From the NCBI RefSeq assembly GCF_009914755.1, contig NC_060929.1: a stretch of DNA of 64,000 nt; one strand, given 5' to 3'. This document shows positions 1-64,000 of this stretch, piece by piece. Made by a program: the position numbers and the translations under genes. The notes beneath the pieces are model-generated. The model searched no databases. It had not been told where the DNA came from and saw only the letters and a program-made list of their open reading frames with translations. How positions within the stretch are numbered: the first letter of the stretch is position 1; the number at the start of each line of letters is the position of its first letter. Source of the DNA: the human T2T-CHM13v2.0 reference genome, Homo sapiens.

Positions 1-250
1 AACACCGGCACGTTCTCACTCATAAGTGGGAATTGAACAATGAGAACATATGGACACAGGGAGGGGAATATCACACACCGGGGCCTGTTGCGGAGTGGGA
101 GCTAGGGGACAGATAGCATTAGCAGAAATACCCAACGTATATGATAGGTTGATGGGTGCAGCAAACCACCATGGCACGTGTATACCTATGTAACAAACCT
201 GCACATTCTGCACATGTACCTCAGAACTTAAAATATAATGAAAAAAATTT
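1..250 (+). mobile_element. L1PA 3' end
   Basis: ttctcactcataagtgggaattgaacaatgagaac...acctgcacattctgcacatgtacc plus A-rich tail. Confidence 0.92.
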
Positions 251-1944
251 ACCCAGAACAACAAGAAAATTTGTTCTCTGCATCATTTTAACTTAAAATA
301 TCTATTTTTATGAAGTTCGCTACTGCCTTTTAAATTGTTCAAATATATTTTGGGACACTTTGAAAATTCCTTTCTGAAAGACTTTTGGTTCGATGTGTTA
401 AACTAGAGTCCCAGCTCTAGGTGCACTTTTTCACTGGGCTTGAGAAGGACATATTGTTCAACATGATTTAAATTATTTGTGAGTATACACAAAGAAAAAA
501 AAAACTAGTGTTTTCTGTTTAGTGCCTTTATATTCTCTTTTAAACCACTATTAAAAATAAAAAGCATGACAATGTTTTTCAATACTTAACTTTTTAATTC
601 ACTAAGTACTATTTTATTCAATTTAATTGCATATTAGATGTATCTTTTCAGTTACATGCAACAGAAAATATTTTTTAAACATTCCTATATAGACATTTTC
701 TGTGCTATTTACACAGTACAGAAAGCCCTCAATGAGAATTTAGGCACATATGCTTACAAAGGAAAAAATTATAATTATTAGAAAGTATGTCAAAATAAAT
801 CCATGATCCTTGATTTAAATAAAACTAAAGATTATGATCATATTTCTTTCTTTAAAAGTACAAAGACAGTTAATAAAATGTGATAGTTACAAACATGTAT
901 GTTTGTAACTATGATTTTGCAGCATTAAATAGTATTGTTACATATGTAATAAATCTAACATTGTGCTACATTATTTTCTAAAGTAAATTAAAAATTAAAT
1001 AGCAAAATCAGTTTTTATAAACAAAGTTTTTGAACATAATAAGCCAACACATAAAAATAATATACATAGTTGTTGCAGGTTAATCTTGTGATTAAAAGTA
1101 ATTTTGACAACATTATTCATGAATTATTTTCACTGACTTCATAAGAAAATTTTATCATAAAAGCACAATCACACATTCATGATTCACTGAGAATCACACA
1201 GACATTATTATTATGACACATGAATCAGAAGATATGCAAGCCCAAAGAATTCTCGAGTGCATTCCATAGGCCAGCAAAAACATGACTTTCTTTGCCAGCT
1301 TCTCTTACAATCTGTGAATCATACTTTTGAATGCCAATAAATCTCAACCTATTAGATGCTTTTGGAAATTAATAAAACTTTAAGCTTACTAAACTGTCTC
1401 ATTATAGGCAGTTTATAGTGAGACTCTCCTGACATTTACTTAAAATGGCTATTTCCCTATGTTTACTACTAAAAATGGCTATTTCCCTGAAAGTTGATTT
1501 TTGTTTATCATTTACTTGTTGCAGATGCTACTGCTGTGTCTATGGCAGACTATCCATAATGTACTTAAATTCTCTCTGCAGGCTAAATGTACGACCAGAG
1601 ACTATTTTCTGCCTGTTGTCCTGGGGAAATCATAAATAGCACCTTCTTTCACTTTCAGTGGTTGGATGATAAATTTTATGGCCACCCTCCCAATTTATAA
1701 GTAAAATTACAAAAAAAAAAAAAAAAAAGAAAGAAAGAAAGAGTGCTAAGGCAAATAAATGTGTCTTGATTCCCCAGCACCACTATAGGGATACAAGAGT
1801 GGCAAAGCATGGATTCCATAAAAATTCCATGGAATTTATGATATAACTGACCAGTTGAAAGGAATAAAATTGATATTAAAAAATACAGATTATAGATAAT
1901 AGCCTCATTTTCTAAGAAGCATGTAACTTGCAGGCCAAAGCTGT

Positions 1945-2200
1945 TCAACGTGGTGGTTAATCCTAGGTTCTTCAGGAGGACTCCGTGAATGTGAATCTCA
2001 GCTCTAAACACTTACAGGCAGGGTGACTTAAGGCAGCTTACCTAATCTCTCTAAGCTGCAGTTTCCTCATCTATTAAAAAAGTAGATATTAACTGTTTTT
2101 ATAGCATAGGACCACTGTGTGGATTAAATGAACAAAACATGTCAAAGCAATTTGCACAGTGCCCATCATATGCCATGCACTCAATGTCAGTTATTATTAT
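1945..2200 (+). mobile_element. MIR
   Basis: Core motif cagtttcctcatct...gtgtggattaaatga...gcacagtgcc. Confidence 0.75.
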
Positions 2201-2799
2201 CCTTAGTGAAGCAGAATTCAATTGGTAAACAGGGCATGTAACTGACTTTCTGGATACAGTGCAGATACATTCCTAAGTATCATATGAAAGAAGGGTCTAT
2301 AGTTCCATTTTCTTTTTCTCAATACTAGAGTAGGATAAATTCATGGTTAATTAATAAAAATCAAAATAGACATTACATAAATCTGTATAACTTAAGATTC
2401 TAAAATAATTGAGTCACTCTTCTATTTTTCATTCATTCAATAAGTATTTATTCAGAATATAGTACAAGTAGGTCACTTTGCCTTTAATTAATACTGCAAC
2501 ACATACTTGAACTTATTTCCACCTATAGATGAACAATACTAATGAGGAATAAGTCCCCAATTCTTTGCATAAATTTGTTCGATTAGACAAAATGAAAGAA
2601 ATGCTTTCAGTGATCAAAACTAAACTATGAAACTGTGAAAATAATTATACCTTTTAAGATTAAATTTTGAATTGGATCTGAGATATTCTGAAGTATACTG
2701 GCAGGGGAAAGTGGAATGAGGTTAGTGGAGTGAACACAAACATCAACTCTCTACAGTATGATGTAAAGAAATACAATCACTAAATTTTGGGGGGAACAG

Positions 2800-3078
2800 A
2801 TACAGAGTCTTCCTCTGTCTCCCGGGCTGAAGTGCAGTGGCAATCATAGCTCAGTGCAGCATCAAACTCCTGGGCTCAAGTAATCCTCCCGCCTCAGCCA
2901 CCCAAGTAGCTGGAACTACAGGCAAGTACCATGCCTGGCTAATTTCTTTTTTATTTTTAGTAGAGACAGGGTCTTACTATGTTGCCCAGGCTGTTCTCAA
3001 GTTCCTATCCTCATGTGATCCATCCTCCTTGGCCTCCCAAAGTTCTGAGATTATAGATGTGAGCCACCATGCAGCCTA
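2800..3078 (-). mobile_element. Alu (J-like)
   Basis: Diverged dimeric Alu, antisense. Confidence 0.88.
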
Positions 3079-3334
3079 AAATTCTTTACATTTAAAATCA
3101 ATGCATTATGTTATTAGAATAAAGGATAAAAATAAGGTTTGCATTTGTACTGTCCATGAAACATGAAGAACAAGGGAAATTTAAATAAGTTGAAAGCAAC
3201 GTAATCTGTGTAATAGTTTAGGAATTAGAACTCATTTTGCTCACAAGACACTAATTCACTATTACAGAAAATATGACTGGACCTTTATACTATTCTATGT
3301 GTTTTTCAAAGTAAAAGAAGCAAATACTGAAGTT

Positions 3335-6300
3335 ATAAAAGCTTGTTTTTCTTTATTAGAATACTTTTTTCAATTCTGATTTGTCACAATTTAGATTCTT
3401 TTTCTAAGAATAAGCAGAAATTTACAAAATTTAATTTTTATTTATACATTCATCCGTTCAATACACATTTCAAGAAAGCTGTATTGCACCCTTTCAGTGG
3501 TAGTTACAGGACAAAGAAACAAAATAATCCAAGAGAGAGACCAACAAATGTATATTTATAACACAGAGTAATAAACACAAATAAATGTGGAGTTATTTAA
3601 GCATGTAAGATGGTACATGCTCTACCAGGTATGGGGGCTTCTCTAAGACACAAGATCAGATTAAAGTCTTGAAAGATAATCTGGGGTTAGTCAAGCAGGT
3701 AGAAGTGTGAAGAGCACTTTCTGAGCGGAATCTCCATGTGCCAAGTCTAGTTCAAGAGACTGGATAGAGATTAGCAATTTGGAGAATGCAATATTAAGAA
3801 ATGGCAAAGGTGAGCCTACAGAGATTCCAAAGTTGCATAGTGAGGTTTGTGTTTGAGAAAGTGGACTCAGGCAGCCACGCAAAAGAGGGATTAATAGAAA
3901 AGGAGACTGAGGTAGGAAAATCAAGGCATTAGCTGTTGCAGCAGGTGTGGGCAGAGTTGGGGAGGCAATGGGATGGATTCATGAGCTATTAAAAAGGTCA
4001 AAGGAGCAGGGATTCATGACCCATAAGTATTAATTAATACAGAAGAAGAAAATATCAGAATGAGTTCTAAATTAGGGCCTGAGCAGCTAGATGTTGGGAT
4101 AATAACAAAAAGACTGCAAAAGGAGAAGATTTACACTTTGGCAAAAAATGTATATGAAAGTATCTGGGAATTTTATGCCATCATTAAATCTACTTATTAT
4201 GCTGAAAATCCTTGTTAGCTGGAAAGACTAAGAGAATTCCCCAAGGTGCCTAATATATAAACTTGGAGTAGTTTTCCTACTTCAACTTTTATGCGGCTTA
4301 TTATTTGCAGTCAATTTATATTTGGTCAATATTAGTTAATTCATTTATCATCTCTGTAAGATTGGTTAATGGAAGCAGATTAAAATCCAACAGTGGTAAT
4401 TTTCTGGAAGTCCTCCAGAGAGACTACAAAAAGCCAAAAGTCAACTTTAATTTTTGAGTACTTTTCCTATTTAAGGTTACTGAGATAAATTGTCTTTGCT
4501 AGAAAAAAATAAACAGTATTGCCAATTAAAAACTCCATTTACTATAGAAATATTCCTGATTATTTTACCTTTGGGAAGCAATGCTTGTTGCTTGAAAATT
4601 GTATGAGCCTCAATGGTTAGTGGTGGTAAAATGGAAGAATGCATACTGCAGATGGGTTACACATTTGTTTGTGTTCTATATTCCAAGTCACAAATACACT
4701 GCTTTGAATTGTATTTAGTCAAACAGCAGATTTGACTAATATTTCCCTGAATTCAAATAGTTTAGATTAATTAAGCTAACTGATTGGTTATCTACCATTA
4801 TATAGATATTACCCAAGTAATGTTGTCAAAATAATAATTAATTAAACTAAAATAAATGTATGGCCCTGAGACCAGAATAAAATGAAAACCAAGAATAAAA
4901 TGAAGTTTGCCATTACCGGGATGTATTCAAGTTCAGCAAACTTATATGTGTAGTTAAGATGCTTTACAACAAAATATTGCATTTTGTTATAGCAACAAAG
5001 TATTGAGCAGCTTCCAAGTCACTACCTTATGTGTATTATTCATACTAGTAATATTGGTAAACATTAGTGATACAATTTTCACTACCAAAATTTTATTATA
5101 TTTTTCTTAGCCAATACATGGAGCAAATTTTTATAAAGTATTTCTTGTCAAATCATTGAATTCCTCCTCCCCAACCTTTAAATTCCCTAGTCGCCAAGAA
5201 TCTTGGGTTCCACACCACCACTCTTTGCTTCTGTTCTTAAAGTTGTTGCCCTTTGAGCAGTGGGACACTTCATGGTCATTTATGTTATCTAGTATCTTGT
5301 GGTATGATTTTAGTATTCATTCAAGCATTGACAACTTTTCATGTTGATTCAGATTTTATAAGATTTGATTACAGTGAGTTTATAAAATATTTCAGTTATA
5401 TATGCAATAGAAACGAAGTATCCTATTTTGGAAGATAAGTCTAAGGCATTCACAGCAATAAAAAAGAAGTGCTTTAGTATTTCTGGACTTCAGTCAAGGG
5501 AATTATTATTGTAAAGCACTAATAATGCAGGTTTAGATATTTAACCAGCCATAGATACCAGGAAGCCAGGTGTTAAATCAAAGAACCAGGAAACCATGAG
5601 CCACAAAAGCATCAGTGTAGCAGTGTTTTAAGTATTACGACTATATGGACCTGCACCCTAAAACATAAACAATGGTGTACCTTATGAAGTTAAAAACCCT
5701 ATTTAAGACTAAGAAGCACTTTAGCCTGGTGGGGAAAGCAGTGGTTATGAGTGGAATAAAGACTGGAAAATTTGCTTTTGTAGTGCAGAGCTTTAGAGCA
5801 AGCACAGTTTTATTTATTTGCCTTAAACCAATATTTCCGGATAAAAGGTATATTTTTCTTGTGGAGATTGTAGAATAACTATCATGAGCAAAGGCAGAAA
5901 GTATTCATTTCAACTTAGTAAAGACATATTTTTTCACTATCACAGAAAGATGACCTTTACATAAAAATTGTTACATATACTTCCATAGATACTAATAGTA
6001 AGTATGATTTTTTTTAAAAAAATAACTTTCTAAGACAAATGGCAAAGGCTTTCTTTTTCATGAATTCTTTGGTTATAAACAGGTTTTGAGTGATTTTTGT
6101 TCTATGAAGTATTAAGTGATTCTGCTGATATCTGTTCTGTGTGTCCTTTGAAGACCAGAATATAATTAATTTTATTCTGGTCTAACATATTTATTCTGAT
6201 TTACATTGCTTTTATGTAACATAATTACAGAATGAAAATATACCTTTAGATCTGACATATATCGTTGATGAAGCTCCTGCTGAGCATGTTGCATAAGCTT

Positions 6301-6409
6301 TTCATCCTTTTAAAACTAAAAACTCAGAGGCTCTTAACAGGAAGGATAAACAAAGCTGAAATACGAACTCTGTATATCTTCCAATGATTCTCGACATGAT
6401 GTTTTGTAT
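3335..6409 (-). other. EMB: EMB 3'UTR (~3.1 kb, AU-rich)
   Basis: Runs from the stop codon to an AATAAA at 3357-3352 followed by a U/GU-rich tract on the minus strand; the 3' end is inferred. Confidence 0.7.
3352..3357 (-). terminator. Candidate distal polyadenylation signal AATAAA
   Basis: tttatt on + at 3352-3357; U-rich downstream element (cttcttttactttg) on the minus strand. Confidence 0.65.
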
Positions 6410-6427
6410 TCACTGGCCCAGAGACTC
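6410..6427 (-). CDS. EMB: Embigin exon 9 coding part (ESLGQ-stop)
   Basis: Acceptor ttatttaactcag|GAG; TGA at 6412-6410. Exon lengths sum to 984 nt = 327 aa plus stop with no disablement. Confidence 0.95.
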   Translation of the reverse strand, partial: ESLGQ

Positions 6428-6995
6428 CTGAGTTAAATAAAGCATAATCAAATATAATTAGTATGTTCTGGTTATTTTATAGTAACTTACTATCACTTTA
6501 GCAAAGCAAAAAATACTGGGAAGTGAGGGATCCAATCTACTGCCAAAACAGAGCTCCTACTCTAATGTTGATGAACTAAAAATTTTGAATCTAATCAGCA
6601 AAGAAAGTTAGCTTATATGCATAAGTTTATACCCCCAAATATATGGGAATAAATGAAACTAAAATAACAGAAAATCCAGAAAATTTTAGAGGAAAACAAA
6701 TAAAGCTACATGAAAAATTGTAAAAGAAACTAGTCCGTGGTGATAAAATAAAATATGTAGCCAGTGCAAAAGATTTACTTCTAGATTAGTTGCTATGTGC
6801 CCTCTGGTGGAAAATGATTTATTTTTGTATAACTATACTGTATATTTTCCCCTATAATAGTGTTAACAAGCATATTTGAGCACATCATAAATGACCAGAT
6901 CTTTTATGGAACTAAAAAAAAGTAACTGATTGATAGATAGCCTATGTATATTGAATTTGACCTTTTATTTGGAATATCATTCAGAAGTAACTTAC

Positions 6996-7050
6996 ATTTT
7001 TTCTATGCCTGGGGACATTATTTTCTATACCATTGCTATCATCTGATTTC
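6996..7050 (-). CDS. EMB: Embigin exon 8 (KSDDSNGIENNVPRHRKN)
   Basis: 55 nt; acceptor ttttctgtgcag|G; donor AAT|GTAAGT. Confidence 0.95.
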
Positions 7051-7583
7051 CTGCACAGAAAACAAAAAAGAAAATTACTAAATGCTTATATTATATAAAA
7101 TTAAGTCAGTACATCACTGATATGGCTATCAGGTTAAAATGTAAAATGTCAATACGGACAGAATTCTTTCTTCCTAAAAATGTTTTACTTACAATGTTGA
7201 ATTTATTTTATGGCATTGCTTGAAGAGGAGCTGTTACCACAAATGATAGTGACAAAGGCTTGTTGATTTTATGCACAGGGAGAATTGCTTCTCCCCAAGC
7301 ATGAGTGAGGACTTGGGCGTAAAGACCATAACTTATGTGTGGTTTTGGAAACATGCAAGGTAATAGCCAATTAGGAGGTCAGCCAACATGTGTGATATTG
7401 GTGCTATACATTTGTATGCTTATTACACTGAAATAGAGGTTAAAAATGGTTCTTTTTCCACCCAAAGTTTATCAGAGCAGGACTACAAATGTGGGCCTCA
7501 GATTCTAAAGATTGACGGAAACTAAATAACCAGTATGCATAATGAATACCTTGCCCTTCAAGGTCTTGGGGGCAGGCTTCAAT

Positions 7584-7777
7584 TATCAAATCATAATGCA
7601 TATTATAAGACAGTGTTACTTACAATTAACTGATAATTAATATTTTCTAAAAAAAAAGAAATCCCACGAGTGCTTGTTTTTCTTTTGTGTGTACTCTTCA
7701 AAAGCAGAATAATGGCCACTAAGAAAACACCTCAGCAACTATTGCAAGAAATGGTTTGAGGGACATCAAGAAGCTCA
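7584..7777 (-). pseudogene. Degenerate duplicate of the 3' half of exon 6 (TM segment) with its donor and proximal intron
   Basis: Aligns by eye to 10222-10430; reads MSFLMSLKPFLAIVAEV then frameshifts; keeps the GTGGGA donor and poly-T tract. Confidence 0.92.
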
Positions 7778-8877
7778 TTGTTCTGAATGATTTCAAGTGC
7801 CCTTGATATTTGTATACAATCTAAAGATAGTGAAATAACCTGAAGAAAAACTAAACACCTTCAGTGATCCTTATGGTGCTATACAAGATGAGCAAAATGA
7901 TGTACATTGATCCAATTTTCAGAAAAATAATTCATCTTTTACACTATATATTGAATCCATTTTACATTGTTCAGAAGTGATGGTCCATTCCACACTGTTC
8001 TGGTACCATCCTTTCAGAGTGTGTTTTAAATCAGAATGCAACTTCCAAATGTGAGCTCAGAAGAATGGTTAGAGACAGTGGGAGGCAGAGCTCGGAGAAT
8101 AGAGGAATCCGAGCAAGGTTCTGTTTTCAAATATGTCAATGACTGTCACGTTTGTTATATGATGCTAAGAACAAGAAAAACGCCAATACGTGGAAATAGG
8201 AAAGATTAAAAGTTCAAATCAACATAAATAAGATGTCTATGTTCTCCAGAAAGAGAAGGGATTCTCTTGGGAGAGATACAATTCCCTTCCAACTATGGGA
8301 GTCTATGATTCTAAGACAACATTGCTTTTCTCTATCTGGTGTTATAGGATTTCTGATGTAGTTATTTTGTGCCCTTAACTTGGAAGCTCATATCATATTG
8401 GTTTATTTTAGCAGCCTATGTGAATGGAGTCAACATGATTATTTGAATAATGTCTACAAACATCTAAATGACAACTGTCTGCTCCACTCCTGCTATCCAT
8501 GCCTGTAACACTCACTCCATAGAGCTCCTGTTGGCTGATAAACTCTAAGTGCCATTTTGTGTTAGTTATAGTTGCTCAGGCCTTCCACTTCTCAGGTTTC
8601 TTGCAGCAACTTTAATCTAGCCTCATTTTCCTGGACTCCAGCCCTTGGCTCTATTGTTCAGGCTTTAATCCCAGTCTTGGACACCTCTGTCACTGGCCTC
8701 CATACTCAGTTCTCTGGCTTCGAGGAATTCGGAACTCCCATCTTTGCCAAACTAAATTACATCCCTGGTGATTTTATTTCCAGACCTCCTCATGCTTAAC
8801 TCTAAACAAAGGCTGTGTAAGAGAACCTGTGGCACAATTTGTGTTCTCTGAATAATAATAACTAATAGAATTCTAGG

Positions 8878-9060
8878 CCAGTGATTTTCAACAGACAGAG
8901 GATCAAAACCATTTGTAGATGTTTTCAAGAAATAACAGATGCCATAGCCCCAACCCAAGAGGTTCTGATCCAGGAGATTCAGCAAGGTCTGAGCAACTGT
9001 ATTTTTTTAAAGAGGCTCTTAAGTGATCAAAAATTGCCAGGCTTGAGAACTATTGCTTTA
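8878..9060. mobile_element. MER5-like hAT remnant
   Basis: cagtgattttcaa...ttgagaactattgc termini. Confidence 0.55.
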
Positions 9061-9422
9061 AAAATAATAATATTAAATACTTCCTGATGGTTACTGCACA
9101 CCTTCTGTGCACCATAACCTATGCTATGCATTTACACATATATAATATTCATTCCATCCAACAACTTCATATGGTGAGTACTATTATTAAATCCATTTTG
9201 TAGAGAAGAAAGCTGAAGTACAGAGAAGTGCAGGTAGTAAGTGATGAAGAAGAATTCTCACGCAGGTAGGCAGACTTGGAAAGCCACTTTCCACCACCAC
9301 GTGGACATATACAGAAAATACTCCTCTGCCTTTTCTCCCCCTAACTGCAAACATTTCATTCAATTTTATGTTTCCCTGTATTTTACCCAAGTGAAAATTA
9401 ATCTGTAAAAAATAATACTTAC

Positions 9423-9456
9423 AGCTGTTCAATCTGCTCAAATTCTTTCCCCTCAT
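9423..9456 (-). CDS. EMB: Embigin exon 7 (DEGKEFEQIEQL)
   Basis: 34 nt; acceptor ttttgttacacag|AT; donor GCT|GTAAGT. Confidence 0.95.
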
Positions 9457-10316
9457 CTGTGTAACAAAAGAAGAATTTGACTATGAAGTTGGTTTGTCAC
9501 TTTTATGGAACATATATGCTCAATTAAACCTCCTTCCTAAGTAAGTAAGTACTATGCTGTTTCTCCTGTTTGGAATGAAGGAGAGACATGCTACCTTAAA
9601 CACCTGTACACCTCCTTTATCTGCACTACAGACCTTATCTGCATTTCTGATCAAACATAGTTTAGTGGCCTGGTATTTTCAAAAACATGACTGCTTAGTT
9701 TGTCATTATTTAAATCATTAAAAATTTAGTATAAAATCAGGAAAGAATACAGGACGTAAGGTCAATTTTCTAGAGGATTACTGCTTTATCAACCTGTAAC
9801 CCATCAGGCACAGGCCGCAAAAATAGGACATGACAGGATGGTCTCTCTTTAATGAGAACTCTGGAATGGTTAATAAAATATTTTTTTAAATGATAATCTA
9901 AGTGAAAGAAAAATTGTTTCTTTTAGACTTTTTATATTAAGCTATCATAGATTTTTCTAATATTCCAGTGCCAGAATACATATCACCTAATTGGTACTTA
10001 GGTACCAGTAGCACCAAAAAAAAAAAAAAAAAAAAAAAGAGGGGGGTGGTGGGGGAAGAGAAAGAAAAAAGGCATTTTTAATACTAAGTTTTTTCAGGAA
10101 TTGAAACAGGAAGACCATGGGTATATGTTTCCAGCTCACTGTCACCATTGTTGTAAACCTAAATACTGCTCCAAATAAGAAAATGAAGATTTTCCCCAAA
10201 AATCCTAAAGTCATTGCAATGTATCAAATCATAATCCATATCATAAGTAAATGATACTTATAATTAACTGATAATACTTTCTAAAAAAAAAAAAAAACAA
10301 AAAAAAGAAATCCCAC

Positions 10317-10593
10317 CTGAGTGCTTCTTTTTCTTTTGTGTGTACTTTTCACAAAGCAGAATGGTGGCCACTAAAAGAATCACCTCAGCCACTATTACAA
10401 GAAATGGTTTGAGGGGCACCAAATAGCTCAGCACCACAAGCTCAATGTGTTCTTCACTCTCGCCTAATTGGAATAGTGCACGGCACCAGTAAGATTCCCC
10501 ATCTTCCTCCAAAAGTTGTGTTATCTTCAGCTTTGTTTCGTTAGCATATGTTCCATTGATCACATATTTATTCATTTGAACACCAACAGGAAC
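10317..10593 (-). CDS. EMB: Embigin exon 6 (end of Ig2, transmembrane helix with the basigin-family intramembrane Glu, basic stop-transfer KKKKH)
   Basis: 277 nt; acceptor atattag|GTT; donor CAG|GTGGGA; DGESYWC motif and LKPFLVIVAEVILLVATILLC helix. Confidence 0.97.
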
Positions 10594-12860
10594 CTAATAT
10601 GAGGAGACATTAAAATCCATTCCTATCATAGCACATAAAAGATACATGACATAGTTTTTCAGTGAAAGCTATAAGATAATGCCAACAATATTGCTTACTA
10701 GAGAAAGGCATATTAAAGTTTGTGAGAGGTTATCTATAACAGACTTAAGTCTTATCAGAGTTTGATCTCCCAGGGAGCAAACAAAGAAAAAATATATACA
10801 TTGCTATAAGGATTTAGCAGTGAATGTTTAAAACTACAAAGAAGCAAATAGGTCATCATGAATAAATATTATAGAAGAATTAAAAACAGAAAAATCCCAA
10901 TCATCTGAGTCTCACATTCCTATCCTTGCCTAGTGCTTTAAAGTACTTTTTCCTTCACAAGCACAGGCACATATTCAAACAACTACCACCCCGGAAGCTA
11001 CTATTTCTGATCATTTCTATAAAGGAAAATCGCTCACTCAGACAATGTGATTTCCCCAGGCTAGAAATGAAGATGAAACTCTCAGGCTTTTGGAGCTGAT
11101 GTAGATAGAATGGAGGGGACCCTCTGTGAGCCTGGGATCCGAAGTGAACTGCACACCTTCTGTCTTTTCATATCTGAATTTCTTTCTCACTCAGATAACC
11201 TGGCTTCTAAGATTTGCTGGGTTTTCCACAGCCTCACAAGGTGCCATATTAAGCTATTTGGGGCTGTTTTATTTAATCTATTTAAATTAAATTTTATTCC
11301 CAAGCCATTTGATGCTTTTCCTGCTCCATCACTCAACCGTGCTATTCAATAAATGCTAATCTGCATACAAATATTCTCAGAGCTTATCCAAGGAATAATT
11401 ATCTGTGAGTATATTATTCGTGCAAAAAAAATTACAGCAACCTGGCACCATGTGCACAACACTGCCTGGAATGTTTGGTACAGATTGGTCAGAGCTAATC
11501 AATCAAAGTACCATATTTTTAATAAGTACCCAGCTGATTCTGATGCACATGGTTGGTCTACATTTTGAAAAGGCACTTGTGCTCAAGTTTTGACCTGCAT
11601 CCTATTCCCCAAACTTTTCTCACATCCTAATAAGACTCATGCTTAGAGTCAAATTAAGAGGATAATGACTAGTATAGCAATGGACAAAAGCACTGGTACG
11701 TCTAAAACGACATTTTCAACATCTGATATAATTAGATGAAGGCTAATGTTTTTCACATATTGTTGTACCACATACACATCAATAAATAAAGCTGTGTATT
11801 TCAAATACCATAGTTGACATTTGTTTTTACAAAATTACACTTTTTAAAAAAAAATTACATATACACAATGACTGCCTTTCCTCATCATCCATCAGAAGAC
11901 ATAAAGGAGTAGGAATGGCTTCAGTCTGCATCTATGGGATTTGGTTGGAACTATTTCATTGAAAAACTAAACCTGTTAGCACAGAATAAGTCACACTCCC
12001 TTCTGAATCATCTGTCATCCTTCAATAGTCTATAATAACACCAATTTTGCCTAAGAAGGAATTTAATATTTCATTGTAACATCTACACTGTCTCACATGT
12101 TCCTTCTACAATTATAGCTTGCCTTTAACGGGACTTTAATTGTAATGCTTCTTAGTGCCAGGGCAAAGGAAGGGTGTCTCTTAAAGGACAATGTCCTAAA
12201 TTTTCCTGCCATTAGAGGCTATTTGGGGAGAAGAAAGGAAACCAGAAATTATTTATAAAATACTCATGTTTTTCTTAATATCAGCTCTTTGAATAGCGAT
12301 TTCTCTCAGTAAAAAAGGAATTAAAAGTATTTGGCTTCTCTCAGGTAGCTTGAAAAGGCCAATGACACTTTCTGATAGAACCTAAGATGTAAGATTAAGT
12401 TACAAAGTTTTCATTATTTTCTCAAATAGTGCCACTATTTTGCATTCTATCACAGATGTTTCAGGAGACAGAAGCCCAAAAAGATGTCTAGCATTTTTTC
12501 TAGTTACTTTCATGGAATGATTTTTAAAAAGAATATTTTCTAATGGGGTTATTTCTAAACTAGGCAACTACACACAAAATGTAATTTCTTTTCAAAGAAT
12601 GTAATTAAATTGTTAAACCTAAAAAACAAACTACCAGCTAATGAAACGTTAAGAGTATCTTCATATGTATAACGTAAACATGCCAAAAACCATCAAATGA
12701 CAACTCTGTTTGTCACTGCTCTTTCTTTATGAACATAAGCTAAACAACAAGATAACAAAAGTATAAATCATCTTAGGAATGCTGAGTCTGTTACAATCTT
12801 GTTATTTTTTAAATAAATGTTTTCTGTTGTTGTTTTCTTCAAATCAAGGAACTATCTTAC

Positions 12861-12988
12861 CTTTACACTCCCATTACTACTGTACCAGGTCCAATTTAAA
12901 GGAAAACAATTTTGACATTTACATGTCAAGACAGTAGAATCCCCTACGTAAGAGATCAATGGCTTGTTTTTCCCATGAAGTTCAGGGA
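12861..12988 (-). CDS. EMB: Embigin exon 5 (second Ig domain, VPELHGKNKPLISYVGDSTVLTCKC...NGSVK)
   Basis: 128 nt; acceptor ttttattctcag|TC; donor AAG|GTAAGA; frame continuous. Confidence 0.97.
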
Positions 12989-15900
12989 CTGAGAATAAAA
13001 TAGAGAAATGTATGTTACTGAAAGAGTTTAGGTAAAGGAAATGTATTAAATGTGCAGATATTGTCTCCTTTCATTTTTTCATTACATTATTTTAAGTACT
13101 TTCAGTTATATATCAATGAAACTAATTTATAGTAGTTAGGGTGTAGTTAGTAGTAATAATAATAGTAGATAGATTCGATATAATTGTCTCCAATGTATAG
13201 AAATGGAAGGTCTTCTATTATTGAGCCTAACAACAAAAGTATTGTTCCTTTTTGGATAAGTTAAATGTTTTGGGTAAGAAAGAGGCTTCATGTTTTCAAA
13301 CCCCTGTTCTTTCTTCCCACCTACTAAGTTACCTTAGAGTAATTATTTTCTTCAAAGTTTTAACCTCAGGTAGCATTTGAGTGAGCAGATAAAATTTCCA
13401 GGATAGGAAATCTTTAGTTGATACTAATTTATGAAAAGCCAGCAAAGAGTTAGAGAAGGTGGGAACAAGGAACAAAGGAAAATTAACAGAAAGAGAACAG
13501 CGTAAGAAAGAAAATAAGATTTAAAAATTCTTTCATGTGGTTTTGTAAAATATATATATATATACACTAATATCCATTATGATAAATTTCCTAGTCAAGG
13601 AAGTTTGAAGTAGATTCCATTAGAAACAGAATACAAATGAGCACTGAATTTAGAAAAAAAATAAGTTTTAAGGATGTAATAACTTGGTAAAGAATATTAA
13701 AAGATAAGAGCATAAACAGTACAATAAAAAGCCTACATGGTGCAATCAGTTCCTTCTGATTGACCTTTAAAGATGTATTATAGAAGGTACACTTACACTG
13801 AAGATGTAGACTCATCAACTAAGATTATTTTGTTAATTTTTTTCTTTTACTTTTTTCAATTTTAGCAGGTTTTTTGCTTCTTTTGGTTTTGTGTGTGTGT
13901 GTGCACATGCGTGTGTTTGTCTGTTTACTTTTTTCATTTATATGTTTAGTTTGCCAGTAGGGAAAGAATGGATGAAATCATGTCAACTAAAGACCTGCAG
14001 ATAAGCAGAGATTGGAGCTTGGCTAAAATAGGGATTCTTTGCTGAAGCCACAAGTTTCCCTACAACCTGAGAGGAAGAGCAGCCACACTTCCTGAGTTCC
14101 ATCTGAAGAGGCACAAGATGCACTAGTGCATTACTAGGGCAATGACCTCAACAGCCCTGTTAGGCTCACCTTAAAACAAACACTGTTTTGGAGTGCAGGC
14201 TTTGCATTAGACACTCAGTAATTAAGGACACAGTTTCCGCTTTCCCAGGTTGTTTATCTCTCAGATATCCTATTTCTCAATCTCTACATGTTTCTTTCTG
14301 GCAATTGAGTCATGCTTTAGCATGAAAATATGTGTTGAAATAGGTTCAAAATACCAAAATTTACCCACAGGCTAAGAATAAAATGTGGAAGAAAGGTAAT
14401 TCTTGGGGAAAAACCTGGCAGAATATACACTGCTTTTCAGTATTCCTTGAAGAGCTACCTGCTTGGGAAGCATAATGGAAGCTGCGAGGCGCTTTTCAAG
14501 AAAGTTGAGTATTCTGAGATTTGATGAGGAACACATGACTATGTTATTAAACCATCCCAACTAAATATTAAGATCAGGCTGTAAATTGCAGGTAGCTGAC
14601 AATGACTGAGTGACAACATGGAAAAGCTGAAACCAAAATTCTGTTTTCTTGCCATCTCTTCAGTTTTCTTGATTATCCCCTAGACTAATGACTAAAATAC
14701 CATAAACCATGCTTTTGTTCTGCTATATATGGCTAATAACAGCAGTGTGGATTTAAATTATAAAATGCACTATGTTCAGGGAACATGACATTTGTTTGAA
14801 CTATTCTGGGGTTCAGGGCCACAGCTTATATTTGGAAATATTTACTAATATAAGGACAGTGAGACAGTATTCTAATGTGCCCTGTCGACCTTTTAAGACT
14901 TTGCATAAACTAGGATGCATACGAGTGCTAGGGTTGGAATAAACCAGGTTTGAAGGTGGTGAAATTGCTGATTCAGGCTAGTTTCTAGGAAGATGGGGTT
15001 TGGATATACCCAGTGAAAGTAACAGCTCTCTGGAGTTGTAAAATTGGAGACTATATTTGTATATTCATGAACTAGAACAAATTGGCCTAAATGTCATATT
15101 GGTTCAAAGACTTTTAGGTACCACTAAATTAGGAAAAAAGATTACTCCATGTAGTAAAAGAATGCTAACTATACTTCAACACTGGGATCCAGGGCTGAAG
15201 TCCTAGCTGATTCTATTATGCTACCTTTCCATACTTTATATTTTTAGATACTTCCAGGGGAAGACAGATAGTTGAGCTTTGACAGGCTTCACTACATTTG
15301 GTACTATCAAAATCTCATCATGACTTCCAAAAAGTTCTTGTTCTTTACCAATTAAATTTCTGCATACTTTCTACTAAGAGATTTTACATTGATAAATATT
15401 ATGGAAGCTTTCAGCAACCACTCAGAATATTTGATCCACTACTGAGAAACACTATAGACCATCACTCATCTTTCTCTTTCTCGGGTGGCAAGTAATCAGC
15501 AACTTATTAGCAGTCACAAACTTCCAGTGTACACTTTTGCTGTCTCCTCTGTCCTGGCATCAAGAGCGAAACACATAAAGTCAGCAGGTTTTTGTGCATT
15601 GAACTAATCAGTAATCTTGAGGGCCTTTTACAACTTTGTAGTAGTAAATCAACCAGCACCCATAAAGACAGCAGCAGGGACTTTGCTGATGAATTGTTCT
15701 GAAGACTCAGGCTCATGCACTATAGGTGGCTCATGTAGTCAATGGCAGAAAAATTTATCTTTGGTTCAATTTAAAATAGAGAATAAAACAGTCTTTTCAT
15801 CTACATGCAGTTGTAAGTCTTCTAAGAAAAGATAATTATTCTTCTTAGGAAAAACCATTAAGTAAACCATATGGAGAAATAATATAATAGGACATTTATA

Positions 15901-16689
15901 AAAATACACACCATTTTATAAGCCTTTCAGACCTATTAAATAACTATAATATCCATAATGTACAGATGTCTTTAAATACTACTCAAGTAAAAATTATTTC
16001 TGTAAGCAATATTCAATTTAGATGAATTATAGGGAATTTTTATTTTACCAAGGAAGATTTAAAAGGACCCAACTTATTAATTTTATAAATATCTTCAAGA
16101 TATAATACATACTTAAAAGTTACATTAATGTTAAAGGGGCATTAAAAACAAATTAGCTAACCTAAACTGCTTCAAGACAACTAGAAAAGAAAAAAAAGTA
16201 AATGTTCAGTGATTCTTTGCTTTCCTTAAAGCCTTGATTTAAATCCTAGGCCTTGGGTCAGCGCTGCTGACACCAGCCAAAATCAGCTTAGTTATCTCAA
16301 AACAGTTGGAGAATCAAGAGGCCTTCCGTGTGAATACTTGCAATTCAATGTATTGGTATGTTGAAAAGTAAAATGCTTGTTAATCTTCACATTAGACACA
16401 AGAATGGTCACTTCCACATAATAATTTAAGTAATTATCAAAACTAATGAGAAAAATGTGTTATCTTCAATATTGAAAGCAGGTATGACTAGTATATATTT
16501 CCAGAGCACAATGTCTTAGAAAAAAAAAGAAAAAAGTGTTTAAAGTTGAATATCTTGGGAGCACTTTAAGTCACAAGATTCTGTGAGCATTTCCTCAGAA
16601 TCTGTAGGCCTTCTTTACATATTTTTTAAAAACTCAATAAAACATGTTCACTGAAATTTTGTGTGTTTAGTATTATTTTTTGCTCATTG

Positions 16690-16885
16690 GGAAGAAAAAG
16701 AGAAAGGGAGGAAAAAAGGAAGGAAGGAGGCAGGAAGGGAAGGAAGGAAATGAACTCAAAAGGTGGGAGGGAAGAAAGGACAGAAAAAGGGAAAGGAAAA
16801 GAGAGATTAAGGAAAGAGGAGGGGAAGGGCAGATGGGGCAGGGGAGGGAAAAATGAAATGCATAAGGAAAAGGAAACTGAAAGGA
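16690..16885. repeat. GA-rich low-complexity tract
   Basis: Purine-rich ggaa/gaaa repeats. Confidence 0.85.
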
Positions 16886-18011
16886 AATGTATATGGTGTT
16901 ATCTAGTCCTTCACCAAGTTAAAGGCAAATGGAGGGAAAAAAGTTAAGAAAGAATATACATGACTAAAATAATCAAAGAATGATACTAGTTTCTGCTTTT
17001 GGAGAGACCAAGATATATAAATACAAGAATTTATTATATTCACCACATTGGAACAATTACAAAGACATAAAAATAAAATGACTCTGTGAGTGCAGAAGGG
17101 ATGCAATGAGGGACACAGGAGTGAACCATTAGATCATGGCAATGGTGAAGCAAGCCATTCTGCTATTGATGGAGCCTTGAGAATAGCATCCACATTCTGT
17201 CACAGCAGACAGTCGGGCTTTAGGAGTTTTAGGAAAAGTTACAACAATTTTCATGTTTCCTGGGGAATTAGTGCAAAGCAGAGTCCGACGTAGTTAATAT
17301 GGCGACAGATTGCATTTCCCAAATACCAGCACGATAATATGGTTCACTAATCACCACAAAATACTGGGTTTTTCATAATGATAATTATCTAACTCAAATA
17401 ACTAGTCTTTATTATGAGATTGAGACCTTCTTGAGTTTTGGTTTAATGATGGTAACAGTAAAATATTTTAATTCGTTTGTTTCCAAGCAAAAGAAATGTG
17501 GATGATATTCTGTGGCTTGTATATATCTTTAAACCTCCTTACTTGGTGAGATAAAAAGTAGGCAACCGTTTGTGCATCTCCATATTATTTTTAAGTTTTA
17601 TGGATCCTAAAATCCCATGTCCTGGAGCTATGGATATAGAACATCAACCCACACTCTCAGAGGCTGGGACCACAATAACTTAGAAACGTGGAGGACTATT
17701 ATAAGAGCTATGAATTTAGAGAGATAAATAAAGAAATTCAGGCAACTGATATAATTCACTAATAATGTGGTAGGCTGGCCTTTTGAACTAAAACATGTGC
17801 TTTAAATTGAGGAATAGAAGCAGGAAGGAAGTGGACTTGGGGGATACAAGACCATTTTCAAGGCTGCCTCTTGTGGCTCTGGAAAGCATATGACTTTCTT
17901 TCAGCTACATTATGTTTATTATTGTAAAAATAATTTTAAAATTACAGGATTGAGAAATCTAAGAACATAATGCTGAAGTTATTAACTATTCCTCAAGTTA
18001 TTAATACTGAC

Positions 18012-18100
18012 CTTTGAAATTAAATGTTCCCCTTTGTTCCTTTTCCTCTCGAAAGAAACAAGAATAACTTCCCATTTGTTTGCTATTAATGATGGTGAAC
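18012..18100 (-). CDS. EMB: Embigin exon 4 (FTIINSKQMGSYSCFFREEKEQRGTFNFK)
   Basis: 89 nt; acceptor tctttag|G; donor AAG|GTCAGT; GSYSC Ig F-strand motif; 231-nt intron to exon 3. Confidence 0.97.
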
Positions 18101-18331
18101 CTAAAGATAATTCAAGTTATTAATATAGGCTTAGTTCTCAAAACCTTAATGAAAATGAAAAGACTTAGCCATTAATAAAAATTTAAAAAGAGAAATAATT
18201 CTGTAAATATGCAAATTAGAATATTAGCATAACATTCAAGTGGCTGCAGAGGAAAGAATGCTCAGTCAGCAAAAATATTTAGAATTAAGCTACTTTTGGT
18301 GAGCAAGGTAGGTTAAAATTTGTATACTCAC

Positions 18332-18518
18332 CTGTATTGGGTATACAAGGTGCTTCCTGTTGCACTGACAAGATAATTATTCTCAAGTTGTTCACCATCT
18401 TTTTTCCAAGTCACATTTACTGCATTCAAATCCCCAGATGTTGTGAACTGGCATGTGAGATTTACATTAGAAGGCCTTTCTAAAGTGATATTTTTTTCTA
18501 CTGGCATACTAGAATGTT
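18332..18518 (-). CDS. EMB: Embigin exon 3 (first Ig domain, EHSSMPVEKNITLERPSNVNLTCQF...TQYR)
   Basis: 187 nt; acceptor ctaatag|AA; donor CAG|GTGAGT; Ig Cys and Trp motifs (LTC...VTW). Confidence 0.97.
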
Positions 18519-19350
18519 CTATTAGCACAAAAGAGGACAAAATGTGAAAGTTATATTCAGAGGAATCTAACACATAAAACCTTTTATATTATTAACAGCA
18601 GTGTTTCATTGACAATTTCTTAATGTAACATTCATTTGAAGAATTATTCCTCTATCAACATAGTTGGTTCCCTTTCTTATTCCCTTTTATATGCACACCT
18701 AAAGAAAAGTTTTGATTCAACATTAACACAATTAAAAAAAACCTAAAGCTGTGATAGTTATCTCCTTAAGCTCTATACTGAGCAGAATATAGGGTAGAGA
18801 GTATGTGCCGTATGCTCTGACAGTGTAAAAACAGCACAACTGTAAATACAAACACACACTCATGGGTGAGAATGGAATGCCTGTTTCAATAATTTTGAGT
18901 AATCATGTTGTTAGTAGTTATTAAGTTTTATGGATCTAATAACTACTAGAGAATGTTTTGTGTGTAACATGGATTTGAGTGATATATTATATTCTAACCA
19001 TTCCTAGTCTTCTTCAGAACCTGTAAGGACTGGATATAGACATAGGTACAAGACAGAGAATTTAAATAAGCATCCAGTAGTTCTGAATTTTGACTGAATT
19101 TCAATATCAGTATGAATTCATGAGGTGTTTATCCTTCTTTTTGACTTTCAAAATAGATATTTATTTTGGATTGATTGATTATCATAAGAACACTTAACAT
19201 TAGACCTTCCCTCTTAGCAAATTTTTTAAACTTGTACCTAAAAAGTAGTCTGAAAGGTTCTCAATTACTCTTCCCATCTACAGGTGGGAAGAGAAGGAGC
19301 TAACCCTTAGAGAAGCTTTAGGGAAGTTGAGGTGTTTATCTTGAAAACAA

Positions 19351-19405
19351 TACACACACACACACCACACACACACACACAGACACACACACACACACAC
19401 ACACA
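19351..19405. repeat. (CA)n microsatellite
   Basis: Direct reading. Confidence 0.95.
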
Positions 19406-19900
19406 CTGAAGGGGTCCAGAATATGCCTGGATAGCATACAAATTATTTTGAGCAGAAGGCATTTGAGTTCCTAAAATAGCTACTCTGACTAAAAGCAGAG
19501 CCTTTCAAAGGAACTCCAAAAAACCTCCATTGTCATAAATCCCCTCCCTAGGAGCAATAGGGAGAATGGAGTCATCACTGAACATGAGAAATCTTCACAC
19601 CACACCTAAACAGACACTGTCACAAAACTATATCTTCCACCTGTTACCTAAAGGGCTCATTTATCTTTCCTAAAACTCATTTCGTTTTTCCATAAGCTGC
19701 CTTTCTCTCCTCCTCTCCTTACCCTACTAAGATGGTGTATAAGCCCCCACTTTTAACTGGCCCTTTGAGCTACATGTTTTGGTAATTTTGTCCATATGTT
19801 ATTAAATACGCTTTTTGTTTTGCTAATCTATCTTTTGTCAGTTTAATTCGCGGAGCCTGAAATTGTAGAGAATTGCAGAGAAAAAGTTCCTCCCTGACAG
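19406..19900 (+). mobile_element. ERV1-type LTR (MER34-like) with a short internal stub
   Basis: Starts tgaaggggtccagaatatgcc; TATA- and polyA-like motifs; ends ...ctgaca followed by PBS-like tttggc and a CAGGTAAGT donor at 19991-19999. Subfamily uncertain. Confidence 0.6.
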
Positions 19901-20674
19901 TTTGGCAAGGAATATGGAATGGTTAGGACTCCCCACCCTTCCACTCCAACCCCATTTCTAAAGCCTGAGATTTCAGGACCTCTGACCCAGCAGGTAAGTA
20001 CAAGCTTTTTTTTTTTTTACACCAGTATCCCAGAAATCTGGGATTTCTGGGATACTGGTGTAAAAAAAAAGGGTGCACTAGAGCAAGAGCAGTAAGAGCC
20101 TCTACTTGTCTTTTCTTTCTTCAGTTTAACCCTCAAGTTCCCAACCACTAACTATCCAACAATACACACATACATACACACGCGCCCACGCGCACACACA
20201 CACACTTAGGGAAAACACAAAAAAACTAACTTTAATTTTGAACAGTGGCAAATAAAGAAAAAATATTAAGCATGTACCTTGTTTGTCCTACACTAACTGT
20301 ATCACTGGCTAACCAAACAGTAGAGAAAATAAACGTTCTCTTTATAGAAAAATCCCAGCAAATGAATAAAAAAGAAATCATACAAATATACCATAATGAT
20401 GCTGCAACCCCTAGTGAATCATGGATCTAGGCATTTTGCATCAACTGCTGCAATAATTTCAAAAACAGAATTATGTCTCTCTTGAGGAAGAATACCCCAC
20501 TACCTAGGATATAGTCTTGTTAAAAAAAGGTGCTGGAGGAGGTTCTTGAAACTGGTTAAGTCTCTGGATCCAATTCCCAGTTTACAGGAAACATGGATTA
20601 TAGAAGAACACATTAACCTACATTTCATGAAAGTAATCAACAAAATCCAGATTCTGGGAAAATTCTACAAATAA

Positions 20675-20995
<321 letters not shown>

Positions 20996-21361
20996 TAGAT
21001 AAATTTTAAAAGGGAGAGAGATGTCTTTGTATCGGACGTCAGGTGCTATGTTTGGGGCAACTGAAGATTATAAGATACTCAAAAAATACTATTAAAAGAA
21101 AAGCAAAACTGAACTGTAATATTTAGGGATGCATACCTGGGTAATAAAGCAATACAGAAAAGCAAGAAAGTGACTGCATAAAAATCAGAATAGTGGTAAT
21201 TACTCTTAAGGGGAAGAGAAGGAGTTGTGTTTGGAAGACGGTAGTATATCATATAAACAAATTTCTCAAGCTCTTCTCATTCTCAATAATGGTATAGTAT
21301 GATGAAATGTAGAATGCAGAGCCAAAATGTAGAAAGAAAAATAATACAACTCAAATAAAAT

Positions 21362-21673
21362 GGTCAGGTGCAATGGTTCATGCCTGTGATCCCAGTAATT
21401 TGGGAGACTGAGGTGTGTGGGATTGCTTGAGCACAGGCATTCCAGACCAGCCTGGCCAACATGGTGAGACCTCATCTCCACAAAAAAAAAGAAAAAATTA
21501 GCCAGGCTTGGTAGTGCATGCCTGTGGTCCCATCTAGTCTTAGGTAGAGGTGGGAAGATCTCTTGAGCCCGAGAGTTGAGGCTGCAGTGAGCTAAGGTGG
21601 CACTACTGCACGCCAGGCAAGGTGATAAAGCAGGGCCCTGTCTCAGGCAAAAAAAAAAAAAAAAAAAAAAAAA
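21362..21673 (+). mobile_element. Alu (J-like)
   Basis: Dimeric Alu with long poly-A. Confidence 0.9.
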
Positions 21674-23829
21674 ATTCTATCACTTTTAATTACATTTGAA
21701 ACTTTACGAAATGCTTCCATAAGCAAGGACCAGATGCAAGGTTTGCAGATAGTGAAGTACAGCTCGTGCAAAGTGCTTTGTGAGCACATGCTTGAAATAA
21801 CTGCTTGTAAAATTGCAAAATTGCTGAATTGAATTTAATGCTCAAAAAGAAAAATAATATTTGATGTCTCTAGAATACATATATTGCCAGAGACTACCTT
21901 ATTCCTTGCAGTTCCCTTTACTGTGCTCTATTTCACTATCCTAGTATATTTTAAACATTTTGCTAGCCACACCAAATTATTCCAACTACCTTTGAAATGT
22001 TGGTGCCCATCAGGATTTTGCTCTCTGGTCTCTTTACTTCTCAATTTGGCACTTCTTTGTTGGATTCAACTATTAACTCTAATGCTCTTTACTTGCAAAA
22101 TTAGAACCTCCACTGAAGTCGTTTTTTTATTTTACAGCTCCAGGTGTCTACGGAGCATCTAAATCTGGATATCCCATGGGAACTTCAAACTCAAAATATC
22201 CAAGAGATCCATTAATATTCCCTTGTGCTGACCTATAACACTGAATCACATGCAGTAGTATTTAGTTGATTCTACCGCTAAAATGTCAAACAAATTTGCC
22301 CAGTTTTATCCAACCCTCCTATTATTGGCCTTCATTATCTTTCACCAAGACCAGGTAAATTATCTAATTTCTCTTGGCCAGCTTCTCTTGCTCCAACCAA
22401 AGGACAACTTTGGTTGGAGCAATTTAAGCAAAACTCAAATTGTTTAACTGCCTTGATTCTATACCTTGCATGTGCAAATCAAAGTATCTTTGTATTAGAC
22501 ATCAGTTTCCTTATTTGTAAGGTGGGACAATAATATTCCATGAGATTGTAAAAAGTTCTATCATAAGAAATGTCAACAGTAATATAATATAGCAATTAAT
22601 AAATGCCCACTTACTTCTTCTCACCATTATCTCACTGGGGAATATTATAAAAACTATCATATATGGTGCTAAGGGTTATATGTTGATTAAATAATTTAAT
22701 CTTCACAACAGCTTTATGAGGTAAGTATCACTGCTACAATTCCAACTTTAGAGATGAGGCAAAGAGAGGCTATTTTGTCTAAGATTACACATCAAGACAA
22801 AGGCAACACTGAATCTCAGATTTAGGTATGCCTGAGTCCAGACTGTGATAACCAACAGAATATACCAACTCTCAAACATATTAAATTCTCATTACAATGG
22901 AATTAACTTCATCACCTTCAAACTGTTGAAACAAGATTTTAAATAAAAGAAAATATTAATAGAAGATTAAAGAAATGTACAGTGTAGCTATATACCAATA
23001 TGAATGCGATGATAAAATGAACAGTGCAATCAAAATATTTTAAAAATACACATTTTCAACTAAACATAGTTTTACATAACTTAAAGTGCAACACAGTTTT
23101 TCTTAATGGTAGGCCATCCTCCAAGCCCTAATCGTTGTCTCACTGTTTCCTATAATACTTTGCAGGTGCTTCTGCAGTTTGCTGTGCTTCTGCAGTTTGC
23201 TTTCCTTCCTGTCAAGAAATCACAGCATCAAAAACATGCAAAAAGCTCTACCTTTTTACATATTTTGTGGTTAGCCAACAAACTAATGTGAGCTCAGTCA
23301 ACGATGTTTCAACTTCCTTAATACTGCACAACTGCAATGCATTTTTGCTGCTTTAGAGTGCTGCAAAAACATCTATGACATCTGCATTTCTAAAACGATA
23401 ACAATTTGTTGTTTTTGAAACGTATTTTCAAGACTGTTCTTAAAACCATATAGTAATTTATACCTGTCTAAATAATTTCTTATTTTCATAGGTAACATTT
23501 TTAAAGTATATGGGCCTTTCAACAATTTGCAGTCTTCAGAGAAATGACATTTAGATTTTCTTGGGTCTATTCAGGACCCAATCTTGTAAACCATTTCACT
23601 AGAAATAAAAGTCTGCTTTGTTCTTTATTAAGAAAAAGAAAATATGGAAGAAGCCAATTAAAATTTATTGCATAGGATAGTGTTTCCAAACATGCTTTAA
23701 AGATAGAAACCCTTACTAAACACAGTTAAGTGAACTGTGACATATACGACGGATTCGATGGGACAACTCTGACAGAAGCCAAGATAGAAAATACAGAGCC
23801 CTATCAGCCTGACTTTTCATTATTCATAA

Positions 23830-24270
23830 TGAGGTAGCAGGTGGAATGTGACTCTGGACCAGATTGAAGACTGACAGAAACAAGGAAGAGGCAACGAAAG
23901 ATCCTCTCCGTAAGACACACCCACCAGCACCATGACAGTTTACCATTGCCATGGCTACACCCAGAAGTTACCATCCCTTTCCATGGCAATGACCCAGAAG
24001 TTACCTTCTGTTTTCTAGAAATTTCTGAATACCTTGTCCCTTAATTTGCACATAATTAAAAGTAGTATAAACATGGCTGCAGAACTGGCCCTGAGCTGCT
24101 ACTCTTGACACACTGCCCAGGGGTACCCCTGCTCTGAAGGAGAAGTCACAGAGCTGTAACAACCCTGCCTCAATAAAGCTGATTTTTCTACCACCAGCTC
24201 ACTCTTGAATTCTTTCCTGAGCCAACCTTCTCGGGCTAAACCCCAATGTTCGGATTCACCTGCCCTGTAA
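23830..24270 (+). mobile_element. Solo LTR (MER41-like)
   Basis: Repeated ccatggcaa...ccagaagttacc motifs, TATA and AATAAA. Subfamily uncertain. Confidence 0.6.
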
Positions 24271-26650
24271 TAATTTCACCATAAAAGTCAATAAAGCTTC
24301 ATGATGCAACCCAAAATGTCTATTAAACATCCAGAATCCTTACAGAAACAGAAGGCCACACTAACATGAGGCCAACACCCCTATATAAAAATGATACAAT
24401 GGATCTTATTTTTATCATTAATGTTGTGCGTCTTAAACATATGGAGTTAACTTATGAATAAGAATAAAATTCTCAAAGTTTATATCCAAAATTTATAAAA
24501 CATAATACTAATCCCTTGATTCTTGTAATTTCACTTCTCTCCCAAATAAGTCTCATATGGATTGAAGAATCATGATGGTTTATTAAGTGATCCTATCAAC
24601 AAGTTATTTACATGCCATCTGATTAGTGCCACACCAATGTGATACAGCCTAAAACACACGTGCTTCCTGAATCCCATAAACTTAAAATGTGAAATCACCA
24701 ATGTGCACAGAGAAACCTGAAATTATATAAACCCAACTTGAGTAAAATGTAGTACATATACCTTGATATACTTTTTTATATGTATATAAAATCTCCAAGT
24801 AATCCCTGGAGACTCCCTCAAGACCTATGAACTATGTGGCTGGTGTTATATGAGCTGAGCCTATTTTCAAACTTTTAGAATTTTTTTTACACAGACATCC
24901 TCAAAAGAAAGAGAAATACCAGAAAACATGAATGGCTTCTACACAAATGAAGCCAGGTTTTCCAAAATAATTCATCAAAGATTTGGCAATATTTTGGAAA
25001 ATATGTTAAAATTATTTAAGAGGAGATGCTAGTTGAATTTCACTAAACAAAGCTCCTATCAGTCACTGTTTTCCTCCACTTCATTTAGTAACAGAAATTA
25101 AGGCATGTAATGGTTATTTCTCTACTTTCTAAACTGATTTAACATCATTTCAAAGAAAAACAAAAACAATTCTGTTTGAATTCCAGAATTGCATGTCTCT
25201 TGTTTCAACAATGCAGTATTTAATTTGAGACAATAACATTGGGTAATAATCCAATAATTAAATATATTTTTCTACAACATAGAGAACACTGCAACTATTG
25301 TTTACATCAATTACAGGAAAACTATAGTAAATGGTTACACTGTTTTAGTAACCAAATACATTTGTTGCCACTGTTTCCAAATAATTAACATGAAGTTAAT
25401 CCAACACTATAGTGGGGACCACTGATCATATTTTTGGACAACCAGAATCCGAACACCCTTCCCATCCGTGTAAGGTTTGGTGATAGGCAAAGTACTCACT
25501 CACTGCGGAAACCTAAGAACAGATATTTCTTCTCTCTGCCCAGCTGAGCACTAGGGTTTGGCCACTTTAATTATAACCTTCTACTCATGGCTGTAAAGTT
25601 AGAGGGAGGGAGTTAGGGACCTAGGCAGAACTGAAAATTAATCACAATAGCAATGGCAAGTGTCTAGCAGTGATTGTGCCTCATTATTCTTTCACTCACT
25701 CATTTAACACTTATTTACCGAACACCTACCATGTGCTTTTCATTTATCCACTCGTTCAACAATTTTACTAAAAATATATCACGTGCCTTTATTCTAGGCC
25801 CTAGTATCAAGAGTCCAGTGCCTGCAGAAATATCTTAAGCAGACTCTTCCAGTAATCCTTGCTGTCTGTCAGCCTGAGGTCCTTGGCATTGCCAGAACTT
25901 GATTTCCAGTTTTCTCATCAATTCTGCTAGCCAAAATCCTTTATTCAACAAATTATTTCCTGCTTAACTGGCTATAGACTGTTTCTGGGCTTGAGATCAT
26001 TAACCTAATCCATATACACCTATCAAGATTTACACTAGATACTTCATCTATGCACTCCTTCCATTTTATTAAAATTACATAGCACTGATGTCACTTGGCA
26101 GCTCACAAATATCTAGAACATATGATAATACTTGGTCCCCAGAATGAATTCTGCAAAGTGGTAATCATAGTACCAGTTCAGCACATTTGAAAGACAATAC
26201 CTGAGGTTACACAGGGGACAAGATCCAGGCTGAGGTAGCAGTCCAGGACTCAGATCAGCCAGTCCCTGGCCCTGTATGCTCCCCTCCATGGCCAGTCCTG
26301 CCCTTTTGTTCTTGTAGCTATAAATCACACTTTAGTATTTTTTCCATCTCTTCTACATTTACAAATCAAAATCATCTCAAGCCATAACAACTTGCCTCCA
26401 ATCTTTATATCTAATTTCTGCCTTCTCTACCTTGATAAAAAGCTTTCATTTATTTTGAACCATTTTGCACATATCCACTTCAATATAATGGAAGAAAGGA
26501 ACAGCAAATGACAATGTCATATCATTTGATTCCCCAGTACAAGAACCATTTAAATTTTGAAATGGATTATTCTAATGGATTTCAAAATTATTTTAGTAGC
26601 AGAATTGTTTCAGAAATAAATCACAGGAAAACTTAAACAGAACCCCCACT

Positions 26651-26651
<1 letters not shown>

Positions 26652-26705
<54 letters not shown>
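26652..26705. repeat. (CA)n microsatellite
   Basis: Direct reading; long uninterrupted run. Confidence 0.97.
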
Positions 26706-26707
<2 letters not shown>

Positions 26708-26850
26708 TAACTGTATAAAACTGATAAAAAGTGTTGCTACAATTAGTGAAGACTGGAGAGGGTGTGGAAAGCATTCAAGATTGGCCTCTTCATCCCTTCA
26801 TCTCCTTTCCCCATCATGGTTGCATCACATGGAACAAAGGACTTAAAAGT

Positions 26851-27330
26851 GACACATGCACACGTATGTTCATTGCAGCACTATTCACGACAGCAAAGAC
26901 ATAGAATTAACCCAAATGCCCATCAATGATAGACTGGATAAAGAAAATGTGGTGCATATACACGATGGAATACTATGCAGCCACAAAAAGGAACAAGATC
27001 ATGTCCTTTGCAGGGACATGGACGAAGCTGGAAGTCATTATCCTCAGCAAACTAACACAGGAACAGAAAACCAAATACCGCATGTTCTCACTTATAAGTG
27101 GGAGCTGAACAATAAGAACACATGGACACAGGGAGGGGAACAACACACATAGGGGCTTGTCGATGGAGGCAGGGGTGCAGAGCATTAGGGAAAAGAGCTA
27201 ATGCATGCCGGGCTTACTGTCTAGGTGATGGATTGATAGGTGCAGCAAACCACCATGGCACACGTTTACCTATGTAACAAACCTGTACATCCGGCACATG
27301 TACCCCAGAATTTAAAAAATAAAATACAAT
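26851..27330 (+). mobile_element. 5'-truncated L1PA 3' end
   Basis: ORF2 C-terminal peptide and 3'UTR; flanked by taaaagtgac / taaaagtaac. Confidence 0.9.
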
Positions 27331-28346
27331 AAAAGTAACTGGATTTCATCAAAGGAGAGGTAAACACAAGTCTCAGCACACACCAGATCAAGATAAGGGC
27401 TCATAAATACCTAATGTAAACTGAAAGCATGGCCTGCTACCTTGGTAATGAATTTCTCCAAACTGCAGGTGTTTACACCCTGATGCCAATCCTTGATATT
27501 TAGTCTTACAATGGTTTATGTCTCATGGTATCAACTTCTAAGGTGCTAACCATGCAGACACTCAGGGAGTCAGTACATACATTTTGTACACACCCCAAGT
27601 GACTGATTGTCTCAGGTCACATGCCTCCTTTGCAGAAAGGGCTCCTCTAACCTTACAACACTGCTAACAACAGACTCTCTCTATCACACTTCCTTTATAT
27701 ACTTCCTAGCATTTGGCACTGTCCGGTTTCACCTTTCATATTAATTTGTTTACTTACTTATCCATTGCCTTTCCCACTGAAACATACACTGTATGACATT
27801 GGGGGAGGAGGGCAGAAAGGGAAGTCTGCCATGTTCACCACTGTAAACGAGGCTTTCAATAAATTTTTGTTGAAGTGGTTGTAGCTCCCGGAATACAGTA
27901 CTTAAAACATGAATCACTTCTTTAGACAGATAAGGCACTTTCCCTTAGACTGAAGGTTCAAGCATATTAAAATTCTGCCTCATGATTTATATGAGGAATT
28001 CTAGGTGGAAAGTACTTTACGGGATATGCAAGAAATGCATAAGAAGTTCTTGTCTCACACAGTTGACTCATCCATTGGCCAAAACAAATTTGTTTAGTAC
28101 TTTTATATGCTATATGTGATATAGAGGGGATTTAAAATTACTAATCTAGCAGGGGACATATAACTCAAACACAAATATCTACAATTAAGTTTAACTACAA
28201 CAGATACTGCAAATAAAATGAGATCTAAATCACAGACGGCAATAGTATAAAAACATTAATTTTCCCCAAAATAAATCTACAGAGTGGGTGAAGAATCAGT
28301 CAAATTCCAAGAGTATTTTTTACAGAACCCAATTTTAAGAAATGCA

Positions 28347-29185
28347 ACCATCAAAAAGTGGGCGAAGGATATGAACAGACACTTCTCAAAAGAAGACATT
28401 TATGCAGCCAAAAGACACATGAAAAAATGCTCATCATCACTGGCCATCAGAGAAATGCAAATCAAAACCACAATGAGATACCATCTCATACCAGTTAGAA
28501 TGGCCATCATTAAAAAGTCAAGAAACAACAGGTGCTGGAGAGGATGTGGAGAAATAGGAACACTTTTACACTGTTGGTGGGACTGTAAACTAGTTCAACC
28601 ATTGTGGAAGTCAGTGTGGCGATTCCTCAGGGATCTAGAACTAGAAATACCATTTGACCCAGCCATCCCATTACTGGGTATATACCCAAAGGATTATCAA
28701 TCATGCTTCTATAAAGATACATGCACACGTATGTTTATTGTGGCACTATTCACAATAGCAAAGACTTGGAACCAACCCAAATGTCCAACAATGATAGACT
28801 GGATTAAGAAAATGTGGCACATATACACCATGGAATACTATGCAGCCATAAAAAAGGATGAGTTCATGTCCTTTGTAGGGACGTGGATGAAGCTGGAAAC
28901 CATCATTCTCAGCAAACCATCTCAAGGACAAAAAACCAAACACCACACGTTCTCACTCATAGATGGGAACTGAACAATGAGAACACATGGACACAGGAAG
29001 GGGAACATCACACACCGGGGCCCGTTGTGGGGTGGGGGGAGGGGGGAGGGATAGCATTAGGAGATATACCTGATGTTGAATGACGAGTTAATGGGTGCAG
29101 CACACCAACATGGCACATGTATACATATGTAACAAATCTGCACGTTGTGCACATGTACCCTAAAACTTAAAGTATAATTAAAAAA
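28347..29185 (+). mobile_element. 5'-truncated L1PA
   Basis: ORF2 C-terminus ([18 protein letters not shown]); TSD AAGAAATGCA (28337-28346) / AAGAAGTGCA (29186-29195). Confidence 0.95.
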
Positions 29186-31784
29186 AAGAAGTGCATGTGA
29201 AAGAAAGTCCAAGAAAGAAAATCTGTTTTTTTAAAAAGAACAGATAAAAAGATATGTTTTTAAAAATAATACTAACATGTTAATTATGCCATAAAATACC
29301 AAGAAATTAATGAAATAAAATAGGCAAAACTTTTTAGACTGCAAGCAAAAATCTATTAGTGAATCAGGAAATCAACTTAATAGTTATCAACAGATTTGTT
29401 TTTTAATGGATTGGAGTAAAAGAGAAATTATCAGAGTATAACAAGCCTATTAGGTGTAGGTGTTATTCGATGAATATTCTGTTTCATATGTGTGTGAACA
29501 TGCAGTTGGTGCATCAGGTTGCAAAGTAAAATGTACTTCTTACTTTGGGAAGTACTTTAATAACTTTGTAAAACAATGTAACAGTAGAGAAACAGAACAG
29601 AGTTTGGGAACTGAAATATGATTAGAGTGCTATTTCAAAGCTATCAGGAAAAGGAGAACTATTCAGTTAAGAAAGTTGAGACGCTGGCTAACAGTACAAA
29701 ATAATAACCATAAAATTAGTTCCTTCTCACACACAAAACATAAAACTATATCATAAATGGGTTAAAAAGTGAAAGGTGGAAAAGTATGCAAATAATAGGA
29801 GGAAATATAATGAAACTTCTTCACAACTAAAAAACACCACATAAAAGTTTAAAGTTTAAAGTGGGAAAAAATATTCGCAACTTCTATAAAAAGTAAAAAT
29901 TCAGTATCCAAAATTTATGCCTACCTCATTTAAATTAATTCAAAAAATAAAATATAAGCCTAGTACGTGGGTCAGGGAAAGGGGCCAACTGTCAAGATGT
30001 TTTGAAGGCCAATCTGGAAGTATATGTTAAAATAAAGATGTGCATAATTTCTAACTGAGCAACTCTACTTTGTGGTATTTATCCTAGAGAAACATTCACA
30101 ATTATGCCCAGAGAGATATATGTAGGGTATCCCTTGCTACATGGTTTATAACAAAAAAATATATTAGCCAACTAGGGTCCATTAGGAAAAAAATGTCTAA
30201 GTAAGCTGGTGTATTTATACTGTGCATACAAATTAAAAAAAAAAAAAGCTAGATTCATATGCAATATGACTAGATCTCCAAAAACTAATGTTGAATGACA
30301 AAAATCAATTTTCAGAATACATATGGACTAATAGCACTAAAACTAAAGAAAACAAACAATACTAGTTTTTATGGATGCACACATGCACACACACACATAC
30401 ACAGCATGGGAAAGAAACACATTGAACAGCGTATACCATTGTAAAAGAGGAGAAGAGAAGAGAGACAGAAATGGTGGGTAATTCAATGAGACTTGAAACT
30501 CATCAGTCACATTTTTTATTTCACCTCCTGAAGTTCTATTTGGATATTTTTTGAACCTGCTTTGTCTTTTTAAAAAACAGTATAATATTCATTCTCATGT
30601 TTTTGATATTTATTTCTCTACCTAGTATTTTCTATAATCTGAAGCTCTGGAATGTCTAATCCTACTGCTCCTTAGCTCTGTTAGGGACTGTGTGCTTGTT
30701 TTTTATATTTTTGTTTTGTGACATGTTGAGACATGTAACAGCAGGGATTATGTCACCAGGATGGACAATGCATTCTTCCACAGAGGGTTTTTCATTGCTT
30801 TCCTGTGGAAGTACTACCTGCCAGGGTCATTTTTGTGTTATTTCTCAGCTCGGAGGCTCCTGTACAGTATAATGCAGGTAATGTAAATTTGCAATTTAAA
30901 CTGTTTTGAGGACAGGCCCATGTCTTTAAATAATAACGGAAATCTTTGGGGATTTGCAGGTTTAAAAAAATTATTTTTATTCACATTATTTTTAACTGGC
31001 AGGAAACACTGGGAATCTTTTGGTTTAAATGCCTAACAAAACTTTAAAAGAAATAAGCCAACTTGTCATCTTGTGCTGTCGGCTGATTTTCTTCCCTAAA
31101 TCAAACCTTTCCCTATATTTACAGCCTAGGAAGGATAGTTTTCTTCAGGTTTTCAGTTCCAACTCTCCTCCTTGCATGAACTCAAGGCCTTGTTTTTTAT
31201 ATTTTTGTAGCTCTTAAAACTCAAATATCTTGGCAACAAACACAGGAAACCTAACACAATATCAGTTAACGGGTTTCATGCCCTGATCACCAATTTTGAT
31301 CGGTAGAAACTTCTTTACTTTTGTGTACATTGCTATATATTTAAAAGAATGTTTACTGTATTTTAGATACTCGTAGGTGTGGCAGGAGGGTTTTCAGATT
31401 TTCTAATTTACTCTAATGCTGAAAATAATGTTTAATATTTTCAAAACAACTCATTTTTACTTGCAGAATTAAAATTTAACAAAAATACACTAAATACATA
31501 TCAGAGAAGCAGGAACATATGCGCTTCTCTGATATGTGCTTTATTGAAGATGGGATCTTGACTCCATTCTTAGAGAGAGGAAGGATTTGAACACCAGTAG
31601 GAGGGAGGGAAGAGACAGGTCCCACTTACAGAGTGTGAGGTCCTGTGCCTGTGATTCAGCACCATCATCTAACTTTATGGTGAGATTCTTTACTAAATGT
31701 TAATCACAAGATTATTAAATCATGTGTATTCCCAAGATAAGGGGATGGGAAACATGCAGGACTCTCATTTTTAATGTATAGAAC

Positions 31785-31985
31785 AGTGGGGATAATTTTC
31801 AAATGGGGAAAATTTTGTACCCCAGGGAATGTTTGACAATATCTGGAGACATATCCAGCTGTCATAACTTAGCAGGTGTCACTCACATCTAGTGGGTAAT
31901 GGCTAGGAATGGTGTTAAACAACCTACAATTCTGCAAACAACCTCCTATAACCAAGAATCATCCAGCCCCAAACATCAATACTTC
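31785..31985 (+). mobile_element. MER20-like DNA transposon remnant
   Basis: ccccagggaatgtttgacaatatctggagaca...aagaatcatccagcccc. Confidence 0.65.
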
Positions 31986-32821
31986 TGTTAATATAAACAA
32001 AAACAAAAAAAACTGATATTAAAAAAACAAAAGTTGATCGCAGCCACTGCCACTTGTGTTGCTATGGGTAGATCCCTCTTCCATCTTTACTTTCTCTGAC
32101 TCTCTATGAATGTTAGGCCTCAGTTTTTTTCTCTGTGCATCAACAGTCTACATATCAAGTTTGATGAGTACCTCTGAAAAAATATCCTAACACTTGCAGC
32201 ATTGGAGTCATGCTAGAATCTTTTCTGCAATAAAGTATTTTCACTTCTTTTCTTCTTCTCAATCTTCTCAATCACCTGCCCCTAGAATCTGAGTGGTCCT
32301 AACCTAGACCTCTTGCTGGCCGAGATTTAGACAATGTGGTTGTTTTTCCTTATCTTGACTAATCTTCCCGAATCTTACATTGTGCCTTAATTTGCACATC
32401 TGCACCTCTAATGTCTGCCTATATTATCTCCTTGGCTCACAAGGACCTTGTGGGAGAGCTGCTCACATCTCAACATGTAAATAAAATGTGCCTTTGGGTC
32501 AACACAGGAGAGGTGATTCCAACGTTAACAAGTTGGTCAAGGAAACTGTCAGCTGTTTATTTTTATTTCAATCTCTTCTGTTAAACTATAACACACTGAT
32601 TGAGCAACTAAACACTAATATGCAGAGAGGAAAAAAACAAAAAAAATATATTGTGGTAATACAAACAATACAATGAATTCCAAATACTATGGACATTGGA
32701 AAATTAAGTACAGTGATATAAAAATAGTCCATTACCAAAAGATCTGTTTTAAAACCTCTGAGAGCAGAAAAAATACTTTTAGTTTCAGTCAAGTCAATTA
32801 CTTTCACAAATTTATGATTAA

Positions 32822-33133
<312 letters not shown>

Positions 33134-33319
33134 TAAAGCAATAGCTTTATTACTAAATAAGCCTAGAAATAGCAATAAACCTAGAAAATAGCTTTATTTT
33201 CATTGTTTACTACATCATTTCAAAACTAATGTCATTCTTCTAAAAATAAATATACTTGATTTAATAATGCTGTTAAAAGAAACAAGTAACTGGGCATTAT
33301 GCCCAGAAAGAAAGGCTGC

Positions 33320-33555
33320 AAAGCATAATGGCTAATAGCACAGACTGGGCACCAAGCTGCCTGCATTGAAAACCATAAGCTCCAACTCAGGAACTGTGAT
33401 CCTGGTCAGTTCACTTCGCCTCTTTGTGCCTCTCTTTCCTCACCTGCAAATTACAAATAGTAATAGTACCCACCTCATTGAGCTGTTATAAGAATTAAGT
33501 TACTTAGAAATACAAACATGGTACATAGTCAACATCATGAGTTTGTTAATAATTA
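33320..33555 (+). mobile_element. MIR
   Basis: Core motif ctctttgtgcctc...ttcctcacctgcaaa...aatagtacccacctca. Confidence 0.7.
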
Positions 33556-34029
33556 GCAATATTTTAAAAATATTAAATAAGTAAGCTTTTATGAATCAAA
33601 AGCCATGTTTTCATTCTCCCAGGCACAAGAATCCATATGTTTTCCAGTCTCGAGAATCTTTGGATAAGTATGTATGTCAAGAGCCAGACCAAAATCTTTC
33701 TGGTCCAAAATTTACAATTAACGTATTGTATTTGAATCTCTCTACAAGATACATTTTATCCTAACAGAGAGATTAACTTCGACAATGGCCAGAGGGAAAG
33801 AGAAAATAATAAGTAACAACATAGAAATGTTATAAGTATTGTTTCTAGACAACAATGAATAATGATAAAATCAATATTGATACATATCAATGTTATGAAA
33901 ATATGAAAACACTCCATTTACAAATAGTAGGTTAAAAATCTTAACAGCAGTAAGAAGAAAGTCTATGGTTCATAAGGTAAAAATTGATAATCAGGAATTG
34001 GAGTTATCTTGTCATTTTCAACTAAATTA

Positions 34030-34445
34030 GAGTCCAGAGACCCAGTAAAAAAGAAAAAAAAAAAAAAAACACTTAGGACACAAAGCACCTGCCCGGGGCT
34101 AATACTGCAAGCTAGCTGCTGAAATGACCTGGTATAACTTTAAGACCAGTTTTACCTAGCAGCTTCTGAAACAAACCACCATGACTCTAAGACTAATTTA
34201 CCCACCACCATCACTCACCAGTCAGAACTTGTTAGCTCCCAAAAACTTTGCTAGTGCTAATGAGTTTTCTTCCAAAACAATATATAACATTTCTCTCTAA
34301 TAAAACCTCTAAACTTCTCTTTGGTTTTCAGTCATACTGAAGACCATTCCACTCTCTGTGTAAGCCCTGAACTCCAATTCTGTTCTACCAAATAAAACAT
34401 TTTGTTTAGAGATTCATCTCGATATTTTTATTTTACATTGACACT
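34030..34445 (+). mobile_element. Solo LTR-like element
   Basis: LTR-like composition with TATA/AATAAA and a ...gaca end; family not resolved. Confidence 0.45.
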
Positions 34446-34643
34446 AAAAATTATAAATATATCTTCAAATTTAAATTCTGTAGTTCAGCAAAGGTAGTTT
34501 CTAAGACCAAACTTTTTGATGGGAAGGCACTAGAGCAACAACCTACATGGAAATGTAACCATTCAGTGCCCAACTCTGAGATCTAATGTTTCTAAATTAA
34601 TGACAAATCTTTGTCAAAAACAAATCCAAAGTTAAATGAAGAC

Positions 34644-34871
34644 ATTATTATTATTATTATTATTATATTATTATTATTATTATTTGACAGAGTCTCACTC
34701 TGTCCCCCAGGCTGGAGTGCAGTGGCTCAACTTCGGCTCACTGAAACCTCCAACTCCTGGGTTCAAGTGATTCTCCTGCCTCAGCCTCCCAAGTAGCTGG
34801 GACTACAGGTGTCCACAACCATCCCCAGCTAATTTTTGTATTTGTAGTAGAGACAGGGTTTTGCCATGTTG
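34644..34871 (-). mobile_element. Partial Alu with (ATT)n tail
   Basis: Right arm and linker present; ends abruptly in the left arm. Confidence 0.88.
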
Positions 34872-35300
34872 GAGTTCCTTGCTTGCTTCTCCTTAGCACA
34901 GTGACTCATTTGATATCATCTTTAATTTCTCTGGCTAAAGGTTTTCCAACAGATACACAAATTCTCTTCTTGACCTAGAGTGATGTAATGGATGTACCAG
35001 CAAGAATTAATGAAAACATAAGAGTATCTGCAAATCAAAATTGATTCTCCCTTTTCTCAGGTATCCATTTTCTGGGGAGCCATTCTTAGCCTTGGCATGT
35101 CTGGTATATTTTCCTCCTTTGTGCGCCCCCAGTAAAACGTCCTCACCACATTAGATTCCCAGCTCACTACTGGTATGTTTTCCCACCAGGCCAGGAACAG
35201 GGATTACCACTTCGCAAAGCAAAAAGCAGTAGCTTTGTTTAAGAAAAATTGCTTAAACCCTTTTTTTCGAATTGCATTATTTGAAACATGATACATTTAC

Positions 35301-35384
35301 CAGTCAGTGATATGTTATGACTCTCCAAGGAAAAGTTATTTGCCATTATTTCTTCTCTGAGAGGTGGACTTGTAAAAGGCGAAT
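35301..35384 (-). CDS. EMB: Embigin exon 2 (DSPFTSPPLREEIMANNFSLESHNISLT)
   Basis: 84 nt; acceptor ttctttctcttatag|AT; donor CTG|GTAAAT; in frame with exons 1 and 3; too short for the ORF track. Confidence 0.96.
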
Positions 35385-35977
35385 CTATAAGAGAAAGAAC
35401 ACATGATTACACACTCTTATCAAGAGTAAATGACTATCTAAAAACTACTTTGAAACAGCTAAAACACTGTTGTGAACTATTAATGAAAAACTGTGTTTTC
35501 AGGAAGCTCAAAGTCTTATATACTTCAAAGACATTTAGAGATATATTAGGCTATTAAATGTGAAAAAAATTCTGATTTTTTTTCTTTTTTAACCTAAAAA
35601 TCCCTACTGACTTACATCAGATGGCTTTTTTTAAATAACGCCTTCCATTTTTATTCTACTATTATAGTTTCTTTACAAAACATAAATAAACTGAAGATAC
35701 CAAGGAATCAGATGAGAGAGCCAGAAAATGGAAAGATATGAAGAGGCAGAGAGAGAAGATGAAAGAAGAGCGACAGGCAGACCTTAATAAAGAGAATTAA
35801 AAAAAAAAATAGATAGCACTGGGCACCAGGGAACAGAGAAGATAAAATGGCTGACGGGCCAGTTTGGGTTGCTATTTGTTTTCTAGCTACGGTTACCAAG
35901 AGGCATGCCCTCTAACACCTGACTTTCAGTTTCCTCTGCCTCTGTCACTTCTCTCTCCTTTTGAAAACTTTAATTAA

Positions 35978-36350
<373 letters not shown>

Positions 36351-36770
36351 AACAACATGGCCTACTGTTCCTTTTATTTTAGAGTACCAGACCTTACCTT
36401 CCAGGAAACTACTCAAATATATCAAAGAAGTCAGAGAAGGGGGAAAAAAAGCTTATTATTGTAAACTTGGCTGCATTATTTAAATTAAATCCCATTCAAT
36501 TTAAATGAAACCTGAGCCATTTTTATTACACTTTTTAAAAATAATCTGCTCAGAAAGTTATTTCTAGTACAAGATTAGATTTCCAGTTCTTTCATTTTCT
36601 TATATGTAAAAGTTAGTGATCACTTTTGTTACTTTAGCTTTAGAACATTGCTTTTACAATATCGCCTAGTAAAATAACGTACCTAGCAGAACCTAACTCT
36701 CCAATAGGCTGTGTTCCAAAGGTTTAATCACTTCTAAAACAGCTTTAGAAGTTTAATGCACTTTCTAAAC

Positions 36771-36860
36771 CACCATGGCACATGTATACCTACGTAACAA
36801 ACCTGCACATTCTGCACATGTATCTCAGAACTTATAATAATTTTTAAAAAAAGAAAAAAA
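36771..36860 (+). mobile_element. Very short L1PA 3' tip
   Basis: caccatggcacatgtatacctacgtaacaaacctgcac plus A tail. Confidence 0.8.
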
Positions 36861-37119
36861 GTCCTTAAATAACATATTAAATCAGACTACCCTCTCACAA
36901 TGATTATATAGGAAAATATGTCCTGAGTTTCTCACTAGGCTATCAAGTATACAAAACCTTTCCTCCAGTCACATCTAGTATTCATTCATTCATTAATTCA
37001 TTCACTCATTCATTCATATTTGTACCCATATTCTCCCATTCTCCCTCTCCTCCCATCACCCTCCTTCTCTGTCTTTTCACCCCTTTTCTCTCTTCCTCTT
37101 CCCTCTCACCCTCCCCAAC

Positions 37120-37126
37120 TCTCTTT

Positions 37127-37179
<53 letters not shown>

Positions 37180-37190
37180 ATATACACACT
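37120..37190. repeat. Compound (TC)n(CA)n microsatellite
   Basis: Direct reading. Confidence 0.93.
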
Positions 37191-39942
37191 GCTTAAAAGA
37201 AAGGCTCCCATAAATATTATTTTCCTAATGAAAATTCCTTGTTTCCATTCTTGGGGCTAGCATACTTAGAGGTTATATTAAAGACAAAATATTTCAGGAA
37301 GATCAAGGCAGATGCTATTCACTTATGGACAGGAAGCCAGGCGGGGGTGGATGAGAAGGAAACCGCTATTCTACTATATCATCTGTTCTGTGAAGCCTGC
37401 AAAACGTAAGCTTTGATATCTTTGCTTTCCTCCCCAGGGATACCCCACTGTACAGCAGAATACAATCTTAAGGGTTCTTATTATACTCTTTATCCCTGAA
37501 ACAAGCCCATAACCTTTTTGAGATTTCCAGCATCATTTATTATTATGGTTCACAGTATCAGTAACAATAAGAGTGACATAAACTAAAGAAAAAATGCTTT
37601 CTGTCATTCTTATTCCTATTCCACTTAAGTAAGTGAATATACACAGTATCTCATGCACACTTGGTACCGATGGAGAATATGAAGCTGGGCAAACTTGGTC
37701 CTTAAAGGGCTATGTGGATCATAATAGTAGGGGTTTGGCCCATAATTTGAGATTGAGAGTCATTAAAATTTCGAGCAGCACCCATTAATGCATAGTATAT
37801 AACTATGCATTAATATATAACTGTATATATAGTTACAGTTATAGTCAGTATATAACTGACTATAGCCAGTATATTTTATACAAATTGGCACATGAGCTAG
37901 AGTATGAAGCCTGAGCCTGGAGGTGGAAGAAGGGTGAAGATAATTCCAGGAAGATGAGCTCCAATGCTGGGGCTATTCTCCCTTACTGATCACTAGGACT
38001 TGTCATGGATGGGCTCAACAGGGACCTGTGTTAGAACAAGGAGAGAAAATGAGTCTAAGTTTGGCTTTGGCAGAATCTAAGCTGATGACAGTTGAAGGAT
38101 AGGAAAGGAAGGAAACACCAAGTTTCCAGAGGTAGGGAAGTCTGGGTATTTCCAGAATATACTAGCTGTTGAGGCCATTTACAATTGCTGGCTCACATAT
38201 TAAAAATACAATCAGACATCCATAAACCAAACACCACCAGTACCTTAACTTCATATTCCCTTTAAGGCACTAATCTTGGTCAAGCTTCAGGTTCCACGGA
38301 AAAAGTGCCAAGTGCAAAAGAACACGTGTAACTGCTGTGTGACTTTTGCCTTGGGAAAAGTCCCTTAAAGAGGCAATATACAGAAATGCCTTAAGTGGAA
38401 AAGCAGGGCAACCTACAGAAGGTATTAGGACAGTAAAAGAAGTTCTTTGTTTAGGCAAGATTTTTTTAACCAAAAAAGTGAGAATGTAAACCTTATTGCT
38501 TTCAGTTGGAGGACAGCTGGCAGGAGGCTGATTCAGCTAACATTGGGGTTTAAAGGAAATTGGCAGGAGACTCAGGCAGATGTGGTTTGAATACTTCCCT
38601 AAAAGGATTAGGCTGAGTCACAAAAAGAAGTATAAAATGGAGAGGAAGGAATTTGGGGTCTTAATCCAAATTCTGTCACTGACTGTTACTTAGGGTTTCC
38701 AAACGCCATATGCCCAGCTCAGTGCTTTGAAAATATGTCTCCACTGTAAACCTCATCTGATAGGGAAAAAAAATGAGGATCAGAAAAGTTGTATAAATAT
38801 GAGTGATGATGCCAAGATCATAACATGCATTTCTCAAGTTATCAAACTCACCCTTTCTTAATCATTGCTGGAAAATTTCCATATAGCATTCTTTTACAGG
38901 TAGAGACAAAAATATCAACATGAAAGAGTAACATCAAATAGTTGCTCAAGAGATTAAAAGACTTTTTTCTCTCTTTGCAGGGCAGTTGAGGCATAAGACT
39001 ACTGCATCAAAGAAGTGAGTAACATCTTAATTTTCACCTGTTATAATTTTCTGTGAAATAGCAAAATGGTCTCTACTTAAATGTTTTTCACATATTATAT
39101 TTTAAAATGTGTTGCTAGAAGGGCATATAATTTATTCTATTAACACTTTCAAGTGAAATAAACATGCTATAATTCTACTTAAAGGTATTAAGGTAACATT
39201 TTCACATATTTCATTTTGAGGACTTCATTTAATTGAAGTAAGTTGGGAAGAAAAATAAGTAACACTAGAAAACTGCATTGGGTCTTAAGATTTGCTTTTT
39301 TAAATCAGGAAATAAATGCAACTACATCTCTGATTAAGAATAAACATTCTCTCTAAAGCCCCCAAAATCCCTTTATTATATGTTAAAATCTTGGAAGGGT
39401 CTGAACTTCATTAAGAAAAAAATGTAAGAAGCAACTATTAGAATAAATATTATTCTTTATCTTTCTCATCTCTATACTGATTGCTATCAACATGCAGTAC
39501 TTAATTTTAACATTCTGATATACAGCATTATAAATGTGCAACCCAATTACAGAAACACTGATAGGAATGAATATTACATATTATTCATAAAATAGAGATT
39601 TGGAAATAAGAATATATTTCTTCATGGAAGCAATGTTATATATAACCATGTGATCCCATGCCAAATTGTAAAGGCCACTTAAGCCATGATATGGTTAAAA
39701 CTTAGCTTTAAAATACCTAATTACTAAGTAAAATACTGATTATACACAACACATGGAGAATTATGGGTTTTAGGAGCAGAGTAGCCCTATCCCCTGTCCA
39801 TAAATGCAGCAGAAAGAGGAAAAAGGAAATAAGGCATCTCTGAGTCCTGGAAATTATACTCCAGAGAGATTCATCCAAAAAAGAAGAAAAACAAGTAAAA
39901 AAAAAAAAAAAAAAAAAGCTTGTCAAAAAATTCTAGTTATCA

Positions 39943-40274
<332 letters not shown>

Positions 40275-40727
40275 TCAGACTTTCTAAGTCAGAGACAGAT
40301 AACACTCCACACAGAGAACTCTTGAACTCTTGATATTTTCTGCACAGTATGGAAGCTATTGGACAAGAAGCCTTTACAGACAAGGTTTTTTTTTTAAGGC
40401 CTACTGACAAGTACAATGCACACTTTTACCAGTCTTGTAAAACTATTTTAAAAACCAGATGGTATAGGAATGGAAATAAATAGATCTCTTTAAAAAAGAT
40501 ATAATTTTGGCAATAATATACGTTTCAAAGGGCAATGTAAAAATTCTGTTTCAAATCACCTCTACATGGGTCACTAAGATACTTTAACAGTAACTTATGC
40601 CAAATAAAAACTTATTAAAAAATAAAACCCCGAAAGTTAATAACTAAGATTTCTATTCTTTCTAAAGACTGTAGATTTGTTAAATGTTTCAATTGTTAGT
40701 CTATTCGATAAGAGTTGGGATTTTGTT

Positions 40728-41430
40728 CAGTGGCTCTCAACTGAGGGTAGTTTTGCCCCGCAGGAGACATTTGGCAATGTCTGAAAGCATTTTGCTTGTC
40801 ACAATTGGGGGAAGATTACTACATTTATTTAGTAGGTTATATAAGTTTTCATAACAAATTACCACAAATTAGGTGTCATAACAAATGACTACAAATTTGG
40901 TGGCAAAAACAACAAAAGTGTATTCTTTCACAGTTCTGGAGGCCAGGAGTCTGAAATCAAGGTGTTGGCAGGACCTTCCTCCTCTGAACTCTTGAGTGAA
41001 GAATCCTTCCTTGCCTCTGCCTAGCATCTGGGAGTTGCTGGCAACCTTGGCATTCCTTGGCTGTTGGTAGCTGCATTAGTCCAATATCTGCCTCTGTCTT
41101 TACATGATCATCCTCCCTCTGTATATGTCTCTGTCTCTGTTCAAATCTCCTTCTCCTTTTTTTATAAAGACCAGTCATTAGGTTTAGGGCTTACTCTAAT
41201 TTAGTATGACCTTATTTTAGTTCATTACATCTGCAAAGACCCTACTCCCAAATAAGGTCACTTTCACAGGTACCCAAGATCAGGGATTAAACATATCTTT
41301 TTGGGGTGTACAATTCACCCACCGCATATGTAGAGGCCAGGGATACTGCTAAACATTTTAGGATAACAGCTTGCCACGACAAAGAATTATCCAGCGGAAA
41401 ATGCCAACAGTACCAAAGTTGAAAACCTTG
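40728..41430. mobile_element. MER20 DNA transposon interrupted by an MLT1 (MaLR) LTR at ~40838-41325
   Basis: MER20-like ends (cagtggctctcaac...; gtagaggccagggatactgctaaacat) around MLT1 motifs (cacagttctggaggccaggagtctgaaatcaagg). Confidence 0.75.
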
Positions 41431-44136
41431 ATTTTGAACAGATACATCAGCAATACTGATTCTTCAATGTGATCATTCTTAATAATCTTCCAATGGCCCT
41501 GTGGCCCTAAATTCCTGTTCTGCATAGTTTAGGTGCAGACATTTTTAAAGTGTGAACATTTTTTGCCACCCTTCCCTCCCAAGAACACCCTCCTGCCAGG
41601 GGCCTATTTTGAGGACTTTTTATGAAGAAAAACCACATGCTGGATGGACGCTGAAATGCAAACCAGGAAAACAGTTATAGCTATTAGCTATCTCATTGCT
41701 TTTGGCTAAGTTACAAAAGCACTTTGGGCTTCAAGATCAATCAAACAAGGTATCTAAATTCCCTTTCAGGTTCTCAGAAGTATATAATTGCAAGGCTATT
41801 AAAAGCTTCTGGTTTGGGATTAGGGACACATTAGTACAATAACCTCAATAACTTCAAAAATGCCAGGAAAATGCTATTTTCAAAGAAAAGAATAACAACT
41901 CTTTAAAGGTAACATTCATAATTTCTATTCTAACATTATTTGAGATGTTCTATGTTTAAATAGTGGCAATTTTTATTAGGAGTAGAGTTTATTTTTAGCA
42001 AAGTGTTGTGAGGTTTGTTCTCCTACATCAGCATATATGTCATAAGTTATTAATTTCTAACGTTCACCTTATATTGTGCCATATGTGAGACCAGCTGTAC
42101 AAAGTTAATGTGAAAAGATTACACTTTAGAACAAATAGCCTCAACACATGTGATTTGTTTCTGTTGGAGGGCATATACACCTTTGGAAAATGATACCTAA
42201 GAACATTAACAGATTTCTCAACTACTGTTTTAGTTTAATACCTCGGTAAACTGAAGCTTTCTCAGGTAAACTAATTATTTTTGTTTCTTTTCAAACAATC
42301 TCAAAGTAGCAGAAACATTTCAGGAACAGAACATTTTCCCCTCTGAACCATATGAGTAAGTTTCTGACCTGATGCTTCATGCCCCACTAAAACATTACCG
42401 TCTATTTCCTACAAAGGACATTCCCCATACCATCACAATACAACCATTAAAATCAAGAAATGAATATATATGAAGCACCATCTCATCCCCACACCCCATC
42501 TAAGTTTCAAAAAAAAGTCCCTATAACGCACTTGGTAGCAAAAGGTTCCAGCTCAGAATCACACATTGCCGTTGGCTATCACTTCTCTCTAATGTGGCTT
42601 CACTCTGGACCTGTGACAGTCTCTTCTGACTTTTCCATAACCTTGACACTTTTTAAAATTCCAAGACAGTTCTGCTCTAATATGATTATATTTGAGGTAG
42701 GCATCTTTGGCAGGAAGATCATAGAAGTGATGCTGTGCTCTTCTCACCAGATCGTCTCAGATGGCATACCATTTTTTTGGTCTTTGATCATTTGATCAAA
42801 GTGCTGTCTGCCAAGCTTCTCCACTATAAAGTTACTCTTTTTCCCTTGATATTAGTAAGCATATTCTGAAGAGTTACTTTGAATCTTTAGTACTTTGTAC
42901 CCCATCAAAGTTTTCATTGATTTATTTTTTAATTTGCTTCAGTTGGTACTCATGAATCCCCATATTATTAAATGGGTTACAATCCACTAATATTATTATT
43001 TATTTTGATGCTCAATTTTGTCCCAGATTTGTCCAGTGGGAACCCCTTCATATTGGCTCCTGTATCTTTTTGACATGACTCATTATCCTTTGAGCACTCC
43101 ATTGCTTTCTGGCACAAGATGTTCTAGGCTTATCTGCTACTTTCCCACACTAGCCCTGAAATCAGCCATTTCTCCAAGAAGCCTTGGTTACTATTAGTAA
43201 AGAATGGTATTTAGAACCCAAGATCTGGGTGCTAAGTATACTCATCACTACTGGAAATCACTGCTAAGAATACATGTGCACATATTCATATACACATACA
43301 ACTTATAATGTATATCATATACACTTATGTATATGATATGCATGATACGTATTCATCATACATATATTTACACATATACTTGTTTAAAGCTATATACCTA
43401 TATAGACTTAAGTAAAGAGATAGGGATTTAATGTCATGGATTCCCATGGATACTGCCAACTGCAATCCAACACCACAGGGTTCATTCTACTTTTTCTCTA
43501 TCTTTATTTCATTCTTCTCTAGTGAAAAACCTAGATCCTATTATCTTTCCTAGATTTAATTATTTGATCCATCACCCTGTATACTGCTAAACTGTCATTG
43601 CTACTGCCACACCTGTCCCCACAGAGATGTCTCCTTACCCACTCAGGCTCCAACCTCCATCGCTGGTCTGACCCTCCTACATGCTTTCCTCCACATCTTG
43701 TTTGGGATCAAACATCACCCATCTGCTGCTCCTGCACAAAAGCCTTGTTAAACTTGCTCAACTCTGGGATCCTGTGTCAAGCTGCCCGCTGCAGGAGCAA
43801 CCATTCACTGTGCTCAGGCCCTAATACTCCACACCAGGCTGCCCTCCTGCCTGATGCCATCCTTACCAGGGTCAGCCTCAGATATCCTGATCTGGTCCCC
43901 TTGGGCTCCACCCACTTAGTGAGGATGTCTCCTTGCTCTTCCCCACCAAATAACTATAGGACCTATGGAGGGAAAGATGAGAGGGAGGAGGGAAGGGAAC
44001 GAGGGTGACAGAAGATGAGGAAGAGTCAGTTGCCCTAATTCTTAACAAATGTTTTCAACATATAATTTTTTTGTGATGATAAATTTAGGGTAAAAATGGT
44101 CATGCATCAGAAACATCACTATTAAAAGTAGGCTTA

Positions 44137-44452
44137 GGCTGGGCACCGTAGCTCTCGCCTATAATCCCAACACTTTGGGAGGCTGAGGCAGGAAGATCGC
44201 TTGAGCCTAGGAGTTCAAGGCCAGCCTAGGCAACCTAGTGAAACCCCATCTCTACAAAAAATACAAAAATTAGCCGGGTGTGGTGGCATATGCCTGTAGT
44301 CCCAGCCATGTGGGAGGCTGAAGTGGGAGGATCTCTTGAGCCCAGAAGGTCAAGGCTGCCCTGAGCCATGAGTGTGCCTCGGTACTCCAGCCTGAGTGAC
44401 AGAGTGAGACCCTGTCTCAAAAATTAAATGAATGAATGAATGAATAAATAAA
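44137..44452 (+). mobile_element. Alu (J-like)
   Basis: TSD taaaagtaggctta at 44123-44136 and 44453-44466. Confidence 0.93.
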
Positions 44453-44492
44453 TAAAAGTAGGCTTATGGTTCATCTGTTCCATTTAAACAGA

Positions 44493-44764
44493 TTTTGGTC
44501 TTTGATCATTTGATCAAAGTGCTGTCTGCCAAGCTTCTCCACCATAAAGTTACTCTTTTTCCCTTGATATTAATGAGCACATTCTGAAGAGTTACTCTGA
44601 ATCTTTAATACTTTGTACCCCATCAAACTTTTCATTGACTCCTTTTTAAATTTACATCAGTGGGTACTCATGAATTCCCATATTATTAAATGAGTTGCAA
44701 TCCACTAATATCATTATTTATTTGATGCTCAATTTGTCCCAGATTTGTCCAGTGGGAACCCCTT
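44493..44764 (+). repeat. ~270-bp direct copy of 42775-43048 (old L1M-like fragment)
   Basis: Colinear match starting ttttggtctttgatcatttgatcaaagtg and ending gtccagtgggaacccctt; TTTAAA on both sides. Confidence 0.9.
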
Positions 44765-46441
44765 TAAATGTCCTTAAAGGTAAAAACTGCCAGCATGTTC
44801 TACTGAGATATGGACTAACAATGTCAGTCAGACATATGTGGGTGCTTGAATAGTATTTGCTTCAAAAATATTTATTACTAGAAAGCTGCTGTGTTTGGGG
44901 TGAGAGGTTAGTAGGGAAGGGGGTTCATAAAGGGAATGCAAAAGCCACGTCCTCTGGAAGTTAAAAGGATCATTTTAAATGATTCTACTGCAAACATTTT
45001 TCAAAAGATAAACATGACCCATTTCTCCAATTTGTGTCATGTAATAGTAATAATAATGATATTTAAATACTCCCACTGATATATCCTTTACAAAGATATA
45101 TTATATGTCTTATTTAATCAAAAAACCTTAAAACAGTCCCTGTACCTAATTTTATTCCAGGACTCAAACTGTGTCAGCATGTCATTCAGTGCAAATCAGA
45201 CATTTAGATGCATAGGCTATGCTGTCAGTAGTTCTGAACTTTCATAGACATTTCCAATTAGCTCGGAGAGACAACTGGATATTGTGTTTAAGCACTGTGT
45301 TTAGGAAAACAGGCACTGGATGGACCAATGCCAAATTTCCTGCTCTGCTGCTTAACTAAGTATGTGTAATTACTTGGGCAATTAAGCAATTACTTGGGCA
45401 ATTACATAAGCCAAGCCCCAATTTCTTCATCTTGAGCCCAGAAGGTCAAGGCTGCAGTGAGCCGTGAATGTGCCTCTGCCCTCCAGCCTGAGCGACAGAG
45501 TGAGAATTCCCCAGGAGTGCAGAGGTTCTCAGAACTGCAATACTCTGAGATGAATTTTGAAAGGTGAATCAGGGATAGAAGAATTAGGGATACCCAGAAA
45601 GGAGAAAAATGTTCTAGACAATTCTTTTTTCTTTTTTCAGCTGGAACTAAAAAAATGCTAACTCATAGGGCTATACATTTATAACTATTCTTATTATTAA
45701 AATTTGACTCAAAGTCTTAGGTTAACAGACAACCTGTGTCTAAGTATGTAGGCCTATACATCTAGGTCAAAAATATCCAGTAAACCTCACAATATCCTTT
45801 GGCAAAGAGAAAAATGAATTTCCCAGAGATCAATACCGAATCTAGAAAACAAGCTGAGAGTGCCTGACAATTTTTAATTCTGGCTTAAATTCGATGCTAA
45901 CTTCATAACTTTTGTCTTGTACATTATTCCACAATTTTAGCTTACGTGGAGCTAAAAGAGCAGAACTTATACCATATACATAGAGTGACATCCCCTCCCC
46001 CATTCATCTTATTGATTTACACCTTCATTTATTCCACTTTCATTTGTTTCCTACCTTTTTTTTTTTTTTTCCTTTAGAGATCTTCTCTGCATATCAACTT
46101 AACCCTGACGCCTATGGAATAAGTATTTACCTAACAGTGCACTGTCTAGGCCATATCATTTTAAAGCTGTGGTTTTTAACCAGCTTAAAATCACATTTAA
46201 AGCTACATGGAGAGCTGATGAAACTCCTTAATGCCCACACTGAATCCCAAGCCAAATGAACCAGAGTTTTGCGGGAAAAGATCCAGGTATCAGGATTTTT
46301 CAAGCTCTCTGGTGATTCTGACATACAGTCAAGTAGAGAATCAAAGTTCTACAATGAATCCAGAATGCACTGGTTCTCAGAACTGCAATACTCTGAGGTG
46401 AACCAGGGATAGAAGAATTGGAGATACCCAGAAGGGGGAAA
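44691..46441 (+). repeat. Source segment of the local duplication (block A 44691-45580, block B 45569-46441)
   Basis: A matches 50323-51211 as reverse complement; B matches 51209-52081 directly with offset 5640. Confidence 0.95.
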
Positions 46442-46459
46442 AATGTCCTGGACAATTCT

Positions 46460-46755
46460 GTTTCTTTTTCTTTCTTTTTTTTTGAGACAGTTTTGCACTG
46501 TCACCCAGGCTGGAGCTTAGTGGCACCATCACCATCATAGCTCACTGCAGCCTCAAACTTTGGACTGAAGCAATCTTTCTGCCTTGGCATCCCAAGCACC
46601 TGGGACTACTGGTGTACATCACCACAACCGCACTTTTAATTTTTTTTTTTTTTTTTAATAAAGAAGGGACCTTGCTATGTTGCCCAGGGTGGTCTTGAAC
46701 TCCTGGATTCCAGCCATCCTCCCACCTCAGCGCCCAAAAGTGCTGGGATTACAGG
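46460..46755 (-). mobile_element. Alu (J-like), 5'-truncated
   Basis: TSD cctggacaattct at 46447-46459 and 46756-46768. Confidence 0.9.
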
Positions 46756-47401
46756 CCTGGACAATTCTTTATAAGTGGTATTATGGAAAAGAGATGTGGC
46801 ACAAGGAAATCTGCGAAGGAACCCAAGATGTTCTGTCCAAGTTGTTAACAACTAGACGTTTTAAAAGGCATTTATAAAAATTAATAGTCTTACCTTTTGA
46901 TTATCCTTCCTTCTCTATGGTGTGTTACAAAAATTCCACATCTTACAAGCCCATGAAAATAAATTCCCATGAGAGTTTGAAAACTTTTTGCAGAATAATG
47001 TCCCAATTTTAGTTACTGGTGGCCAATATTTACCAGCTTGAGAGGTGGTCTTTTATTACCCTTACTGGCTGGTAACATTTATGACACAGAAACTTGCAAT
47101 AGGTTGGATGGAATCCTTTCAATATGAAAAGTAATTATAAACAGGTGAAGGTAGAATGGCAACTTTCGTGTTGGCTTTGTTAATGTTTTGCACGTAATCC
47201 CTCTGTCAAAGTGTCTTAAACAATAAAACAACAAGCAAAAATCTCACACATACACACACACACATGCACACACACATTTTGTTTTCAAAGACCACGGTGT
47301 AAAATGAAGATACACACACGTTATCCTGTAAGTTGTGGATCTTTGGTTGGCTAGTTGGTTATGATGTTTTTTCCCCTACTCAGCTCTAAAAAAACATCCT
47401 C

Positions 47402-47772
<371 letters not shown>

Positions 47773-47899
47773 TCAAGAAAAGGGAGTAGGCCTTGGGGAA
47801 ATGTGGCTTTCAAAATTCATGCCATATTTGCCCAAGCCAAGTCGCTAGCTGGTCCCTGCAACCACCCACACACCCCACTGCCTTCTTCCTAGGAAAAAC

Positions 47900-48650
47900 C
47901 AGACTCTGCCCTGTTACCTACGCGCCCGACTCGCGGGGCGCTGTTCGTTCAAGACTCGCCCCAAAGAGCGCAGGAACGCGAGCCGCAGCAGTTTCAGGGT
48001 TCAGCTTAGGTGACACAAACGTAGCTAATGGGAGGCCGCCGCCGACTCTCCCACCCGCCCTTACCAGCATCCCCGCGCCTCTCCCCGCCACCCTTGCCCG
48101 GCGCGCCGGCGATGCCCTCTGCCCGCGGGGACCCGAGCCTCGCGCGCCCTCCGCCCTCCCTACCCTGGACCCTGTACCCATCACACCTGGGGCACTGCCG
48201 TCCGCCGAGCTTGGGCGCGCGGCAGCGAGAAGGCACTGGAGGAGGAGCAGCCGGGGCGTACGCGCCCTGGCCTCCAGCAGGCCGGGGAGGGCGCGCATGG
48301 CGCCAGAGGGTCCGCCTGGGTCCTCGTGGAGACTGCTCCCTCAGCTCGCCGCCGCGGGTGTCCAGAGTCCCTGCGCACACTCGCAGGTGGCCCGGCGCTC
48401 GCAGCCAGTGCCGCGGGTAGGACGCTGAAGAAAAGGCGGCATGGGAGGGGCCCGGCCGCCTTGCCCCACTCCCCCGAGACGCTCTTACCGCGCCCGGCCC
48501 TCCATCAGTTATGCAGCCCTCAGCCGGCTGCTGGCGTTCCCGGATGTGCGGTGGCGGTGCTACTTCCCGGCTGCAGCCTCTCCGGCCTCCGCCCTCTCGG
48601 CTCTAGCAGGTCGGGAGAGAGCTTGGGCAGGTGATGTCTAGCCAATCTCG
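47900..48650 (-). promoter_or_regulatory. EMB: CpG island promoter, 5'UTR and exon 1 of EMB
   Basis: Sharp rise in GC and CpG density in an otherwise AT-rich window; GC-box-like motifs; spans the start codon. Confidence 0.92.
48187..48298 (-). CDS. EMB: Embigin coding exon 1 (signal peptide, MRALPGLLEA...ADGSAP)
   Basis: ATG at 48298 inside a CpG island; 112 nt; donor CAG|GTGTGA at 48187/48186; phase 1 joins exon 2 in frame; peptide recognised as the embigin N-terminus. Confidence 0.97.
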
Positions 48651-50322
48651 TGGGGAGAGGTCGAAACTCTGCCTACAGACTGGCCTTTGCACTTCACCTG
48701 AGGCAGGTTTCACTAATTTGCTTTGATGGGACAGATGAGAGACACTTTTCTCCTCCCGGACCCCGGACATCTTTGGGCTTTCTTACGAGGGAGGCTTATT
48801 TTTGCGCAGGTGTAAGGTTTTATCCAGCTGCCAGACAACTTGTGTTAATCTTTCTTTGCTTTGCCTACCAATCACACACATTCTCTCTTCTAGTCTCTGA
48901 AGGCTTAACTGATTTTCTCCGGATGAAGGTTTTAGAGTCCCAAGGCCCCATACCGTGTCTGATTTTACTTTATTTTTGTTTGTTAAGCCTAACAGCTTCT
49001 GAGGAGCCACCTAGAGCTCAAGAAGCAAAAGCTACTGAGAGTAGATACTATGTAAACTGCACAAGACATTGACCTTTGTTAAATCCGAACACTCTTTAAG
49101 ATAATGCTCTTACCCACAAGGCTGTAGCTTGGAATATTCAGTGCTCTGAACCAAATTAAATAAATTAGTGCTTTATCCGGGAGGGGAGGAGAAATCTATA
49201 TTGTAACATTGAAACACATTGATTTGATTTCTCTCCAGGATGTTATAACGCATTAAAAGATATTTTTAAAATTTTTCACGAGCTTTGTTTCCTCTCCCTT
49301 TATTTTTTTGAAGTTCAGCTTTCACATTCGTAAATTCAAAATATATCGGCGTTAAAAAAAAAAAGGATTGGAAATAACATGAGACAAATTTTGAAAATTG
49401 AGCTATTTAACAAAACCTGTGTTTATTCCAGGCAGGAATGGTTAATTTGTAATTGGTACGTATTACTAAAACACGTCTGTTTCTGGTTTAGTATTATATG
49501 CACAAAACTTTGGAAACAGAATGTAGATTCTTCAAATTGGCAGTGAGATAATATGAATAATACAATTCATTCAACAATATTATCTACCAGGTGCCAATCT
49601 ACCATTGTGTTCAAAAGAGGCTAGATAGGCACACATGCACAAATGCACGCATGCACACATGTACACACACACACACACACAAATTAGACAACTGTTTATC
49701 TGTGAATGACAAATCTCAGAAAAGCCTCTTCTCAGAAAATTATGGTCAAAATGATTAAAATCTTCTGAATGAAACTTTAAAAGATGCCTTCAAGGACTAA
49801 ATCTTATACACTGTTGACCCTCTGAGGGCATTGACTGGGCTTGCTAAACCCAAATTGCCTAATCAATGGCTGCTACATCACACCTCTTTCTTTCAACCCT
49901 GCATCTGGTCTCAGGACTAACTGCACACATTTCCCTATAATTAGGTAGAGTGTCAACAGTAAGCACTTCTCACCTCAAACTAAACTCTGACTGACTTTTC
50001 CCAGTTAGTCTCATAAAATCCTTAGACACAAATTCACCCTTCTTAAAGAAACATTTTTTTCAGTTGAATCAGCCTATTTATGACCAGAAAAACTTACTTA
50101 CCCCAGTTGATGCTGATCCCCACTGTTGCTTTTGCTGTTGGAACAAAAGAGTTGAGAAAGAAATATAATTCTCATTTTGCTAAGCATTTTGAAAGTCTTT
50201 TCATCACTGTTCCTGTTCTATATTTAGATATTTGATATTTCCAGCCTTATGTACATTCCACTTTTTCAAATGCTCCATATCCTTTAAAACAAGCTTATTG
50301 ACTGCCTTCCCTATATAACTTT

Positions 50323-52081
50323 TTCTATCCCTGATTCACCTTTCAAAATTCATCTCAGAGTATTGCAGTTCTGAGAACCTCTGCACTCCTGGGGAATTCT
50401 CACTCTGTTGCTCAGGCTGGAGGGCAGAGGCACATTCACGGCTCACTGCAGCCTTGACCTTCTGGGCTCAAGACGAAGAAATTGGGGATTGGCTTAAGTA
50501 ATTGCCCAAGTAATTGCTTAAGTAATTGCCCAAGTAATTACACATACTTAGTTAAGCAGCAGAGCAGGAAATTTGGCATTGGTCCATCCAGTGCCTGTTT
50601 TCCTAAACACAGTGCTTAAACACAATATCCAGTTGTCTCTCCGAGCTAATTGGAAATGTCTATGAAAGTTCAGAACTACTGACAGCATAGCCTATGCATC
50701 TAAATGTCTGATTTGCACTGAATGACATGCTGACACAGTTTGAGTCCTGGAATAAAATTAGGTACAGGGACTCTTTTAAGGTTTTTTGATTAAATAAGAC
50801 ATATAATATATCTTTGTAAAGGACATATCAGTGGGAGTATTTAAATATCATTATTATTACTATTACATGACACAAATTGGAGAAATGGGTCATGTTTATC
50901 TTTTGAAAAATGTTTGCAGTAGAATCATTTAAAATGATCCTTTGACTTCCAGAGGACGTGGCTTTTGCATTCCCTTTATGAACCCCCTTCCCTACTAACC
51001 TCTCACCCCAAACACAGCAGCTTTCTAGTAATAAATATTTTTGAAGCAAATACTATTCAAGCACCCACATATGTCTGACATTGTTAGTCCATATCTCAGT
51101 AGAACATGCTGGCAGTTTTTACCTTTAAGGACATTTAAAGGGGTTCCCACTGGACAAATCTGGGACAAATTGAGCATCAAATAAATAATAATATTAGTGG
51201 ATTGCAACTCAGGGATAGAAGTATTGGGGATACCCAGAAGAGAGAAAAATGTTCTAGACAATTCTTTTTTCTTTTTTCAGCTGGAACTAAAAAAATGCTA
51301 ACTCATAGGGCTATACATTTATAACTATTCTTATTATTAAAATTTGACTCAAAGTCTTAGGTTAACAGACAACCTGTGTCCAAGTATGTAGGCCTATACA
51401 TCTAGGTCAAAAATATCCAGTAAACCTCACAATATCCTTTGGCAAAGAGAAAACTGAATTTCGCAGAGATCAATACCGAATCTAGAAAACAAGCTGAGAG
51501 TGCCTGACAATTTTTAATTCTGGCTTAAATTCGATGCTAACTTCATAACTTTTGTCTTGTACATTATTCCACAATTTTAGCTTACATGGAGCTAAAAGAG
51601 CAGAACTTATACCATATACGTAGAGTGACATCCCCTCCCCCATTCATCTTATTGATTTACACCTTCATTTATTCCACTTTCATTTGTTTCCTACCTTTTT
51701 TTTTTTTTTCTCTTTAGAGATCTTCTCTGCATATCAACTTAACCCTGATGCCTATGGAATAAGTATTTACCTAACAGTGCACTGTCTAGGCCATATCATT
51801 TTAAAGCTGTGGTTTTTAACCAGCTTAAAATCACATTTAAAGCTACATGGAGAGCTGATGAAACTCCTTAATGCCCACACTGAATCCCAAGCCAAATGAA
51901 CCAGAGTTTTGCGGGAAAAGATCCAGGTATCAGGATTTTTCAAGCTCTCTGGTGATTCTGACATACAGTCAAGTAGAGAATCAAAGTTCTACAATGAATC
52001 CAGAATGCACTGGTTCTCAGAACTGCAATACTCTGAGGTGAACCAGGGATAGAAGAATTGGAGATACCCAGACGGGGGAAA
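50323..52081. repeat. Rearranged copy of the intron-1 segment (inverted A plus direct B) flanked by the 10-bp direct repeat AACTTTTTCT
   Basis: Near-identical to 44691-46441; AACTTTTTCT at 50317-50326 and 52080-52089. Confidence 0.95.
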
Positions 52082-52275
52082 CTTTTTCTGACCTTTCTGG
52101 TCCAAATTGACCTTTTCCTCCTTGGTGAAATAAATATTGCAACAAGCACTTTGATACTCTCATCATGAAGCGTATAAAGGGGGAATAAGGGTCCTTTGTT
52201 TTCTCCCCTTGAGTTGGGTGGGCTCTTTGACTCCCCTAACCTACTGAATATTGCTGAAGAGATACTGTGTGGGCT

Positions 52276-52585
52276 GGCCAGGCGTGGTGGCTCGCGCCTG
52301 TAATTCCAGCACTTTGGGAGGCTGAGGCAGGCAGATCACAAGGTCAGGAGCTCGAGACCAGCCTGGCCAATATGGTGAAACCCCGTCTCTACTAAAAATG
52401 CAAAAAAAAAAAAAAAAAAAAAAAATTAGCTGTGCATGGTGGCGCATGCCTGTAATCCCAGATACTTGGGAAGCTAAGTCAGGAGAATTGCTTGAACCCA
52501 GGAGGCAGAGCTTGCGGCAAGCCAACATCGCACCACTGCACTCCAGCCAGGGCAACAGAGCAAGACTGTCTCAAAACAAAAAAAG
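52276..52585 (+). mobile_element. Alu (S-like) with expanded middle A-tract
   Basis: Full-length Alu consensus match. Confidence 0.92.
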
Positions 52586-53169
52586 AGAGAGAGAGATTGT
52601 GTGAGCTTTCTGTTCCAGACCACAAGAGCTTCCACTTCCTTTCTGTTGGAGATCTTGCTCATAGAAGACACCTGCCTAGTGAAAAGTACTACAGTATTAT
52701 CCTGAGACTGCCACACTGTGAGAAACCCAAACGCCATGGAGGACCCCGTAAAAATAAAGTCAGGTCAAGTAAAAAAGGAATATGAAGGTTTATTATACAT
52801 ACAGAAGAATAGTTCACAAACCAGAAGACTTCAAATCAAAAGTAGTAAGAAACTTGACGTGAGAGTTACAGTGCAGCTTATAAAGCATCAATGAGGAAGT
52901 GCATTGACCTCTGCTGTGACTGGCTATTAAAAACATATTCCTTTTTGGGCAAGTAGAGTTGTATAAACTTATTTATCTGTAACAAATTGGTTCAATTTCA
53001 TCATACTAACAAGAAAGGAAAGCTTAACTTTTGTTAATCATTAGAAATTGCATTTCAGAGAAATCAGGATAGCTTAAATTTTGGTTATGTGGCTATGAGT
53101 GGTTGACCTAAGAATATACTGTTGCCTCCATTTTGATTATACTTTAACAAATCCCTCATACAGGACCTT

Positions 53170-55193
53170 AAATCATTGTTGATTGTTTCCTTTGCTGTGC
53201 AGAAGCTTTTTAGCCTGGTTCAATGCCATTTGTCTATTCTTTCTTGGTTGCCTGTGCTTTAGAGGTCTTACACAAAATGTCATTGCTCAGCCTAATGTCC
53301 TGGAACACTTCCGCAAAGTTTTCATCTAATTGTTTCATAGTCATAGTTCCAGGTATTAGATTTAAACCTTTCATCCATTTTAATTTTATTTTTGTGTATG
53401 GTGAGATATAGGGGTTTATTTCATCCTTCTACATGTAATTACCCAGTTTTCCCAGCACCATTTATTAAACAGACTCTCCTTTTCCTATTGTATGCTCTTG
53501 GTGCTGTTGTTGAAGATGAGTTGGCTGTCAATGCATTGATTTATACCTGGGTTCTCTATTCTGTTTCATTGGTCTGTGTGTCTGTTTTCTTGCCAGTTCT
53601 ATGCTAATTTGGTTACTATAGCTTTTTTTTTTAATGTTTAATTTTTGTTTTAAGTTCCAGGGTACATGTGCAGAATATGCAGGTTTTTTATGTAGGTAAA
53701 TGTGTGCCACCGTGGTTTGCTTCACAGATCATCCCATCACCTAGGTATTAAGCCCAGCATGCATTAGCTATTCTTCCTGATGCTTTCCTTCCTGCAACAC
53801 CCCACCCCCAAAAGGCCAAGTATGTGTCCATGTGGTCTCATCATTCAGCTCATTCAGGTGAGAATATGTGGTGTTTGGTTTTCTGTCCCTGCGTTCATTT
53901 GCTGAGGATAACAGCTTCCAGCTCTGTCTATGTCCCTACAAAGGACATGATCTTGTTCCTTTTTATGGCTGCATAGTATTCCATGGTGTATATGTACAAC
54001 ATTTTCTTTATCCATTCTACCATTGATGGGCATTTTGATAGATTCCATGTCTTTAATATTGTGAATCGTTGGTTATTATATCTTTGCAGTAAATTTTGAA
54101 GTCAGGTAATGTGATGCCTCCAGCTTTTTTTGTTTTTTTCTTATTTTGCTTGGAATTGCTTTGGGTCTTCAGGGTCTTTCTGGTTTCATATAAATTTTAG
54201 CATTTGTCCTATTTCTGTGAAGAATGGCATTGGTCTTTTAATAAGGGTTGCATTAAATCTGTAAATTGCTTTGGATAGTATTGTCATTTTAGCAATATTA
54301 ATTCTTCCAATCCATGACATAGAATATCCTTATTAATGTTTTGTTCAATTACTTTAATCAGTTTTTTATAGTTATATTTGTATAAATCTATCAGTGTTGG
54401 TGCACAGATGTATATAATGGTTACATTTTCTTGCTGAATTGACCTTTTTATCATTATGTAGTAACCTTCTTTATCTCTTTTTACAATCTTTCATTTGTAG
54501 TCTATTTCCTCTAATATAAGTATAGTTACTCCCACTCTCTTTTAGTTTCCAGTTGCATGCAATATCTTTTTTCACCCCTTCACTTTCAGTCTATCTATAT
54601 CTTTAGAGGTGAAGTGGGTTTCTTATAGGCAGCATGTAGTTAGGTATTGTTTGTTTATCCATTCAGCCACCCTATGCCTTTTAATTGGAAAATTGAGTCC
54701 ATTTAAATCCAGTATTATTATTGATAAGTAGGGAATTGCTACTGCCATTATGTTGCTTATTTTCTGGTATTTTGAAACTCCTCTCTTCTTTTCTTCTTTT
54801 CTCACTCTCTTCTTTTGGGGTTAAGTGATTTTCTGTGGTAGTATGTTTTAATTTGCTGTTTTTTAATTTTTGTGAATCTATTATAGGTTTTTGCCTTATG
54901 GTTACTATGAGGTTTACAAAAAAATCTTGTAGATATAACAAGTTATTTTAAAGAGATGACAATTTATCTTAGATCACAAAGAATAGAGACAAACAAAAAA
55001 TGAAACTTCCACATTTTAACTTCATTTCTCTCTCATTTTGAATTTTAATTGACTTTACATATTTTTATATTACCTATCTCTTAACAGGTTTCTGTAGCTA
55101 TTATTGTTTTTGATAGATTTGCTTTTTGAGGCTTCATATTAGAGTTATAAGTGGATTGCACACTACAATTATAGTATCAGAGTATTCTGAGTT
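53170..55193 (-). mobile_element. Old L1 fragments with a nested L1PA 3' end (~53622-54068)
   Basis: L1 antisense motifs; the nested element is bounded by ttggttactata / ttggttattata; the old L1 appears to resume after the provirus at ~59541. Confidence 0.75.
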
Positions 55194-55749
55194 TGTGTCC
55201 GGGATTTATTCCTTCTGGTGGATTCGTGGTCTCGCTGACTTCAAGAATGAAGCCGCAGACCTCGCAGTGAGTGTTACAGCCCTTAAAGGTGGCATATCCA
55301 GAGTTTGTTCCTTCTGGTGGGTTCGTGGTCTCGCTGACTTCTGGAATGAAACCACAGACCCTTGTGGTGTTACAGCTCATAAAGGTAGTGTGGACCCAAA
55401 GAGTGAGCAGCAGCAAGATTTATTATGAAGAACGAAAGAATAAAGCTTCCACAGCATGGAAGGGGACCCAAGCAGGTTGCTGCTGCTGGCTCTGGTGGCC
55501 AGCTTTTATTCCCTTATTTGGCCCCACCCATGCCCTGCTGATTGGTCCATTTTACAGAGTGCTGATTGGTCCATTTTTACAGAATGCTGACTGGTGCATT
55601 TACAATCCTCTAGCTAGACAGAAGAGTTCTCCAAGTCCCCACCTGACCCAGAAACCCAGCTGGCTTCATCTGTCTATCCCCCCTCTAAATAGGACACCCT
55701 AACTGCTGTGGGAATTGTGCTATGACCACTTTAGCTACTTCCTGCTGGA

Positions 55750-56290
55750 TAGAGGGAAAGAAGGGGCCCTGCAGTGGTAGTGTCCTCCAGAGGGGAACTC
55801 TCTAGGCCAGCCAAAGGGCCAGTGAGTTGATCCAGGGGTCCTCAGTAGAAGTTGTTAGTTGAGCTCATTTAGGGTTCCATTTGTAAGACCTCTATGTCTT
55901 GATGGCATGGATCCTGGAGGAAACAAATTTGACAAGGAGGTTAAAAACACACAGCCCGAAGGTGAGTAATAGCAAGATGGCTGAAACAGGACCTAGAAAT
56001 GGGAGAAGCCACGTTGCCCAACTTCAGAGGTTGGTATAAGAGTTTGAAAGGCATTGTCTGATTTAAAAAGCCTTTTCCTGTAAATGCCGGGCAGCATTTT
56101 GTACTATCCCTGACTGGTTAGTGTAAAAACAACAGTCTTCCCCTAAGAAAGTGCTGAGTCCTCCTTTCTCAGCAGTGAGGAGGTCTAGGCCTCGGCGGTT
56201 TTGGAGAGTCACTGCTACCAGAGTCTATTTGGGATTGTAGAGTAAGGATAGATTTTGTTATTTTTTGCAAACTGTCTGAGAAATCCTTTG
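55750..56290 (-). pseudogene. env TM-subunit remnant with immunosuppressive domain
   Basis: Minus-strand translation at 56206-56156 gives [17 protein letters not shown], followed by [16 protein letters not shown] and an in-frame stop. Confidence 0.88.
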
Positions 56291-56914
56291 AGATTAATAG
56301 CAAAGAATAATTGAAATCCCAAACTTACAAAGTTTTCAACAAAACTACAGTTTGCTAAAAGTTAACAGTGTAACATGTATTATCCTACTACCACACACTA
56401 AGACCTTATTAACTTAGAATTGGTATAGATGGCTCCTTCCTGATTCTGTAAGTACTTTAAGGTTTGGCTGAGTGCAAACAACTGGCACATTTGAGCAGAC
56501 CAATTGTTAGGCAATTTTCCTAATTCTGCTTCTACAAGAGTTTCCTTATCACTTACTGAATACCCATTGTGTCTTTTTCCCTTAATCTCCCGGGAGGAAA
56601 CATCTATCATCCCGTCCTGAAGGGAGTACTTCCTAGGTCTGGTCAGACCTTTGTATGGTAATTAATTAAGATTTAGATCCCCTGTTAGGAAACCTGCTGG
56701 GTTAAGGATATTTTTATAGGAAAGCTACAGTTTTGATAGGAAGGCTATGGGTTGTCAGTGGCCTCAGTGTTTTTGGGCTACACCCTTGTTTACACTGACA
56801 ACAAGGTGGTTTGGAGTGTTATAGGGTTATGGAGAAGACCTTCAATTATAAATTATAGGTTTAAAATTTACCCTGGATTTTAAAGGAATAAGATACACTG
56901 TTTTTTCTTTACTG

Positions 56915-57110
56915 CTTCCATCTCTCTTTCTCTTTGACTTCTTCTTTGTCTCTCTCTTTCTCTCTTTCTGACTCCCTCTTTGTCTCTTCCTCTTTCTCTG
57001 ACTTTCTATCTCTCTCTTTCTCTCTCTCTCTGACTCCCTCTTTGTCTCTGTTTCCTCTTCTCTCTCCCTCTCTCTCTGACTTTCTGTCTCTCTCTTTCCT
57101 TTCTGCTGGT
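56915..57110. repeat. CT-rich simple repeat inside the provirus
   Basis: Repeated tctctctttc / ctgact units. Confidence 0.9.
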
Positions 57111-57572
57111 CTTTGCCTGCCTCTGCCAGCTGCTTATGCTGCTGCTCTCCCCTCTCCTTCCCCGTTTTGATGGCTTCAGCAGTGTAAGACTACCACCTCC
57201 TTGGGTTTTTGCACTGTGTGCAATAACTCCATGATTTCCTTGTGGTATTTAATGGGGCTCCCCCAGAGGTTAGGAACTCCCTTTCTTTCCATATTGCAGC
57301 ATGGGCATGTAGGATTAGATAAGCATACTTAACATCTGTAGCAAAGTCTCCCAATTAGAACTGAGGAGGTGGGAGAAATACCTGGTTACAGGCTGTCCCA
57401 AGATTCCTCGGATGGTAATGGACCTTGAGGACAGCTGTCTGGGACAGGAGATTAACACTGAGAAAGATGCACCAGTGTCCAGGAGGAAGTCAATTTCCTG
57501 GCCCTCAATAGATAAATGTACCTGAGGCTCAGTAAGGTTGATGACATGAGCTGGCGCTTGCCCTGGGCACCC

Positions 57573-59022
57573 TCAGTCCTGTTGTTGGATCATCTGGTTG
57601 GGGATTTCTGACCCAGAGAACCTTTGTCCTCTGGGGCAATGAGCCTTCCAGTGATAGCCTTGGCATAATGGACATGGGTGAGGGGGCGGCTTGTTTCTCA
57701 TTGGACAATCTTTTTTAAAGTGTCCTTGCAAACCACACTGATAACAAGCCCTAACAGGTGATTGGCCTGCTCCATTTTCTGTCCTGTCTGAACCACCAAG
57801 GTTTGTCTGAGGGCCATGACTAAGGCTGTGGCCTTTCTCCGATCTCACTTTTCCTTTTCAGCCTGTTCCTCTTGGTCCCTATTATAGAACACTAAGGTTG
57901 CCAGGTTTAATAATGCCTCCAGATTTTGTTCAGGGCTCAGAGCTCGCTTTTGGAGCTTTCTCCTGATATCTGCGGCTGATTGGGTAATAAACTTATCTTT
58001 TAGGGTCAATTGACCCTCGAGGGAGTCAGGTGACAGGGGAGTATATTTTCTTAGGGTCTCCTGTAGCCACTCAAGGAAAGCAGGATTTTCTTCCTTTCCC
58101 TGAGTTATGGTGGACTTCATTGAATAATTCATGGGCTTTTTTCTAATTCTCCTTAGTCCTTCTAGAACACAGATCAACAGATGTTTGTGACTCCAGTCCC
58201 AATGATGTGAGTCTAGGTCCCAGTGGGGATCCATACTGGGGATGGCTTGCTGACTGGTAGGGAATTTGTCCCTTTCTTCGTCTGTCACTCTATCATTTAC
58301 TTGACTAAGATACCAGGTATCTTCAAACTCTCAGGCTGCAGCTAAAGCCGCATTCTTTTCATTAAAGGCCAGGGTTTGATCTAATAGCATGACATCTCTC
58401 CAAGTGGGATTGAATGTTTGCCCTAGACCCTGTAGGACATCTATATACCTATCAGGATCATCTGAAAACTTCCCCAGGTCTGCCTTGATCTGCTTTAAAT
58501 CAGAGAGGGAGAAGAGGACATGTACCCAGGTTGGGCCAAATTCCCCACTCCCTACAGCTTAAAGAGGACATAACTGATAGCCTGGGGGTTTTTGTGCTCA
58601 CTTGGAGATTTCTTTCCTTGTTTCCTTCTGGGCAGGGATATTAGAGGAGGCTTATCATTAATAGGAAGGGGAGCTATAGGGAAGCTAGGATATGGGGGTA
58701 AGCTGACAGGTCCTCTTGTGGGATATAAATTAGAAGATTTGCATAGTTGTGGATTCTCCTTCAATGAAAAGAAAGCTTGGATATAAGATATTTCACTCCA
58801 TTTGCCTTCCCTTTTACAGAAAAGGTCAAGCTGCAGGATAGTATTGTAATTTGTACTTCCCTCAGGTGGCCATTTTTCCCCATCAGAGAGATGATATTGG
58901 GGCCAGGCCATATTGCCAAAAAAAATGAGCCACCTCTTTTTCAGGGTTTGCTGGTCAAATTGGTCCCAATGGCTTAGGATGCATTGCAAGGGTGGGCCTG
59001 TTGGTGTCTGAGTGTTTCCCAT
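57573..59022 (-). pseudogene. Disrupted gammaretrovirus-like gag (MA, CA, NC)
   Basis: Three frameshifted ORF pieces: MGNTQTPTG...[25 protein letters not shown] (major homology region) and a CCHC knuckle. Confidence 0.9.
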
Positions 59023-59034
59023 CACTTGGTGAAA

Positions 59035-59052
59035 GTCCCATCTGGGTCGGCA
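59035..59052 (-). promoter_or_regulatory. Primer binding site complementary to a tRNA-Arg 3' end
   Basis: + strand gtcccatctgggtcggca differs by one base from the 3' end of tRNA-Arg(CCG) as I recall it (GTCCCATCTGGGTCGCCA); lies 3 nt inside the 5' LTR boundary. Confidence 0.8.
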
Positions 59053-59764
59053 AGGTGTGTCCTGAGTTTATTCCTTCTAGTGGGTTCTTGGTCTCGCTGA
59101 CTTCAAGAATGAAGCCGCGGACCTCACAGTGAGTGTCACAGCTCTTAAAGGTGGTGTATCCAGAGTTATTCCTTCTGGTGGGTTCGTGTTCATGCTGACT
59201 TCAGGAATGAAGCCACAGACCCTTGCAGTGAGTGTTACAGCTCATACAGGTAGTGCGGACACAGTGAGCAGCAGCAAGATTTATTATGAAGAGCAAAAGA
59301 ACAAAGCTTGCACAGCATGGAAGGGAACTTGAGTGGGTTGCCACTGCTGGCTCGGGTGGCCAGCTTTTATTCCCTTATTTGGCCCTACCCATATCCTGCT
59401 GATTGGTCCATTTTACAGAGTGCTGATTGATCCATTTTTAGAGAATGCTGATTGGTGCATTTACAATCCTCTAGCTAGACAGAAAAGTTCTCCAAATCCC
59501 CACCCATCCCAGAAGCCCAGCTGGCTTCACCTCTCAAGTTTATTCATGAACGTAATTTTACCAACATGTTTTATACCATAATTTTGTTTTTGCACATTAA
59601 CCATTTTTACTTTCAGAAGGAAGAATTCCCCTTAGCATTTCTTGTAAGATGAATCAGGTAGTGGTGAATTCTCTCAGGTTTTCTTTGCCTGGAAAACATT
59701 TTATATCATCTTCATAATAAGTTTGCTAGATACACTATTCTTGAATGACAGCTTTGTTTGTTTT

Positions 59765-60123
59765 TAACTTTTATTTCACGTTTGAGAATACATGTGAAAC
59801 TCTTGTCATCAGAGTTTGTTGTACAGATTATTTCATCACTCAGGTATGAAGCCTAGTACCCAATAGTTATTTTTTCTGCCCCTTTCCCTCCTCCCACCCT
59901 CCACACTCCAATAGGCCCCAGAGTCTGTTGTTATCTTCTTTGTGTTCATGAGTTCTCATAATTTAGCTCCCACATATAAGTGAGAACAAGCAATATTTTG
60001 TTTTCTGTTCCTGTGTTAGTTTACTAAGGATAGTAGCTTCCAGCTCCATCCATCTTCCCACAAAAGACATGATCTCATTGTTTTTATGGCTGCATAGTAT
60101 CCCATGGTATACATGTAGCACAA
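59765..60123 (-). mobile_element. Older L1P 3' end, interrupted by the younger L1PA
   Basis: L1 3'UTR-like antisense sequence (gtacagattatttcatcac...ttatggctgcatagta). Confidence 0.7.

Positions 60124-64000
<3,877 letters not shown>

What the first reader, a model, noticed from the sequence alone, without database searches (positions are those of the whole stretch)
44691..52081. EMB promoter and exon 1 bracketed by both inverted and direct near-identical repeats: a potential flip/delete switch
Seen: ~890-bp inverted repeats enclose a 4.7 kb spacer (45581-50322) holding the CpG island and the signal-peptide exon. ~870-bp direct repeats 5640 bp apart enclose the same region. By eye I count only about a dozen differences in B, four of them packed in the first ~35 bp, with a long identical run toward the other end. 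Known: such repeats are substrates for non-allelic homologous recombination and gene conversion. Inference: A x A' recombination would invert the promoter (EMB off, transcription redirected upstream) and B x B' would delete 5.64 kb including exon 1. The uneven divergence hints at gene conversion.
Basis: partly seen in the sequence, partly recalled or inferred. Interest (0 to 1): 0.75.

Follow-up and report, generated by a model that had tools for sequence, protein, structure and literature searches.

The report
Local repair patch beside embigin promoter
The repeats around the human embigin promoter are the two halves of one 1.75-kb piece of DNA copied from about 4 to 6 kb away, likely a few million years ago during repair of a break, and no flipped version appears in the two inversion catalogues checked, so it is likely a repair scar rather than a gene switch.

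Summary
The repeats are real: A/A' inverted, 98.0%; B/B' direct, 98.5%, 5640 bp apart. They are not two independent systems. A' and B' form one 1753-bp insertion (50327-52079), reverse-complemented A joined to B, flanked by a 10-bp target-site duplication. A paralogous copy on chr1 keeps the empty site. The source ends of the two halves overlap by only 5-8 bp and all three junctions show microhomology: twin-priming geometry, but without poly(A), from a local template, on the strand antisense to EMB. Best model: both 3' ends of a staggered break primed on the resected + strand. Differences split evenly between source and copy (10 vs 9, 1 both; 1.2%), so gene conversion is not needed. No inversion here in two catalogues of 41 and 65 genomes; the deletion and apes were not testable. 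One annotated consequence: A' holds the first exon of RefSeq's second EMB transcript, whose long frame (277 aa) lacks the N-terminal 50 residues. Verdict: a templated-insertion scar, not a demonstrated switch.

The parts
44691..45576 (+). A, source of the inverted half (EMB intron 1)
   Evidence: present once in the chr1 paralogue
45569..46439 (+). B, source of the direct half; overlaps the end of A by 5-8 bp
45577..45583 (+). A-rich 7-nt patch complementary to the T-rich 3' end of the left break end (inferred priming site 1)
   Evidence: 7-nt 3' run with one G:T pair; 0.9% of local + strand sites match as well
46440..46441 (+). 2-nt microhomology (6 of 10 overall) with the 3' end of the right break end (inferred priming site 2)
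   Evidence: weak: 26% of sites have such a 2-nt run, 2.3% also 6 of 10
48187..48435 (-). EMB exon 1 in a CpG island, lying between source and insertion
   Evidence: hub annotation
50102..50134 (-). second exon of the alternative EMB transcript, outside the insertion
   Evidence: hub annotation; AG/GT ends; donor GT reads GC on chr1
50317..50326 (+). target-site duplication, left copy (10 bp, T-rich 3' end)
   Evidence: motif occurs twice in the window and once in the fetched chr1 stretch
50327..51211 (-). A', inverted half of the insertion
   Evidence: absent from chr1
50340..50447 (-). first exon of RefSeq's second EMB transcript, wholly inside A'
   Evidence: hub annotation; GT donor
51209..51211 (.). 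internal junction of the insertion, 3-bp microhomology shared by A' and B'
51209..52079 (+). B', direct half of the insertion; no poly(A) at its end
52080..52089 (+). target-site duplication, right copy

Best explanation
A' and B' are one 1753-bp insertion copied from EMB intron 1 and flanked by a 10-bp target duplication, likely made in a single germline break-repair event in which both broken ends primed synthesis on the same exposed neighbouring DNA strand. Shown: single insertion, source, duplication, three junction microhomologies, empty site on chr1. Inferred: (1) a staggered cut with 10-nt 3' overhangs at 50317-50326, possibly by L1 endonuclease; (2) resection of the left end exposed the + strand over about 5.6 kb; (3) its T-rich 3' end folded back onto 45577-45583 and copied A leftwards (886 nt); (4) the right end annealed at 46440 on the same strand and copied B (871 nt) until just past the first primer; (5) the two new strands joined through 3 bp and were filled in. 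The copies have since diverged evenly. The repeats could recombine rarely but are not a working switch. Probability of 'single local templated insertion' about 0.93; of this DNA-templated route about 0.55.
For: chr1 paralogue is colinear on both sides (36846-50326 and 52080-58832) and lacks A'B'. Duplication twice on chr5, once on chr1. Rebuilding the locus from the source pieces reproduces it with 21 mismatch and 9 gap columns in about 2600. Source ends overlap by 5-8 bp; a random switch would land within 10 bp about 2% of the time in an 886-nt bubble, 0.2% in +-5 kb. Twin-primed junctions typically carry 1-10 bp deletions or duplications (22 and 10 of 32; PMC11702581). The template must be the + strand: antisense to EMB, with no annotated transcript in the hub table, but exactly the strand that resection exposes left of the break (inference). 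No poly(A); the nearest + strand AATAAA is at 46657, beyond B. Local DNA-templated additions at ORF2p breaks are reported. Balanced divergence.
Against: Needs about 5.6 kb resection on one side while the other end keeps its 10-nt overhang intact. The pyrimidine-run/purine nick motif (1.2% of sites) and segment lengths near 0.9 kb also fit L1 reverse transcription. Priming site 2 has only a 2-nt 3' match. The duplication (10 bp) is shorter than the 12-18 bp typical of ORF2p 5'-inverted insertions. One outgroup only, no ape sequence. Only 41 and 65 genomes were screened, and only for inversions.
Confidence: 0.55

Rival explanations
1. L1 ORF2p cut the site and reverse-transcribed a local antisense RNA from both ends (twin priming with internal, not poly(A), priming).
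For: Target duplication; T-rich nick resembling the 5'-TTTT/A-3' motif; A-rich first priming patch; overlap of 5-8 bp and 3-bp internal microhomology match L1 inversion junctions (median 2 bp; duplications in 89 of 273); inverted segments usually under 1.5 kb (291 of 330).
Against: No poly(A) or nearby signal. The T-rich end primes the upstream site, the reverse of canonical twin priming. Template is antisense to EMB with no annotated transcript. The source lies under 6 kb away, whereas templated insertions from RNA are described as coming from distant regions.
Confidence: 0.27
2. One nascent strand switched template three times at a stalled fork (FoSTeS/MMBIR, a local 3-jump), stepping back 10 bp on return.
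For: Microhomology at all three junctions; local n-jumps with mixed inverted and direct junctions are a described class (PMC7025897); inverted duplications mostly show 1-15 bp microhomology; older local duplicates surround the source.
Against: Does not explain why B starts within 8 bp of where A was entered (0.2-2% by chance), nor the T-rich staggered target.
Confidence: 0.13
3. The repeats act as a recombination switch that inverts or deletes the EMB promoter, kept alike by gene conversion.
For: Geometry allows both products; perfect runs of 246 and 323 bp exist; 132 of 183 resolved inversions have flanking inverted repeats of 200 bp or more; a 3.2-kb and a 7.4-kb chr5 inversion are polymorphic; the 323-bp run is borderline long (P 0.035-0.075).
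Against: No inversion call here. Divergence is balanced and equal in both arms. Origin is fully explained by one insertion. No recombinase or site is implicated. Repeats are shorter than the 1.6-24 kb of the inversions studied in PMC3961182.
Confidence: 0.04

Closest known systems
L1 twin priming (5'-inverted insertions; described; the 2001 original was not held)
   Same: Inverted plus direct segment from one template strand, abutting source ends with a short duplication, internal microhomology, target duplication, T-rich nick.
   Different: No L1 or mRNA cargo, no poly(A); the T-rich end primes the upstream segment; template is local and antisense to the gene.
Templated sequence insertion polymorphisms, classes 1 and 2 (PMC5110952)
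   Same: Donor intact, intronic donor, duplication of 5 bp or more and L1-like site (class 1), microhomology (class 2).
   Different: Mixes the classes: duplication without poly(A) or signal; donor is adjacent, not distant; polymorphism not shown.
Local n-jumps / complex inverted duplications (PMC7025897; PMC12350158)
   Same: Local copy-and-paste with mixed inverted and direct junctions and microhomology.
   Different: Germline and old; discrete target duplication; twin-priming geometry.
NAHR-mediated polymorphic inversions (bioRxiv 2021.12.20.472354; PMC3961182)
   Same: Near-identical inverted repeats flanking a few kb.
   Different: Repeats only 0.89 kb at 98%; no inverted allele found.

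Membership tests
L1 twin-primed insertion | target-site duplication | tested here: met
   10 bp, single on chr1; below the 12-18 bp mode
L1 twin-primed insertion | endonuclease-type T-rich nick site | tested here: inconclusive
   pyrimidine run then purines, two departures from TTTT/AA; pattern at 1.2% of local sites
L1 twin-primed insertion | inverted and direct segments with abutting source ends and junction microhomology | tested here: met
   5-8 bp overlap, 3-bp microhomology
L1 twin-primed insertion | poly(A) tail primed by the T-rich end at the template's 3' end | tested here: not met
   no poly(A); T-rich end abuts the upstream segment
L1 twin-primed insertion | RNA template | not testable with these tools
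   no splicing to test; no annotated + strand transcript in the hub table
Class 1 templated sequence insertion | poly(A) 10-30 nt after a cryptic signal | tested here: not met
   first AATAAA at 46657, outside B
Class 2 templated sequence insertion | no target duplication; NHEJ-type junctions; distant donor | tested here: not met
   duplication present, donor local
Local n-jump (copy-and-paste complex duplication) | local templates, copy gain, clustered inverted and direct junctions on one chromosome | tested here: met
   three junctions within 7.4 kb; rebuild matches
NAHR inversion polymorphism | inverted repeats of 200 bp or more | tested here: met
   886 bp, 98%
NAHR inversion polymorphism | both orientations observed | tested here: not met
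   absent from two catalogues; rare alleles not excluded
NAHR deletion hotspot | 5640-bp deletion alleles | not testable with these tools
   no full deletion call set was readable
Interlocus gene conversion | homogenised tracts or patchy divergence | tested here: inconclusive
   longest-run P 0.035-0.075 in B, 0.39 in A; balanced polarisation; one haplotype only

The most novel reading that the evidence does not exclude
A hominine- or human-specific, L1-endonuclease-type break was repaired by twin priming on neighbouring DNA rather than RNA, and the patch gave EMB a new upstream first exon that makes an embigin lacking its N-terminal 50 residues; the same signature (target duplication, inverted plus direct local halves, template strand fixed by the side of the break) marks an uncatalogued class of sub-kilobase repeat makers.
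Probability: 0.15. Interest if true: 0.62.

Novelty: new variant of a known kind. Interest (0 to 1): 0.33.

Why it matters
It shows at base resolution, with an in-genome empty site, how one repair event can leave both inverted and direct near-identical repeats around a promoter, and it makes a testable prediction separating DNA from RNA templates (the template strand should follow the side of the break). It also ties an annotated alternative EMB first exon to a young insertion.

Tried and rejected
Assembly artefact: rejected, since the copies differ at 20 polarised sites in both directions and carry a target duplication. chr1 state as a B x B' deletion: rejected, chr1 keeps the spacer. Twin priming on EMB sense pre-mRNA: rejected by geometry, both outer ends need a + strand template. 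A or B as dispersed mobile elements: only a 75-bp Alu-like piece is dispersed; the old 46340-46460 repeat is local only (6 of 6 matches here or on chr1). Structured RNA: 0 Rfam matches in 42000-54000. The 35-bp cluster at the start of B: significant only for that chosen window (P 0.008), not for any window (P 0.43); copy-lineage changes near segment ends 3 of 10 (P 0.04, post hoc). PMC12350158 supplement: no coordinate hit, but it has no inversion table and is cut, so uninformative. First Logsdon searches lacked a working control; one search opened an unrelated table; fixed format and control. Paper searches: embigin + EMBP1, 6 papers, none on this structure by listing; embigin + human-specific + insertion + chimpanzee, 0; embigin + promoter + alternative + first exon, 3 unrelated by listing; embigin + SV terms, 1 of 20 listed names embigin, for a different 186-bp eQTL insertion; templated sequence insertion with three further terms, 0.

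Full report
Observation. Both repeat pairs exist as described. A (44691-45583) matches the reverse complement of 50320-51211 at 97.99% over 897 columns; B (45569-46441) matches 51209-52081 at 98.51% over 873 columns, 5640 bp apart. B has 13 differing columns, four in its first 35 bp, and a 323-bp identical run; A has 9 mismatches and 3 indels, longest run 246 bp. Exon 1 and its CpG island (GC 0.70, CpG o/e 0.83) lie between.

What it is. A and B are neighbours in the source and A' and B' abut, which suggested one event. A search of the own genome with A+B gave one other full-length copy, on chr1 at 121.53 Mb, 94% identical (40 of 2157 candidates scored). I take it to be the EMBP1 pseudogene region; the name is in print but its location is recalled. 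That copy aligns to window 36846-50326 and resumes at 52080 with nothing between: it has A, B, exon 1 and the spacer in the same orientation, and no A'B'. Its empty site holds once a 10-bp motif that flanks the chr5 insert on both sides, at 50317-50326 and 52080-52089. The insert is thus 50327-52079, 1753 bp: reverse complement of 44691-45576, then 45569/72-46439. Rebuilding the locus from these pieces reproduces it with 21 mismatch and 9 gap columns in about 2600.

Junctions. The T-rich + strand end of the target pairs over 7 nt (one G:T) with 45577-45583; 0.9% of local sites do as well. The other end has a 2-nt match at 46440 (6 of 10 overall; weak). The internal junction shares 3 bp. The source ends overlap by 5-8 bp. 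Both outer ends require a + strand template. There is no poly(A), and the first AATAAA lies at 46657, beyond B. The nick context, six pyrimidines then two purines, occurs at 1.2% of local positions.

Age and conversion. Against chr1, in 1725 ungapped columns, 10 changes fall on the source, 9 on the copy, 1 on both, and 64 are shared by both chr5 copies. Divergence is 1.16% (95% interval 0.7-1.8) against 3.8-4.9% between chr5 and chr1, a ratio near 0.28 (0.17-0.43, counting the doubly changed site twice). Human-chimpanzee divergence is about 1.2% (recalled), so the insertion dates near the African ape splits if unconverted; whether it is human-specific is open. A and B carry 10 and 11 events (P = 0.83). 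The longest run is unremarkable in A (P = 0.39) and borderline in B (0.075 as events, 0.035 as columns, uncorrected). The 35-bp cluster is significant only as a chosen window. Conversion is not required and, with one haplotype, not excluded.

Mechanism. An inverted plus a direct segment with abutting source ends is twin-priming geometry. In engineered cells such junctions carry 1-10 bp deletions (22 of 32) or duplications (10 of 32), with 12-18 bp target duplications (PMC11702581); polymorphic L1s show the same. This case departs in four ways: no poly(A), the T-rich end primes the upstream segment, the donor is local, and the template strand is antisense to EMB. All four follow if the template was DNA: resection left of the break exposes the + strand, its own end folds back and copies A, the other end anneals further along the same strand and copies B until it meets the first primer, and the new strands join by 3 bp. 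These steps are inferred. The same paper reports three insertions with sequence templated from DNA near ORF2p breaks. I give this 0.55, reverse transcription of an antisense RNA 0.27, serial fork switching 0.13. Against my model: long one-sided resection with an untouched overhang on the other side, and a nick motif and segment lengths that suit L1 reverse transcription equally.

Is it a switch? The predicted products are geometrically right, and an A x A' inversion would also turn B and B' into 873-bp inverted arms 874 bp apart. But Porubsky 2023 Table S1 (41 genomes, T2T coordinates) lists 7 chr5 inversions, none at 51.26 Mb. Logsdon 2025 Table 37 (65 genomes) has no ID starting chr5-512 while the known 65.29-Mb inversion is found; Table 38 has none at 50.4 Mb, the recalled GRCh38 position. 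That file is cut, so Tables 60-61 were not seen. Flanking repeat length drives recurrence, 23 of 32 recurrent inversions having 10 kb or more, though 200-bp repeats flank many single inversions. Rare alleles, somatic events and the deletion remain untested.

Consequence. The hub's second EMB transcript starts at 50447, inside A', and uses a GT donor at 50339; it splices to 50134-50102 and exon 2 with canonical ends. Its ATGs open frames of 7, 31 and 277 aa; the last is embigin without residues 1-50, which include the hydrophobic N-terminus. The exon cannot predate the insertion at this place. Whether it is a real start site or is translated was not tested, and the model may be predicted.

Papers seen. 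PMC12350158: passages, section 18, supplement index and one search. PMC10150506: supplement searches, abstract start. PMC12350169: supplement index, two parts, four searches. bioRxiv 2021.12.20.472354: passages, section 11; supplement closed and may list small inversions. PMC11702581: passages, section 6. PMC5110952: parts 1-2 of 4. PMC2837659, PMC7025897, PMC13174262, PMC12718161, PMC3961182, bioRxiv 2020.12.16.423102: passages. No description of this insertion turned up in searches; ape SV tables were not read.

Verdict. Observation confirmed; interpretation partly supported. A real, young local templated insertion with an unusual mix of hallmarks: a new variant of a known kind, interest 0.33.

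Noticed in passing
window 42775-43048 and 44493-44764: Older local direct duplicate, 274 columns, 92.7%, also present on chr1; the start of A lies inside the second copy.
   Followed up: partly
window 45430-45505 vs 44334-44409; 45515-45636 vs 46363-46469: The end of A is a mosaic of a 76-bp Alu-like piece (89% to 44334) and a copy of 46363-46469 with 14 extra bases. All source breakpoints of the young insertion fall in such older local duplicates, which cover 22% of 44000-47000: possibly repeated local copying at one locus.
   Followed up: partly
window 45345-45415 and 50485-50560: Small palindromic duplication shared by A and A', shorter on chr1; A' has 4 more bases; weak predicted hairpins (-8 to -9 kcal/mol).
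   Followed up: partly
window 50097-50101: The GT donor of the 33-nt alternative exon reads GC in the chr1 copy; direction of change unknown.
   Followed up: no
window 55194-55674 and 59056-59535: Direct pair of about 480 bp, 88% identical, LTR-like by inference, also matched on chr1; family not determined.
   Followed up: no
window 28348-29190 and 60137-60979: Inverted 844-bp L1-like pair, 91% identical, 31 kb apart, also bracketing EMB exon 1.
   Followed up: no
window 43301-43350: AT-rich 50-bp imperfect palindrome, predicted hairpin -12 kcal/mol.
   Followed up: no
G000:C1:121519858-121541387: chr1 paralogue keeps EMB exon 1 with its ATG and a 3-bp indel and aligns to window 35844-58832 at 92-94%.
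   Followed up: partly
outside the window (GRCh38 chr5-50299995-INS-186): A different 186-bp insertion is a reported lead eQTL for EMB.
   Followed up: no

What the first reader, a model, noticed from the sequence alone, without database searches (positions are those of the whole stretch)
50317..52089. Twin-primed-looking copy of EMB intron 1 inserted upstream of its own promoter
Seen: 50323-51211 is the reverse complement of 44691-45580 (A), and 51209-52081 is a direct copy of the adjacent 45569-46441 (B). The insert is flanked by a 10-bp direct repeat AACTTTTTCT (50317-50326, 52080-52089). The left repeat ends in TTCT, complementary to AGAA at the source breakpoint (AGAAGAA pairs 7/7 with one G-T wobble). 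The inversion junction has TCA microhomology, the arms overlap by 12 bp (TCAGGGATAGAA), and the right end stops in GGGGGAAAAA with no poly-A tail. Known: TSD, inverted 5' part, forward 3' part, TSD with these microhomologies is the geometry of L1 twin priming. Inference: both target ends copied the same (+) strand, which is antisense to EMB. This points to in-cis repair or retro-copying from a local antisense RNA or ssDNA about 4-6 kb away, using mostly non-L1 intronic sequence.
Basis: partly seen in the sequence, partly recalled or inferred. Interest (0 to 1): 0.85.

Follow-up and report, generated by a model that had tools for sequence, protein, structure and literature searches.

The report
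Local twin-primed-like copy upstream of EMB
A 1.76-kb piece of embigin intron 1 was copied once, half flipped and half direct, into a site 1.9 kb upstream of the gene, in a shape typical of LINE-1 twin priming but without a poly-A tail, and it now carries an annotated alternative first exon.

Summary
Window 50320-51211 is the reverse complement of 44691-45583 (98.0%), and 51209-52081 is a direct copy of 45569-46441 (98.5%). AACTTTTTCT flanks the insert on both sides. The EMBP1 paralogue on chromosome 1 keeps the intron segment contiguous. Its upstream site is empty and carries a single AACTTTTTCT, so the upstream copy is the derived one and the repeat is a real target-site duplication (4-10 bp once microhomology is allowed for).

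The copied sequence occurs at only three places in the genome. The two copies differ by 21 substitutions (1.2%), 9 on the insert lineage and 10 on the source lineage. This makes it an old, independently evolving copy rather than an assembly artefact.

All three junctions show microhomology (TTCT, TCA, AA). Both break ends copied the same + sense single strand, and the two arms overlap by 8-15 nt. That is the geometry of twin priming. However, there is no poly-A tail, the source lies 3.9-5.6 kb away in cis, and no + strand gene is annotated.

I favour local single-stranded DNA as the template (0.42). The rivals are a local RNA copied by L1 ORF2p (0.25) and serial fork switching (0.20).

The insert also supplies the annotated alternative EMB first exon 50340-50447 and its splice donor.

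The parts
50317..50326 (.). Left copy of the target-site duplication AACTTTTTCT. Its last four bases, TTCT, are microhomology with the source.
   Evidence: The site is single-copy in the chr1 paralogue.
50320..51211 (-). Inverted arm: reverse complement of source 44691-45583.
   Evidence: 97.99%, 897 columns, 9 mismatches, 3 gaps. pairs I1-I4.
51209..52081 (+). Direct arm: copy of source 45569-46441. Its first three bases, TCA, are microhomology with the end of the inverted arm.
   Evidence: 98.51%, 873 columns, 13 mismatches, 0 gaps..
52080..52089 (.). Right copy of the target-site duplication. Its first two bases, AA, are microhomology with the A run of the source.
44691..45583 (+). Source segment A in EMB intron 1, copied in inverted orientation.
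   Evidence: Contiguous with B in the chr1 paralogue.
45569..46441 (+). Source segment B in EMB intron 1, copied in direct orientation. It ends in GGGGGAAAAA.
45569..45583 (+). Stretch of the source present in both arms (8-15 nt). It holds AGAAGAA (45577-45583), where the left break end primed.
50340..50447 (-). Annotated alternative first exon of EMB, lying wholly inside the inverted arm. Its donor AAAG|GTGAAT is the copy of source + strand 45554-45573.
   Evidence: Hub annotation for the exon coordinates. for the splice sites.
50102..50134 (-). Annotated second exon of the alternative transcript, outside the insert. It has a canonical acceptor (CCAACAG|) and donor (GGG|GTAAGT).
   Evidence: Hub annotation..
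45515..45636 (+). R1, an older local repeat. The inversion breakpoint lies in it.
   Evidence: 78.7% to R2 over 122 columns.
46363..46469 (+). R2, the second copy of the same older repeat. The 3' end of the copied segment lies in it. R1 and R2 give the insert its imperfect sub-terminal inverted repeat (50349-50388 and 52003-52042, 90%).

Best explanation
This is one duplicative insertion of about 1.76 kb. It was made after the EMB/EMBP1 duplication, at a break with short 3' overhangs in AACTTTTTCT, 1.9 kb upstream of the main EMB start.

Both 3' ends annealed through 2-4 nt of microhomology to one single-stranded, + sense copy of intron 1, and both were extended in the same direction along it:
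1. The right-hand (bottom-strand) end primed on the A run at 46437-46441 and copied back to 45569. There it ran into the spot where the other end had primed.
2. The left-hand (top-strand) end, ...TTTTTCT-3', primed on AGAAGAA at 45577-45583 and copied back to 44691.
3. The two new strands were joined through TCA.

The template was most likely DNA. The best candidate is the + strand of the break's own left flank, laid bare by 5'-to-3' resection, so that the left end snapped back on its own strand and the right end primed on it in trans.

Shown: the structure, its derived state, the empty site, the junction microhomologies, and the strand that was copied.
Inferred: that the template was DNA, how it became single-stranded, and which nuclease and polymerase acted.

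The flipped half later came to serve as an alternative EMB promoter and first exon.
For: - Structure and identity.
- Empty site with one AACTTTTTCT and a contiguous A-B segment in the chr1 paralogue.
- Microhomology at 3 of 3 junctions (4, 3 and 2 nt). The joint chance for random joins is about 2e-4.
- The direct arm stops 8-15 nt past the point where the inverted arm starts. This is expected if one extension collided with the other primer on a single-stranded template.
- The source lies 3.9-5.6 kb to the left of the target in cis. Resection of the left break end would expose exactly the + strand that was copied (my inference from the coordinates).
- There is no A tail. The hub annotation lists no + strand gene in the window.
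- Copying was accurate. Of the 21 differences, 9 fall on the insert lineage, 10 on the source lineage and 2 are ambiguous.
- Break ends that use their own flank in reverse complement (snap-back) and the other end in trans are documented for polymerase theta repair (PMC5068794, passages read).
- Templated insertions and inverted duplications at ORF2p-made breaks are reported (PMC11702581, passages read).
Against: - A target-site duplication from 3'-overhanging staggered nicks is the hallmark of L1 endonuclease. The top-strand nick site reads TTCT/GA, four pyrimidines then two purines. That class of site has a background frequency of 2.1% per position.
- The overall shape is what ORF2p twin priming gives. 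In PMC11702581 the internal breakpoints of inverted insertions were close together, with short deletions in 22 of 32 and short duplications in 10 of 32.
- Documented snap-back inserts are mostly under 25 bp and are templated within tens of bases of the break. Here 0.9 kb was copied from 4.7 kb away.
- Resection of at least 5.6 kb is needed.
- The low error count argues against polymerase theta itself as the copier.
- Nothing in the sequence tells RNA from DNA.
Confidence: 0.42

Rival explanations
1. L1 ORF2p made the staggered nicks and reverse-transcribed a local + sense RNA, antisense to EMB. This could be a nascent transcript still tethered at the locus. The T-rich top-strand end primed on AGAAGAA and the bottom-strand end primed on the A5 run. 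That would be true twin priming on a tail-less, unspliced template.
For: - A target-site duplication of up to 10 bp, confirmed by the empty site.
- A pyrimidine-run/purine nick site, TTCT/GA (background 2.1%).
- An inverted 5' part and a direct 3' part with a small overlap, plus junction microhomology, as described for ORF2p twin priming (PMC11702581).
- ORF2p inserts non-L1 sequences, including intronic and intergenic ones (PMC5110952, text parts 1-2 read).
- The primer TTTTTCT pairs with AGAAGAA at 6 of 7 positions plus one G-T pair.
Against: - No poly-A tail and no polyadenylation signal near 46441. Class 1 templated insertions are defined by both.
- For an RNA used in trans, a source within 6 kb of the target would be a very unlikely coincidence. 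Use of a tethered nascent RNA is not an established route.
- No + strand gene is annotated in the window (hub table).
- 10 bp is below the 12-18 bp duplications reported for inverted insertions in PMC11702581.
- There is no editing-like skew among the 9 insert-lineage changes, though the power is very low.
Confidence: 0.25
2. Serial template switching of one nascent strand (FoSTeS/MMBIR). A top strand growing at the target left at ...TTTTTCT and landed on the lagging-strand template of a fork stalled near 45.57-45.58 kb. It filled that template back to 44691, switched to the leading-strand template at the same fork, and copied 45569-46441. It then returned to the target 10 nt behind its point of departure.
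For: - Microhomology at all three junctions.
- A nearby template and a net copy gain.
- Complex germline variants with small templated insertions are generally explained this way (PMC3638133, passages read).
- A stalled fork at 45.57 kb would explain why both landings lie within 15 nt of each other (inference).
Against: - It needs three switches and a special fork arrangement, where the two-ended model needs one break.
- The exact 10-bp duplication is then only an accident of where the strand re-entered.
- No other trace of a fork problem is visible, and no further template pieces occur in the insert.
Confidence: 0.2
3. One of two two-step or fragment-capture origins. Either a plain direct copy of 44691-46441 was inserted first and its left half was later inverted in place, or two double-stranded fragments of the source were captured by end joining in opposite orientations.
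For: The insert equals the source segment with its left half flipped in place. Capture of DNA patches at breaks is known (PMC5110952).
Against: - A later inversion would need one breakpoint to fall exactly at the insert boundary while leaving the 10-bp duplication intact.
- Fragment capture does not explain the 8-15 nt shared by both arms, nor microhomology at all three joins.
- The two arms are equally diverged from the source (8 of 863 and 13 of 869 columns).
Confidence: 0.07
4. Assembly artefact: a misplaced second copy of the intron segment.
For: None found.
Against: - The copies differ by 21 substitutions and 3 indels. The paralogue assigns these to both lineages (9 insert, 10 source, 2 ambiguous).
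- The junctions are clean, with a target-site duplication that matches an independent empty site.
- RefSeq places a spliced exon inside the insert (hub table).
Confidence: 0.01

Closest known systems
L1 twin priming (5'-inverted L1, Alu, SVA and processed-pseudogene insertions). The original description is recalled. Its features are taken from PMC11702581.
   Same: A target-site duplication from 3'-overhanging nicks. An inverted 5' part joined to a direct 3' part of one template. Internal breakpoints a few bases apart (here a small duplication). Microhomology at the 5' junction and at the inversion junction. A pyrimidine-rich nicked strand.
   Different: No poly-A tail. The template is unique, unspliced intron sequence, antisense to its gene. 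The source is only 3.9-5.6 kb away on the same chromosome. The duplication is 4-10 bp rather than 12-18 bp. There is no evidence that the template was RNA.
Templated sequence insertion polymorphisms, classes 1 and 2 (PMC5110952; abstract and text parts 1-2 read).
   Same: A copy-paste insertion of non-repeat intronic sequence with the donor left intact. It has a class 1 feature (target-site duplication) and class 2 features (microhomology, no tail).
   Different: It fits neither class. Class 1 requires a poly-A tail and signal. Class 2 has no duplication. Both are described as coming from distant regions, and neither is described as half inverted.
Polymerase-theta end joining with templated inserts, by snap-back in cis and copying of the other end in trans (PMC5068794, passages read).
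   Same: Break ends prime by minimal homology on flanking single strands. A reverse-complement piece comes from the end's own flank and a direct piece from copying in trans. Aborted extension is followed by re-annealing.
   Different: Those inserts are mostly under 25 bp, are templated within about 50 nt, come with deletions, and are error-prone. This one is 1.76 kb, is templated 4-6 kb away, comes with a duplication, and shows no excess of errors.
FoSTeS/MMBIR complex rearrangements and fold-back inverted duplications (PMC3638133, passages; PMC3907307 and PMC11293582, search listing only).
   Same: Microhomology junctions, local templates, mixed orientations and copy gain.
   Different: Those events usually involve far larger segments and do not leave a neat short duplication of the target. 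Here the two template pieces abut with an overlap, which points to two primers on one strand.

Membership tests
L1 ORF2p-mediated insertion with twin priming | Target-site duplication flanking the insert | tested here: met
   AACTTTTTCT is present twice in the window and once at the empty site of the chr1 paralogue. The true length is 4-10 bp.
L1 ORF2p-mediated insertion with twin priming | Inverted 5' part and direct 3' part that adjoin in the template, with a small deletion or duplication | tested here: met
   Reverse complement of 44691-45583 followed by 45569-46441. The overlap is 8-15 nt.
L1 ORF2p-mediated insertion with twin priming | Poly-A tail at the 3' end of the copied template | tested here: not met
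   The copy ends in GGGGGAAA next to the target. The source has only A5 there.
L1 ORF2p-mediated insertion with twin priming | Nick at an L1 endonuclease site (TTTT/AA type) | tested here: inconclusive
   The top strand reads TTCT/GA, which fits the four-pyrimidine/two-purine class but differs from the consensus at two positions. The bottom strand reads AGTT/AT. The class frequency is 2.1% per position.
L1 ORF2p-mediated insertion with twin priming | RNA template | not testable with these tools
   There is no splicing, tail or editing signature. No expression data are on hand. The annotation shows no + strand gene.
Templated sequence insertion, class 1 | Duplication of at least 5 bp, plus a poly-A tract, a signal 10-20 nt upstream, and a TTTT/A site | tested here: not met
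   The duplication may qualify. The tail and the signal are absent.
Templated sequence insertion, class 2 | No target-site duplication, and end-joining features at the junctions | tested here: not met
   Microhomology is present, but so is a duplication of 4-10 bp.
Polymerase-theta templated insert | Short, error-prone insert templated from the immediate flank, usually with a deletion | tested here: not met
   The insert is 1.76 kb, was copied from 3.9-5.6 kb away, has no deletion, and shows 9 insert-lineage against 10 source-lineage changes.
FoSTeS/MMBIR template-switch product | Microhomology at every junction and templates in physical proximity | tested here: met
   Microhomology of 4, 3 and 2 nt, and a source within 6 kb. 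These features are not exclusive to this family.
Transposable-element insertion (a member of a repeat family) | Multiple dispersed copies in the genome | tested here: not met
   The non-Alu parts hit only 3 places in the whole assembly: source, insert and chr1 paralogue. The search skips very common words, so old diverged repeats are not excluded.

The most novel reading that the evidence does not exclude
The template was a nascent + sense RNA still attached at the locus. Both ends of a break, possibly one made by L1 endonuclease, primed on it through microhomology. That would be a germline example of tail-less twin priming on a local transcript, meaning RNA-templated break repair that pasted intron sequence ectopically. 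In the same step it gave EMB a new promoter and first exon.
Probability: 0.25. Interest if true: 0.75.

Novelty: new variant of a known kind. Interest (0 to 1): 0.55.

Why it matters
This is a clean natural specimen, backed by an empty site, in which the full geometry of twin priming appears without the two features that normally tie that geometry to L1 retrotransposition: a poly-A tail and an unlinked RNA source.

It therefore bears on two questions:
- Can two-ended, microhomology-primed copying of a single strand work on local DNA, or on nascent RNA, at kilobase scale in the primate germline?
- How reliable are "target-site duplication plus inversion" calls as markers of L1 activity?

It also shows a structural mutation creating an annotated alternative first exon and splice donor for a gene out of that gene's own flipped intron sequence.

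Tried and rejected
- Earlier notes of this scan could not be consulted.
- No ape or monkey genome is reachable with these tools, so the orthologue test was replaced by the paralogue test.
- I tested whether the copied segment belongs to a repeat family. It does not, apart from a 76-nt Alu fragment: 3 of 3 scored candidates were the source, the insert and the paralogue, for each of two non-Alu pieces.
- I looked for an editing or error signature that would betray an RNA or cDNA step. Among 9 insert-lineage substitutions there are 3 A>G, 1 T>C, 2 G>A, 1 G>T, 1 A>T and 1 A>C, with no excess over the source lineage. This is uninformative at that count.
- I asked whether longer homology between target and source guided the event. 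The target resembles the reverse complement of R1, at a score reached by 0.47% of 3000 random 80-mers. Three segments were tested; the other two scored 16% and 86%. This similarity does not give the observed junctions, so I treat it as unexplained.
- The sub-terminal inverted repeat of the insert (I11) is a by-product of the older direct repeats R1 and R2, not a transposon end.
- Literature searches turned up no description of this insertion. In one search, 10 of 14 papers were listed. For the one paper I opened (PMC13122177), the EMBP1 passages concern a chimeric transcript and give no date for the duplication.
- One search failed on a term with brackets and was re-sent without that term.
Full report
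**What is there**

A self-comparison of the region shows two matches:
- Window 50320-51211 is the reverse complement of 44691-45583 (897 columns, 9 mismatches, 3 gap openings, 97.99%).
- Window 51209-52081 is a direct copy of 45569-46441 (873 columns, 13 mismatches, no gaps, 98.51%).

The "100%" that one search prints for one 421-nt arm is a rounding. It has 2 mismatches. AACTTTTTCT flanks the block at 50317-50326 and 52080-52089.

**Which copy is derived**

The whole assembly could be searched. The 1.77-kb block has only one further relative, on chromosome 1 at 121530581-121532300. That is the EMBP1 paralogue, and there the two halves are contiguous and co-oriented, as in EMB intron 1.

I fetched 20 kb of that locus and aligned it to the window:
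- Window 41012-50326 matches chr1 121536000-121526677 (94.1%).
- Window 52080-58000 matches chr1 121526686-121520688 (92.1%).
- The two alignments overlap on chr1 by exactly the 10 bases 121526677-121526686.

Printed out, the paralogue reads ...CCCTATATAACTTTTTCTGACCTTTCTGG.... This is an empty site with one AACTTTTTCT. The intron segment is therefore ancestral, the upstream copy is an insertion, and the flanking repeat is a target-site duplication. TTCT at the left junction and AA at the right junction could come from either partner, so the duplication is 10 bp at most and 4 bp (CTTT) at the least.

**It is not a mobile element and not an artefact**

Two pieces of the source without the Alu fragment (45640-46360 and 44765-45425) each hit three places in 3.1 Gb: source, insert and paralogue. 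The tool skips very common words, so ancient diverged repeats are not ruled out.

The copies differ by 21 substitutions in 1732 comparable columns, which is 1.21% (Poisson range 0.75-1.85%), plus three small indels. With the paralogue as outgroup:
- 9 substitutions fall on the insert lineage, 10 on the source lineage, and 2 are ambiguous. I excluded position 45581, which lies in the junction microhomology and is target sequence.
- Both copies are 4.33% (75 of 1732) from the paralogue.
- The insertion therefore dates to about 0.28 of the time since the EMB/EMBP1 split.

From recalled figures, 1.2% is about the human-chimpanzee distance. The insert may be human-specific or shared with African apes, and I could not test this. 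Balanced divergence excludes a misassembled duplicate. It also shows no burst of copying errors.

**Anatomy of the junctions**

The pre-insertion top strand read ...TATAT AACTTTTTCT GACC....
- Left junction: the target end ...TTTTTCT-3' is followed by the reverse complement of the source, starting at AGAA (45580-45583). The wider source tract AGAAGAA (45577-45583) pairs with TTTTTCT at 6 of 7 positions plus one G-T pair.
- Right junction: the copy stops in GGGGGAAA. It shares AA with the target, whose bottom strand would end ...AAAAAGTT-3'.
- Middle junction: the end of the inverted arm (source 44691) and the start of the direct arm (45569) share TCA.

For random joins in window 40000-56000, microhomology of at least 4, 3 and 2 nt occurs with P = 0.020, 0.060 and 0.170, jointly about 2e-4.

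It follows from the orientations that both 3' ends were extended on the same + sense strand, in the same direction. The extension that began at 46441 ended 8-15 nt beyond the place where the other had begun. That is what one expects if two primers sat on one single-stranded template and the downstream extension ran into the upstream primer. This is the twin-priming geometry. For ORF2p-made inverted insertions, PMC11702581 reports:
- discrete target-site duplications;
- microhomology at the 5' junction in 71% of cases;
- internal breakpoints close together, with short deletions in 22 of 32 and short duplications in 10 of 32 (passages read).

**What the template was**

This part is inference.

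*For L1 ORF2p on an RNA:*
- the target-site duplication;
- the shape of the insert;
- the top-strand nick site TTCT/GA, which is four pyrimidines then two purines. That class occurs at 2.1% of positions per strand in the region. The exact consensus TTTTAA occurs at 0.16%.

*Against L1 ORF2p on an RNA:*
- There is no poly-A tail and no signal near 46441. Both are defining for L1-type templated insertions (PMC5110952).
- The duplication is shorter than the 12-18 bp.
- The hub table lists no + strand gene in the window.
- Above all, the source lies 3.9-5.6 kb from the target on the same chromosome. That would be an extreme coincidence for an RNA used in trans.

*For a local DNA template:*
- It explains the proximity.
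- It explains the polarity. If the break was resected 5' to 3', the left flank is left as a + strand tail, which is the strand that was copied. The left end can then snap back on its own tail at AGAAGAA, while the right end primes on the same tail at the A run.
- Snap-back in cis and copying of the other end in trans are documented for polymerase-theta repair (PMC5068794).

*Against a local DNA template:* the polymerase-theta inserts are mostly under 25 bp, lie next to the break, and are error-prone. In size, distance and accuracy this event lies far outside that family.

A third route is serial template switching at a fork stalled near 45.57 kb. It can also produce the structure, but it needs three switches, and the exact 10-bp duplication becomes an accident.

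My odds:
- single-stranded DNA with two-ended priming: 0.42
- ORF2p on a local RNA: 0.25
- serial fork switching: 0.20
- two-step origin or fragment capture: 0.07
- artefact: 0.01

**Consequence for the gene**

The hub annotation lists exons 50340-50447 and 50102-50134 of another EMB transcript, and the gene span ends at 50447.
- The first of these exons lies wholly in the inverted arm.
- Its donor is AAAG|GTGAAT. This is the copy of + strand 45554-45573, where the same motif lies antisense to EMB in the intron.
- The second exon has a canonical acceptor and donor.
- The start of the first exon falls in a 76-nt Alu fragment that was copied along.

Flipping half of the copy therefore put a latent donor, and the sequence upstream of it, into the sense orientation 1.9 kb above the main start at 48435. 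I have no expression data. That the exon is used rests on the annotation alone.

**Comparison with what is known**

The event works like twin priming. It fails the membership test for an L1-type retrocopy on the tail. It fits neither class of templated sequence insertion polymorphism. It also lies outside the size and distance range of polymerase-theta inserts. I file it as a new variant of a known kind.

In the searches I ran I found no description of this insertion. Those searches cover only the held open-access library, and I read listings and passages, not whole papers. Supplementary tables of structural-variant catalogues, which I did not open, may list it.

Noticed in passing
window 42775-43048 and 44493-44764: An older direct local duplication of 274 bp in intron 1 (92.7% identical) with sharp boundaries. 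Both copies are also present in the chr1 paralogue, so it predates the EMB/EMBP1 split. The far end of the copied segment (44691) lies inside the second copy.
   Followed up: partly
window 45515-45636 and 46363-46469: Another old direct local repeat (R1 and R2, 78.7% over 122 columns, with a 14-nt indel). The inversion breakpoint lies in R1 and the 3' end of the copied segment lies in R2. I cannot say whether this is more than coincidence.
   Followed up: partly
window 50287-50326 + 52090-52129 versus 45555-45634: The pre-insertion target resembles the reverse complement of R1 (TATAAC-TTTTTCTGACCTTTCTGG against TAGAACATTTTTCT--CCTTTCTGG). The local score is reached by 0.47% of 3000 random 80-mers. 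Three segments were tested. This could be chance, an old third copy of R, or homeology that helped bring target and source together.
   Followed up: partly
window 45430-45505 (copy at 50398-50473): A 76-nt fragment of the 3' part of an Alu, without an A tail, sits directly upstream of R1. Its copy in the insert holds the annotated start (50447) of the alternative EMB transcript.
   Followed up: partly
window 50497-50540 (source about 45365-45405): A short tandem array of 12-mers (TAATTGCCCAAG / TAATTGCTTAAG type). The insert copy is 4 bases longer than the source and the paralogue.
   Followed up: no
window 55205-55290 and 55304-55386: A small tandem duplication of about 85 bp, 83.7% identical, seen in the self-comparison.
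   Followed up: no
L009/L010 (chr1 121516001-121536000) versus window 41012-58000: The EMB/EMBP1 duplication covers the EMB promoter, intron 1 and at least 5.9 kb upstream, at 92-94% identity. Apart from the 1.76-kb insert, no large indel appears over 41012-50326.
   Followed up: partly
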